Origin: Schizochytrium sp. TIO01 | Lineage: Eukaryota; Protista; Bigyra: Labyrinthulomycetes | Assembly (NCBI GenBank): GCA_004764695.1 | Contig: SMSO01000014.1 | Location: 3,343,648-3,407,647, forward strand | Direction: 5' to 3' | DNA length: 64,000 bases | Part shown: positions 1-64,000 of the stretch, piece by piece | How the letters are laid out: the number at the start of each line of letters is the position of its first letter | How positions within the stretch are numbered: the first letter of the stretch is position 1 | Translations under genes and position numbers: made by a program | Notes under the pieces: generated by a model | Database searches by the model: none | What the model was told of the DNA's origin: nothing | Seen by the model: only the letters and a program-made list of their open reading frames with translations

Positions 1-1550
1 TTCAAAGTCTTATTTGGGGTTACTTACAAAGAAAGGTGACATTTTGTCAAGAGGGAGGTCAGCTAGGAAAGACAATTTCAAGAGTTTAGTCCGCGAGTAA
101 AGTGACTCAAGATAGCCGGAAAACTCAAGCATGAGCTATCAGAATCCTGATCGTGGGATGAATTACAAAATTCATCATGGTACTTTTGCTTTTGTATGGA
201 AGCATTCCGATAAACAAGCTTATACTTTCACTTTGGTTCTTCTGGGTAAGTATAGCTGGAATGTATACACTACTTTAATATTGAGTCGTCGAACAGTCAT
301 CTTCGATATTACAAGGTCATCAATGCAAATGCTGATGCATTTTCTACATGGTACTTTGATGTATAGGCCCTTTAATAAGGGTGTATTACGAACCCTTGCT
401 ATACTAGGTTCACTTGCTACTCTGACGATCAATCTCAGCACTGTTATAGGCTCTAGCTACTTGTTCTGCATCCCCATCTTAGTTCAATAGCATTCTAGAC
501 CTTATCAGACGATTCGGGAGCATGAACAATCATGGAATAGCTTAATACTTCTTGCTTATTCTAAAAACCATGAACCTTTTAACGAATCAATCTTGCATAC
601 CGTGTTATGCTGGAGCGCATTTAACACTATTGTGCTTCTCTAGACGGAACAGAACGAAACAGTTGATGCAATACAAGTCCATTCAATTTACTCTACATTT
701 GGACAACCATGAGACTTTCACCTTTCCGACAAACACAAATCCCCTAAATGAGATGCATATGGTTCGGTAACCCGAACCGTCTATGTCAAAAGTATGATTA
801 TAATATACAATTCTAGCACGAACTATGACCTTAGTTTATTAACAGAGACCTAACTAAATTGTTGGTACTTCTGAACTTTGTAGTATATTGATGGTTTTTT
901 CCAGTGATTCATCCTGATAATGAAACAGAGCTGCAGATTGTTAGAAGCAAGCTCTTCTTCCCCTATCAGAAGTTTACCAAACCCATGGTTTTTGAAACAA
1001 ACCCATGATTTTCGAAAGAAAAAGTTTTGAAATATACCACCTCCTCATCATTCACCATTTCCCAAGGTCTGCGCACGAAGATTCCGATATTTTGTTGCTA
1101 TTCATCTCCAACTTTACCATGATGTTGTTTCTATAAACCTAAGTATACGATGCCTTTTTACAATTTACCATACATTCCAAGCTCCCTACCTTCGTTTCCC
1201 CCGTCAGCCTTTGGCCACCCAGGGGTAAGCTTATAGCAACACTTGAATTTGGATTCCAAGATGGAATACCTAGGACGCAAAAGCAAACTTAGTCTGTTAA
1301 AAACATATTTGAATGGGACGATTAAGTCATCTCTTTCAGAATTCGTTTAGATTACGAAACCTTTTCCTCTTGAGCATGTTTCTATACGTCAAGATCTAGT
1401 AGCTCTAAGCTTCGCAACCATATCTAGTGTTGTTTATCCTATGCAAAACTTTTCTCTTTGGTACTTACAGTGGCTCATCAAGAAATCCTGCAATATCCTG
1501 CTCATATGTTTCTTTGATGAAATAATCCATCACAGCCAAAAGATTGATTA
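1..1550 (-). pseudogene. Probable highly decayed copia pol remnant (continuation of the relic interrupted by the young element)
   Basis: Patchy colinear matches to young pol, e.g. gcacgaagattccgat (~1073) vs gtacggagatttccgat (~4410), cccctatc (~960 vs ~4306), aatccat..gatt across the insertion junction. No intact ORF. Confidence 0.4.
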
Positions 1551-1555
1551 TTTAC

Positions 1556-1748
1556 TATTGCAGAGTAGCCTGTGCTGTGAAGCGTGGAAAGGTAGTCTGA
1601 CAAGGATGACGAACTCAGGAGAAAGAGAAAGAGGATGATATATGAGTTATCGGGGTTTCAGGTCTGCATACAGGCAGGGTAAATGTGTGAATAGGAGAGC
1701 TTGGTTAGGTTAGGTTAGGTTAGACAGTAGCTGTTTATTACTTCAATA
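1556..1748 (-). repeat. 3' LTR (193 bp), ends TATTG...CAATA
   Basis: Direct repeat of 6923-7120, differing by 2 substitutions and one GGTTA unit (4 vs 5). Confidence 0.96.
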
Positions 1749-1757
1749 CTCCCCCGC
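1749..1757 (-). promoter_or_regulatory. Polypurine tract (GCGGGGGAG) for plus-strand priming
   Basis: Purine-rich tract on the minus strand between the pol stop (1761) and the 3' LTR. Confidence 0.85.
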
Positions 1758-1760
1758 AAA

Positions 1761-4700
1761 TCACGCGTCAGCACCTGAAGCATCAAGTAAGCGACTAGCG
1801 TGTTTCCAATGAGATGGTGCTGCAAGTGGTTTGGTAAGTAAATCAGCTATATTTTCTGTGCCTTTAACATGATGTACCTTGAGTAATTGGTTTTGTCTTC
1901 GATGAATCAGTACTGCTAGTTGTACTGCGAGATAACCATTTGTACCATTAACTTCTTCCTTTTTGATTGTGTTTACTAATGCTTGACAATCTATACATAC
2001 CTGTATTTCATTGATGTAAATGTTCATGTCTGCTAAAAGTTGTCGAATGGATTCTGCTCTGAGAACTCCTGCAACTGCAGCAATTAGTTCAGCTTCGTGA
2101 GTATTTCTTGCAACTGTAGACTGTTTGGTTGTTTTCCATACAACAGCACCAGCATTTATCATAACAACATATCCTGTAACACTACGACGAAGTTTGTCAT
2201 GTGCCTTGCTGAAAGAAGCATCTGTATAGACGTTCAAAACAAGTTGTGCCTCTGAATCCACGCCTTTGAGTGTTAGAACTTTGTCCTTTGTGGCCTTGAC
2301 ATAACGGAATGCATGTTTAAGAGCTTGCATATGTTCCGCTCCATTCTTTTGACCATGGTATGCAAGTTGGTGTAAAGTGTATGCCATATCAGGTCGAGTT
2401 TTTAGTAAATACATTAGAGTGCCGACAAGTGGACGATAGTGTTCATTCACAGAGTCGTCAGGATGATCACTTAACTCTTTAAGGATGGATGGAGTTTTAG
2501 CTCCATTGCAGTTTTCCATATTACATCGCCTAAGGGCTTTTTCACAATACTCGCGTTGACTGATGGTACAGATCTTTCGTGACTTGTCATAGACATGTGC
2601 ATCACTAAGGTAATGGCATTGTTTTTCACGATTAACTTTGACGCCGACATTTTGTTCGAGTTCTTCGACAATCGCTTTGAGTGCTTGGGGCGTGCCAAAA
2701 ATTCTCATGTCATCAACATGGATAGTCATTAGAAGATCTTTGCCAATAAAGAGTGATGCATCCGTTATAGATCGCGTTAAGCCATAATTTTCGCCATAAT
2801 TTTCTAAGATAGCCGTCAAATGATCCATCCACCTACGGGGGGCACTTTTGAGTCCATATAGACTTTTACGCAGACGATAACAATAACCTTCTGCTAAGTC
2901 AAGACCTTCAATACCTTTGATGTAGAGGAATTCGTCATCTGGAATTTGTGCTTCTAGAAATGCGGCTGTTACGTCAACGGTGATAGCATCATAGCCTCTC
3001 GTTAAAGCAATAATTGTTGCAACACGAATGCTTTCAACATTAACTGTTGGTGAGTATATATCATAAACATGTTCAATGGCCTCATTGTAGCCTTGTACTA
3101 CAACCCGTGCTTTTAACAGATTGACCGGTGGTGCCTTCTTTGTATAGACCCATCTAGTTCCCATTACAGTCTGTCCCTGTGGTAAAGTGTGTAAGGGTAC
3201 AGTTTCCAGAACACCAGCGGACTGCAGGTTGTGATGTTCAGTATTCATAGCAGCGATCCATAGTTGCTGATATGCCTGTGGCAGTTTCCGCATTTCTTTA
3301 TAAGTGTTTGGAACTACAATGTCGTCATATGGACATGGTTTGGGGACCGGTTTAGGTAATTGTTTATTATCTGTGTTGTTTTCAATAAGAAAAGCAAAAT
3401 ATTCCTGTTCCCTCGGATATATCGTGGGAATGATTAGTTCATGTAGGTTCTCTTCTTTTGATAGAGAATTAATATCCGAGAAATCTAACTCTGTATTCGT
3501 CATATTACGTTTTCGTTTCAGACGATTGGTATAGTATCGGTATTTATTTGCAGCGCCTTTGGCACTGGGACCAACATTTAGTGGTACATGAGGTTTGGGA
3601 GTCCTTTTGGATCTCCGATGACTATCGTGTGCATGGACTGAACTATGTTCTTGTTCCATGTCTTCACGACCATGTTCACTTTTGGATTCACGGTCATCAT
3701 TATTTACCTCAGAATGACTAACGTGTTCACTATTGGATTCACGGTCATTGTGATTTAGTTCCGGATGACTAGCGTGTTCACTACTGGATTCACGGTCATT
3801 GTGATTTAGTTCCGGATGACTAGCGTGTTCACTACTGGATTCACGGTCATTGTGATTTGGTTCCGGATGACTAGCGTGTTCACTACTGGATTCACGGTCA
3901 TTGTGATTTGGTTCCGGATGACTAGCGTGTTCACTAATGGATTCACGGTCATCATTGTTTACCTCCGGACGACTAGCGTGTTCACTATTGGATTCACGGT
4001 CATCATTATATTTTGGGGTATTAGGAGTGATGAAAGATTTAGTATTATTAGCTGCGGAGGATAAAGCAGGTAGATCCTGATATATTTCTCCATCAATTAG
4101 TTTATATGATTCTTCACGTGTCCAATGAGTAATTAGATCAGGTGTCAGAGCGGTTTCTATCGACATTGCACGCTGACGAGTTTGTTCAGTCAATGCTTGA
4201 TCGAAAATCTTGACTTCACGCGTTTGAAGGATGTTGGACTTGTCTTTGGGTAAGACAGTTCCATGAGTGTAACCATCAGCATATCCAAGGAAAATGCCTA
4301 GTTCACCCCTATCTCCCAACTTTTGCGGAATGGGAAACTTCTTGAACACACATGGTGCTCCAAAAATGTGGAAGTAGCTGTAGTCTGGTGCTTTGCCAAA
4401 ATGTCGTTCGTACGGAGATTTCCGATTGCGACTGGAGGCTGTGCGATTCTTGACATGTACAGCATGAGATAAAGCATATGGCCAATATTTGGCTCCGAGT
4501 AATGCAGTTTTTAGATTGGAGCGAAGACCATTCATTAGTACTCGATTGATGCCTTCAGCAGGATTTGTAGCATGAGAGTGTGGTGCAGATAGTTTATGTT
4601 CCCACCGCATGGTGTGAAGTGATCTTGCAAATTCTCCGCCTGTAAAATATTTAGCTCCGTCTGTGCGAATTATGATGCGCGAGGTGTTTTTACCCTGGAG

Positions 4701-5519
4701 CCATGCTTGAGCAAAAGTACGAAGGGTCGTGGACACTTGATCAGTGGATTGTATAGGATAAACATATGTAAAGTCTGAGTAAAGATCTCTGTAGACTATG
4801 GCATATTTGAACTTGTTGGGGACGCCTAGAACGTGGAATGGTCCCATCACATCAGCTGTAACAGCTTGTCGAGGAGACTTAGTATATGGTGTGTGAGGTC
4901 CTTTTGTCACTGGAATACGTTCAAAGTTGGCAACTTTACAATCCATGCATAAGAAGTCGATTTGTGATGCAGAAACTCCTATGGAGGATGCTATGCGTGG
5001 AATTGAAGCGTGACCTAATTCAAGGTGAGCTTCTAGCCAATCTATTCCTTTATAACTGAGTTTTTGTGCTTTCCGTAGTTGCAGAGCGTTAACTTTGGGT
5101 GCTTTTACAGGGATAAGCATTGGAATGTCAGATTGCTGACCGAGTGTAATAACTTCTCCATGTGGAGTGGTCATACGATCGCTATCTTGTGAGAAGAAAA
5201 ATGAGATTCCTTGCTGAGTCATAATAGACGTCGACAGTAATGTGTGAGCAAGGGAAGGTGCGTAGTAGACTGTAAGTGTTAAAGGAACAATTCTACCCGA
5301 CGTTGATCTTACTCGTGCCTCCAGGGTACCTTTTCCTAAAATCGGAACTGAGGATCCTTGAGCTGCATCCATTGATAGTGGACTAATGTTCTCATAGTTT
5401 GAAAGTAATGCAAGATTTGGTGTGACATGCAAATTGCATCCAGAATCTAGTAGGAATCCTTCTGAGGTTGTCTCTGCTGACTTCGGTTCTGATTTTAGAT
5501 GATTGATTGTCAGAGGTTG
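1761..5519 (-). CDS. pol: Copia Pol polyprotein (protease, integrase, reverse transcriptase, RNase H)
   Basis: The frame is open upstream of the called 5432 start and contains protease FLLDSGCNLH; integrase HLELGH..CMDC, ADVMGPF, IRTDG, AEGINR, GIFLGY; RT GTRWVY, LLKARVV, DVTAAFL, KSLYGLK, IHVDDM; RNase H YTDASF, EAELIA, ADLLTK. Confidence 0.95.
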   Translation of the reverse strand, partial: QPLTINHLKSEPKSAETTSEGFLLDSGCNLHVTPNLALLSNYENISPLSMDAAQGSSVPILGKGTLEARVRSTSGRIVPLTLTVYYAPSLAHTLLSTSIMTQQGISFFFSQDSDRMTTPHGEVITLGQQSDIPMLIPVKAPKVNALQLRKAQKLSYKGIDWLEAHLELGHASIPRIASSIGVSASQIDFLCMDCKVANFERIPVTKGPHTPYTKSPRQAVTADVMGPFHVLGVPNKFKYAIVYRDLYSDFTYVYPIQSTDQVSTTLRTFAQAWLQGKNTSRIIIRTDGAKYFTGGEFARSLHTMRWEHKLSAPHSHATNPAEGINRVLMNGLRSNLKTALLGAKYWPYALSHAVHVKNRTASSRNRKSPYERHFGKAPDYSYFHIFGAPCVFKKFPIPQKLGDRGELGIFLGYADGYTHGTVLPKDKSNILQTREVKIFDQALTEQTRQRAMSIETALTPDLITHWTREESYKLIDGEIYQDLPALSSAANNTKSFITPNTPKYNDDRESNSEHASRPEVNNDDRESISEHASHPEPNHNDRESSSEHASHPEPNHNDRESSSEHASHPELNHNDRESSSEHASHPELNHNDRESNSEHVSHSEVNNDDRESKSEHGREDMEQEHSSVHAHDSHRRSKRTPKPHVPLNVGPSAKGAANKYRYYTNRLKRKRNMTNTELDFSDINSLSKEENLHELIIPTIYPREQEYFAFLIENNTDNKQLPKPVPKPCPYDDIVVPNTYKEMRKLPQAYQQLWIAAMNTEHHNLQSAGVLETVPLHTLPQGQTVMGTRWVYTKKAPPVNLLKARVVVQGYNEAIEHVYDIYSPTVNVESIRVATIIALTRGYDAITVDVTAAFLEAQIPDDEFLYIKGIEGLDLAEGYCYRLRKSLYGLKSAPRRWMDHLTAILENYGENYGLTRSITDASLFIGKDLLMTIHVDDMRIFGTPQALKAIVEELEQNVGVKVNREKQCHYLSDAHVYDKSRKICTISQREYCEKALRRCNMENCNGAKTPSILKELSDHPDDSVNEHYRPLVGTLMYLLKTRPDMAYTLHQLAYHGQKNGAEHMQALKHAFRYVKATKDKVLTLKGVDSEAQLVLNVYTDASFSKAHDKLRRSVTGYVVMINAGAVVWKTTKQSTVARNTHEAELIAAVAGVLRAESIRQLLADMNIYINEIQVCIDCQALVNTIKKEEVNGTNGYLAVQLAVLIHRRQNQLLKVHHVKGTENIADLLTKPLAAPSHWKHASRLLDASGADA
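3673..4007 (-). repeat. 51-bp in-frame tandem repeat (~6.5 copies) encoding (H/N)(N/D)DRESxSEHASHPExN in the IN-RT linker
   Basis: Unit ttcactactggattcacggtcattgtgatttggttccggatgactagcgtg is repeated, and the 17-aa repeat is visible in the Pol translation. Confidence 0.93.
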
Positions 5520-6766
5520 ACACTGTAATTGGCATGAAAAGGTCCTTGATCAAAAGGAGCATTGTGTAACGCGAGACCTTTGTACGGTGGTGTTGAATTA
5601 TGACGCTGACGCTTGTTGTTCGACTTTTGTTGTCGCGATGATCTACTTGGACAAACAGAGGATCTGTGTCCAACTTGGTTACAAATAGGACAAATTGTTG
5701 TCAAGAATTTGCAGTTTGCCTCAGCATGACTTGAATAACCACAGTGTGAGCATTTATTCCTTTGAGGAAAGGGTTGTTGTGCTCCCCCGGAATTGTTGTT
5801 TTGGGATGTAGGTCGTTTTTGACGCTTGAACTTGTTCCGGGAAGGATGAAAGGAGTTTGCTTGTAGATGTGTGGGTTCAGGGTTCCCAGCAGAATGGACA
5901 CATTTGCCTTTAAGTGTGCATTGTTGTGCAACTTCCCGTTCCGTGTTTCGTAACTCTTGAAACAATTCTTTACTATACTCTGTGAGTTTAATTGCTTTGT
6001 CATAGATCGCAGTTGTTTGTGGACCCATGTAACGAAGACGTGGTAAAAGGTTAAGGATAAACATGTAATCATGTAACGTCATGCCAGTAGCTAGCACGTC
6101 TGCCTGAGTGTTGTGCAGTTTCATAAACCATGTCATGACTTCGTTTTCTGACATATTCTCAAAAGAATTGTCAAGGTATTGCCGAAAACATTGTACGAGT
6201 GCTGAAACCATGTTGATGTTGATTTCACCAGGCGGTTTCTTAAATACGATTTGAAGTTGTGCCCAGGCAGCACGTCCTTCACCTCCACGGTGAGATTTAC
6301 CATATTGTTGTAGTTGTTCGTCAAAATCTGTGCCAGCTTGATTGCTGAGTAAGGCGTAAAGTGCACTGTCAAGTAGACGTTGTCTCTTAGGGTCAGTGCA
6401 AGCTTCAATGTCTTCAGGAGTACATCCATAGTATTCCATGAATCTGATGACGTCAGTTGACCAGATCTCCCAGTTACTTCCCAATGGATCAAGAGGAGGT
6501 CCTACAGGAATCTTGTTGATACTATTCATTAGAACTTTTCGAGTACGGTCCATTGTGAATGATTCTAAGTCATCATAATCCTTCGGCTTAGTGTGTTCTC
6601 CAAGACACTGTTCGTACACTGCTAGCTTTTCTTTAAGCTTACGTAGTTCTTCACGTATGTCTTCATCAAAGTCGGGACTCTGTTTCTTGATGTTCGCCGC
6701 TTGGTTCGCAGCTTCTTGTTTCTTCTTGAGCTTATTGCTCTTCTTGCTGCCTCCAGGAGTCATCAT
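5510..6766 (-). CDS. gag: Copia Gag with two CCHC zinc knuckles
   Basis: 418-aa ORF starting ~155 nt inside the 5' LTR; CSHCGYSSHAEANC and CPICNQVGHRSSVC. Confidence 0.92.
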   Translation of the reverse strand: MMTPGGSKKSNKLKKKQEAANQAANIKKQSPDFDEDIREELRKLKEKLAVYEQCLGEHTKPKDYDDLESFTMDRTRKVLMNSINKIPVGPPLDPLGSNWEIWSTDVIRFMEYYGCTPEDIEACTDPKRQRLLDSALYALLSNQAGTDFDEQLQQYGKSHRGGEGRAAWAQLQIVFKKPPGEININMVSALVQCFRQYLDNSFENMSENEVMTWFMKLHNTQADVLATGMTLHDYMFILNLLPRLRYMGPQTTAIYDKAIKLTEYSKELFQELRNTEREVAQQCTLKGKCVHSAGNPEPTHLQANSFHPSRNKFKRQKRPTSQNNNSGGAQQPFPQRNKCSHCGYSSHAEANCKFLTTICPICNQVGHRSSVCPSRSSRQQKSNNKRQRHNSTPPYKGLALHNAPFDQGPFHANYSVNL

Positions 6767-6909
6767 GTTGACTTGCTTGAGGACTGAGTATAGTTTTCCG
6801 TAGGAAGTCTTATTTCGAAAAAGTTTACTCTATCTCTGATGTTGAGCTCGTCTGATCTTCAAGATGTCTAGGAAACGAGTTGTTACGCTCGAGTCTTCCT
6901 GGCGTATCT

Positions 6910-6922
6910 TGGGCCCATAACC
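6910..6922 (-). promoter_or_regulatory. Primer-binding site GGTTATGGGCCCA (half-tRNAiMet type)
   Basis: Abuts the 5' LTR on the minus strand and matches the PBS type of Drosophila copia/Ty5-like elements primed by a cleaved initiator tRNA. Confidence 0.9.
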
Positions 6923-7120
6923 TATTGCAGAGTAGCCTGTGCTGTGAAGCGTGGAGAGGTAGTCTGACAAGGATGACGAACTCAGGAGAAAGAGAAAGAG
7001 GATGATATATGAGTTATCGGGGTTTCAGGTCTGCATACAGGCAGGGTAAATGTGTGAATAGGAGAGCTTGGTTAGGTTAGGTTAGGTTAGGTTAGACAGT
7101 AGCTGTTTATTTCTTCAATA
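6923..7120 (-). repeat. 5' LTR (198 bp), ends TATTG...CAATA
   Basis: Direct repeat of 1556-1748, flanked by the PBS on the inner side and TSD TTTAC on the outer side. Confidence 0.96.
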
Positions 7121-7125
7121 TTTAC

Positions 7126-8320
7126 TAATGCAAACATTCAGAGTATTGGATGCATGCGTATGAGTCCCTTACCCCTGAATTCCTCTACTTTTCAGTCCTC
7201 TTGAGGATGAATATAAGTGGCAATAGTTCCCGCGATGAATTGATTAGTTTTCTTTATAGCGCTAAAGGTAGTCTTCATTGTTAAAACACAAAGGGTGCTT
7301 GAGCACCTCGCGAGCTTTGGATGCGTGATTGGAATCGATATAATGAATTTCCGCCAGGACACTGTGGCAATTTGATCGTTGCAACGTGCATGAGATCATG
7401 CTATTAATGAAATTTAGGACTTGTCAGGCTAGAGTCTGACTGAGAAGATTCGAGATGAAGCTTTACGAAGACTTAGGAACGGGGATGAAATATTAAACAA
7501 CTGTCTGCTGGGCTTGAAAACGCGTGCCCATGGTCATGAGTTTGTGAGTAGTTTAAGAACTTTTATGCGACATGGAAATTGTAATCAGTCAATAAGGAAC
7601 CCTTCCGTGTCTGGTTGTACAAAATGTTAGTCGAGAGTTTTGAGATTATTAATTCTCAGAAGTTGAGCAGAAAGGTTGGTTTGGATAGGTTCATCTTCTA
7701 CAGAATGATTAGTTACGGCGAGGTCTTTTTTTAATCTGGTGCTGAGGAGTGGCACCGACATTTTATAATTTGGTTGCGCTTCCTATTTTGACTGCTAGTT
7801 AGGACAGACTATGGCTCGGTGACCAGTTTGATGGCAAAGAGGGCACGTTCTTAACAAGATCTGCAGTCTACTTGAGCATGGTTCTGTAGTCCACAATGTG
7901 AGAATTTGGCTCGTCGAGGAAAAAATTGCACTCCCCTACATTGATGTTCTAGGATGAAGGACTATTTTGACGCTTAGACAAGCGCTTGGTCCGGGAGGGA
8001 TGAAAGAAGTTTGAGGTTGCTTAGGCCTGGAGGTTTTTCGCACATTTTTTTTTTCATATATACCCATGCTTCCCGCAAGAAATTATTGAGTTCCCATGTG
8101 CAAGTTTTGCTGGGCTAGAGTGCTCCAATTCTGAAATTGAAAGAATCATCATTGCCTTAGATCACCCTATGTCTGCAAAAGGTCGACAAAGTCTATATAG
8201 ATACTGCTGAGTTATTTTCGTAAACTTTCCTCTGTCAGATCAACAATCTAGATGCGATGTTCATGAGTAAAGATATGAATCAGCTCACGTTAGATGCCAT
8301 ATGTTAGAAATTGTCAAGTT
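7126..8320 (-). pseudogene. Decayed older copy of the same copia family (gag C-terminus, gag-pol junction, protease, integrase N-terminus)
   Basis: Minus-strand translation gives FSHCGLQNHAQVDC and CPLCHQTGHRAIVC (~7800-7905), KDLAVTNHSVEDEPIQTNLSAQLLRINNLKT (~7640-7730) and EGFLID*..NFHV (~7570-7605). 7940-8015 aligns to 5782-5860 at DNA level. Contains stops and frameshifts. Confidence 0.85.
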
Positions 8321-8939
8321 CTGAGTATAAGCAAATCGACTTGTCACACACTCGAGAAGCGAGCCACTCGAAGAGTGGTGGATAATGAGAGTTTGTTCGC
8401 ATCTCCCCTGTAAGCCCCAATAGCACTAGGCTCACCTGATGCAATAAGCTGATAGCTGACAGGGCCGGAAGTATATGCTTGGCACGTTTGCATAAGCACT
8501 CCAAAAACCAAAGACTCTTCGAAGTCGTAAAGACCTGCATCAAACTTCATCATGTCTGGTGAAGCAACATTACATTTACTTACGCAATATCCTCTAAGAT
8601 TTTCGATACCTAATGCTTTAGCATTAGAACAGGCTACACTAAGACGCGAGGTTCTCTTACAAACCTGTGTCGAATGATGCATTGAATTGTATAGATAATA
8701 CATAGAAGCTATTGAATTGAAGTGGCATCAAATATTTTCCTGATGTGTTTCGTTTCGTAATTTTGTTGAATAATCGAGTATTCAATAATCGAGTGTTCGA
8801 AAAGAGAGAGTTGCATTTAAGGGGAGCTAAACACAAACCTGATTTCCCTATTTTCTGCTCCATGGAAGATCAGTACCCTCTACTGCACTTGTTAATTATC
8901 GCACGAAATTCATTAGAAGATTGTAAGCCTCGCCCGTGT

Positions 8940-10219
8940 GTTAGAGGGGAGCCACGTTGAAAATTGTGTTTACATCTGATCAGCCAGGAGTGGAAAGAAA
9001 TAGTCACATACAAAACAGTCCGCAATTGCTGATGCTACATGTTGCATAATTCCTCACAATTACATACAAATGTGAGTGAGTAATCTTTTGAATTAGTTTA
9101 GCTTCTTTTTTCTTAAAGGTGGAACGGGAAACTATACAATTTGTAAGTCTTGCGATGCTAGACATCACGAGACGTTTACGTTCTCCAGAGAAACGATAAG
9201 CATGGGACAAAATCTACAACTCCAATAAAATATTTAGTTATAGAATGAAATCTACTTGAGATGAGGCAAATTCTGTTTGCCAAAGAGAAATTTGAGAGAG
9301 ATTTACTAATGCCTTCTACGATTCTTTCGAGGAGGTAGAATAATTGTAGCAGAAAATACAACATAAATGTGTTAACTTGACAATCATGAAACATAAAAAT
9401 CGAAAATCTTTATTCTTTATAACATGAACTATTCTTAAGTTCCAATAGTTCGAATCATCAACTGAACAGAGGGAGCAATTGGAATACCTCCTCTGCGGGA
9501 TTTTATTTCAATACATAGGGGACTAGACTGTATGTCCATGAACTAGTCAGCCCCTTGAACTCTGTGAGAAGTCTCGATAAAGTGAGCAACACTAAGATAT
9601 ACATATATATGTCCTTTGAACCAGTAAGTGCAGGTCCTCCTTAAAGCCTAGTTTCCTGAAGCTGCAGACAACAACGGAAAGCTTTGTCCCTGTAGAGCTA
9701 TCAATGGGCTGATTGATCTTGAAGAGCATCTTCAATGGATATCTGGGAACAGAAGATTGTTGTTTCGTAAGCAGTATGGCTGATGGTTAATAAGACTTCA
9801 GGTCTCCTCCACAGTTCTCGATTCATTTTACTAGACAAGCTGACTAATAATGACTCTGGGTGTGTGTGCTTCTGTCATGATTATGGATCCAACACATGGA
9901 TGTCACAGTGAGGTATAAAATTATCCATTATATTGAGCATAATCATTAGGTTTTACTTTCGAATCCCAAAGACTGACTTTTATTATGCTAAGTAGACGCT
10001 ACTGAAAGGTAATACTGATTAGCTTGAGGTTGACTGTGAAGATGAAGGCAGAAGGCTTGATGAAGGCTTTAAGAAGGCTGATTTATGAGTTAGCGAACTG
10101 CTGTCCTGGAGAATGGATTCCAGGGCAGGTGGATTCATGCAGTAATTAGGGAGATTAAGACATTCTTGAAAGTAGTTAGAGATAATCGATGGGCTTAGGC
10201 TAATTAAACTTCTTCAACA
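8940..10219 (-). pseudogene. Second, more decayed gag remnant plus probable relic PBS and LTR (~9945-10219)
   Basis: Colinear matches at an offset of ~3.0-3.1 kb from the young element: 9136~6064, 9298~6292, 9456~6451; ttgagcataatc (~9933) ~ PBS; ggctgatttatgagttagcg (~10076) ~ LTR ggatgatatatgagttatcg; ends ttcttcaaca vs ttcttcaata. Confidence 0.5.
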
Positions 10220-13200
10220 TCGATTCGAGTTACACCATGCTTGGATGTAGATAATGTGTATTCACACTTCGAGTTCTTGGCTCTGGCAGCCACATGAGTC
10301 TGGCTGCCTAGCTCCATTGTAAGCCCCATGTCTGCGAGAATTTCATAAAGAGACGCCAAGAACTCTAGCAATGCCTTGTACACTAGTCCTTCGGTTGGAG
10401 ATCTCAGCAGACGCGTTTTTTTATTAAAAGTAGTAAATCACATTTTAGATTTAAGACAATACCATACTGCAAAAGAAGCAGACAAATAGTTCAGTTACCG
10501 TGTTACTTCATGGGTGCTCTTTAAAATTAAAGGAAGCTCCAAATGGACAAGCTTTCAAGTTTAAGATCTTCATTATACAAAATTAGTGCAGGCAATGTTC
10601 AGACCTTGCAGCATTAAAGCAAATAAAATTCTGGATAATATTGCATGGAGAGGCATGTAGAGGAATAAAACATGTCGTTCAAACCATTTAATGTTTTGTA
10701 TCGTGCGTACAGCGACACGTAGATGTGGTTGAAGATGAATTGCTTTTCCCAAAAAGCAATAGGATGAAATTTGTACAACATAAAAGTTTTCTCGGTCTCA
10801 AAGCATGTGAATTTTCAAGCAAAAAAGTTGTACAAGCAAAATCAATGAGACGAAACACCATATTCTTCCCAAGTAATTTGCATTATAGTTGTACTCTCAG
10901 CAAACTCGTGAAGTTCCTTCTTACAATTTCCCTCGTGCCCACTGCTATTTGCCCTTCACGGATTTCCTAGATCCTTTGATTCGATAATCTTATCTCCTTT
11001 TGCTGTAGGTCTTTTTTCGCACAATGTAAGCTTGGCGCAACTCAAGTTAATCTGATGACTCCTCTCCATACTAGTATCAGAGTTCCAGCCATTATTACGT
11101 TAAAATAGTAACATAGTTTGCGTAAAGTATTATCGACTCTCTGTTATTATATATACTTGCTATGACGCTTCTTTTGGTGGGTCCGGTAACATGCCAATTG
11201 GGGTACCTACTGCTAGGAAATTTTGGGATCGCTTGGAGGGTGAGTTGTTTTGCTGGTAGTAACTCAAGCTGGCTCGTTTAGTGCTTAATTCTAACTGACA
11301 AACACTATATTATTACATTGCATATAGAGTATTGAGAAAACCTTTCTGCGTTTTGCTCAAATCTTTTGTGGCTCCAACCTTATTGCCAGGTCTTCAGAGC
11401 AGCCACACGCCGGGCTCTAGGATATTGACATGGCTCGATTTGCTCTCATATCTATTGAGGTTCAGCCTATTGTACGAATTAACTGGAAGAATAACAAATC
11501 GTAGCCAGTTTCCCTTTTCTCTACTAGTAGGGTTAACTCTGGTCTTACTAGCTGCAAGCAAGCTCCATCTTGCAGTCTTTCATATAGAAATCCTTCCAAT
11601 CACAACAGAGTTTCAACCAAATATCAGCCAATGGTAGGTACTGTTACTCTTGATGTGCACCGGAGGCAGACGCACCACCATCAATGCGGCAGATAAACTC
11701 CATTCAAGACAATCGTCCGATAGATATAAAAATTGCTAAATCAATGGCAAGTCCGGAGAACGGATAATATATATTTATCGTGCAGCTCTATCGTGCGTTA
11801 TGAGCACTTGCTTGAACGACCACCACTGGGTGAGGCCTGCTTTGTGGAAGAATTATGTGAGGGTGCCCAATGGCATACGACTTGCATACACGCGTTAATG
11901 GTGGTTTGGGATGCCTTAGATTGCAGAAAATTATAGAACGCCTCTATGACCTTGAAGGTTTGCAAGACCTTACCGTGTATTGTGACTTCAGAATCCTCAA
12001 CTCGTTAGGCGACTCAGCAAATGCAGGCTCGTGACGACCTTTCGTCTCGTTTTCCAAGCACGTGCACACCCCAAAACACACACTCTTCTTGTAAATTACT
12101 ATGGTGACGATTATATTGATTCATAGCGATAATGAGTGGGTTTCGCCGCGTCAGTGTTTACTGATGTATGAATACCCTGTAGTGGGAACCTTGGAAAGGT
12201 TTTTTATAATACCACTAAGCGAGGAATAATCATTGTTTTATCGGAGTTAAGGAATACAGCTGGCCCCTGGTTTTCACTTCATAGTTGTTGATTTTATTTT
12301 AATTAATAATTATTATTATTTTATACTAATAGAAACAGCTTATTTTGTCAAAATAAACCTTCATAGTGTTTTAGCTCCTCCGTGAGTCTAACCGCTGTGA
12401 TTTGATTACCAGAAACAATGAGTGCACACGCTCAAAATCAATGCTCAGTCTCACATTGGCCTGGTTTTTGTTCTGCAATCTTTCCACAACCTCTTCTCTC
12501 AATCCACCCGAGATCACTCTCGTTTTATTTATTTGTAAGTCGAAAACCCTACTAGGAGATAGATAGAGTAACTAGGCGTAAATCAACTTGAGTTAATCCA
12601 GTTCTTGCTCTCTCCACAAGGAAGGAAGCGCGAGCAAAGTGGAGACCTCAGTATTTATCCGAGAGGCAGCTATGCCCAGTTTCGGATATTTAGCACGTGC
12701 AGGTACTTAATCCGAGTACTAGCAGGTAGCGCTTACTCTTAAGCACTCAAGGTACGGTGCGCACGTGCGTGCAAGCGTGAATTTATTTAAACAATGGGGT
12801 TGGCAAGACTTGGCTTGCCTCAGTTTGCCACGATGCATGAGCGGCCTTGCTCCCAGAGCTGATCAGGCTGACTGTTCTGATGACGCCCTCGCTACTTGTA
12901 TCCGCTCCTCGTGAAGGGGATTAGTACGAAGCCAGGTTGAATTGCTTCACCTTCAAAAAAGTTTCTATTTTTATACTAGTTGCTAGTTAAATGTAGAGAA
13001 TACCTCCTATAAAGCACAGTAGCATCCAAGCTATAGCTCACTTGGCAAGTGAGCTATAGTGAGGTGACAAGTAGACAATATAATAATTGGATTTGCAACG
13101 AAGTCTCCTACCTATTTCATTTAAAAAAAATGATCAAATTGATCGCTCATCAGACAATCGCATGTAAATGCCAATGGCACCAGCTTGACCAACTGGGAAG

Positions 13201-15413
13201 AAGGCCCAGAGCACGCACGAAGCGCTGCACCCGCGCGGATCGCAGGGTGGTCTATCTGCAAGCTGGTAGGGTCCAGCTGCGGTAGCCTCAGCACGAGCGG
13301 GCCCTTGTCGCGCTCGCTCATCAGCCGAGTGCGCGAATCGAAAGGACCCTTTCGCCTTCATTTCTCTTTTCTTATTTCTTTTCCTTGGTTTCTTTGTCTT
13401 TTCCGAGCGAGCGAGTTGGATAGGGCCAGCGGAGCTCCAGCAAGGTCATAGAGAAGAGGCCAGGCGTCATAACCTGTGCGCTGAGGCCTCGTTCCTGCCT
13501 CTTCCTCGAAGTCTTTAGCATCAGTGGTGTCTTTGTTCTTCTGAGGTTGTGATTCGTCACAACAAGCTAATTAAATTAGTTTGCGAGAACAGAGCATCAC
13601 CCCCTCAAGAAAGCAGCAACTCAGTTCTCTTGCAACAGAGCAAGACTTTACTTGGAGCTCTACTGGGCTTACCTGTGTGCGATCAGGCGTGCGACGCCAC
13701 GGAGAATCGTGCCTTGCTGGTCCCGATCGAACTATATCACATATTTCAGTTCGGGCACGGTAAGACTGCCAGCTGAGAGGACCGCGGTTTGATTAGACCC
13801 AATATTGAGGCCATCTCATCATTCATCGGTACCTTATTGGGGAGCTAATTTCGCATTCATTTTGCTCTCAACGCTCGCTGGCTCGCCGGCTTGTTCTTCA
13901 TCAAAATATCACCATCATACGTGCTTGTTCGTTGCCTTTTCGAGCAGTGCTTGCGAAACCCTGTATTGTATTCACGGCGAGTGAGTGTGTGATCCGGCGG
14001 TGTCCTTGTAAACAAGTCGGCTGGGGAACCTTCGGAACATAACCACCTGGCAGGACGCAATAAACACCATCTTCGTGAATAACGCTAGGTTGCGGCTGTT
14101 TTTGCTTCTTGTTCTTCTTCGGCTTCTATTGATCGTAGCAAGCTCTTCATATCGCTCGAAACTCTGCAGGTGCACGAGATTGTGCGAGCGAGGCCCTGTT
14201 TTCCCCCTCTGGCGTTCTCTCTCTCACGTTCTTTACTCAGTAACTTCTCACTGTGGGATCATTCTGCGGGGTCGTCTCTCTGAATCTGATATTTGCCTCT
14301 CTGTTTTCCTCCACACCCCCTCCACCACCACTGCCACAGCATAGGCATAGAGGGAGACGGACGCAAGACGGACGCGACTTCCTGATCAACAAGGTAACTG
14401 TGGGATCGATCAAGCATTGATCTCTGCAAGTCAATTCACGATCCATCGACAATTGATCAGACAGTCAGTTAGTCAAAGCTGCTTGCAAGTGATCAAAACC
14501 GTGAGGCTACCAAACCCAGCAAATATCCAATCGATTAGTTCGTCGTTGGCCTGTCTGTTGTGCACGCCGTCTTCTCCAGTCTTTAAGGCCCTGGTTGGGC
14601 GCCTTTGATCGACTCCCGCTGTTCGTTAAAAGGATCTATCTAGCTCGTGTGGTGTCTTCGTTCTTCGTTCTTCGTTCTCGTTCATCCATCTAATTCTACC
14701 TTGCTGATCAATCTCTGGTTCGTCGATCCATCCTTCCTTCAGGCAGGCACTCAGTCAGTGCCTTGAGCCTGCCTGAGCCTTCTCAAAGGACCAAAGCACC
14801 GATTGATTGGATCGCCTGAATCGCTGCATCATCATTTCCTTTGGTGTGTGCATGAGCGAGTGAGACTTTCTTTCTTTCTCTCTTTCTTTCTTCTTACATT
14901 CCCTCATTTATTGTCTTTCGTTCTCTCTCTGGCTGGACCAAAAGCAAACGACGTGCCCACATCGATCGCAGCTCGGACGCTGCGCCGTGGGCCTGACGTA
15001 CCAGAGCTCCGAGCCACCACAAACTCGGAATACCACTTCGCAGCTGTCCGCGGGACCTGGGCATCGCCTTTGTCTGTGGAAACTCTGAGCTGCAAGGACA
15101 ACTGAGCTCGAACCAGCTCCGGCCTGAGTGGAAGCGAGATAGCGCGAGCTTAGGCGGCCAGCTAGTGCTTGCGGTAGCACTGGTTTGTAGAGTGCAACAG
15201 CTAAGGTTTTGCGTAGAAGTGGGCTTCGCCAAGTCTAAGTGTGTGCAGGAATCGAGAGCGTTGATTTGCTGTGGAGCACGTGGAAACCGCGAAGTAGAGG
15301 AGTGTCGATTGCAGCTCGCTGCGAGAAGATTGTGCGGAAGGAGTGCGCGGGCTGTCGAGCGAGGGAGAGCATAATTATATATTGGGTTAGGTACCAGCGA
15401 CGCGGCGTGGAGA

Positions 15414-18400
15414 ATGACCATGGACACGAAGGTGTATGTGGAAAACATTGGCACACTTCAAAACTCCCGCAAACACAAGACTCTTGGCGTGGTGGTCTTC
15501 AAAGCCGAAGAGCTTGAGGAGCTTGAGAACCTCGAGAACCTTCGGGTCCATTTGCAAGATGAGCTTGGCGCACAACTCTCGCAAGACTTCTGCTTTGTAC
15601 GTAATGGATCACCAGTTCCACTCATGCAAGAGAAAAAAACACCTGCTACTGCCGTCATACAACGCGACAAAGGAACAGACCTCAAGGCCATTCTTCAGGT
15701 TCGAAGTGCGCAAGGATCACATGTACAGAGCGAGGTAGACCGGATTAATGCCTTGACCTTGACAAACAGTAGGAAAGCAGTTATGAGTTTTGCTGTCCGT
15801 GACTTTGCCAGTCCACCATCAGAAATGGAGAAGAGGGAGCAAGACGACAGAAAAAGCATCAAAAGGAGTAGCAGCGTTAACGAGAGTCGCGCATGCGGCT
15901 CTGATACTACAAATACCAATGGATTCATGCTTAAACTAAATGCTGCTCACGGTGCCTTTGAGGATTACTTTTTTAAAATTGATGAAGTTTCGAACCTGTA
16001 CGCTTTCGGCCCGTGTGAAGAGGGTGATTCAACCGAACTATACCTAAGCAAAACACGCAAAGAAGCCGCAGCCTACATCAACCTCCAAACTGTATATAAG
16101 ATTCGTCCCTATGAGGAGGAGCAGCCAGCGAAACCCTTGCATCATTTTTGTATGGAGGTCTTTGCAGAAAATGATACTGTCTGGGTTCTAGCGGTGTCAA
16201 GTGTCGTCGAATTTGCGCGCTGGATAAGGACCTTTCACAGGTCTTCGCCCAAACTTCGAAAATTCCAATACAATATTAGTCACGCAGATTTCACATGGTA
16301 TGTATCAGATATTGACGGAGAAACTCTCTCTGCTCATCATCATCGTCGCAAGAAAAACAAAAATAAACATGAACACGAGGATGAAAGCGACGACTTTATC
16401 GACGAAGACGGAAACCCGCACCCCAGCAGAACGAAGCATATCGAATCCTTCATGGATGTGACCTTCACCGAAGAGGATGTTGGAGTTTCATTTGAGGATT
16501 GTCCTGGTGGATGTATGGTCAGGAATATTGACCCTGACAGTCTAGCAGTACGTCACGGAGTGCACTCTGCTGATTTTCTTGTCTCGATTGATGGAACCTC
16601 AGTGGTTGGTCTATCTGCACTTGAAGTTGAAGAGATTCTGGACTCGTGTTCTCGCCCAGTTACAATTACATTTGGGCGTCCTCAGCCAAATTCTCCAGTT
16701 TACCAAGCGACGAGTAAGAGTCTAATGGGAGCCCAGGCCTGGCGTCGTCATCTTGGGCCTTACCTCTATGCCCGCATGAAGAATCACCATAAGAAAAGAA
16801 ACAAAGACAAACGATCGGAAAGTATTAACCGACAAGGAACTTTGTATGAGGATTTGACAAGGGTCTCGCATGGATCATCCGCCTCTTCAATCCCTGCGTC
16901 TGTGGTTGGCGCTCCTGTGATGCGCTCAATAAGCCATGAGTCTATGTCCATCAAGCCGACAGTCATTCCTTCGCTACCGCCTGGCCTTGACCACGCAAGT
17001 CCTCCTGGTATTCAAGCTGCGAACGGTCACTTTTACTCCTCAACCGGAAAGGCTTCTCAAACTAGGATGAATGCTGCTCCTCGTAAATTACCACCAACAC
17101 CCCCACGTCGCAAAAAACGCTCAATTTTCTTTGCTGGTTTGTCTCTAAAGCGCAGCGGTCAAATGCCGAGCTTTTCACTTGAAGAGTCAGATGTGACAAA
17201 TGCCTCTCGCGCTGCATCAAGGCAGTTGTCAAGATATCGTGGCGTGCAAAGCCGTCTTTTCTCGGCAATTCAGACTTCGTATCAACTGGAAAAACAGGTT
17301 GATCAAGCTCTCAATGATCTAGTGTACGAAGCTCGGCAAGAGGGTGTAGATGAAGAAGTCGGTCGCGCAGGAGGCGGTTCGGTCATGCCGAGGAAAAAAC
17401 CTGGGACTCCCACAAATAATTCACCAGTTTCCTCGTCAAAACCTATAAATAAGCTTCGGACTACAAGAGAAATGATGCGTACAGAAAACGCAGTTAGCTC
17501 TCGCCTTTTGTCGGGTCGTTTTACTCCTCACAAGGTTGAACGAATTCAGGAAATGCTCGGGAAGTCTCAAGCTGGAGTATCTGAAGAAACAGAGACAGCT
17601 TCTCAGGCTGCGGCGGCTTCAAAATGTGCTAAATCATTTGGTTGGATTCGTAAAATGGTTACTGCGAAGCTTAATCCAGAGCACGAACGGTTGCTTTGCC
17701 TGGTTGATATGGCTAGGAGTGATGATGTGGCAGATCGTGAGGATGCTTTGGAGGCAATCCTTGATATCGCAACATCAAGCCAAAATGTGAAGACTCTTGT
17801 TGAGGAAGGTATGATTGATGTTTTAGTGTCTGCTCTTAAAAGCGAAGATAGTATTGTCATTAGAGAGAATGCTGCTGGTATCATGTGGAATCTTTCTGAT
17901 GATTTGCAAGCAGCTGAGCTTATGATTGCGAGTGGTGCAATCCCACTTTTATTGAATCTGCTTCGACACGAGTCTGATGAAATCAAATCATCTGATGTTG
18001 CCAAGGAAGAGGCTGCAGGAGCGTTGTGGACTCTTGCTGATTTACCAGATGGCCGTTCCCTTATTATTTCTCATCGTGGTGTGAGTCCGATTCTTTACAA
18101 TTTAACTGAGGCCAGCGATGCTACAGACTTCACACAAGAAAACTTAGTTGGCGTCGTGTGGCACCTTACGTTTGATCCCGTTGGAGTTGAAGAGATCATG
18201 AGGCGCAGGAAAAATGTCAATATTATTGCTGAGTTAGCTCGTTTGATTACTCGTGGAACTGTTGTATCTCAGGAAAATGCTGCTGGCGCTTTCATGCACA
18301 TCTCGATGCCATCACGTTTTCGAGACCGCATTAAGGAATGCAAAGAAGCTATCACCGCCCTTGTGCAGCTGCTAGCCTTTGGATCAGTGCTAAGCCGTGA

Positions 18401-19283
18401 GAATGCCTGCGGTGCTTTAGATAATTTGGCTCAAGGCGATGACCAGACTCAACGACTAATTGCAGAAGAAGGTGCAATTGCTCCTCTTGTGCGCCTGTTG
18501 CAAACAAAATTCGAAGTGACCTTGCGTGTTCGAGCAGCCTTGTGCTTGCGTACTTTGGCGCAGAACCAAGATAATAAGCAAGAAATAATGGATGCTGGCG
18601 CGACAGATCTTCTTATCAAAGCTCTGCGAGAGGAAGACGTCTTAGTTCAAATTCACTATATCGAAGCTCTCTGGGGTCTCGCTCATGAGAGCGATGCGAA
18701 TAAGCTCGAAATCGCTCAGTCTGGGGCTATTCCTAAACTTGTCAACATTCTTCGCAACGGCTCAAGCGTAGCTCGTGCTCGTGCTGCCGGTGCGCTCGGT
18801 TCTCTTGCAGAGTCCTCACAAAATGGGGATCTTATTGCTCGATCCGGCGCGCTCGAGCCCCTAGTAGAAATGTTGCAACAGGATGACTCGAACTTGCAAC
18901 GCGAAGCTGCTTCAGTATTGAGTATTTTAATCCGTGGTACTGATGAGGTGCAGAACAAGGTGATGAAGTCTTTACAAGGTGGTGCTCTTATCTCCTTGAA
19001 TGAGCAAGATCGAAATAAGCTTCAGTCTATACGCACTCGCTTGATGGAAATTGAAGTTGGCGATGAAATCTACCAAGAGTACTTAGAAGATCAAGATAAT
19101 TCTTCATCTTCAGATTCTGAGGATGATGATGACGATGATGGAGCGGCCGATTGCATTGAAGATGGTGATATCAATGCTAGAAGCAGTGAAAGTCTGAGCA
19201 GAAGCACGTCATCTCGTGCTGGAAGGCGAACGAAACGATCCACTAGAACAACTACTCGCACAACTCGAACCACCCAGAGTTGA
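15414..19283 (+). CDS. Multidomain scaffold: possible N-terminal ubiquitin-like fold, PH domain, PDZ domain, C-terminal armadillo repeats, acidic tail
   Basis: 1289-aa ORF. PH-like GFMLKL...YINLQ...VWVLAVSSVVEFARWIRTF; PDZ GVSFED..MVRNIDPDSLAVRHGVHSADFLVSIDG..RPVTITF; many ARM repeats (ENAAGIMWNLS, EEAAGALWTLA, ENACGALDNLA, GAIPKLVNIL). Confidence 0.88.
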   Translation: MTMDTKVYVENIGTLQNSRKHKTLGVVVFKAEELEELENLENLRVHLQDELGAQLSQDFCFVRNGSPVPLMQEKKTPATAVIQRDKGTDLKAILQVRSAQGSHVQSEVDRINALTLTNSRKAVMSFAVRDFASPPSEMEKREQDDRKSIKRSSSVNESRACGSDTTNTNGFMLKLNAAHGAFEDYFFKIDEVSNLYAFGPCEEGDSTELYLSKTRKEAAAYINLQTVYKIRPYEEEQPAKPLHHFCMEVFAENDTVWVLAVSSVVEFARWIRTFHRSSPKLRKFQYNISHADFTWYVSDIDGETLSAHHHRRKKNKNKHEHEDESDDFIDEDGNPHPSRTKHIESFMDVTFTEEDVGVSFEDCPGGCMVRNIDPDSLAVRHGVHSADFLVSIDGTSVVGLSALEVEEILDSCSRPVTITFGRPQPNSPVYQATSKSLMGAQAWRRHLGPYLYARMKNHHKKRNKDKRSESINRQGTLYEDLTRVSHGSSASSIPASVVGAPVMRSISHESMSIKPTVIPSLPPGLDHASPPGIQAANGHFYSSTGKASQTRMNAAPRKLPPTPPRRKKRSIFFAGLSLKRSGQMPSFSLEESDVTNASRAASRQLSRYRGVQSRLFSAIQTSYQLEKQVDQALNDLVYEARQEGVDEEVGRAGGGSVMPRKKPGTPTNNSPVSSSKPINKLRTTREMMRTENAVSSRLLSGRFTPHKVERIQEMLGKSQAGVSEETETASQAAAASKCAKSFGWIRKMVTAKLNPEHERLLCLVDMARSDDVADREDALEAILDIATSSQNVKTLVEEGMIDVLVSALKSEDSIVIRENAAGIMWNLSDDLQAAELMIASGAIPLLLNLLRHESDEIKSSDVAKEEAAGALWTLADLPDGRSLIISHRGVSPILYNLTEASDATDFTQENLVGVVWHLTFDPVGVEEIMRRRKNVNIIAELARLITRGTVVSQENAAGAFMHISMPSRFRDRIKECKEAITALVQLLAFGSVLSRENACGALDNLAQGDDQTQRLIAEEGAIAPLVRLLQTKFEVTLRVRAALCLRTLAQNQDNKQEIMDAGATDLLIKALREEDVLVQIHYIEALWGLAHESDANKLEIAQSGAIPKLVNILRNGSSVARARAAGALGSLAESSQNGDLIARSGALEPLVEMLQQDDSNLQREAASVLSILIRGTDEVQNKVMKSLQGGALISLNEQDRNKLQSIRTRLMEIEVGDEIYQEYLEDQDNSSSSDSEDDDDDDGAADCIEDGDINARSSESLSRSTSSRAGRRTKRSTRTTTRTTRTTQS

Positions 19284-21512
19284 AGTCTTGATGATGCCAC
19301 TTGCTATGCAAAATTAGGAGCAATTATTTCATTTATTGTCAAGATGACATTGCATTCAACTGCATTTCTGTTATCAAATTTGTTTACTTTTTCTTTTAAA
19401 AGAGAAAATAATTGTTTGTTTGTTGGTTCTTTTGTCTTTATTAGTCTCGGTTATTTGAATATGCTTATTAGCTCTCTATTTACACCAAAGTGCTTAAACG
19501 CTTAATTACTGTCAGACTCTGGATGATAAGTGAGGAGATGTGCAGGTTTGGCACTTGCGCCATTTCCTAGGTGAACCATTGATTCGAATCCTCTCTCTTA
19601 AACGTGGAACTTTTTTGTCTTGAACCTTGCGATGATTTATTCCCCCAGGGACGCTAAATCACCGCAAAACGATATTTAGTGCCCGACGAGAATCTTGGAG
19701 TGCGCAAATGCAGGAAATGTCAAGAACTCCAAGGAATATATGTAAATTCATGTAGAAATTGCATATTCGCAATCGAGAGGTGAAGTCGCCTCCATCAAAG
19801 TCGAGATCCTGCAGAAACTTAAAACAGCAACTGTCAGTATAATGTTGATGACATTCTTTTAAAGAGTGCCGTAGCTTGTTTTCCAAGAAAGTAAAAACAA
19901 AATTAAGGGGGGAAAGGTTGGGTTGCCCAACCAGCTCCAAACGACTCATAACATCAAGAGTTTGGTGGTATATACAGGAAGGCAGTCATGCAAACCATCT
20001 TGTTTGACAATATGCTGCATAATTTCATGCATTATTATAAAGTCGGGGTGTCCCCAAGGATTTGATTGAATATATTATCCTGATTTGAGCGTTGGTGTGA
20101 ACAGACAAGATGTTCGACATCTGCGAATTCTTGTGAATGAGACCACGAAAAGTTCACATGGAAGTAGAATTCTACGTTTTGACACATCCATGAAATCCCG
20201 GAGCATTTTAAGTGCGACGAGGAAAAGAGTCAAAGATACTGCAAACAGAAGCAGAGTGATACGAAACGAAACTCGAGATGTCTTTCAAGTAGCAACAAGC
20301 TATATGCTGGCGTGCTGATTTTCTCGTTCTTTTTATTTAAATATAATTTTGTGCACATTGTCTGTGAATTTCGTCATGGATAAAGCAAGAGGAAATGAAG
20401 CGCTCCAACAGACCCCCCTTTTTTAAATATAGTAGAGTCACCGACATGGGCAAATTTTGTAGATTTGTAAACATGTCTGAAAATCTGCAGAACGTTCTGC
20501 AGTATAGGTTTTCACGGATTTCATAGACTGATCTCCCCGCTCCGTGATTTCAAACTTCTCTACTCTACAACCATTGTAAAAAGGCAGAGCACAGACGCAA
20601 TACGGGTCAGATCATGCATCCTTGCAATGATGCGATTCAATCCATCTAATTTATCCTTCTAAATTTGGCTCGTGGTGAGTTTTAACAAATTCATTGACAG
20701 AACTCTGCAATATTAAGGCCCCCGGCGTTGATTTCTTTCAACACCTATCATAGGGCATTTCTCTTTCTTTGGTTCTTCCCGCCCTGGCCTCATTGCGTTG
20801 CATCAATTAAAACACCTAGTGTCATCTCCAATTCGGTTTCACATGAGAATATCCGTGTAAGGCCCCGGCGTACTTAGTTCTTGTGCTGTATCGGGTGTGC
20901 TTTGCTAAAAAGCGGCATCGCGCTTTTCTCCTGTAGGGGCCCGTGCTTTACGTCATTTCATGCTACTGTCTTTGAATGTGCCACATTTTGAATTGCCAGA
21001 TATGGCGCAATGGCAGGCCAAGGATGTTCTTCAGCATTTACAGGAGCACTTGTCAAGCTACATTTCTTTCCATAGCAATTCCTGATTGACTACCTTTACG
21101 CTTTTACTGGCAGCTTTTGTCAAGGAGCAGTAGTACTAAAACTATACTCCGTGCTCTCGTAAGGTGCAGCTGTCCTTTCTTAGTCCCGAGGGATTTTCCC
21201 GACCAAGACCAGAAGTCGCAGAACCTGCACGGAACTCTATTCATCGTCGACAGGGTGATTGCTGCTGAGGACAGCGCGCGCTACCGCAGTGCTGAATCTA
21301 CAAAACTAGCTAGCTGCCGGGAACGAAAGCGTCATGCTCAGCTTCGCACCTCGACATTCAAATATTACTAGTAGGTAGGTCGTACAAGAACGATTATGAC
21401 AACTTCGTTGCACTCCAACAGTTATGAGATCACCTAGTAGTTTCGGCTAGGAAACGTTTCCGCATATGGAGTAATATAGACCCTAAAAATGAAATAATTC
21501 TTGAACTCAAAC

Positions 21513-21623
21513 TACTGCGGCCCAACATTATACTGCAATAAATCGTTAGCTTTGCCTAGGCTCCGCATTTTTTACTGCCCAGGACTATACTGCAGTGGAT
21601 TGCTAGCTTCGCTTAGGCTCCGC
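21513..21623. repeat. Diverged two-copy tandem duplication, 60-bp period
   Basis: tactgc..tatactgcaataaatcgttagctttgcctaggctccgc vs tactgc..tatactgcagtggattgctagcttcgcttaggctccgc. Confidence 0.65.
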
Positions 21624-22457
21624 GAGCTCTCCTTGCCTAACATTGCCTATTCCCACAGAGATCCGCGTAAACTCAAAAGCACCGCTTGGTGCTAACAGGA
21701 ACAGTGTCTGCTTGGAATAAATAATATTTTACTTATCCACCTTCTCTTTATGCTTATCGCTGTTGGGACAGCAAGCATACTTTCAGTGCTTCCACTTCTC
21801 ACCATAGACCATGATGATCAATCATGATGATGGTGATGGGTGTCAAGACTACTGAACAGCGGACTATTGGTTCTGTGAAGAACTTCCCGTGTGGTCAAGC
21901 TAAAACGCTGTGGCGCCTCACAACGGACTATTTAGCACGTGCGACCAGCCAGCGATATCACAACCAAAGTTGCGATTAAACCAGACACAACGTACTCAGC
22001 ATACCCCAGAGTTCCATGAAACTTCTTTCGAAAGCCAACTTATGAAGCAAGAAATTGAGAGCTCCATTCTCGCATCGATGCAAGTTGAACTTCGAATGCT
22101 CCCCAAACTCGCAACTTAGATACTACTCCTAGAAAAGGGTATAGCTACTACTACCATGCACGCCCAAAGGTGTGCGCCGACCTCGAGTTTGCCAACTAGC
22201 TTTCGTGATCTCAGCAGCAAATTTAATTCACCGCAGCTCGCAATACCGACCAAAAGGCCACCCACAACCCCTTCTTCACGAGAACTCCAACAGGCCAACC
22301 CAGGTGATGGGTTGTTCCTGGTGAGGTCGTCCTTTATTCCCTCTGCCGGAGCGCCAGCCTCCCTTCTTGGCAAGCAAGGTACTCGTGGCAACGTTCAAAG
22401 GAAAAGTGATTATCTAAATAAACAAGCATCAATCAGCCTTCGGCTGGCTGCTCAGTC

Positions 22458-22515
22458 GGTTAGGTTAGGTTAGGTTAGGTTAGGTTTCGTTAGGTTATGC
22501 CAAATTAGGTTAGGT
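22458..22515 (+). repeat. Interstitial (TTAGG)n telomere-like tract
   Basis: About 5 perfect GGTTA units followed by degenerate units. Confidence 0.8.
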
Positions 22516-25500
22516 TTCGCGAGAACCAAGCTTCAAGTTCCAGTTAGGTCCCATCGTCCCGCCTCCCAAGTCAAGTCAGGCGTGAACGAACGAACCCCTG
22601 CTCTACCAGCTAGCGAGCACTTACTAACTAGGGTACTACGGCCTCGACTGGAGATTGAATTGCTCGTCACCGATAAGCTCTGAGGCAGCAGCCTCCTCCT
22701 CGCCGTTCACGAAGCAGGTACGCTAGGTCTGCTTCGCGAGACGAAAGACGCACGTAGCCGACATGTCGAGGTGGATGATAGGTGCTCGTGGGTTTTGAGT
22801 GAGCGGCTTGTGCAATTTAGGTAGTGCAGACCTTTTCAAGAAGAGATGGATAATCAATTGTGTGACGACTTCAAGATAGAACTAGAACTCGCACGCACTG
22901 GCCAGAGAAGGGAAGTGTCCAAAGAACCGCGCTTTGGAGTCCAAGAGGAAGCAAGCAAGGAGAAGGAAGGGACTGCTGTTGTCACCATTCTGAGGTTAGA
23001 ACCCCCTTCAAGTTGGTGATTGATTGGCTATCTCGCCACAGGCTGCGGAGCTTTGGGTCGGGTCGCGAATATGAATATCGAGCTCCACAAGCCATTCTTG
23101 CGCCAGACTCGTAGCTTGATTTGCGGCAAGCACCATTGGTGAAGCGAGCGAGCGAGCGAGCGAGCGAGCAAGCAAGCAGAGATAGACCGACAGAGGCTTC
23201 GATATCGATATCGCTGTGTTGGAAGGTGCTACTTGTATATGTCTTTTCAAATATTAATCGCTGCCTTCCTCTTCTAATAAGGTTGAAAGTCCCTCTTACT
23301 GCTTGCTTGCTATCCTACTAGCTAGCTAGTAGCCGATAGTCGCATGAGTTATGTGGGCGGTCCATTTATGTATCTATCTATGGTGATGGTGCTTCTTTAC
23401 TCTCATCATCAGCTTCAAGTTGCTCGTTCACTGCACGATATGAGTTGGCCAGTCGATCATTTCTGTGTCCCTTCGGCGCAGAGTGAGTCGTTAAGCTTGA
23501 GATTGCATCCCTCGGCAAAGCTTGGCCTATGGCGTTTTGCAAACAAAGCACGCGTTAAATAAGCGTAGCCTGCCTTCCCTCATTTTACAGAGCTGACGTG
23601 AGGACGCTTTTCGCTCCTTGGGCGTAGGTACCGTGAGGACGATGTGGACGACATGGACATCTTTCTGAGGGGATGATCTTGCAAAAGCTATCAGCCAGTC
23701 AGTCAGTCCACCGGCATGCCTTGGATAGCAGCAAAATCTGATCCCCGGAATATGTTAGGAGTTGGCGAATCGTTGCAGTGGATACTGCTACCTTTGACTT
23801 AGCCCTCAACTAGCTAGAAAAGTGACTAAAGTAAACATCATAGGCAAAGTAACTAGTCAGCTCCCGAAGAGGGTTCTCCTTGAAGGTGTTTGTTTCTGCA
23901 GTGTACTGATAAATATTGGTCTTGAGCGTGAACTAAGTTTTCGGAGAGTGTGAGCGACCATCGAAGTGGACAGGCAGTAGGAGGCAAATGCAGATTTGAC
24001 GTGGCGTTGACAGCAGAAGGTGTTGAAGGTTTTCTGGGCTGAGTCTTGGATTGGATTGAGCCTTGGACATTGATTTTTCTGCAGCTTCCTGACAGACTCC
24101 TCAAAACGCCTGTTCTGCTTCCCTTCGGCCGGGCAAGCTTTCCTTTCGGAAGAGACCAGTTAGTTGGCTGTGCTAAAACAATTTTCAATGACTAAAGGCT
24201 AACAATTGAATTGAGTTCTCCTTTTAAAAGAAAATAAACAAATGAGAAAATAATTTAGAAAATATTGTTTTTTAAAGTGAGATTGAATCATACATATTCT
24301 TGGATTTGTGGGACCCACCTTGGTATGGTCGGTTAGCGTAAGAAACAAGCACACATACTACCACCACTGCGTATTTTAAATAGAATATAAATCAGAACAT
24401 AATTAAATATATACATATACTTCCTACTACATGGATGACCAATACACTGTTGTAAATGTTCCCTTGCTGTCTATAAAATTTACAATCATACACTCCTTGC
24501 ACTAACCAATGTAACTTCAAGTCAAAGAAGGTTATTCATTTCATATTTCATGTATAATAATATATATTCCTAAATCTTGAACAAAGGGAGCTAATAGAAA
24601 TTGGATAAATTATAAATTCGTAAAGCAGTCATCTCAAAAGCCGTGCTTGTTGAATTTTTATTACGAGCATGCGCAAAGATGGAAAATAGTTGCTATACCA
24701 CAACCACTCATTTAAAGGCGTATTTACCCTCGACCAGATTCAGGTACTAAAGTTGAAAGACAACTAACCTATATTAAATTAATTTCCATCAGGACTGTTT
24801 AAAATTATAAAATGTTAAAATTTGCATCTTGTATTTAAGAGCTAGTAATCATCAAACTGCACACCCAAAATCCAGCCATTTTACAAGACTCATTCGAATG
24901 CTTTTTGCTGTTACACAATGCATCTAACCAAAAGCATACCCTCCCTTCAAAAACTCATCTCGATGGTGTTTGGTTCGCTTTGCGTAACCACCTTTTCGAC
25001 AAGCAAATATATTGCACAAGCCTCTGCAGGGAGGTCAATTGCAAGTAGCTTTGGTCAGGACAAGTTGCCATGGTAGAATAAGCACAACAAATTTCAACGA
25101 ATACACGCTCGCAGGCTAGTCAGAGATCTTACAAAGTGCTGGACCACGAGATGTGGAACTTGCACATGTTAATACTTTCCATTATAATATTCGTTTTGAT
25201 TATTCACAGTTTCTAGTATTGCAAACGATTTCGAGGAATGCCAACCATTGACTGATGGCGAGTTGTATTTCCTTTGGCTTAGGAGGCCGGTGTAAATCCT
25301 CGGAAGATTAAGCAAGGCTTAAATATCGATTTGAACGTCAAAGGCGCATCGTTCGCAACTAAATTCGCTCGTGTGTCGAATATTTCGTTGCTGAAGACAC
25401 CAAGCTGCTACACAGTTTATATTAAGTGGGAGTGTCTCCGAGAACATCTGAAGGTAATTCATTCCATCAGAGGTTACCGTTCAGGGGCGTTCCCCAAGCC

Positions 25501-28500
25501 AAAAAGAATTTGAAATCGTGCGAGCTTAAAAAAACCTCAAGACATTTCACTCGTACGATGCTCACATCTATCTCGCGCAATAATCAAGTCTACAGATGCT
25601 ATAAGCGCATACGAACGAACAAATATTGCTTTTTCTGGCCGGTGTTGAACGAGTAGCCAACTCTTTGAAATTTTAAAAGTTTTAAACAAAAAATAAATAT
25701 ACATCTATGATAAACTTGAAGGGAAATAGTCTTTTCATAAGTTCAAGTTCGAAACCTGAACAGAGACGAAATAAAAATATTTTTATACTAGGGTCTAAAA
25801 GAAAAGGGAAAACAAAAACAAAAAGAAAAAAGGTCGGTATTGAAAATCTCGGAGAATTGCAAATGATGTCTCTTTCAAATGCAAGGTCTCGGTCATTTGC
25901 ACAAAGAGCTCAAAAAACGCCGACAGGAAGACACTGTGCTGGTCATTCAAGCAAGGCTGTTGTACATCAGGGGCAGAGAAGCGGCGCAGGCTTACGTAGC
26001 TCTTCTTGCAGTCCTCGGGGGATGCTGCTTGCTTCAGGAAATGGAGTTGGTGGAGCTTGTTTTGGCGGCTTAAGACGTGCACTCTGCCAAAGCTTTGCGC
26101 CTCGTGGATAATCCAACGAGAGAAATGCTGAAGTTTCCCCAGTTTTGAAGGGTCCATGCAGAAGAAAGGAAGTAAAAAAATAAAAGGAAGAAAAAAGGAA
26201 AGAGATAGGTTAGATTATTAGGTATAGTCGTTTGAGAGACCGAGTTGAACAGAAATATGTTTATTTTCTAACCTTGGCACTCAAGCTTAACTTGAATTTG
26301 ATTGAGCTGGGCATTTTCATGATACCTTCACCCTCTCCACGTTGCGCTAAACCCACTTCCGAGTCCTGGTGTCTCCGAGATTCTCACTGGGTGACAGCAA
26401 TGTCTGTCTGTTAATGTGCGAAGAGGAGGCATACGTGCTGGCCCCAGCTTCCGTTTCTTGATTTACAACACGTCGTGGCGCGTAATCCATCCTGTCACCT
26501 TATCATCCTCTAATCAAGAAAAGTAGGGGAGAAGCATGTGGTGCGAGCTCGTCCCTTGTGTCCACTAGCTGGACGCGCCGCAAGCCACAGGACCTCTTTC
26601 AATGCTTGAGCACACAACCGAATGCCCTGGTTGCCGCTTGAAGAAGGTAGTCAAAGGCAAGAAATGCAGCTTGTGGCGAGCGATTCGCATATCCACATTT
26701 TCGAATGTTTCAACTTGAACTAGAATTTCGTAGCTTAAAAAAAAAAAAAGGAGTAAAAAACCCTTTTTTAAAGTTTAAGTTACTTTAAAATTTAAAACAA
26801 TTTTAAATCGCATCTATTTATCGTAATACCTACCTGCTAGGCAGTCAAACTAAGCCTGCTTCTATTAGTTAGCAAAGCAAGAAAACCAACCAACCGACGA
26901 CTCGGATCCTAAAGCTCTTTTTGCTGACTTTGGACGATCTGTGGCGGCCTTGCCCTCTGTTTAAACTGCGTCTTGCGCGCGCGGAACCCGGCCACCATCT
27001 GCCTGCAGACGGGCATTCAGATTGACGACACTGGTTCCTGGTTCCTGGAACCTTGGAACTTGGTAACTTTGGCTAGCGGAACTAGTAAATGCCCATTTAT
27101 GGTAAACTGTAGAGCTGGTATGCACTGCATTTAGGAGGTGCGAAATAGCAATTAACACCACCTCCCACCACAACACAGCTTCATACAAAGTTAGAGGGTA
27201 AAAGGAAAAGAGTAAATAAAACAAAACGTTTTTTAATGTGAAAGAGTCAAGATGATAGAATACTGTAAGTAGGGAGGTAGGTAGCAGGGAAAAGAAAATG
27301 CCTGCAAACTGATGGATTTTCGAAATACGTAGTACTGGTTACTGTACTACCCATCAGTCAGAGCCTTTGCACAGAGACAAATACTTCGAGAGAAGGACCC
27401 CAAAGTTTGCAGCGCTATCTCTTTCCGCGCGTACTTCTTGAACTGCGGTTGTTGTTGTTGTATAGTAGTTTTGTTTTGTTTTGTTTTGTTTTTCTCTGCT
27501 GCTTTCTAAATGCTTCGAGCTGTGTCGTTCGTAGTTTCTTTGGTCTTGTGATAGCCGCGACCGCGTTGCTGCGTCCATTTGCTGCTTCTGCGTGCTGCTT
27601 CTGTGCAGTCCGCTGGGTTGCTGTCTGTTTGGTACACTGATTGATTCGCACACGCTAAAGCGCCTCTCACTTCGGGCCTCCGCCTTCGAAGGGTGCGGAC
27701 CAGCCATGATTCGCATCAATTTTGTCTCAAACTCGTCAATTCATTTCTCCGAAGAACTTGGATCTGGAGTCGAGGTCACCAGCCGGCTTGAAATTAAGTC
27801 TGTGCAGCCAAGGCTAAGGGCGACCTCCTCCATTCACGTGTTATGAAACCTTCCCGAGAAGTCAAGAGCAAATGACGGACAGCCAAGTCGATCGATCGCG
27901 AGAATTTCATTCTCGCGAACACGACGAATCTTGAAACCCATCATCAAAAATCACCGACGATGAATGATGCCTAGATATGTGTGCTGAATGCTTTCGCTCA
28001 CGGTTCGCTACGGGGGTGCAGCTGGTAGGTAGGTGGTACGTAAGTATAGGCGGCAAACCAGAATGAAAGGAAAGAGAAAAGAAAAAAAAAGGCAGGAAAA
28101 AAGAAAAAGTCAAACTACAACAAGTGAATCCACTGACTGCAGATGATGCTTTCTTTATGAAGAGCTGCTTCTCATGAAAAACTCGTGGCTGACTTAGATT
28201 TTTTGGTTTGGAGCAATCGTGCCGGCGGAATCCGATTGAAACTCTACATGTTCAAGACAAGCTCGCCCCTCCTCGAGGAAATGGAAGTAGGGAGCATGCA
28301 AAAGAGGCAGTAGAAGCCAGGCGTTTGCCCTGAAATTTAGCGCTCATCAGTTCAAGTAATCACCGCCTCGAGAGCTCGAGCTTGGCCAATGAAGATCGAA
28401 ATTCACGAGATCAATTCTCCAGCGTCAAGAGCTAGCCAGGCAAAGTCAGTAGCCGCGAGGCCCTTGCGCACTGCTGCTGCTGCTGCTGCTGCTGCGATTT

Positions 28501-30123
28501 CTGTGCTGGCAGAGGTGGTCATTGGGAGCTATGGAGCCTTGGAAAATCGTTATTAAGTTTCAAATCTAAAGCTATAGGCTTCGTTGTTCTGCGGCGGTTG
28601 GCGATCGGTGATTCGTCAGATTACGTAGATACATACATACATACCTAGTTTGTAACAAAGTTCAATCTTAAAATTTAACGCCAGAGATGCAAGGCATGAG
28701 AAAACCAGGACAACGCAAGAGGGACGAAGAGCAGTATCAAAAGCACCAGGGGGTGCGGGGCAGACGGAGAGCGCGCGAAGGTGATAGATGGCCCTGCGGT
28801 GGGGAGGATTTATGATCCAAATGAGGTCCCGCTTTCGATAAGTTTTTCGATTTTTCATTTTGTTGACCTGAATTGTAAATTTTAAAAAAACATTTTTTAA
28901 AAATGAAAACAGTGTTTTTCCTTTCTTTAAAATAAAAATAAACAGTGGTACCCAGTACATGACTAGTATGTAATTCTGAAAAGCAGGGTTTTAAAGCTCA
29001 GGTCTCCTTAGCCCCTTGGTGATCGTAGCGTACCTCCCATATACAGGTCCTACCTGCATACTATGGTACACAAATGTTAAAAGAATATGTCTGATTGTTA
29101 CAGCCGCCCAGCTAGTACCTCATAGCACAGAAAGAGAGGGCTGTGAAAGTAACGAAAAGGGAAGGCGAACTGCCTGAGATGTGAAAGATGAAAAGAAAGA
29201 ATAGCAGGCACGGTTTCGACAAAAAGTAAAAGAAAAACTGAAAGAAAAAAGTTGCCAAAAGCAAGTTGGGAGCTCAGGCAACTTGGCTTTCTCGCGGTGA
29301 AAATGCGCGGTGTTTGAGGTGACCTCGGCGCGCACCTGTCTAAATGGTGGGGGCACGAGGCTCGAGCCGACACATTGGCTCAGCCACGCTGACCTCGAGC
29401 GCGTTCACGGCGATGGTAAGAATTCGAGCGAACGGGTGAGGGGTCGAACTTCGCATGAGTGGAATGCTGGATGGATAGAACATGACTCAGCAAGTTGAAT
29501 TATGAGTAGTTCTACCTTCTTTCTTTCGTTCTTGGAAATAAGATTTAAAAAAATTAAAAACGATTATAGGTAATCTTTGATTTTATTTTAAAAAAGCTAA
29601 ACAAATAGGATCTTAAAACTCTCAGGATTAGAATAATCGTGAATGATGAAGAACCGCAAGCGAAAGGCGAAGGACCTCCGGATTCTCGCACCCCGAAGAG
29701 GCTCTCGGCAGCTCAGCGCTCGTCCTGACTAGATTTAAATTCTCCGCGAGGCCAATGTGCCGCAAGCCACGGTCTGCGGGAGTAGCCATGAGAACGAACG
29801 AATACCTTGGTTCGTCTGGAGAGGAGAGCCGAAGATCATCATCCTTTTCCAAAGACCGCCCATCGTTTTATAGAAATAAATTATTTAATAATGCTCGAAT
29901 GGGGAGTGAACAGACAAATATCTAAGCGAGCCTATTCTAAACTGTAGCACCCCCCGTGTCTATGATAAGACCGTGACTATTATTGCCTTGGTTTCCGCGG
30001 CCAAGTTTTCCTGCCTACAGCCACGAGGAAGTTGGCCATTGACGCTGCGCTGTGAGAGGAAGATGGCCAAGGACACAAGGATACTTGCGCTCTACAAAGT
30101 GGTGACTGCTTAGTTTATTGAAG

Positions 30124-30158
30124 ATTGATTGACTGATTGACTGACTGACTGACTGACT
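30124..30158. repeat. (GATT/GACT)n microsatellite upstream of AOX
   Basis: Directly visible; similar tracts at ~48918-48965, ~59843-59906 and ~61298-61330. Confidence 0.8.
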
Positions 30159-30540
30159 GTGATGCGATGTGATGGATCAATCGTGGCGATACTTATGCAA
30201 GTGCTAAGAACTTCCCGAAAGCAAAGAAAATTGGAGGGCCATCCAACCCACAGGCGGTAGGGTTCATTTAAGAGAAAAGGTAGGGGTGGAAGCCCGTACT
30301 GGTGAGCAGGAAGGTGAGTTTTGCATGAAGAGCAGCACAACGAAAGTGGCAGCAGAAGCAAACCCGCAACTCATCGCAACAGCGATAAGCTCAAGAGCAA
30401 AAGAAGAAACCTCAAAGCATTCGAAGCCGCGAGACAAGAATAGCAAACCCCAAACTCAGGGATTTCGATCGAAGACTCACAATAGCAATAGCGATAGCAA
30501 GAAGCACTAGAGAAGTCCAAGTCTCTACAAAGTAGTTAAG

Positions 30541-31518
30541 ATGCTCGCAACCAAGATGATGGCGCAGCGCGGAATGCGCAACATGGGAGCTCGCAACGTG
30601 CTCAACAAGGAAATGAACAACTTCATGCGCACGGCAGCCCAGACCCGCAAGTTTAGCGCGGTCGACAACCGTAAGTACGCATGGGTTGCGATTGAGGCCG
30701 AAGAACTGATTGCCAAGGCTTACGAGCGCCACAAGAAGTACGAGGGTACTGGCCACAGTTTCCCGCCCTCGCTCTCATGTGAGGACCTTGAGTCCCTTGG
30801 TACCCCGTACCACTACGAGCCCAAGCTCATTTCGGACAAGATCGCCTACTACACCGTGAGCGTTCTCGAGAAGTTCATGTTCCTCTTCTTCAGAGAAAAG
30901 TACGACCACCATGCTGTGTGTCTTGAGACCGTCGCAGCTGTGCCGGGTATGGTCGCTGCTGCTCACCGTCACTTCCGCTCCCTTCGTACCATGAAGCGTG
31001 ACCACGGCTGGATTGCCCCGCTCACCGAGGAGGCTGAGAACGAGCGTCTCCACCTTCTCATCTGGATGCAGCACACCCAGCCGACCTTCATTGAGAGGAT
31101 GTTTGTCGGTGTGGCCCAGGCTGCCTTTGTTACCTTCTACACTGGCTTCTACGTCGTGTCTCCCCGCACTGCTCACCGTGCGGTTGGCTACCTTGAGGAA
31201 GCTGCCCACCAGGCCTACAACGACTTCTTGGAGGCCATTGATGAGGGCAAGATCCCCAACGTGCCTGCCTTGAAGATCGCCAAGAACTACTACCACCTCC
31301 CGGACGATGCTATGCTCCGCGATGTTGTTTTGCACGTTCGTGGAGATGAGTGCATGCACCGTGACTTCAACCACCACCTCTCCGACCTCATCCACGACGG
31401 TGGCATTGACAAGCACCCGACAGAGATGATGGAGGAGGTCAACCTCATCATTGAGGCTAAGCAGAAGAGCAAGGAGGCCCGCGATGCCACTGACGCCAAC
31501 AAGGTTGCCACGAACTAG
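30541..31518 (+). CDS. AOX: Mitochondrial alternative oxidase (ubiquinol oxidase)
   Basis: Di-iron motifs LETVAAVPGMV, EEAENERLHL, GYLEEAA, VRGDECMHRDFNH; Arg/Met-rich transit-like N-terminus; strong C-ending codon bias. Confidence 0.97.
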   Translation: MLATKMMAQRGMRNMGARNVLNKEMNNFMRTAAQTRKFSAVDNRKYAWVAIEAEELIAKAYERHKKYEGTGHSFPPSLSCEDLESLGTPYHYEPKLISDKIAYYTVSVLEKFMFLFFREKYDHHAVCLETVAAVPGMVAAAHRHFRSLRTMKRDHGWIAPLTEEAENERLHLLIWMQHTQPTFIERMFVGVAQAAFVTFYTGFYVVSPRTAHRAVGYLEEAAHQAYNDFLEAIDEGKIPNVPALKIAKNYYHLPDDAMLRDVVLHVRGDECMHRDFNHHLSDLIHDGGIDKHPTEMMEEVNLIIEAKQKSKEARDATDANKVATN

Positions 31519-32331
31519 ACTTGAAAATTAGTTCCCGAGCACCGATGCGCAGAAAGTTTCGTCCAATGACTGCGATCCTTTTTGTACGCACAAAACCTAA
31601 CCTTCAAAACACCTTCCCACCAGAAAAAGCTAAAAAGGATGCATGTACATACTGCCACCCCGTCCGCGTGAAGTTGCTACATGCATAATCACAAGTCAGT
31701 CCTTAAACAAGCCAGCTCCAGCTGCCCTAGCAACCCTACCTATCATTGGTCCCGTGCGGACAGAAGAATGCTAGCCTGTAACAAACAATTTTCTATTCTT
31801 CTTCAAGTTTCTTTCTGAAGTCACTCCTTGACCGCAAACTAAAATGTGTCCACATCTTGTCCAAAGACCCCATATTCTCAAAAGTCTGCTCAGTTTACTT
31901 GTTTTCTAAATCCCGCGCTTTCAGCAACTATTACGAGACTTGGCATCTTTTTCTTTAATAATAAAATAAAGATATGGTCTGGTTTGGTCTGTCTTTCATC
32001 TCATCGCACATGTATCAGACTAAAGTTACATATCTTTGTTCACCGGTCTATGTCCAATATCTTCACGTGCCTTCGCGACAATATACTCCCTGATTAGGAA
32101 AGCTGGAACTAGAAAAGCTTACCAGTCCCTGCCTAGGAGGTAGGTAGTACAACTAGTAATTTATTACCACAAAGTAAAGGAAGAGAATCTGAACAACGCA
32201 ATCTGAACAACGCAAAGTTACGAGGACACGACTGGTTTGTCCCTAGAAGGTTAGCTCCCAACGGAAACCTAGCTCTTCAAAGAGTAGAAGGGATCACCTC
32301 GTACTTTCTTAGGTTTTTTTTTCTATATAAA

Positions 32332-35300
32332 ATGGCTAAGAGTAAAAACACTGCGATGATAAGTAAATTTAGAGAAGACCCCCAGGCGCCGGAGAAGCAA
32401 GCAAACTTGCTCGCGATGGGCAAGAAGCGCGTGCATCCCGCTGGGAGCGGGCGACGCAGTGATAGCTCTAGAAGTGAAGGGAATCCCGGCCAGAGTGAAG
32501 GTGTATTGAGAAATGCTAGCGGTGATGTGCCAACGGGTATGCCAATCCAGGCGCTGGTCAAAGTCTCTGACCAGCACGCTGTAGGCGCCCGCAAAACAGC
32601 AGCGGCTCATGGACAAACAGATGTGAGATTTTCGAAAAACAAGGTGTCGGTGGAAGGCCAGGAGTACGACTTTGATTTTGTGTTTGGACCTGAAGCTGGC
32701 GAGAAACAAATTATTGAACGATCCCTTAAACCGCTTGTGAAAAGCTCTTGCCGATGGAGTCTCGGCCTCACTTATTGTACTTGGGTCGTATGGGAGCGAG
32801 AAGAATGCAATGGTGGAAAAATTCCTACCCACAATGGTTCAAGACCTTTTCGCGAACCTCCACCGCGCTCAGGGTGGGAAGCATCAGGCATCGAACTTCC
32901 AAGTCAAAGTTAAAGCCTTTGAGATTTGTGATGAGGTCATCCAAGACATGTTTAATGCAGAGAATCGAGACCTCAGCATTATTCACGATCCTCTAGAAGG
33001 CTATGTTGTTAGTCAGTGTAGTATGCGTGGGCCATACCGCAATGTTGAGGATGTCATCGACGTTTTGGTAGACTCATTCAACTCAAGAACGTCAGGAATG
33101 ACTGATTTTGGACCAGCAAGTAGGCATACAAGTACAATGTGGCAGATTGACGTCGAGCAGAACCATCACCAGCGGCATCTACGCTCAAGGTTGATTTTAG
33201 CTGAGGTTGCTGGCACAGACAAACTAGCTGAGGATCGTTCTGTAATTCGTGCTCGTGAAGGTCCTTCACTTGGCAAATCAGTACTGACACTACAATCAGT
33301 GGCGGAGTCCCTTGAGCGTGGGGAACAAGACTATGCTTTATTTAGTGAATCTAAATTGACACAATTATTAGAAGACTCGCTAGCGGGGAACTGCATCACT
33401 TTAGTTTTAGCTTTGGCCAAACAGGGGGAAGGTGAAGCAACAGCAGCGACTTTACAGCTCGCGGAAATGCTCCGCGAAGGGTCTACTTACCCAGCAATTA
33501 ATGATGAGCGCGTGCAAGGTTTGCTGCGGCGTTATCGTTTACAAATTAACCGCCTTCGCGACGAGATTTCTATTCGTGCTGGACGTGGTGGGGGCACCAT
33601 CAGTAGGAACGGATCTGTCGAAGATGCACAGGAGCTCACGGTCAAGCTGCATGAGCTTGAAGGACGTGTGGTCCGAGACAACCTGGAAAAGCTTCGAATG
33701 AAAGAAGAAAAGGAGAAAATATACGGGAAACTTGTGGAATTCCGAGAAAAGTATAATAAACTTGTGGAGCAGAAATCTTCTATTCAAGCAGCCTCTATCA
33801 AGGGCGAGGAAGAAAAGCTAAAGATTTCGAAAGCTCTTCTTGATCTCCGGATTGAGAACAATAAACTTGTAGAGCGTGCAGAAGCGGAAAAATACGAATT
33901 AGTCACAAAACTTCTTAACGCAGAAAATGAAGTCTTGCAGTATGAGATGAGGCAAGAATCGCACGAGAAAACTATGACTACTCTCAAACAAGACCTTCAA
34001 GAGGCTAATCAGTCCTCTGAAGGTTTCAAATCTGACCTCATCCAACTCAAAGATAGTTACACGCGTCTCGAAACTCAGTTCAAAGAGGAACTCACCAAAA
34101 ATGAAGAGCTTGGCGTAGAACTTCTTACACTAGTGAATCAGAAAAATGCGTTGTTACGTGAAGCCGAAGAGTTGCGAAGAGAGCGTGCTGCATTAGAGGA
34201 AGAAAAGGGCCAGGGTGATGCAAAGTGGTCTAAACTCACCAGTGAGAGAGCTACCCTGGAAGACGACTTGGCAAATGAGAGGCAAATCAGTGAGGAACTT
34301 CGCGCAGAAAAGCTTAAAATCCAGCTTGAACTGCAGCGTAAACAGGTCGAATTCGAGACCCAAAAATTAGACTTGGAACGCAATGCTGCAGACTACAATA
34401 GGGAGCGCGATAGCGAGGTTTCTCAGTTGAAGACACGTTTGGAGGCTGAGATGAAGCGGAATGAAACACAACGCGAACATCTTGACGCAGAAGCTCGAGA
34501 ACTGCGGAGTTCTTTCAAAAGTTCCACGCGCAGGATAAAAGACCTAGAAACACAACTTTCTGAAAAAACGGAAGAGTTATCTCTTCTACGCGCAGAAAAC
34601 ACCCGTCTTGATGAGAAGATTAATACAATCACAGAAGACTACCGGAATAAGCTTCTCGATCAGCTCAATGTAGGAAGCACGCTTGATGACCATTCATCTC
34701 TTGCAACCTCCTCGATCCTTGAAGCAGCGGACAAAGAACGCGAAGGGCTTCAATCAGAGCTAGTGCAAACATTCAAGAATCGTGAATCAGAGCTTGAAAA
34801 ACGTGTACGAACTTTGCAACAAACGAACCAGCGCATTGTGGAAAAGAATCGTACGCTGTTCTCACGCTACTCAGCTCTACGCTTTAAGCTTCAAGACATG
34901 GAAGTAGACACAGACAAGGTTGAGCTCCTTCAAACTTCTGCAGCATCGGAGGACTCTGACCTTAAGGTAGAGTCGTCACAAATTGAAGAGCAGTTGCGGC
35001 ACGAAATCGTTCAAATCAAACAACGGCTAGAAAAGGCAGGGTCTGATCTTCAAGCTGCTCAAGAAAAAAATATCACCTTAGCGGCCTCGATCAAGCGTAT
35101 CCACCGCGAGCAAGAAGTCCGTATCGCAGATCTCCAGGCTGAAATTAAAATGCTTGAACGTCAGAAAGCTAATCTCGAAGAAGAAAACCACAATATAAGC
35201 CAGAGAAATGGTGGCTCAGGCCATGGCGGGAACGACGCAGAGACAGCAAAGCGCATGCAGGAGATTCAAGATAAACTTTTAGAAAAAATCGAAGAACTAC

Positions 35301-35773
35301 AGTCTGCATCTGCAAATCAGAACAGGTCCAGAAACCAGGCGTCGTCACCGGATCTTGAAAAGGAAAATCGTGACCTCCAAGACCAAGTGGATCGTTACAA
35401 AAGAGAACTTGATAAGACTCGTCGAATGTCGTCACCATTTCCACCAGGTGCAGATGAAGAAGAGCTGAGGCGTTTGCGCGAAGAGAATGAGAAGCTTCGC
35501 AAATTGTACTCCCAGCAGGCTACTAGCAGGGGCGTTAGACCAACAAGCCCTCGTCTAGATTCGCGAGTGTCACCAGGTATGATAGATTCTTCTGCTGCAT
35601 CCCCAAAGCTCAGTGGTCGCCAGTATGCTGATCTTTTAACGCGTGCAACTGTGGCTGAAGAAGAGTTGGAGAATTACAAAACTTATCTCAAGGAGTCACT
35701 TGCTCGGTCCCAAAGAGAAATCAAAAAGCTAAAAGAGGAGCGCGACATGTGGAAGCAGCGTGCTGGAGGTTGA
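32332..35773 (+). CDS. CCDC78: Degenerate kinesin motor domain fused to CCDC78-like coiled-coil protein; one +1 frame break at ~32740-32743
   Basis: Frame 1 has kinesin YDFDFVFGP..LKPLVK. Removing one A joins it to ALADGVSASLIVLGSYGSEKN and the 987-aa ORF (LAEVAGTD, SKLTQLLEDSLAGNCIT). EEEKLKISKALLDLRIENNKL..AEKYEL and LLTRATVAEEEL..Y..REIKKLK resemble the conserved blocks of CCDC78 (recalled). Start codon uncertain. Confidence 0.78.
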
Positions 35774-35973
35774 GGATTGTGGGATATGTTTCCTCATATA
35801 CAGATTTATCTCCTTTCTATTACCACATGCAAGCTTATTTTGTCTCAACTTGGTTACTATATTACTTTGAGTTTTGGCTTGAAAATCATCTTATTGCTGT
35901 AAAAAAGAATTCTCTTGACTTAACTGCTCTAAACCTTGAAAACTATTATCTTTTGCTATTTAGTATTATTCTA

Positions 35974-38900
35974 TTACACATCGAACCATAAGCTAATCAG
36001 ATCAACAGTTTGACCCTCATTTAACGCAATCTTAGCAAGGCGGTGTCGAAAGCTTCTGGTTTGCTTGTCCTGACCAGCAAGGTGGGCTTTGCAGGTCTCA
36101 TCCCAGGTTGACAATAAAGCTGCCCACTCTTTGGCAATAAATTTGAAATTAACAACAGCAGATTCACCAAGGTGAAGTAAACGTTTGCGAGACTGGTTAC
36201 TAATTTGTGTAAGCAGAACATTGGCTGGCAACGGATCAGGGTTCTTTAACTCCCGCATATCAAGCGTACGCACTGCCTGTCTTAAGATATTGCAGAGATT
36301 TGGGTCGAAGGATTCAAGTTCTGTCAGAACTTTCTCGGTTTTCTCGGCTACCTCTGAAATGTCTTGATCATTGACTTCCAGTACACCTACGATATCTGTG
36401 TTATCAAGAGCGATCAACTCGTGAATACGATTTACAAATGCTCGCAGATTTTGAACATTGTTCAAAATTTGTTCAACAACGGGCACGTAATCTTTACAAA
36501 CAGCAGCTCCCCATTCTTTTACAGGGAGTGGCTGCTCCAAATGTTCTTGCCAAAGCTCACTTTGATAGCCACGTGTTCGCCTAGTATGGTAGAGTGCCTC
36601 TTCCCACATAATATTTGCTAGTTCATCGAAAGGTGGACGTCGATCCACAGGCCCGTACATACACTCCTTCAAAAACCGCGTTTGTTCGTCTATGAAGGTC
36701 CGTTTCTCATTTGTAAAAGGTATTCTTCCTTTCAGAAGGTCAACTGCATTTGCGAGCAGCATATGTGAAGCTTGTGTGGTTTTGGGGTTTCCCTCTAAGG
36801 CACGATGCATGAAAACTTTGGCTTTGTCTTCAAAATCTGACTGTGAAACTTTGTAATTTGAGAGCAAGTGTCGAACTTCACCCAAGTTTATTATTCCATG
36901 AGGTAAATTTGCACACTCAGCAATGTAGTGCGCCAAAAACATTTGTGAACCAAGGGGCCATGTTTGAATGCTAGGTGGCACTATAACTCTCATCAAATCA
37001 TCAACAGTATTGCAAAGAGGGATATTCTTGGAACTGAGCCACTCATTGCGCATGAGAACTTCAGGATCGGATTCAGAAAACCCATCCATCATCTCCTCTG
37101 GTTGGGTCAGATCTCCTGACAACACATCCGACCCCGCTGAGCTTGATTTCTCAGAACCCGGGGCAATGACAAGCTGAAGAAATACAGCCCGGTCGTCAGG
37201 GTTCGAGCTTTCCGTTGACTTTTGCCCTTTGACTTCGCCTTCAACTTCATTAGACTCTAGATACATGGGACCTAAAGTATTTTCTAGAGTTTGCAATTCC
37301 TCGGCCCTCTCCGCAATATCAACCAAAAGCACACCGGAAGCTTTGCTTTGGAGTAAATCAAAGATTGCGATCTTTGTAAGTGCTTTGGAGAGACCCTCCA
37401 TATCTTCAAGATGAGAAGCTTGGCCAACTCGGCGTAAAAGATCATTACGATCTTCCTCAGCAATCGTGCTTTGTTTTTTGGATGCTTTTGCGGGGGCCGG
37501 ATCCCTTCCAGCAGCTTCGTCTTCCGTGCGCAGAGCTGCTGCTTCTTTTTGATAGGTTTCCCCCTTAACCACACGACAGCCGTAGCGAAGTGACAACACA
37601 GTGATAAAGTGCTGCCGTAAAAGTGAGTGCTTTTGGTTTGCTTTTGAGAAACCAGTCAGTACTGCACCATGGAAGGGTGGTGCTAGCATAGGTAACATCT
37701 CGGGAGTGCTCTCAAGCAAATCAGAGAGCAGAGTCTCCAGTGTAGCAGTAGGATCCGGACTATCTAGAAGCAGAGCTTCTGCAACCTTTTCATGAAGAGG
37801 AAATTTGTCGTGGCCAAATGCTTTTTCTTCATCCGTGAGTGTCATTTCTATAGATTCATCCAGGTCCAACGCTTTAAGTACTGTGTCTCCAGTTATAAAG
37901 CTTCCCTTTAGTTTTCTCCATGCCGCTGGATGCAGCAAATTGTCGTTTTGTGCAGATTTTTCATCAATAACTCTCTCAACCAGGCCAACAATAAGATCCA
38001 TTGTTTCCTTTGCCACAGCGCGGTGTTTCTCCTCCCGTATCATACTTTTAAGGGTGTTTCGTTCTTCTCTTGCCATAGCCTGTGCGGTAAGTTGAGCTTG
38101 AGACCCTTCATCTTCCAAAGCTGATTTTGATTGTTTCTCCAGAGACTCTTGATAAGCTTTCACTTCTTCACAATAGATCTTCTCACGATGTAACAGATAA
38201 TTTTGAATGAAGGAAGATCTAGCAACGGCTTCCACACGTTTCGTGTGTCTTTTATGACGCCGACTTTTAGCAGCTAACCTCTCCTCACGGCTTTCCGCCT
38301 GCATAGATTGAAGAAGCATTTCCTCAGCTAGCTCCTCATCAACACTTTTTTGAGCTTTCTCTTGATCTACCAGCATTTTACGACGGCGCTGCTCACGTGC
38401 TTTGCGGCTAGCTAGAGATTCTTCGTGTTGAGTTTTGATACGTGTCATGTATTTAGACACTTCGACACTATCTTTGATCATCATTTCCTTGACAACTGCT
38501 TCTCGATTTGCTGGCAAGCTCAAATCAACTTGATCCATTAGCATTACCTCAGTTCCAGTGCTTGCAGAGTCTCCCGTGTCGACCCCAAGTCTTTTAAGGT
38601 TCCGTTCAAATTCCTCTGCACCGCGTTGAACCTGGGTAGCATTAGTGCATCGAATAGCTTCAGCTTGCGCAGCTTCCCGAGCACGACATGTCAACTCAAA
38701 TTGAAGTTCACGTCGAATTCTGTCGCGTTTCACAAGCTGATTTGTTTTCCAATTCGCTTTGCCTTGGGCAATCCACAAATCTAAGAACTCTCGACCTTCA
38801 CGAAGGCGCTCACGTTGCGCTTCGCGTCGCTCCGCGCGTGTCTTGTTAAGATCTTCTTCTTCTTGACGCAGCTCCATGTCAATTTCCTTCTCTCGGTTGA

Positions 38901-39426
38901 TACGGCGGTCCTCAAAGTGGGCAAGGTGCAAGGTAGTGTCAAGTTGCTTCTTTGTTAGCAACCCTCGGACACCAAGCTCAAGATCATGGTTAGGGATTGG
39001 TTTATGCTTGATTGTAGCCTTTGCTTTCAAGACTGCCGCCTCCTTTTCCCGCCGATTCTTCTCCTCAAGAGATAGCCTAGAGTCTTCGCAAGCAGCTGTC
39101 TCAGGTTCAAGCTTACACTTGATTCTGAACAAGAAGGTAGCGGCTGCACCTGGCTGCTCTAAGATCACCTGTGCAACATCTTTACGATTCACATCCATTC
39201 CAAGCTCATTTTTCAAGACTCCAATAATCTTTTCATAGTTTTGTGCTGCATTTTCAACATCTCCACGTTCTGTCCTTCGGATGCTGCGAAGAATTGGTGG
39301 CTTGAGCACATTTATAATAGCAAGGAGCTCCGCGACCACACAACCATCTGCCAGGTCAACATCTAAGTTTTCTACCTTGTTCTTTAAGCCAAGACTGTTT
39401 GCCCATCGCAAAAGCTGCGCAGCCAT
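35974..39426 (-). CDS. SPEF2: SPEF2/CPC1-like ciliary central-pair protein (N-terminal CH domain, coiled coil)
   Basis: MAAQLLRWANSLG..DLADGCVVAELL..EQPGAAATFLFRIK (SPEF-type CH domain); YMTRIK..ASRKAREQRRRKMLVDQ..ESREER resembles the conserved SPEF2 block. Confidence 0.78.
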   Translation of the reverse strand: MAAQLLRWANSLGLKNKVENLDVDLADGCVVAELLAIINVLKPPILRSIRRTERGDVENAAQNYEKIIGVLKNELGMDVNRKDVAQVILEQPGAAATFLFRIKCKLEPETAACEDSRLSLEEKNRREKEAAVLKAKATIKHKPIPNHDLELGVRGLLTKKQLDTTLHLAHFEDRRINREKEIDMELRQEEEDLNKTRAERREAQRERLREGREFLDLWIAQGKANWKTNQLVKRDRIRRELQFELTCRAREAAQAEAIRCTNATQVQRGAEEFERNLKRLGVDTGDSASTGTEVMLMDQVDLSLPANREAVVKEMMIKDSVEVSKYMTRIKTQHEESLASRKAREQRRRKMLVDQEKAQKSVDEELAEEMLLQSMQAESREERLAAKSRRHKRHTKRVEAVARSSFIQNYLLHREKIYCEEVKAYQESLEKQSKSALEDEGSQAQLTAQAMAREERNTLKSMIREEKHRAVAKETMDLIVGLVERVIDEKSAQNDNLLHPAAWRKLKGSFITGDTVLKALDLDESIEMTLTDEEKAFGHDKFPLHEKVAEALLLDSPDPTATLETLLSDLLESTPEMLPMLAPPFHGAVLTGFSKANQKHSLLRQHFITVLSLRYGCRVVKGETYQKEAAALRTEDEAAGRDPAPAKASKKQSTIAEEDRNDLLRRVGQASHLEDMEGLSKALTKIAIFDLLQSKASGVLLVDIAERAEELQTLENTLGPMYLESNEVEGEVKGQKSTESSNPDDRAVFLQLVIAPGSEKSSSAGSDVLSGDLTQPEEMMDGFSESDPEVLMRNEWLSSKNIPLCNTVDDLMRVIVPPSIQTWPLGSQMFLAHYIAECANLPHGIINLGEVRHLLSNYKVSQSDFEDKAKVFMHRALEGNPKTTQASHMLLANAVDLLKGRIPFTNEKRTFIDEQTRFLKECMYGPVDRRPPFDELANIMWEEALYHTRRTRGYQSELWQEHLEQPLPVKEWGAAVCKDYVPVVEQILNNVQNLRAFVNRIHELIALDNTDIVGVLEVNDQDISEVAEKTEKVLTELESFDPNLCNILRQAVRTLDMRELKNPDPLPANVLLTQISNQSRKRLLHLGESAVVNFKFIAKEWAALLSTWDETCKAHLAGQDKQTRSFRHRLAKIALNEGQTVDLISLWFDV

Positions 39427-41494
39427 TGGTCCTTTTCAGCTTTAATGGCAAGCTGTTTGCAATATGAAATATTTATAATCTGTAGCGCCTCTCTTGATCC
39501 AGAGCCAGGTGCAATCGCACCAAGGCCTGATCACTCACTCACGTTCTTCACCAGCTCCTTGGCTTCCAGAGCATCAGTAAGGTGTCAGATTTTTGCAGCA
39601 AAGCTAAAATTCTCCAGAGAATTTATTAGTTTTATAATGTGTGTGCTCATTGTGCATCTTAATATAACCATATAACCAAACAAAACTATTTTTCGCTTAT
39701 TTAGTCTTCTTAGAGAAGCAGAAAAGTCTAGCGGCAATTAACCGTAATTTGAACATGACATAGTACCTCATAGCAACTCTACGGTGCAACGGATCATTTA
39801 TATAACACCTAATTAAAAATTATCTCCGTACTACCACTACTTAAAAAACGCGTGTCTATATGCGAGTACTAAGTAGGCACCTAGCTAGGTAGTCTGTATA
39901 AATGTTTATGAAAGACAAGGAAAAAAATCTTAAGTATGAGTAATGACGGTCTTTCGAGGATCTTTGGTGAGCGCTTTCGATTTTCATTTGGTACATGCGA
40001 CTCGGCGCCAAAGCTAGGCCAAGATTCAATCTTACATTTATTCACCCAATGAGGATACAGTCCCTCATTTATTACAAAAAGCGCAGGTGTTCCACTGTCG
40101 CTATATCATAGGTTGTAGAGGAAATAGAAACAGGTTACCTTCACCATCGTGCGTGATTAATTTGTGCGAATCATCAAGAAGTAGATAAGTTCCTACCTGG
40201 CTACTTGCTCCTTTGGCGATCAAGGTAATATTGCTTGGTTAGGCATGAGAGTGAAATGTTGAGTTGGCCAAGTTCCCATTGCTTCCAACCCATAAGATGA
40301 AGCCAAAGGAAACAAAAGAAGAGAGAAGTTTACTGACGAGCCTTTCAATTCGTTTAGGTAGCAAACTGGAGACAACACGAGCTTCTTCTCGATGGCTCTC
40401 GACTTCTAGGAGCTTTCTTGCTTCTTTCTCCAATATTTACCTAAGCTTTCAACTGCACCATATGAAAAGTACAACCAGAATCGTAGTAAGTACCTACCTA
40501 CCTAGTAGTACCTAAATTCTCGACTCAAACAAGAGAAAGATTATTTCATTGAATGTCCAAAGGGAGAGGAAACCGAAGCAAAGAGAATACCTTGTTCTGT
40601 TTCCCCATGACAAGCAGCTCCCACTCTCGTTTTAGACAACAGAGCCAAAACTGGTTGCGAGAAGAGCGATTCCCAGATTGCTTTGCAGTTAATCCAGAAC
40701 TTCCTTCAAGTTAATTGAAAATTTCATACAAACACTTATGTAGCAATAGCAATAGGTAAGTAGTAGCCATTAATAGATTAGTAAGAAAATGAATGAAAAA
40801 ATTATATTTACCATCATCAGCACCACCTGGACAATGACGATCTCCACCGATCGGTGATTGCCGGTCGTCATTGGCCTGCCTAGAGTTTGCAATCCGTAGC
40901 CGCCAGAACCCTTTCCCTCGGAGATTAAGGTTACTGGGTCCATTTTGCGGCCTGTGGGCCGTTGGCAATCAGGCGGAGCGCCTCGTTTCGCAGCAGCTAT
41001 ACAAAAGAAGAGCTCTCGTAAGGGCTACATTCGTCCGCTTCTCAAGGATCGATACGCAAGCGCAGGGAAGCTACCTGAGACTGCAGCGTCAGCAACCGTA
41101 AAAGGGGGAGACGATCCCTTGTTGCCACACGAAGGTGCAATAAAACAACCTAAAAACCTGAGTTTGGGGCGATTGTATTGTCAGGCGATAGCAGTAGGCA
41201 ATACAAAACAGAAGTGGTAATCGGAAAGCGCACAAAACAAACTCACAATATTCTCTCCAAAGTGGAGTTGCACTATTTTATATTGCTACACTGTGCATTA
41301 TCGTTGGTGAGCAACGAATAATAAAGCAAGCGAGGTCTATACCGGATGAGGAGATCGAGCATTGAGGGGATTCCAAATATTTAGGACTTCTCGCCCAATT
41401 CTTCATATATTAATTTTTCTTGGTGGGCCGGCCTGTTCATTTGGTTCCTGCAGGATTTCTCGCAGATCAGTTCTGATCATCGGTGCTCAGTGCG

Positions 41495-44287
41495 ATGCAT
41501 GGACACCCAGCTCCTCGGCAGAACTTCATCGGTATGAATTATTACCAAAGTGCACCCCATGTGCTACTGGCCATGGTTGTTCTCATCACCATTGGACAGG
41601 TTTGGATGATCTGGCCTTCGGAAGAACCCCTTGATTTACCAATCATGACATGGCCAATAACTCCCGCAACCTCGGTTATGCATTGCGAGCCCTCTGATTT
41701 CCTCAGTAATCCGCGAGATCGTGATGCAGCTGTTGCAAGGGCAGTGTATCATGTTTTTGAAAAGGGCCAACTGGAGGTGCCTCCAGAGGGTTGCGGAGAT
41801 GAACCATCGGTTAAGGTAGACTTTGACAGTCTTAATGCCCGAATTTTGACTCCAAAAAGTTTGCGAAAAGGTTGTATCGTGTATTTGGCTCAAAAACGCC
41901 ATTCATCTTACTCACGAGACAGCCTCGGCATGCTTGAACGGTCTTTAGACCTCTTGTACCAAAATTACAATGCCGAATTCCGTCGTGATGTTCTCATTTT
42001 TCATAATGGCGAATTTTCTCGAGAGGATGAAAGGCGTCTGCGTCTTGATGGATCCCGCAATGAGATTTACCTGATTGAAATTCCTAAACGCTCAAGATAT
42101 TGGGAACTTCCAGGTTTTCTTGACCGCAAAGACGCAAATCGGTGGACGGACGACGCATTTAGCGAGGGTTATCGGCATATGTGCCGCTGGTACGCAGGGC
42201 GCCTTTTTGAGTTTGTAGAAAAACTCGGTTATGAATATGTTATGCGAATGGATGAGGATTCGTACCTATTATCTAGCATCAAGTATGATCTATTTGATTT
42301 CATGCAAAACCGTAAGCTCGAGTATGCGTATCGTTTAGACGCTTTCGAGCCCTGCTGTGATGATGATTTTCGCCAGCGTTATATTAAAGCTTATCTGACT
42401 TACGAGAACCGACATTTTTTACGAACTGGCTTCTTAAAAGATTGCTGCTGGGACGATGCTAAAGGATACTTGAGCTACGGTTACTATAACAACTTTTTCA
42501 TTACAAAGACAAGCTTTTGGCGGAAACCTCAGGTTCGTCGTCTCTTCAGTTTTGTCGATTGGACTGGTGGGTTTTACCTTTTTCGAGAAAACGATTTGAT
42601 TTTGCAATCTCTCAGTGTGCAGCTATTCATGCCGAAAGAAAAGGTGTATAAGTTTACTGATTGGTCTTATGAGCATGTGTCAGGGGAATCATGCGAGTGG
42701 GGCGCAGTTGTACGTGGAAATTTAGACATGAGAGCAGAACCAGTGGATGGGATCGTTGCAAATTACATGCAGCATAACAAACGCACATTTGCCCTTCCGT
42801 CTCTTCAGAAAAAGTCAGGTTTGAGGTGGGATGGCTTGTATTGTCACAAAACTAATTACCGGGCGGATGTAGTCTATGATTTGCATCGTCGTACAGAACA
42901 AATGCCAAGCCCTTTGGGCAAAGCGCCGTATTGCTTGGATCTTCTAGCACACGATAAAAAAGAGACCCGAAAGGAGGTTCGGGTCAAAATACCTCGACCG
43001 CGTGGTCTTGCGTTTAGCACGGGCGATTCCTTAGATCGTGATTCTGGCCAGCGTGCTGCTCGCATTGCGTCAAGAAAGTTTAAGCAACTCTTCGATCGAA
43101 CACGCATGTGTAAAGCTCCTTCGTCAGCCTCTCATGAGCCTTCAGCTGCTGCAGCTGCAGCTGCAGCTGTTGCTGAAGCTCTAGCTGCGCGTACTGCCGC
43201 ACGAGATGCACCTGCCCCTGAGTCAGGTGGAGCATCATCATTGGCAGATTTGACAAAGACAAACAAACGCACCACTTTGCACCTGGAGGCTCCAGAGTGC
43301 GGGGCGGGTTGCACGCTGAATTATTTGGTTACTCCATTAATGCATGCGATGTCGACGAATCAAGCTTTTTTGACACCAGACTCCCTGTGGGCCGAATCGC
43401 GTTCTTGTGATGGTTCTCAAGAGCTATCTTGTTTTTTGAAACCTTTTGCCTCACGCGATGACACTGATCCAGCGTGCGCAAAGTCAGATGGACCTAGATA
43501 CGATTCGAATACTGGCAAGTGGAGACGCATTGGCCAGGATGATTACGGTCAATGGAACGGGGAGAGAAAACTTTCACGCACACCAACAGGTTTTGAGAAC
43601 TTTGGTATTATGTGGAATGTTGGCCAAGTACTAAAAAATCTTCTGCAGTTCTCGCCTCGAGTCCAACAGCAGTTGGATAAAGTCGTTCTTGCAACAGGTT
43701 TGGATAGGGTTGAGAACCAGCCTATACTGGGTGTACACGTGCGTCTAGGTGATTCTTGTAGCGACCCCAAAATTGATGAGAAGGGCCGTCGATGCGATGG
43801 CTTGCGTTATTACATTCCAGCAATTCGTCTTTTGATGCGACGATTCCAATTTAAGAGTGTGTACCTTGCCACAGACTCTGCAGAGGTTGTGCGTAATGCT
43901 ACAAAATATTACAGTGATATCAACTGGATAGTAAATCCACATATCAATCGTGATCGATACAATGTGTTTGCAAACGCCACTGCAACTGATGAAATTACAA
44001 TTGAAGGAGTGCTCTTTGGTGACAAGCGTCTCAAGAAGGCCGGGTTTTCTCGCACACAAGAGATGGTGGACTTCCTTGTAGATACTTACATTCTGAGCAA
44101 GTATGCGTCGGGATTTATAGGCAAGTTTACATCAAATATGGATCGCATCGTGGCAGCTCTTGGAGCTGCTTTAGGCAATGACGCTGGAACGTGTTTGAAG
44201 CCTTTGTTATCTTTGGATTCAGACTGGTGTTTCGATTTCATGGTGCAATCAGGGGTTGGCATCAATGGAGTGCGTTTTTACTGTTAG
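41495..44287 (+). CDS. Type II membrane double glycosyltransferase: GT15 (KRE2/MNT1-like mannosyltransferase) plus GT23 (FUT8/NodZ-like fucosyltransferase)
   Basis: TM VLLAMVVLITIGQVWMIW. GT15 motifs GYRHMCRWY, YEYVMRMDEDS, YNNFFITKTSFW, GGFYLFREND. After a poly-Ala linker: CGAGC, ILGVHVRLGDSC, VYLATDS, FIGKFTSNMDRI. First ATG 41495. Confidence 0.85.
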   Translation: MHGHPAPRQNFIGMNYYQSAPHVLLAMVVLITIGQVWMIWPSEEPLDLPIMTWPITPATSVMHCEPSDFLSNPRDRDAAVARAVYHVFEKGQLEVPPEGCGDEPSVKVDFDSLNARILTPKSLRKGCIVYLAQKRHSSYSRDSLGMLERSLDLLYQNYNAEFRRDVLIFHNGEFSREDERRLRLDGSRNEIYLIEIPKRSRYWELPGFLDRKDANRWTDDAFSEGYRHMCRWYAGRLFEFVEKLGYEYVMRMDEDSYLLSSIKYDLFDFMQNRKLEYAYRLDAFEPCCDDDFRQRYIKAYLTYENRHFLRTGFLKDCCWDDAKGYLSYGYYNNFFITKTSFWRKPQVRRLFSFVDWTGGFYLFRENDLILQSLSVQLFMPKEKVYKFTDWSYEHVSGESCEWGAVVRGNLDMRAEPVDGIVANYMQHNKRTFALPSLQKKSGLRWDGLYCHKTNYRADVVYDLHRRTEQMPSPLGKAPYCLDLLAHDKKETRKEVRVKIPRPRGLAFSTGDSLDRDSGQRAARIASRKFKQLFDRTRMCKAPSSASHEPSAAAAAAAAVAEALAARTAARDAPAPESGGASSLADLTKTNKRTTLHLEAPECGAGCTLNYLVTPLMHAMSTNQAFLTPDSLWAESRSCDGSQELSCFLKPFASRDDTDPACAKSDGPRYDSNTGKWRRIGQDDYGQWNGERKLSRTPTGFENFGIMWNVGQVLKNLLQFSPRVQQQLDKVVLATGLDRVENQPILGVHVRLGDSCSDPKIDEKGRRCDGLRYYIPAIRLLMRRFQFKSVYLATDSAEVVRNATKYYSDINWIVNPHINRDRYNVFANATATDEITIEGVLFGDKRLKKAGFSRTQEMVDFLVDTYILSKYASGFIGKFTSNMDRIVAALGAALGNDAGTCLKPLLSLDSDWCFDFMVQSGVGINGVRFYC

Positions 44288-44735
44288 CAGCTTTACTTTT
44301 ATTTGCCTGTTTTGATTTTGATGAAATTATCACAACACTGTATTGTATGTAAAAAGTTTGTGATGGGCAGCCTTGACTTTTCGTACTAGTGCGCAAATTA
44401 TTCTTACTGATTAAGTTGTAGGTTTGCAAATACCCTCTTCTCTTACAAGGGACACTAACTTTTGTTAGTATATAACGCCAAGGACATTGGCATATAAACT
44501 TTTAAAAAATGCATAATGTGGAAATAAAGATGTCAGAATATTTTAGGTAGGAACTGCAATTGAATTTAGAACACAGAAGGCTATTTTATTTTGATATGTT
44601 TATAAATATTTGATAATACACCTGCGTGAAGAGTGGTTTCTCAATTGTTCCAGTGCGCGCTTCTTTATGAAATAAGTCCCTTCTCATTTCAAACATAATA
44701 AAACAATATAATATAATTTTGCTATTGCCAGGCCT

Positions 44736-47009
44736 TTACATTGTGGTCAACGATGTAGTGCCAACAGGGTGCAAATTAATTGTGTCTGTCACGACTCGAG
44801 CCACTCGAGCCTGAAATTCAGATATCACTGAAAAATAATTCTCCCGGGGAGTGCGTAAAACTTCAGGTGTGAAGCCCTTGATTTGAGTGTAACCCTCCCA
44901 TGCGAGTTCAGGGTTGTTATACTTGATAACGTCCTTCAACCAACGTTGGGGTTTCGAACACCCATGGACATCATTCATGGACCCATCACTGGATTCACTA
45001 GTCTCTTCAAAACATTCTGTCGAACAACATACATCAGAATATCTAGCAGAAGAGTTCACAAGCTGGTCGAGAATTGGGGACACCTCTTGTAATGCCTGGC
45101 TTTTGATCCACGAGAGCCTGAACATATCTTTGTTTTGATAGAAAAGGTTACATTGATCCGAGGAAAGTGAGCCAGCAAAGCGATTACACTTGTCGCCTAA
45201 GGAAGTAGAGTTACACATATATGTAGGGCGCCATTGGCACATGTGGCGATGGTATAAAGGACATTTATCCCTTGTAATCCAGCCAAGTGAGCAGATTTCG
45301 TGAGGACACCAATGTGCGTCAAAGCTAATGTACCGAAATGCATGATTTTTTCCACTGAGGTTCATCGCACTACGGATAAAGTTGCTGAAAAAAGATCCAA
45401 CATGAATCTCACCCTCTGCCAAAAACACGAGGTCGAGGATTGCCTCAAGAGCGAGGTTTGTTTCTTGAATCATATTCTGTGTCTTGCTAATGTCCTCGTA
45501 GGCCATGTCCTTCTTATAAAAGTTTCCGTAGTAGTTTCGATCTGCCTTGAGCGAAATCACTTTCCCTTGAAATGAGTTGCCTTCTGAACTTACAGTGTTC
45601 TCCATGGATTCGAGGAGCTGTGCTGAGTCTGTAGCAACGAGGAGCGTACCTCGATTTATGTTTTTCTTCTCAAGCAATTCAAACACCTCTGATGCACTAG
45701 AGATACAAGTTGGTCGGTCGCCTGTGCAAGCGTCCCCTCGGCGCAGATGAACAGCGACCAGAGGGCGTTCTAGGTTATCCATATTGAATAAGCGAGCGAA
45801 AGGAGAGCTATGGTCGAGTTTATGTGTGGCAGTACTGTGGTTCCACATCGGGTTGTATACTGGAGACCTGTTCTTCTTCAAGATCTTAGCCATATGACCT
45901 AAAATGTTCTCGCTTGGCCGAATAACAGTCAGCGTGAGCTGACGCCACCACCACATAAGAGGAAGATGCGCAAACTCAAGAGGGATCGTGGTTGCAGCCT
46001 TGGCCAAGCGACGATCACACGATGCATCATCGCAATTTGCTTTTTGCACTCGAGAACTATCTCTTACATGCGCTGGAGGATTGCATGGTAGGTTAAAGAT
46101 ATCGCCAATGCTTAATTTGCGGCTAGAAAACCATAGCAATTCCTGGTCATCAAAGATAGGGATTAGGTTGCGCGATATGGCCATATTGATTGCGAACAGA
46201 GCCTGTGATATGGTAAGCCCAATACCGCCATCGCTAACTAGGCGAATCTTGGCAATATCTGATGGACGGACTGTTTTAGGATCACACTCAAGATGCTTGT
46301 AGATACTTCTTCTAGCTTTCAGTTGGGTCCTGATCGGATCATATACTATGTGTTGTTTCTGCAATCGAGCTTTCATGGACATAGTCTCATTGAGAATATT
46401 TTCAAAAGCTGTGGAGATAGTATCGTGAGTTGTGTAGGGGACACTCACGGGAACATAGTTACGATCAAGGACACTTCTTATTTGTGGCGGTAAAGGCGAT
46501 GGCGTATTATAAGACAATTTTGTCTTGTCCTTATTTGCTTTGTGGGCAGTACGGATTGTCTGGCTTGCTCCAAGGTTGGTCGATCTAAGTATCTGTTGAT
46601 ATCCGTGTATGTCCCTCGATGGGTTTTCGTCGAGAAATTGCAGTGTTTTCATCTGATGATTACCAAGTTGCTCCTGATTTGCGAACTGAATTGAGTTGAA
46701 CATTGACATGACAGACATGCAAATCAAAACAAGTGTCATGATTGCCATCACGAACGGGAATCTCTGCTGGCAGCCTTCATTTCCTGGTCTTGCATGATAT
46801 CCTAAATGTTGTTGCTGAAAGTGATTATGCTTACGCCTTTGCGCATTTACGCGCTGTTGCTGCTGCTGCTTCTTGCGCCATAAGTGCACTGCCTTATACA
46901 AAGCCTCTGTTAAATAAGCATCAAGTGCTCGCACAGACTGTTGAATCTTCTCTCCAAGCGCACAAGGTGCCACGAGAGCTCTGTCTATGGCCGCTGCTCG
47001 TGAAAGCAT
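44736..47009 (-). CDS. Type II membrane GT23/FUT8-like fucosyltransferase with Cys-rich C-terminal extension
   Basis: TM FVMAIMTLVLICMSVMSMF; LVAVHLRRGDAC, LLVATDS, HVGSFFSNFIRSA. First ATG 47009. Confidence 0.82.
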   Translation of the reverse strand: MLSRAAAIDRALVAPCALGEKIQQSVRALDAYLTEALYKAVHLWRKKQQQQQRVNAQRRKHNHFQQQHLGYHARPGNEGCQQRFPFVMAIMTLVLICMSVMSMFNSIQFANQEQLGNHQMKTLQFLDENPSRDIHGYQQILRSTNLGASQTIRTAHKANKDKTKLSYNTPSPLPPQIRSVLDRNYVPVSVPYTTHDTISTAFENILNETMSMKARLQKQHIVYDPIRTQLKARRSIYKHLECDPKTVRPSDIAKIRLVSDGGIGLTISQALFAINMAISRNLIPIFDDQELLWFSSRKLSIGDIFNLPCNPPAHVRDSSRVQKANCDDASCDRRLAKAATTIPLEFAHLPLMWWWRQLTLTVIRPSENILGHMAKILKKNRSPVYNPMWNHSTATHKLDHSSPFARLFNMDNLERPLVAVHLRRGDACTGDRPTCISSASEVFELLEKKNINRGTLLVATDSAQLLESMENTVSSEGNSFQGKVISLKADRNYYGNFYKKDMAYEDISKTQNMIQETNLALEAILDLVFLAEGEIHVGSFFSNFIRSAMNLSGKNHAFRYISFDAHWCPHEICSLGWITRDKCPLYHRHMCQWRPTYMCNSTSLGDKCNRFAGSLSSDQCNLFYQNKDMFRLSWIKSQALQEVSPILDQLVNSSARYSDVCCSTECFEETSESSDGSMNDVHGCSKPQRWLKDVIKYNNPELAWEGYTQIKGFTPEVLRTPRENYFSVISEFQARVARVVTDTINLHPVGTTSLTTM

Positions 47010-50000
47010 TCTTGTGCTGATAATCGTCTTCAGTTGAGTCGTTCCAAGCCGTCTAGGCTCAACTCGCAATTCGGTGATTGATGAAGTCTTTTCTTCTAAA
47101 AATTATAAAATGGTAGTACTATTACTACCTAAACAAAGGATGGGACTTATAGTTAATAGTAGATAGGTGCGTAGCAGACGCATTTCTTGATATCCATGTA
47201 ATTGTGTCAGCAACTTTCTTTTCCCGCCTGATACTCTGACAGACAGTTTGCGAATCTGGTGGCTGATAACGATAAACCTGTTGAGTCAACACCCCCCTGA
47301 CGAAATATTCTTGCGTAGACCGGCGACTTGTGGTGTCGAGAATCACAGGTTATGAGGATCTCATAGACGTTGTCAAAACCATGACACGATCACAAATGAA
47401 AAAGGGAAGACTATTCTGCTATGTCATGGAGTCTTTTAATATACGCACTTTGTCAAACTCTAGGTAGTGAGTTTGCTGAGAAAACAAGATCTCCTGCAAT
47501 TGCAATTGCTGTTCAGAATGCTTTCTGACTCTGGTATTTGCAAGTTGTTATTAAAAAAATATCTATACCTGGCATTGCCCATGCCGGCTTGGAGCTTTCG
47601 CAGTTACTGTGATCGACTAATGAGTCGAGAGAAATTATTTCTAGTTATTAGTTCACATAAGTTATACGAGTGCGATTGCTACCGGAACATGTGTATAACA
47701 TTGTGTAAATAATCAAGTGAAAGAAATGAAAAAAGGAATCAACAGCGCCTACCTTTGTAATATGGGGTCGTTCTCGTGCAGTTCTTGTCTAACCTGAGGT
47801 GCTTCTTCGCGTATCTCATTAATGTCAAATTTGCACCTCTCTCCATAGACTAGACATCCTTGCAGCTATTCTGCAGGTCTCGCCATTTCCATTTTTGCAC
47901 GTGCTTCCAAACTCAACAACAATATGTTTAGTTTCCTGTTAATTCAACTTGAAGTTGTTCTCTGTCCCTTTTCGTGCTTTTTTTTTTCCTTTCCTGTTCT
48001 TCGCCTGCGTGTCTCTCCTTTTCTCTACTGGCTATTATCAGGCCTGGTGCACACTGTCTTTCAAACAAACCATTGATAACTTCGCCTCAGCCGCAGCTTC
48101 AACTCATGGAGGAGCGCCGCATGAAGATGGCTACTAGCTCAACAACGTTTTCGAAATACAAATAAATAGCTCGCGCACCTCCACTACTTGTGGCACTGAT
48201 TCAATTCTTCAGTTGTTCTGTTTCTTTCTCTTTCTTTCAGAATTCACGTTGCTGTGGTGGGTGGGTCAATACTGATTGCACAATGAATGCCAAGGTTGGC
48301 TCCTAAGGCCGTTTGCTCCAGTAAACAGTATCGACGAGCTTCGCAAGTTCAAGCTCCGCAACCTCCGCAATTGGCGAGTCCCTGCCTCCGTGGACCTCTT
48401 CGCTCCCATAGATTCTTGCCGCCTCGAGCCTCTTCTGCTTCGACGGAGGCATCGGTAGCATCTGCTTCGTCCAGCGCGTGCCGTACTTAAGGTTGAAAAG
48501 ACCGACCATCGATAGTGAAAGTGCTGCTACTTTGAAAAGTAGGAGTAGACATATCAAAGACGACAGACAGACTCAAGCGAGTGAATGCACAAGCGAAGCA
48601 AAACCGTGAACAAGAAGACAAGGCAGGACAAGACAAGACAAGGCGCGAGTCGAGGACACAACAATTGTCTTTGCCTTACATCTCGGTAGCTTCTGTAGCT
48701 TCTGGCCTGAATTTCCCTCAGGTCCAGTCAGCCGTGCTCCACAGGCGTCCATACCTCATCCATACCAGCAGTAAGCGTGCTGATTTTATGAAATAAAGTA
48801 AAACTAAATGGAACGACACAAAATAAAAGCCTGATGGCCACTGTTGTGGCTGCTCTCTGCAGGGATGGATGTTACGTGCCAACCAAGGAGAACGATTGGT
48901 AGCTGTCAAAGGTACGCGATTGATTGATTGATTGACTGATTGATTGACTGACTAACTGATTGGTTGGTTGAGTGGTTAGTTGAGTAGGAGTGAGTTGGCA
49001 TGTGAGCCAATGTCCAGCCTGTAGGAGCGGAAGCTTCAGGCAGCATCGTCCTTCGAACCCCAGGTATCCACTGCCAAGCGTTTCGATGACGCTCCACACA
49101 AGGTTGCCTTTCCCCTGGAAATGGAAATGAATCGCTAGCTATACGGAGTTAAGAACATCGAATTGAGTTCATCACCAATCTGAGTTGAATTCGTCTTACC
49201 ATGGTATGTATAGCTCAATCTGAAACAACTCTCATGAGGTGCACATACATACACATCGATAAATAGAGTAAGCCTATAATAACTGAGAAAAGTTACCCTT
49301 TCCGACTCACAAACGCTCTGCTAGATCGTTCGATGGCTTATTTGCTTTTTGTCACTCCTACTTCTACTCCACTCCTACTCATCAACAGTTTCATTGTGCA
49401 GCCTGGAAAATAAATAAATCATTGTGGCATCGCATCCAGTGATTGATGTTCTTTCATCGCATCGCGCAGGTGCGAGGATGCGACCAAGGAACGGTAACTC
49501 GAGAGGGTTTCGTGGTCTTCTCAAGTTCACGGATTGTGCGAGAAGCCATACGTACTCGCTGCCTTCATCTCCAGCGGCGCGTATATTTATCTACGTAAAG
49601 TTACTTATCAATCAGCCCAATCTGCGAATAATTTCATTCTACTCTAATTACCTTGCACACCCTCTGCTGTAACACACGTTTCCACGAGCTGAGATAAGTT
49701 AAAATTTCGAGGCAGTTCAGAAAACGCGATGCTCGAAGTTCCGCAAGTCATTTTGGTGCATGGATTGCGCTCCATAAGACCGACAGACTCAACTCAACAC
49801 CGCAAGAGTCAAGGAAAAGGACAAAGGATGAAAACATCTTCCTTACTTAGCCAGCCAACATGAAACAAGGAGTTACACCCAAAACCTGTTGAGAACACAG
49901 ACTGCTACTACTACTCAGCTGTCTGCATTAATGCGCAGTAAGAAGCTGGTGCTTTGACAGGAATATTTGGCTTTGCTGGTTTCTGAAGAAGGCAATGTAA

Positions 50001-51200
50001 AAGAGAGAGGGAACTGGAGAACCTCTTACTGTAAGCGTGCCAGTGGAAGTCGCGGAAGCGGGTCAGCGCAAGGCTCCTTCGCCACAGGCTTGCGCTGAGG
50101 TCAACTCCGCAGAGGGTCTGAACCCACACCCCGGGTTCGGTGTATAAGCACCACAAGGAGAATGAATGTGCAAGTAGTAAAGGCACCCGTCAAAAGGAGG
50201 GGAGACCTTCGTACTGGGCTCACATGGTTGAATCACATGATGGTATCACAGCCGCAATTTATTCTATTCAGGGGCAGCTTTGATCTTCGTGGAGTATGCT
50301 CTGGCTTTGGTAGTGCTTTGATGCTGGGTGGCAGTGGGTGGCGAGGAAGTAGAGCTTAGTCCAGTTGGATGGCAAAGTTTTGCCGTTAAACGTTGGTAAC
50401 ATCAGTGCATGCGGACCGTTGGAAACGTCGGGGATTCATATGTGCAATGTTATCGAGACACAGAATAAATAGTGCCACTCATGGCGACACTTCTTAAAAC
50501 GTAAAACAAAACCTGTATAGTGATTTTGCTATACGAGGTGAGAATACCTCCGATTATTGGACCTCTGGGCATTACGCTGCATAGTTTGGTATTGTAAAGT
50601 GCAATTACCACTCCACAAGCTCTCCGGAATAAGTCGGGTTGCCACGATTAAATGAAAGCAGGGCGCCAGTAATCCAGTGAGGAAACCACGCTACCAATGT
50701 TGTCTTTTTGTCCGTTGAAATGTCATAGTCGTGCAGAGAATTTTAATGAAAAACTCAAGAGATCTCGACCATGGACATCTTTATTATGATGAGTCTGGCA
50801 TGATGCTACCATTCATTAAAAGGAATGTGCAATGCCCCTTGTTAAATATGTCTTTACTTTGGAGGTACAAGCCAAAGGGAACTTTGCAGAAAAGGGTGGA
50901 TAAATTTCATCACTTGAAACCTCTAATTATTATTGATAGGATATCCGTTCAGATTTAGGCAACTACTAGATATATACTATGATACCACCACGATAGAGTA
51001 AGTTTCATGCACTTCAGTAGCATATCTAACCTGGCTGGGACTGAAGTTCTTGACCGTAATTATCTTAAAATTGCTGTTGTATATTCTTTGTGCAGTAAAC
51101 GAACATGCTACTTTCTAGTAGATCTGGGTTCATGATTAATGAATTCCCCAAACAATCATAAGGGAAATTTTATGTATTTCAACCTACTGACTCCTCAAAT

Positions 51201-51650
51201 ATGAATAAGTGCACATACTCTGCATATTTATATATGAAGTCTTGCAAATGGTCGCAATGAATGTTTTTTTTTGAACGCTCTGTTGCTATTTACAGGCGCT
51301 TTGGGCGTTTCGAAGGGCCATTCATGATTACGAGATAAGTTTTGCGAAAAATGAATATAAGTGCACATACTCTGCATATTATATATGAAGTCTTGCAAAT
51401 CGTCTCAAGTAATGGTTCTTTGAACGCTCTGTTGCTATTTACAGACGCTGTGGGCGTTTCCAAGGGTCATTCATGGTTACGAGATAAGTTCTGCGAATAA
51501 TGAAATATAAGTGCACATACTCTGCATATTATATATGGGGTCTTGCAAATCGTCTCAAGGAATGGTTCTTTGAACGCTCTGTTGCTATTTACAGACGCTG
51601 TGGGCGCTTCCAAGGGTCATTCATGGTTACGAGATAAGTTTTGCGAATAA
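51201..51650. repeat. Three tandem copies of a ~150-bp unit
   Basis: gtgcacatactctgcatat at 51209, 51361 and 51511, each followed by ttgaacgctctgttgctatttacag..catgRttacgagataagtt. Confidence 0.95.
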
Positions 51651-51778
51651 GGTCAAGAAAAACATACGTTCCAGAAGTTCTGAACACGACAAAGGGAAAA
51701 TAATCTTTTCGTGTTTACAGCGAGAAGCGAGCCAGACCCCATCACTGATCTGAGCATCGTGCCCGGTACAGTACTCTC

Positions 51779-53053
51779 ATGGAGGCGGCTGCTCTGAAAC
51801 TCTCCCAAGTGCTGGAGGATCGTCAAGACCACCTCGACGAAGTAGGCTTGGTATTGTTCCCAGATGAGGAGCCTGAGGTCTTTGTAATCGATGGCGAAGA
51901 ACAAAACAAACTCGGTATCGATCTTGCCCGAGCAGCAGAACTTTACCGTGCAGCGCGAAAGGTTTATGCAAAGGGTGGGAAAGATGCCTTGGCCATGTCA
52001 AAAGTGATCCTTTTACTGGGGGCTGACTTTGAAAGCTGTTGGAATGCCCGAAAAAGAGGAATATTTGGAGATGAATATCTGTCAAAAGACCTCTTGTCAT
52101 ACAATGAGAGTGCATGTTTCCAGGAAATCAAATTTACAGATTTAGTCTTGAGCAAGCACTTCAAAAGTGCTCCGACATGGGCTCACAGAAGCTGGGTACT
52201 TCGATGTATGCTTCGGAGGTGCAAAAGTCTTGAGGTTCGCCAAAGCATTTTGCAGCACGAATTAGACATTTGTCTTCGTGTAGCTGGGGCCTACACTCGC
52301 TGCTATAATGCTTGGAGCCATCGGGCACAAGTAACAAGCCTGCTAAATAATGATACAGATGCTGTTTTGTTGCATAACGAGCGTATCAAGTTAAGGCATT
52401 GGTTTGTAGGACATGTTTCAGATCATTCATCGATGTCTCAAATGCTCTGCGTTATGACTGCCTTGGGCAACGCAGAGCACATTCTTGAGGAGGAAATTAA
52501 TTTCGCATCTCGGCTGGTAGCTCGCTACCCTGGGCATGAAGCTCTCTGGCGATACAAGCGTGGTCTCATCTATCACCTGCTATATAAAGTGTCAAGCGAG
52601 GAACGACGGATGGCGGCGGACCACATAAGTGAATTTCTAAACGGAGATATCGATGCAGATGTCTCAATGATAGATGAGTTTGCGAACGATAACTTAGATC
52701 TTGACCTGGCACAACAGGAAGCTGCTTGGACATCTTCAGACCGGTATTCTCGGCTAAATTTTCTTTTGAGGTCAGAGATTATGCTGTCTATCGCTTGTGC
52801 TAATGATCTAACTTGTGCACGAAGTGTAGAGCAGCGGCGGTGCGCACTGACATTCATGATGCACGTCTTTCGTACGGTATATCGAGCGCTCCACCGAGCT
52901 ATCCCCCAGGTCCTTGTTTCTGGATTGCGGAAGGCTCCACATAATAAAGCAGGTCCTCTGCACCCCAACAACAATGCAATAATTCAAGCTTGGGAGGATT
53001 TAATAAATGAAACCCTTGAAACTGTCAGTCAAGATTTGTCTGCGCAAAGCTAG
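51779..53053 (+). CDS. PTAR1: Protein prenyltransferase alpha-subunit repeat protein (GGTase-III alpha)
   Basis: PPTA repeats: ADFESCWNARKR, HFKSAPTWAHRSWVL, YTRCYNAWSHR, HVSDHS, RYPGHEALWRYKR. Confidence 0.85.
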   Translation: MEAAALKLSQVLEDRQDHLDEVGLVLFPDEEPEVFVIDGEEQNKLGIDLARAAELYRAARKVYAKGGKDALAMSKVILLLGADFESCWNARKRGIFGDEYLSKDLLSYNESACFQEIKFTDLVLSKHFKSAPTWAHRSWVLRCMLRRCKSLEVRQSILQHELDICLRVAGAYTRCYNAWSHRAQVTSLLNNDTDAVLLHNERIKLRHWFVGHVSDHSSMSQMLCVMTALGNAEHILEEEINFASRLVARYPGHEALWRYKRGLIYHLLYKVSSEERRMAADHISEFLNGDIDADVSMIDEFANDNLDLDLAQQEAAWTSSDRYSRLNFLLRSEIMLSIACANDLTCARSVEQRRCALTFMMHVFRTVYRALHRAIPQVLVSGLRKAPHNKAGPLHPNNNAIIQAWEDLINETLETVSQDLSAQS

Positions 53054-53327
53054 AGAAGCTGTCTCTTTTAATGAGGTTCTTTATTTCATTTAAACACCGT
53101 CTACCTGATCTTGCCTTAATTGCGTCTTTGTGACTAGAAGCACTCTTATGCGAGTTTAGCATGGTGTCTGTCCATCGTACAAAATTCTCCAAGAAATGAT
53201 CGAGTTAATCATGCTTTCAGTAAAAAAGTATGCTTATATATATGTTCTCTACACTCCGGCAGGTTGCAAGGAAGTTACCATAGGGAGTAATATTTAGAAA
53301 AGTAAAAGATTTTCACGAGGATCACGT

Positions 53328-55802
53328 CTAATTTTGCTTGCTCATGGTGCTGTTGCGGGCGAGGAAACTTGTGAGTGTAGCTTGGCCTTTAGGAACTTCA
53401 TGCTTGTTTTTCTTCCTTGGTTTAGTTGAAGTTGGTGCAAGGGGGGCTGAAGAAGATGCTGCAGCTCGTTTCTGTCGACTTGGACGCGATTTAGTAGCTT
53501 GGGATTTCTGCTTCGGAAGATTTTCTTGCTTGGGTAAGTGGGTTCGGCGCGAGGGTCGCTCGGGTGATGATGCCAAGTCAATCACTCCCGAATTTTCATC
53601 CTGAGTAACGTTTTCAATATCTGTGTCTAGAGATACCTGGTTTATCAACGGCGATTGAGATATATCTGAATCCTCTTGCTTTTCTGGGACTTGGAGGATT
53701 GTGTTGGTTGGATCTACTCCTGACAAGGTTCGTTCGATAGATTCAGAAGTGTGATCTTCAAGCTTCGAATTTGATAAAGACAAGTTTACAGAGGGTACGT
53801 CATTTGCGACACCTTTGCCAACTATACTATCCTGGGACTTATTTTGCTTTGATAAAGACAAGTCTGCAGAGGGTGCGCCATTTGCGACGCCTATGCTCAT
53901 TATACTATCTTGTTGTGACTTCTCCTGCTTAACTTGGGGTACTGCAAAGAAGTTTGTAATGTGACGCTGTTTTTTGTGCGGTTGAGCACGTTTTGTAGTA
54001 CGGCTTCTATCATCTAGTATACAACTTTTCGAAGCTTCTGTGTCATCCAATCGAAGGCAAAGTGAAACCCCCACGTGATCACTGTATTTTGGAGGTGTAT
54101 ATATAATACCATTATGCGTGAGTCCGAATTGAGACTTTGTTGCGGCCTCAGTTGCACCTTGGAGTCCTCCGCCACTGAATGCAGCAGGTTGAAAACGACC
54201 ACCAGCAGTTGCAGCACATTTGGCAGCAGCAAAACCCATGACGCCACCCGAGTGATGCGCTGGATCTCTGCATCCACATCGCAATGTAATATTGGTTTGA
54301 GCCATGCGCTGTTCTAACAATTTATCAATAACAAAATAATCGATGCGGGCGCCCCGGTTCTCGTACCGAGAGTTTGTGTATTGATCCCAGCATGTGAAGC
54401 GGTTCCGAGCGTAAGGGTAAAGTGTTCTAAACGTGTCAATCATGCCATCCTGAGTGCCGAGCTCATTGTGAAACCAGTGTATCACACGAGGGTCATTAGG
54501 CGACTTCCCACTATGCTTGGAAAGCAAAAGCATATCTCGCCAGACCCAATTTATATCTGCAACAGCTTTAAGTAATTCGGCAATGTCAGCGACACTTGGG
54601 TTACGCTCTTCGTAATTGTACATGTATTCAAAGTAAGATTCGCTATCACGAAGCTTTCCGACTTTGACTTCCCGTGTTTCGCCTCCAACTATTGGAACAT
54701 TAAGTACCATACGATAGCGTTCGCGCGCCTCTTTAGTGACAGTGCTCCTTGTGATTTCAGTTTTATAGACACGTGCGTTGAGAGCTCGTAACACTGATGG
54801 CCACCATTCTTGGAGGTCTTGTTTAATATGGCAACATTGTGGACGTGTCGAGCCGCATGCGCAAGGTGTAGTGCCGGCCAGAAGTGCATTAATATCAATT
54901 CGGCAACTCATATAGTGCACATCGAGAGGACCAGCTGCTAAGTTAAGGTCTCCACAAAGGATGATTGGTTTATTGGTTCGCTTTCGTTCACGTATCATTG
55001 CAGATCGCAAGGCATTATAAAACCGCATGCGGAGTTCAGTACCGTTTGACCCTGCAGGAGCATAGACATTAAATAAACCAAATTCATGGTGCTCTGTGAA
55101 GAGGCAGCGACCCATGGCATCAAGTTCAGGGTCTTGAAGAACCTGAGGGTCGGCGCGGATGGTGAGTCCTGTCCGTGCCCAAGTTGCAACTCCTTGCATG
55201 CCTTTCCTGTTGGGGTCCTTCTCATAACAGGGGGCCCAGAATGTTTCAAAGCCCTTGGCAAAGGCCCCAATTTTCCGGGCTTGTGCCGTGATAACAGTAG
55301 AGGTAATTTTAACTTCTTGTATGCATACGATGTCAGCGTCATGTTGAGACCAAAATTCGCTAACATCATCTCCATCCACACCGATTCTTTCTAGCGTAGT
55401 TTGCCAGGCTGCAACATTCCAGCTCAGCAGATGCAAGAAGGTTTCTCTTGCGTCTTGCTGAGGTTCGCCCTTCTCACTGGTCTGGGCATTATTTACTCTT
55501 GTTCCGTCTGCTGATTTTGAGGACAACGAAGACGACGAGGATTGTGGATAGGCTGCAGGAGCTTTCTCCTTGGCGTCATCCAACATCATAGCCTCATCCT
55601 CTCCTTCGAAATCCTCCTCTTCAGCAAGCTCTGCTCCTTGCTTCCCTTGGTTTTCAGGATCAACAATCTCCGTGAAGCTATCGTTTCCTTGGGCATTCTT
55701 GACGAGGTTTCGGATTACTTTGGACTCTGGGAGCGCTGTAGCTGCAGAAACATCTGCAGTGGGTGCTGCGTTGACCAATGTTGTGTTTCTTGGGGCAGCC
55801 AT
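53328..55802 (-). CDS. APEX2: ExoIII-family AP endonuclease, APE2/Apn2-like, with PIP boxes
   Basis: LLSWNV, IVCIQEVK, GVATW, GRC, FNVYAP, CGDLN, DTFR, FTCW..GARIDY, YSDHVGV; PIP-like QRHITNFF and QATLTSFL. First ATG 55802. Confidence 0.85.
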   Translation of the reverse strand: MAAPRNTTLVNAAPTADVSAATALPESKVIRNLVKNAQGNDSFTEIVDPENQGKQGAELAEEEDFEGEDEAMMLDDAKEKAPAAYPQSSSSSLSSKSADGTRVNNAQTSEKGEPQQDARETFLHLLSWNVAAWQTTLERIGVDGDDVSEFWSQHDADIVCIQEVKITSTVITAQARKIGAFAKGFETFWAPCYEKDPNRKGMQGVATWARTGLTIRADPQVLQDPELDAMGRCLFTEHHEFGLFNVYAPAGSNGTELRMRFYNALRSAMIRERKRTNKPIILCGDLNLAAGPLDVHYMSCRIDINALLAGTTPCACGSTRPQCCHIKQDLQEWWPSVLRALNARVYKTEITRSTVTKEARERYRMVLNVPIVGGETREVKVGKLRDSESYFEYMYNYEERNPSVADIAELLKAVADINWVWRDMLLLSKHSGKSPNDPRVIHWFHNELGTQDGMIDTFRTLYPYARNRFTCWDQYTNSRYENRGARIDYFVIDKLLEQRMAQTNITLRCGCRDPAHHSGGVMGFAAAKCAATAGGRFQPAAFSGGGLQGATEAATKSQFGLTHNGIIYTPPKYSDHVGVSLCLRLDDTEASKSCILDDRSRTTKRAQPHKKQRHITNFFAVPQVKQEKSQQDSIMSIGVANGAPSADLSLSKQNKSQDSIVGKGVANDVPSVNLSLSNSKLEDHTSESIERTLSGVDPTNTILQVPEKQEDSDISQSPLINQVSLDTDIENVTQDENSGVIDLASSPERPSRRTHLPKQENLPKQKSQATKSRPSRQKRAAASSSAPLAPTSTKPRKKNKHEVPKGQATLTSFLARNSTMSKQN

Positions 55803-56817
55803 ACGCCACACACTCAACTCGAGGAGGTTTGTGGTGCCTGGCGAGTGATATGATACTATCTATTCTTTAGTTTATATCAACATCCTGAAGGGAAAAACTA
55901 AAGAGAAAATATGACGATAATATAACGCTCTATCTCCAAGACTTTTTGCTAAAGCTCGTTCAATAAACAGCGGGAGTCTAATTATTACCTGATTTTGGTG
56001 GCGACATGAAAGCGATCGTTGTTGATTTACAGGGCCTTTGTATAACCTTCAAAAGGTGATGATTGTGAAAGCGTGGCCAACCTGGCCACATCAGACCACG
56101 TAATATTAATATACATGCATTTTAAAGTTTGTGCCTACAAAGCAGATTTAAGTGAAACGATGCGGTTGTTCGTGTTCCGCGCTATGTGGAACAAATCCTT
56201 GCCTATGGTGTCTTAACTCTGGTATCGTCATGACTAAGGAAGCAGGAGAGAGGAGTCGGCAAGACAAGACAAATATGTGATGTGATGAAGGACTCATTGA
56301 GATATTTCAAGAAAAGCAAAACACATCTCATGATTATTTGGTGTTTTGAAGAGTAAAGTTAAGTTGTAAAGAGAAGGACCAGAGTGTACGGCAGGTGAGT
56401 TTCCACTTATACAGTTGGTCCAAAGACAAAATGATAACCTATTTATATCCTCACCGAGATGCAGTTGCATCTCGGAGCACTCAAAACTGAGATTATAGCT
56501 GCGTTGTGCGCGAATGAATAAAGTCTGTAGGTTATAGTCGAGTGCCCAACAAAGAAAAGCATAAGAAGAAAGTTCAGGTCTATATATGCCCCACAACCAA
56601 CATCAAAGAGACACTGCTATACATTTTCGAGAAAGACGTAGCTATTCTTTTTGAGATTGTGTTTTGTACCATGCGTGAAGAACATTCATCTTCTTGAAGA
56701 GGGAACGGGGTTGCGAGCAGGGCAACTATACGTATATTTTGCACAGGACAAGGAGGTTTGTTTCAGAGATTGGTCTTATAGGCTGGCAGTCACCGTATAT
56801 AATGAAACATAAGAACT

Positions 56818-58377
56818 TCAGCGAGGGGAGATCTTACTCTGGGGAAGAGAAGGGTCCTGTTTCATCTGCGGCTGTTGGTGCTGCTGTAGATGCTGATACT
56901 GTTGCTGAAGATACTTGTGCTGTGTGAGGGCATTCGGCGGCAGCATACCTGTAAGCTGGGCGAGCTGTGCAGGGGTCATGTTCTGGAGAGTGGGAAGTTG
57001 CATCTGCTGCATTTGTTGCAGAGCAGCCGCATGCTGCTGCTGCATGGTAGCAGCCGCGTTATTGGGGTTATTTGCCTGATAATGTGGCATAGCTGCGGCT
57101 GCCGCTGCGGCGACCTCTGCAGCAGCAGCTGCTGCATTGTTGTTGCCGTTGTTGTTGCCATTGTTGCCGTTGTTGTTGCCATTGTTGACGTTGTTATTTC
57201 CGTTTCCAGATGCGTTTTGCGGTGAATTGTTCTTCTCAAGAATATTGATGAGGAACTCTTCGCCCTTATCCCCATGGTTCTCGAAGAGGTAGTCTGCGAT
57301 CTTGATGCGGAAGGCATCTGCCTTTTTGGACGGGATCGTCATGAGCATCCGCACCACTCCGCGAAAACCCACAACATAGGTGAAAGATCCCTGGTTGTTA
57401 AGCTGCACAGATCGGAAATCCCGTGCAACCTCAGGATACTTCCTGCGGTACCACTTCACACGTCTGTTGAGATTTGATGAGTCCACTTCCCCAGTGAGCT
57501 GTTCAATGATGTCTCGTACAGAGAATTCCCCAGTTGCCTCGTGCACACGAAATTTGGAGAACAAAGATCTTATGGACCCCGTGAGATGCACTGAGGTATC
57601 CACATCCTCAATTTCCGACCGAGGGCGCTTACGACGTCTTTGCTGCATGAGCAATTGATGCTGTTGTTGCTGTTGCTGAGACTGCAAGTCGCCGACAACG
57701 TTGTTGACATTTACTCCAGTGCTACCTCCATTTTGCATCTTAGGCTTGGGAATGTTCACACGCATGCTTGTGCACAGTACGTTAAGAAGATCCCTGTACT
57801 GTGACCGAAACTCGTCAGCCTTTGGGTGTGGGAAAGAGCTGCAACATCACGAGAGCATTGGCGGTGGAGAGACGACTTTCGTCGAGACCGGGTTCAGCAT
57901 AGAGCTCGAGAAATCGTGTCCGTGCAGAAGCAGCCTCTGCTGCGAGCCGGGAGGAGAATCCAATGGCAGCCTTACCAACTTCGATAGCATCGAACGGTGT
58001 CTCACTCTCGTCATCGTAGCTAGGTGCAGTACCAAGACGCTCACGGAGCAACGCATGCAAAGATCCCTGCGAGAGCAACGCAATTGGCAGAGGAATGCCT
58101 TGTTGATTTGCTTGCATGACGACGCCACGGGGAAGACGTTGCTGTTGGAGAAGTAAGGAATGCTGAGGACCGAGAGCAGCAAGACCTCCGAGCCCCGCAG
58201 CTCCACCCATGGCTGCAGCACTGCCAAGAGCAGCTTGGGAAGGCGCGAGTCCATGGGCTCCTAAGCTCATGCCGAGAGCTCCAAGACCCTGCATTGTGCC
58301 CGGAAAACCAGCGTACTGGGCCTCGGCTCCCTGAGAAGCATTGCCATTGCTGTTGTTGTTGTTGTTGCCGTTGTTAC

Positions 58378-58409
<32 letters not shown>

Positions 58410-58642
58410 CCGTTGTTGCCATTGTTGTTGCCGTTGTTGTTGTTGCCATTGTTCTGGCCACCGCCGCCATTATTGTTCATGCCATTCATCGCATTCATGG
58501 TGTTCATGCCATTCATGGAGTTCATGTTTCCCTGGAGAAGGTGATGTTGCTGTTGCTGCTGCAAATGTTGATGCTGGAGCTGCTGCTGCTGGTGGAGGCG
58601 ATTGCTATTTCCCTGCAGATGATTACTCCTGGCCTCTGCCAT
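56818..58642 (-). CDS. N/Q-rich putative transcription factor with two tandem Bro-N/KilA-N-like domains; single gene split by a +1 frame break at ~57818-57846
   Basis: ORFs 57815-58642 and 56818-57765 join on removal of one base to give MLQLFPTPKADEFR, which matches the internal repeat MLMTIPSKKADAFR. Also poly-Q/poly-N tracts and NLS-like RRRKRPR; ~607 aa if joined. Confidence 0.72.
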
Positions 58643-61600
58643 TGAGTCTCTCCTGACCCACGGGTCCCGGGTGACTCACCTTATTACCGCTACGGTCACG
58701 CAGGATGTGCGTGAATATAAGGGCGCCCGGCAACCAGGGAGATTGGGTTTTGCTGCTCTCCAGATGGGTGCGCGATTCTTCGCTCTGCTTATTGTATTCT
58801 TTCAGACTGCTTCGCTCTGCTTTCTGCCTATTGTTTCTGCATGGTTTTTACTTTTCTTTTCAATTCCTTATTGGGCCTATTGTTTTTTCCCATCCAGTTT
58901 CTACGGTAGACGTAGCTGTGTTGCTACTGGTCTCGGCTTAGAGAGATGACTTCCTCTTCCTTCAAAAGAATGGGTAAAGAAAAAAGGAAGAAGGAAGAAG
59001 ATGGAAAATGAAAAAAAATAATACATGGAATTGATTACTTTGAAACTTTTTTTTTTCTCCCCCCCCAAAATAGTGCTAGAAAAGAAAAGAAAAGAGAACC
59101 TTTAAAAATTAAGGACCTGTCGTTGCGGTCTTCCCGTGCCGTGCCCTCCTGCGTCGTGGCTTTATCCAGCATGTCAAGGAATCGAGTAAGTTTCTTTCTG
59201 TCTGGTATAGTTAGTTTTGCGCCCTCAACCAATCGCTTCTCTCCTTTATTAAAAACCAAAATTAAAAAACAAAAAACATCGTTTTCTTTGAACAAGAAAG
59301 AGCTTCTTCTTTTGTTCCTGGCAGACAGAGAGGGGAGAGACTTTTTTTTTTTTTTTGGTGTCTATTGGTTTTGCCTCTGATTCTCCTCAAGACCATCTCT
59401 CGATTAATATTTCAGGAGGGAAGAAGCGTGCGTGTTGAAAGAGGAAGGAAAGTGGAGAAAGAAAGCGCGGGTCCGCTGATGCCGACTACTGATCGAAGAA
59501 GGGACAACAAGTTTTCACGCTTGTTTCAAAAGGAAAAGGAAAAGTAGGAAAGTGTCTTTGCAGTTTGAAAAACTATTTTTTATTTCCTCAAAGCCTTATT
59601 TAATTTAATAAAAAAACTTTCCATGGACCCTTTTAATAGAATAATGAGTGAGTGAGTCGAACGCACTGACTGGTGAACATGTTTATTTTGATTTTTTATT
59701 TCAAAATTAATTAAAAGGCATAGTTCAAATGTTGAAATGAAAATAAAAGCATTCCGTCTGTGTAAACAGATCAGAGCAGTTCGCTATCTCGGTACTAGCT
59801 AGCACTTAGCCTGCAGTGTCTCACTTAGTCACTGCGTCGCATAGTCAGTTAGTCAGTCAGTCAATGAGTCAGTCATCCATCTAATCAGTCGACAATGAGT
59901 CAGTCAGAAAGAACAAAGTAAAGGATAGTCAGTGGCAGCGAGCAATAAATGAAAAAGAAAAGAGGAAATTTTCCTCTCCTTCATCCCGCAACCTTTCCTC
60001 TCCTGGTTCAATATATGTACGATTGGCCAGAGGCAGGTCTTGCTAGGGGTCCTTTTGGTTAGTCTCTTGAGTGTAATGGGATGAAATGAAATGAAGTGAA
60101 AGAAATGAAATGGAATGGAATGATGAGCATTCTGTCACAGGAGGATAACTCGTGTTCTTGTAGTAACCAACAGGCGAGAGTGAGGAAGATTTATTCAGAA
60201 CAGATGCAAAGTGCGAGTAATTCATTGAATGATTTTTATTTATTTTTTAAACTAAACTAAAATATTACCTGTTAGTAGGTGAGCGATTTCTTTCTTTTTG
60301 TATGAGAGAAAGTCCAAAACTCAGACAGCGAAGGAGATTCCTAAAAGGGCTTTCTTTTGCTTCAAAAACTAAGTGATGAAGAAAACTGCGATCGCTTTCC
60401 TTTTTCTCCTACGACGAGGACGAAAAGGAGACAAAGACGATCAGATCGTACCTAAAGTGAGGCGAGGAGGTTCAAGGACCATCACGTCTGTCGGACACCT
60501 CTGCAATTTTCGAAAGAGAGAAAAAAGAGAAAAAACAACAACAAGAAAAGTGAGTGGGCTCCAGGTCATTCATGTTTGCACTTCTACTGCTGTTGTATGT
60601 AAGCTGGTCATTCCTTCCTTCCCGAGCATGACACCATTGAATACCCATGTCTATCTATAACACCTGGGGTCTTGAGAATATTAAAAAATAAATTAAAATT
60701 ATATTGTAACAAGCGGGAATAAAGAATCCTAACGATACTACAGTCCTTCCTTCCTTCTTTCCCACTCTTCTCTTTATTCCCTATTCCTCACGCTGTTCAA
60801 TTCCTTTTTGACCAGCGAGGCGAGTGGGGCTGCCTAGCGAATACGGCTACCGTTCCCTTAACACTTGCGGGGACTAAGGATGTCTCTTCTGGGCCTTCTC
60901 TCTCTAGCTAGCTGGAGAGAGCTTTTCGCTTATTATTATGTCCCTGCCTAGTTCAATTCTGTCTTTGGCTTTTGGCCAGTTTCGATCGATGTCCTTTTCT
61001 CTCCGCTTTTCACTCAACTCAGGATGTCCACTGAGAGGTGGGTGGGTGGGTCCCTAGCGGGCGCCTAGCGAGCGGCTCTTGTGCCCAAAACCTGAGTACT
61101 TTTCAAACGACACACATACGTGTAACACACATTTTTTATAGCTACAGATACCTACCTACTCTAAACAAAAAGTCAGTCAAAATCAATGAAAACCATGAAA
61201 AAAAGCAGCGAACCGAGCGAGGAAAAGCAAAAGCGCTCAACAGCAAAAGCAGCAAGCAGGCTTTGCATCCATCGTCAGCCAGGCCTGTGAGGAAGTTAGT
61301 CAGTCAGTCAGTCAGCCAGCCAGCCAGCCACAGTAGCCTCGACGCAAGAAGGACCTGTCGCCCATCCTCTCGCGCCCCAGGCCGATCTACCAAAGGGACA
61401 CACGAACACACACCCGTCGCTGCCTCTTCGAAGTTACCCCGTCTTCAAACCAAGAGCCAAGCCGAGCCAAGCCAAGCTTCTTCTCTTCAGCGGGCCAGGC
61501 AAGTTGCCGTGGAGGTCCTTCTCAGAGAAAGAAGTTCTGCCGTCTGTATTGAAAGCAAGCAAGCAAGCGAGCAAGCAAGCGAGCAAGGATTGATTTCCTG

Positions 61601-61846
61601 GCCTTTCCCACCAAATTTCAAATCATCGTTGAAGCTTCTCCATACACTCTCAAAGTAGGACTCCCTATGCGAGGAATAAGAAGGTCAAAGCTGAAGATGG
61701 ACAAGATATACCGAGCTAGCTAGCTAGCTAGCTAGCGTAGGCGGGCTATTAGGCCGCGCTCGTAGCACAGTCGCTCCTTTTCTCTCACTAATTTGCTCCG
61801 TTCTCTCATTCATCAGAGAAGATCTTTGGCTTTTTGAGAATAGTCC

Positions 61847-61899
61847 CTTCTTCTTCTTCTTCTTCTTCTTCTTCTTCTTCTTCTTCTTCTTCTTCTTCT
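61847..61899. repeat. (CTT)~17 microsatellite
   Basis: Directly visible. Confidence 0.95.
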
Positions 61900-62430
61900 G
61901 TTCATATCTTCGTGCTTCGCAGAAAGTTCAAGGCGCCTTCTCTTTCCTTTCTCTCGGGTTTGTTTCACCTACTACTGCTCATGACACGAACGCGGCAGCT
62001 GACGAGTGGAGAAGAAGCTGCTTGGATTGAGAATGGATGCACATGGTCGCTAGTTCTCCTCCTCAAAGTACTCTGCTTGTCACTCGGGTTGTCCCAAGTC
62101 AGGAGAAGACTTCAAACCAATTCAAAAGCCAGAAAGATTGAACCCAGGAAACGGCGCGAAACCGGAGCATGGCCTCATTGTCAGTCTCAAGTACCTGCTG
62201 AGAGCAGAGAGGCATCAAGGCTATGTATGTATGGCCCATTGTTTGAGCCATCTCTCACATCGGTGCAGTTTTTCTCGGTGCTTAGGACAGTAATTTCACA
62301 AGAAAACCTAAACACTCGATTCCCCTTTTGGAAAACTAAGATAAAAAGAACGTGGCGGATTGAATGATCATCATCAGATAAATGTATTTTCCCCACTTTT
62401 TAAATTAAAAATTAAAGTAAAGCTACCTCC

Positions 62431-62575
<145 letters not shown>

Positions 62576-63103
62576 ATGACTCAAATAGCAATAATTCCAA
62601 ATAGAAACGCCTCAAACTAATTTGTTGCGAAGGATCACACATATATGCAGCATCAAAAAGAGATTTAGGCCTCGCTCGTATTATGTTATGTGCATGGCCC
62701 AGGTTAGGTACCTACTATCTCATGTTCTAGCTAGCCGCATATTCAGATACCGCTTTCTTCACAGGCGCTCCGCTCTCCGGTCCCAGACGTGCATAGCCCA
62801 AGACCATGGACTCAGACGCAGCCAATGCACTCATTGCATGGCTGCGAGGGATGCATTGGACCTGCAATCAGTGCAACTGCTGCTCGCCGCTTTGCTTGCT
62901 TGCTTGCTTGCTTGCATTTCTTCGATCCTCAGCGCAGGCAGTCAGTTTTTCCTTCATTTCGCTTCCTCCTCCTTGAACCTCAGTCTGCTAACCCCTTGCT
63001 ACGCGTCCTTAGGGGTCCCTCCCTCCCTCCCTATCTCTGAGATTTAAATATTCGTCCATAACCTTTCGAAAAGCGGACGCGGACGCGAGGGGAAAAAACC
63101 GAC

Positions 63104-63168
63104 CATTCATTGATTTTATTCATTCATTCATTATTCATTATTCATTCATTCATTCATTCATTCATTCA
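63104..63168. repeat. (CATT)n microsatellite
   Basis: Directly visible, imperfect. Confidence 0.85.
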
Positions 63169-64000
63169 TCGCTGTCGCTGTCGCTGTCTGCGCACAGAGA
63201 GACATTTGGCATGGGTGGGTAGACAGCTGGCCGGGTCCGCAGCTGAGGAGGCCTCTCTCTGTATCTGCACACCGTTATGCACAGGCGCCAGGAGCAGCGC
63301 CAGAGCCGTGCAGGGTTTCCCGCCTTGGGTGTCCTGGGCCCGAGTCGTTTGCCTGTCTTTCTGCCTCTGTGCGTGTGAGTCCTTTGTGCGTTCTTCTTTT
63401 CGTTCTTCTTTTCGTTCTTCTTCTTCTTCTTCCTCTGCTGAGTCTGGCGAGTTCCATGCACAATACCGCTGCGTTTACGCTGTGTTCCCAAGGATGGCCC
63501 AGCGGTCCCTTCTGTCTGTCTTTCTTTTTGTCTGTCTCTCTCTCTCTCCGGCCGTAGACCGATTGGCTTGTCTTCTTTCCTTCTTCGCGTCCTCTCGTAA
63601 AGTTTTAGGTGACGGGGGTTTACGGCCTCTGCTAAGCAGTGTTGTTTGTTTCCAGATTTGAGAAGGAGAGGAGAGAATATCTTTTTGAATGCCTCGTTGA
63701 GAGTTCAGTTAATTACTATGTGTCTTTCGTACCAAGAGATAAAGCAAGACAAGCAAAGGATTTAATTTAAATGCAATAAAAAAAAAGAGAAGAAAAAGAG
63801 AAAGTTGGTTCTCGCCGGGAGTTCTACTACCGTAAAAGAGGGAGGCGAAGTAAACGAGTTTCTTTTACTTCGCGCACCTTGGCGCCTTCACTTTCTATTG
63901 AGAGTGCAAAAGCAGATGTGATCTTGTGCATTGCGCTGTTTAGAGCGTTTTTCACATGAATAAATGGGAGGTAAGTATAGTAAATAAACCATGATCGTCC

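Follow-up and report, generated by a model that had tools for sequence, protein, structure and literature searches.

Whether a DNA-binding domain of viral type has become a regulator of its thraustochytrid host is the question raised by one gene of Schizochytrium sp. TIO01, lying in a 64,000-nucleotide stretch of contig SMSO01000014.1 (the window, to which all coordinates refer). An earlier note, made from the letters alone, had read this gene as a host transcription factor built on a Bro-N/KilA-N-like domain of giant viruses or phages. In PMC4862756 (section 9), fungal cell-cycle regulators are described as likely of viral KilA-N origin, which gives a precedent for such domestication, and the fungal tree leaves the donor of the KilA-N-fold domain unsettled; in Medina et al., the non-fungal KilA-N cases listed are Trichomonas and two insects only. 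The core of the claim, a viral domain of Bro-N/KilA-N fold in a conserved host gene, held in our analysis on the matches of fold and profile, the orthologue and the host neighbours. With a probability of roughly 0.6, we read the locus as a conserved thraustochytrid host gene whose domain probably came from a giant virus by capture, and whose product is predicted, from sequence and structural models, to be a nuclear DNA-binding transcription regulator. Its features are collected in Table 1.

Table 1. Features of the regulator gene, in window coordinates
Feature	Position	Strand	Remarks
Host gene	56818..58642	-	Single exon; ~607 aa after removal of the one-base assembly insertion
Likely 5' untranslated region	58643..58746	-	Contig ends of six gene-restricted runs fall at 58704-58746; no ATG before 58642; weak hint
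N-terminal Q/H/N-rich low-complexity tract	58352..58591	-	N+Q 50 of 80 residues, 0 aromatics
Copy 1, degenerate net acidic repeat	57766..58066	-	11 K/R vs 15 D/E; strongly conserved
Extra assembly base	57830..57833		Frame broken inside copy 1; base missing from all 8 runs compared
RRRKRPR, predicted nuclear localisation signal	57619..57639	-	Identical in Hondaea
Copy 2, EsV-1-210/211-like domain, Bro-N/KilA-N-type fold	57232..57579	-	Basic, 18 K/R vs 11 D/E; predicted DNA-binding
C-terminal N-, A- and Q/M-rich low-complexity tail	56857..57228	-	Sequence composition
Likely 3' untranslated region	55915..56817	-	X14 contig starts at 55971, X20 contig at 55915

As assembled, the gene is split over two frames of the minus strand, one running from 58642 to 57815 (275 aa, ending in FPTPKG-stop) and the other from 57846 to 56818. 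The stretch is present in 20 public runs from 11 studies, and we compared eight of these 20 with the window: all eight miss one base of the window assembly, five at 57830 and three at 57833. Because the base is absent in every run compared, the frame break is an assembly error and the gene is one intact open reading frame. The single two-domain gene of the earlier note is thus right after the one-base correction and wrong for the two frames of the window itself, and its reading FPTPKADEFR was a false join of these frames; the corrected junction reads FPHPKADEFR, exactly as in the Hondaea protein. Since the missing base is not the same one in all runs, the pattern suggests that the assembly merged two synonymous alleles. 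Six of the eight coding substitutions listed among the runs are synonymous and the other two fall in the Q/H tract, in a tally of the rows listed, beyond which there are 11 more; all four listed between 57478 and 57914 are synonymous.

The public contigs give a hint that the gene is transcribed. In six runs with contigs confined to genes, the regulator is covered from ~55915-56463 to 58704-58746 with no intron and with empty flanks, the RNA status being a tool's guess for five of the six; the sixth is listed as DNA, and no run is recorded as RNA. In two DNA runs the contigs extend upstream past 58746. Lack of expression had been named beforehand as evidence against a host gene, and what we found are RNA-like contigs over the gene, with RNA status guessed. 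Two apparent joints at 57675-58554 were rejected as introns, being poly-Q repeats joined with sides of about 20 letters. A splice-donor-like AG/GTGAGT stands at 58679 (minus strand) in the likely 5' untranslated region, with no contig using this donor, and a loose end of X20 at 58731 has no placement within the window.

The surroundings are of host type, with eukaryotic housekeeping genes as neighbours. The other long open reading frames of the window encode a copia-type retrotransposon, an armadillo protein, an alternative oxidase, a kinesin-like/DUF4472 protein, a CH-domain protein, a glycosyltransferase, a prenyltransferase alpha subunit, an exonuclease III-like protein and two proteins without family; no giant-virus gene is among them, in agreement with the absence of viral neighbours remarked earlier, and the family profile detects no further copy anywhere in the 64 kb. 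The GC3 of the gene (0.57-0.58) lies inside the host range of 0.39-0.75, and neighbouring host genes are likewise long single reading frames. The more than 5 kb of non-coding DNA reported upstream proved real, as 5,358 bases contain no ATG-initiated frame longer than 128 aa, but such a length is ordinary here (gaps between other long frames measure 8,545, 11,227 and 4,646 bases) and the stretch carries low-depth contigs at about 60,630-61,000. These contigs, seen at ~60,626-61,000 in three of four gene-restricted runs, possibly represent an unannotated transcript. The gaps at 6830-15374 and 19284-30510 hold no frame of 200 aa and no Rfam match. Elsewhere in the window, the gag-like and pol frames of the copia-type element (1761-6829, minus strand) overlap by 40 bases in different frames, which may reflect frameshift expression or an indel, and a tandem peptide repeat lies between its integrase and reverse transcriptase; the alternative oxidase gene (30541-31518, plus strand) has a GC3 of 0.75, and the strand opposite to it contains an open frame of 250 codons.

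The only close relative we found, and the sole orthologue outside the close strains of the window, is GBG23894.1 (P0005) of Hondaea fermentalgiana, of which the first ~575 residues correspond to our gene; the earlier note had held that a lack of orthologues would speak against it, and this protein supplies one. Identity to Hondaea is 105/116 in copy 2 and 77/89 plus 20/28 in copy 1, so that both domains are 87-91% identical against 65-69% for most of the neighbouring kinesin gene (65%, 81% and 66% over its three parts). By sequence comparison, this pattern of conservation is that of a constrained host gene. GBG23894.1 is annotated as CCDC78, and its model runs on at residues 575-640 into the kinesin-like/DUF4472 gene, which in the window is a separate gene on the opposite strand, 21 kb from the regulator. 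The Hondaea entry is probably a gene-model fusion that masks the regulator and, as the kinesin-like gene is 21 kb away in the window, the neighbourhood is partly kept. That kinesin-like gene (32137-35773, plus strand) is itself split over two frames relative to Hondaea, with the break near 32735-32745, probably another assembly indel. A word-based search among proteins shorter than 957 aa with the two-domain Hondaea query returned 0 of 5,773 candidates, in a collection that contains none of five neighbouring window proteins by exact sequence and so gives no proof of absence in other labyrinthulomycetes.

Were the gene a viral insert, recent or in decay, or else a pseudogene produced by the frameshift, the break in the window and the lack of an intron would be accounted for. 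This reading is extremely improbable and largely refuted by the absence of the break in all eight runs, by the conserved orthologue near the same kinesin gene, by the lack of viral genes nearby and by neighbours that are also long single reading frames.

The downstream domain seen in the earlier note, copy 2, is present in the window and belongs to the EsV-1-210/211-like domain family of giant viruses and phages. Among 1.84 billion proteins, phmmer returned ten matches: the Hondaea orthologue (E 1e-68), seven family proteins (E 2.5e-7 to 1.4e-4) and two repeat artefacts, with the matches restricted to the domain and none beyond it. One of the seven, CAK8996123.1, is annotated 'EsV-1-210/211 paralog'; its contig, 8 kb long, is part of a Durusdinium assembly. 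P0006 and P0014 were rejected as family members, being repeat artefacts with no score on the family profile. A profile search, with 33 matches among 7,992 candidates, added members to the family, several of them fused to KilA-N or zinc fingers. Copy 2 scores 52 bits, over positions 23-119 of 136, on a profile of 53 domains from 37 proteins with the thraustochytrid rows left out, and 45 bits on a profile of giant-virus-type loci only, where reversed controls fall below 0; these scores are partly circular because the family set was seeded from copy 2. Independent support for membership comes from the single-sequence model and its fold matches.

The likeness to the viral proteins extends over the domain and ends there. 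EsV-1-210/211-like proteins of phaeoviruses and further giant viruses (EsV-1-211 Q8QN79, Feldmannia species virus B5LWG5, FirrV-1-B3 and CAK8996123.1) have in common with copy 2 a colinear domain of ~100 residues and the motifs S-V-x-D-x-I and P-x-K-x-A-x-x-F-R, at an identity of 24-32% to the viral copies in an alignment colinear over the whole domain; the viral RINGKG-TPV motif has become QLNNQG-TYV. Several relatives carry tandem copies, as the host gene does. Unlike the viral proteins, the host protein lacks the viral C-terminal tail and the nuclease, zinc-finger or KilA-N partners, ending by inspection in low-complexity sequence, and its gene stands as one copy in the window amid host genes, the domains flanked by N/Q/A tracts and a basic signal.

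The single-sequence model of copy 2 (pLDDT 74) comprises strands, a helical bundle, a beta-hairpin wing and two closing helices, the elements of a Bro-N-type fold. When the model was searched against BFVD, ranks 1-5 of 500 matches were Feldmannia virus proteins (best E 3.2e-4), followed by EsV-1-211 at rank 9 and then by Bro-N, MSV199 and antirepressor proteins; one of the 500 reached E <= 0.001, and the Bro-N/antirepressor matches were many, several with a probability >= 0.9 at E 0.02-0.1. In a language-model atlas an unnamed bacterial cluster came first (0.94), then Bro-N, P22_AR_N and MSV199 clusters (0.90-0.92), the Bro-N neighbours at 0.91-0.92 sharing 157-159 features where the tool's mark is 170. 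Copy 2 found no match in Pfam, PHROG, NCBIfam or PDB sequences, Pfam Bro-N (PF02498) and KilA-N (PF04383) gave none at E 1 in either frame, Foldseek against PDB returned nothing at E 0.001, and the family profile (A1) had only chance matches among PDB sequences. The Bro-N/KilA-N assignment made earlier is upheld for fold and family profile, but not by Pfam, where both models are blank, and the source family is EsV-1-210/211-like. We place copy 2 outside the formal Pfam Bro-N and KilA-N families and, judging from the model, expect it to work like a Bro-N domain. Its link to Bro-N is indirect: Bro-N and phage antirepressor N-terminal domains are its neighbours in fold and language-model space, and the bridge in sequence goes through phage members below the gathering score.

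That bridge became visible in the viral members of the family. In IMG/VR the family occurs in eight tailed-phage-like loci (L001-L008), rejected as giant viruses on the character of their contigs, and in five giant-virus-type loci. Four of the eight phage family proteins match Pfam Bro-N at E 5e-5 to 4e-4, with 21-24 bits against a gathering score of 25.6; none of the 34 family proteins from protein searches (P0007-P0013, P0019-P0045) does. The domain lacks a Pfam model of its own, though it is widespread among giant viruses, phages and algal assemblies. The phage copies L001:5265-5858 and L008:668-1264 are fused to a DUF559-type nuclease, and other phage copies resemble antirepressors. Two giant-virus-type records were searched and both have an NCLDV capsid gene, with 13 and 3 matches; they contain the sister group of the thraustochytrid pair. 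The immediate sisters P0007, P0008 and P0011 show no viral context in their records. No match came from viral contigs scanned with P0003 and P0010 or from metagenome contigs scanned with P0003 and P0004, and a contig scan with P0034 gave one short match.

We computed three trees, the first of 59 rows, the second of 42 after 17 long, partial or redundant rows had been dropped, and the third of 44, with ten giant-virus-type rows added and 25 earlier and three partial rows excluded. The thraustochytrid pair grouped with P0007 and P0008 in all three. In the third tree, this assemblage groups with the giant-virus copies at 100/99, in an unrooted topology flagged for long-branch attraction, and a clade of the pair with the phage copies is rejected (p-AU 0.007). 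Support is 86/98 when P0011 is absent, and the trees are without firm root; the thraustochytrid branch is very long, at 2.2-2.6 changes per column, and the tool flagged long branches meeting. As the family is diverse in viruses and the conserved gene is found in only one host lineage, virus-to-host transfer seems the simpler reading, and a giant virus is the likely source of the domain. An old eukaryotic winged-helix that resembles the viral family, or donated to it, with no domestication involved, could draw on the 24-32% identity, the long branch and the unrooted trees. We consider this very improbable: beyond Hondaea and scattered viral-type genes of algal and dinoflagellate assemblies, the 1.84 billion proteins contain no cellular eukaryotic family, whereas phages and giant viruses carry diverse members of the viral-type family, and the alignment is colinear across the whole domain.

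Copy 1 had been described as a diverged upstream copy, and in both copies the domain is indeed preceded by the helix GS(L/I)xxL(L/F) given in the same description. When the Hondaea copies were aligned with each other, their global score was reached in 2 of 2000 shuffles and their local score in 0 of 2000, the similarity being concentrated in the last two helices; on this pair, the sequences indicate that the two copies are related beyond chance. BLASTP of the window's frame-shortened copy 1 against copy 2 found nothing. On independent family profiles copy 1 scores -0.2 and 3.6 bits (one of 1000 shuffles above 3.6), with the last two helices alone matching, a weak match to the family profile. 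In an alignment containing a gap, copy 1 is colinear with the family. Its model, of poor confidence (pLDDT 46), is all-helical and without the beta-hairpin wing, and both the fold search and the atlas search were blank. Most likely, copy 1 is a duplicate which lost DNA binding and was kept for another contact. A parallel is the non-binding KilA-N-like domain of yeast Swi6; our literature search for a paper on that domain found none.

Outside the two domains, the tracts of poly-N, poly-Q and poly-A and the RRRKRPR motif are present as first reported; the developmental role and prion-like behaviour also put forward there are speculative. We take RRRKRPR to be an import signal from its agreement with the basic NLS consensus. 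In the other reading frames of the window, N+Q reaches 8-22 of 80 residues, against the 50 of 80 in the regulator, whose N-terminal Q/H/N-rich tract is likely an activation or condensate region. In Hondaea the composition of the arms is kept and their sequence is not. Under the reading we prefer, an EsV-1-210/211-like giant-virus gene would have been acquired by the ancestor that Hondaea shares with this genus, as a tandem from the start or with duplication following its entry, and would have lost the viral C-terminal tail while gaining the basic import signal and the N/Q/A-rich arms. RRRKRPR would bring the protein into the nucleus, where copy 2 would contact DNA via a basic helix (RRVKWYRRK) and the beta-hairpin wing; copy 1, acidic and wing-less, would serve protein contacts rather than DNA, and the low-complexity arms would recruit co-regulators.

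The same viral origin might instead have given a protein scaffold, or a factor acting on chromatin or DNA architecture without sequence specificity. Among solved structures compared with VIA-align, the best match to copy 2 is the N-terminal domain of Deinococcus DdrC (Z 7.6, rmsd 3.5, 89 aligned), at 9% identity and with a Z < 8 that may reflect a common arrangement only; DdrC is a non-specific DNA binder and, unlike the host gene, a bacterial damage-response protein, and the family member P0039 weakly matches a DdrC model (E 0.021). Swi6 (Z 4.6), Bqt4 (Z 4.1) and Mbp1 (Z 4.0) follow at rmsd 4.6-4.9 with 82-88 aligned, amid unrelated rows scoring alike, and the Bqt4 entries matched are complexes with proteins. 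We judge such a role rather unlikely: the combination of long N/Q/A arms and an import signal of basic type is characteristic of eukaryotic transcription factors, which counts against it, as does the near-invariance of the recognition-helix region between genera. On its side, PMC5381508 describes baculovirus BRO proteins as DNA-binding and nucleosome-associated.

A regulator aimed at viruses, which would bind or block sites or partners used by related viral proteins and help to keep resident giant viruses quiet, is improbable in our view. It draws on the supplement of PMC12606086, in which ORF 753 of the mirusvirus AurliV-1 and a fragment, ORF 566, have KilA-N-containing proteins as best annotated matches; the N-terminal domain of ORF 753 belongs, by eye, to another subfamily, and the near-invariance across genera, with purely synonymous variants inside the domains, points to a core host role more than to an arms race. 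The C-terminal tail of ORF 753/ORF 566 resembles, by eye, the tails of P0007, P0034 and P0039 (PMC12606086 supplement 3), and the resident mirusvirus may have proteins of related architecture. A term search for a Bro-N or EsV label found none in the supplements of PMC12606086.

More tentatively, the gene could be a second, independent case of the SBF/APSES kind, a core thraustochytrid transcription factor with copy 1 as its non-DNA-binding partner module, controlling a life-cycle or cell-cycle programme or viral silence. In outline, according to PMC4862756, fungal SBF/MBF and APSES proteins (Mbp1, Swi4, Swi6, Bqt4) likewise retain a viral domain of such fold as a host nuclear protein. The host gene differs from them in having no KilA-N match and no ankyrin repeats; its domain is of another viral subfamily, its copies stand in tandem within a single chain, and its host is a stramenopile. 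In PMC12721341, Bro-N is fused to a nuclease in endogenised dinoflagellate viruses and not in a host gene, and bioRxiv 10.64898/2026.08.29.747986 reports gene exchange among thraustochytrids and their viruses. Our literature search, incomplete for subscription papers, found neither an account of this gene nor one of a host factor domesticated from a Bro-N-like domain.

Fungi provide the textbook case of a viral KilA-N-fold domain turned into a family of host transcription factors. The type of event, a viral domain domesticated by its host, is thus known, and the viral subfamily and the host lineage differ from the fungal case. If our reading is true, a separate capture from another viral subfamily in a stramenopile would mean that the route is repeatable, and it would indicate giant viruses as the donor. 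Such regulators would be invisible to routine annotation, as Pfam overlooks the domain and a fused, misnamed gene model conceals the orthologue. Thraustochytrids are industrial lipid producers with genetic tools. Together with the persistent giant viruses that they carry according to PMC12606086, these tools make the claim directly testable.
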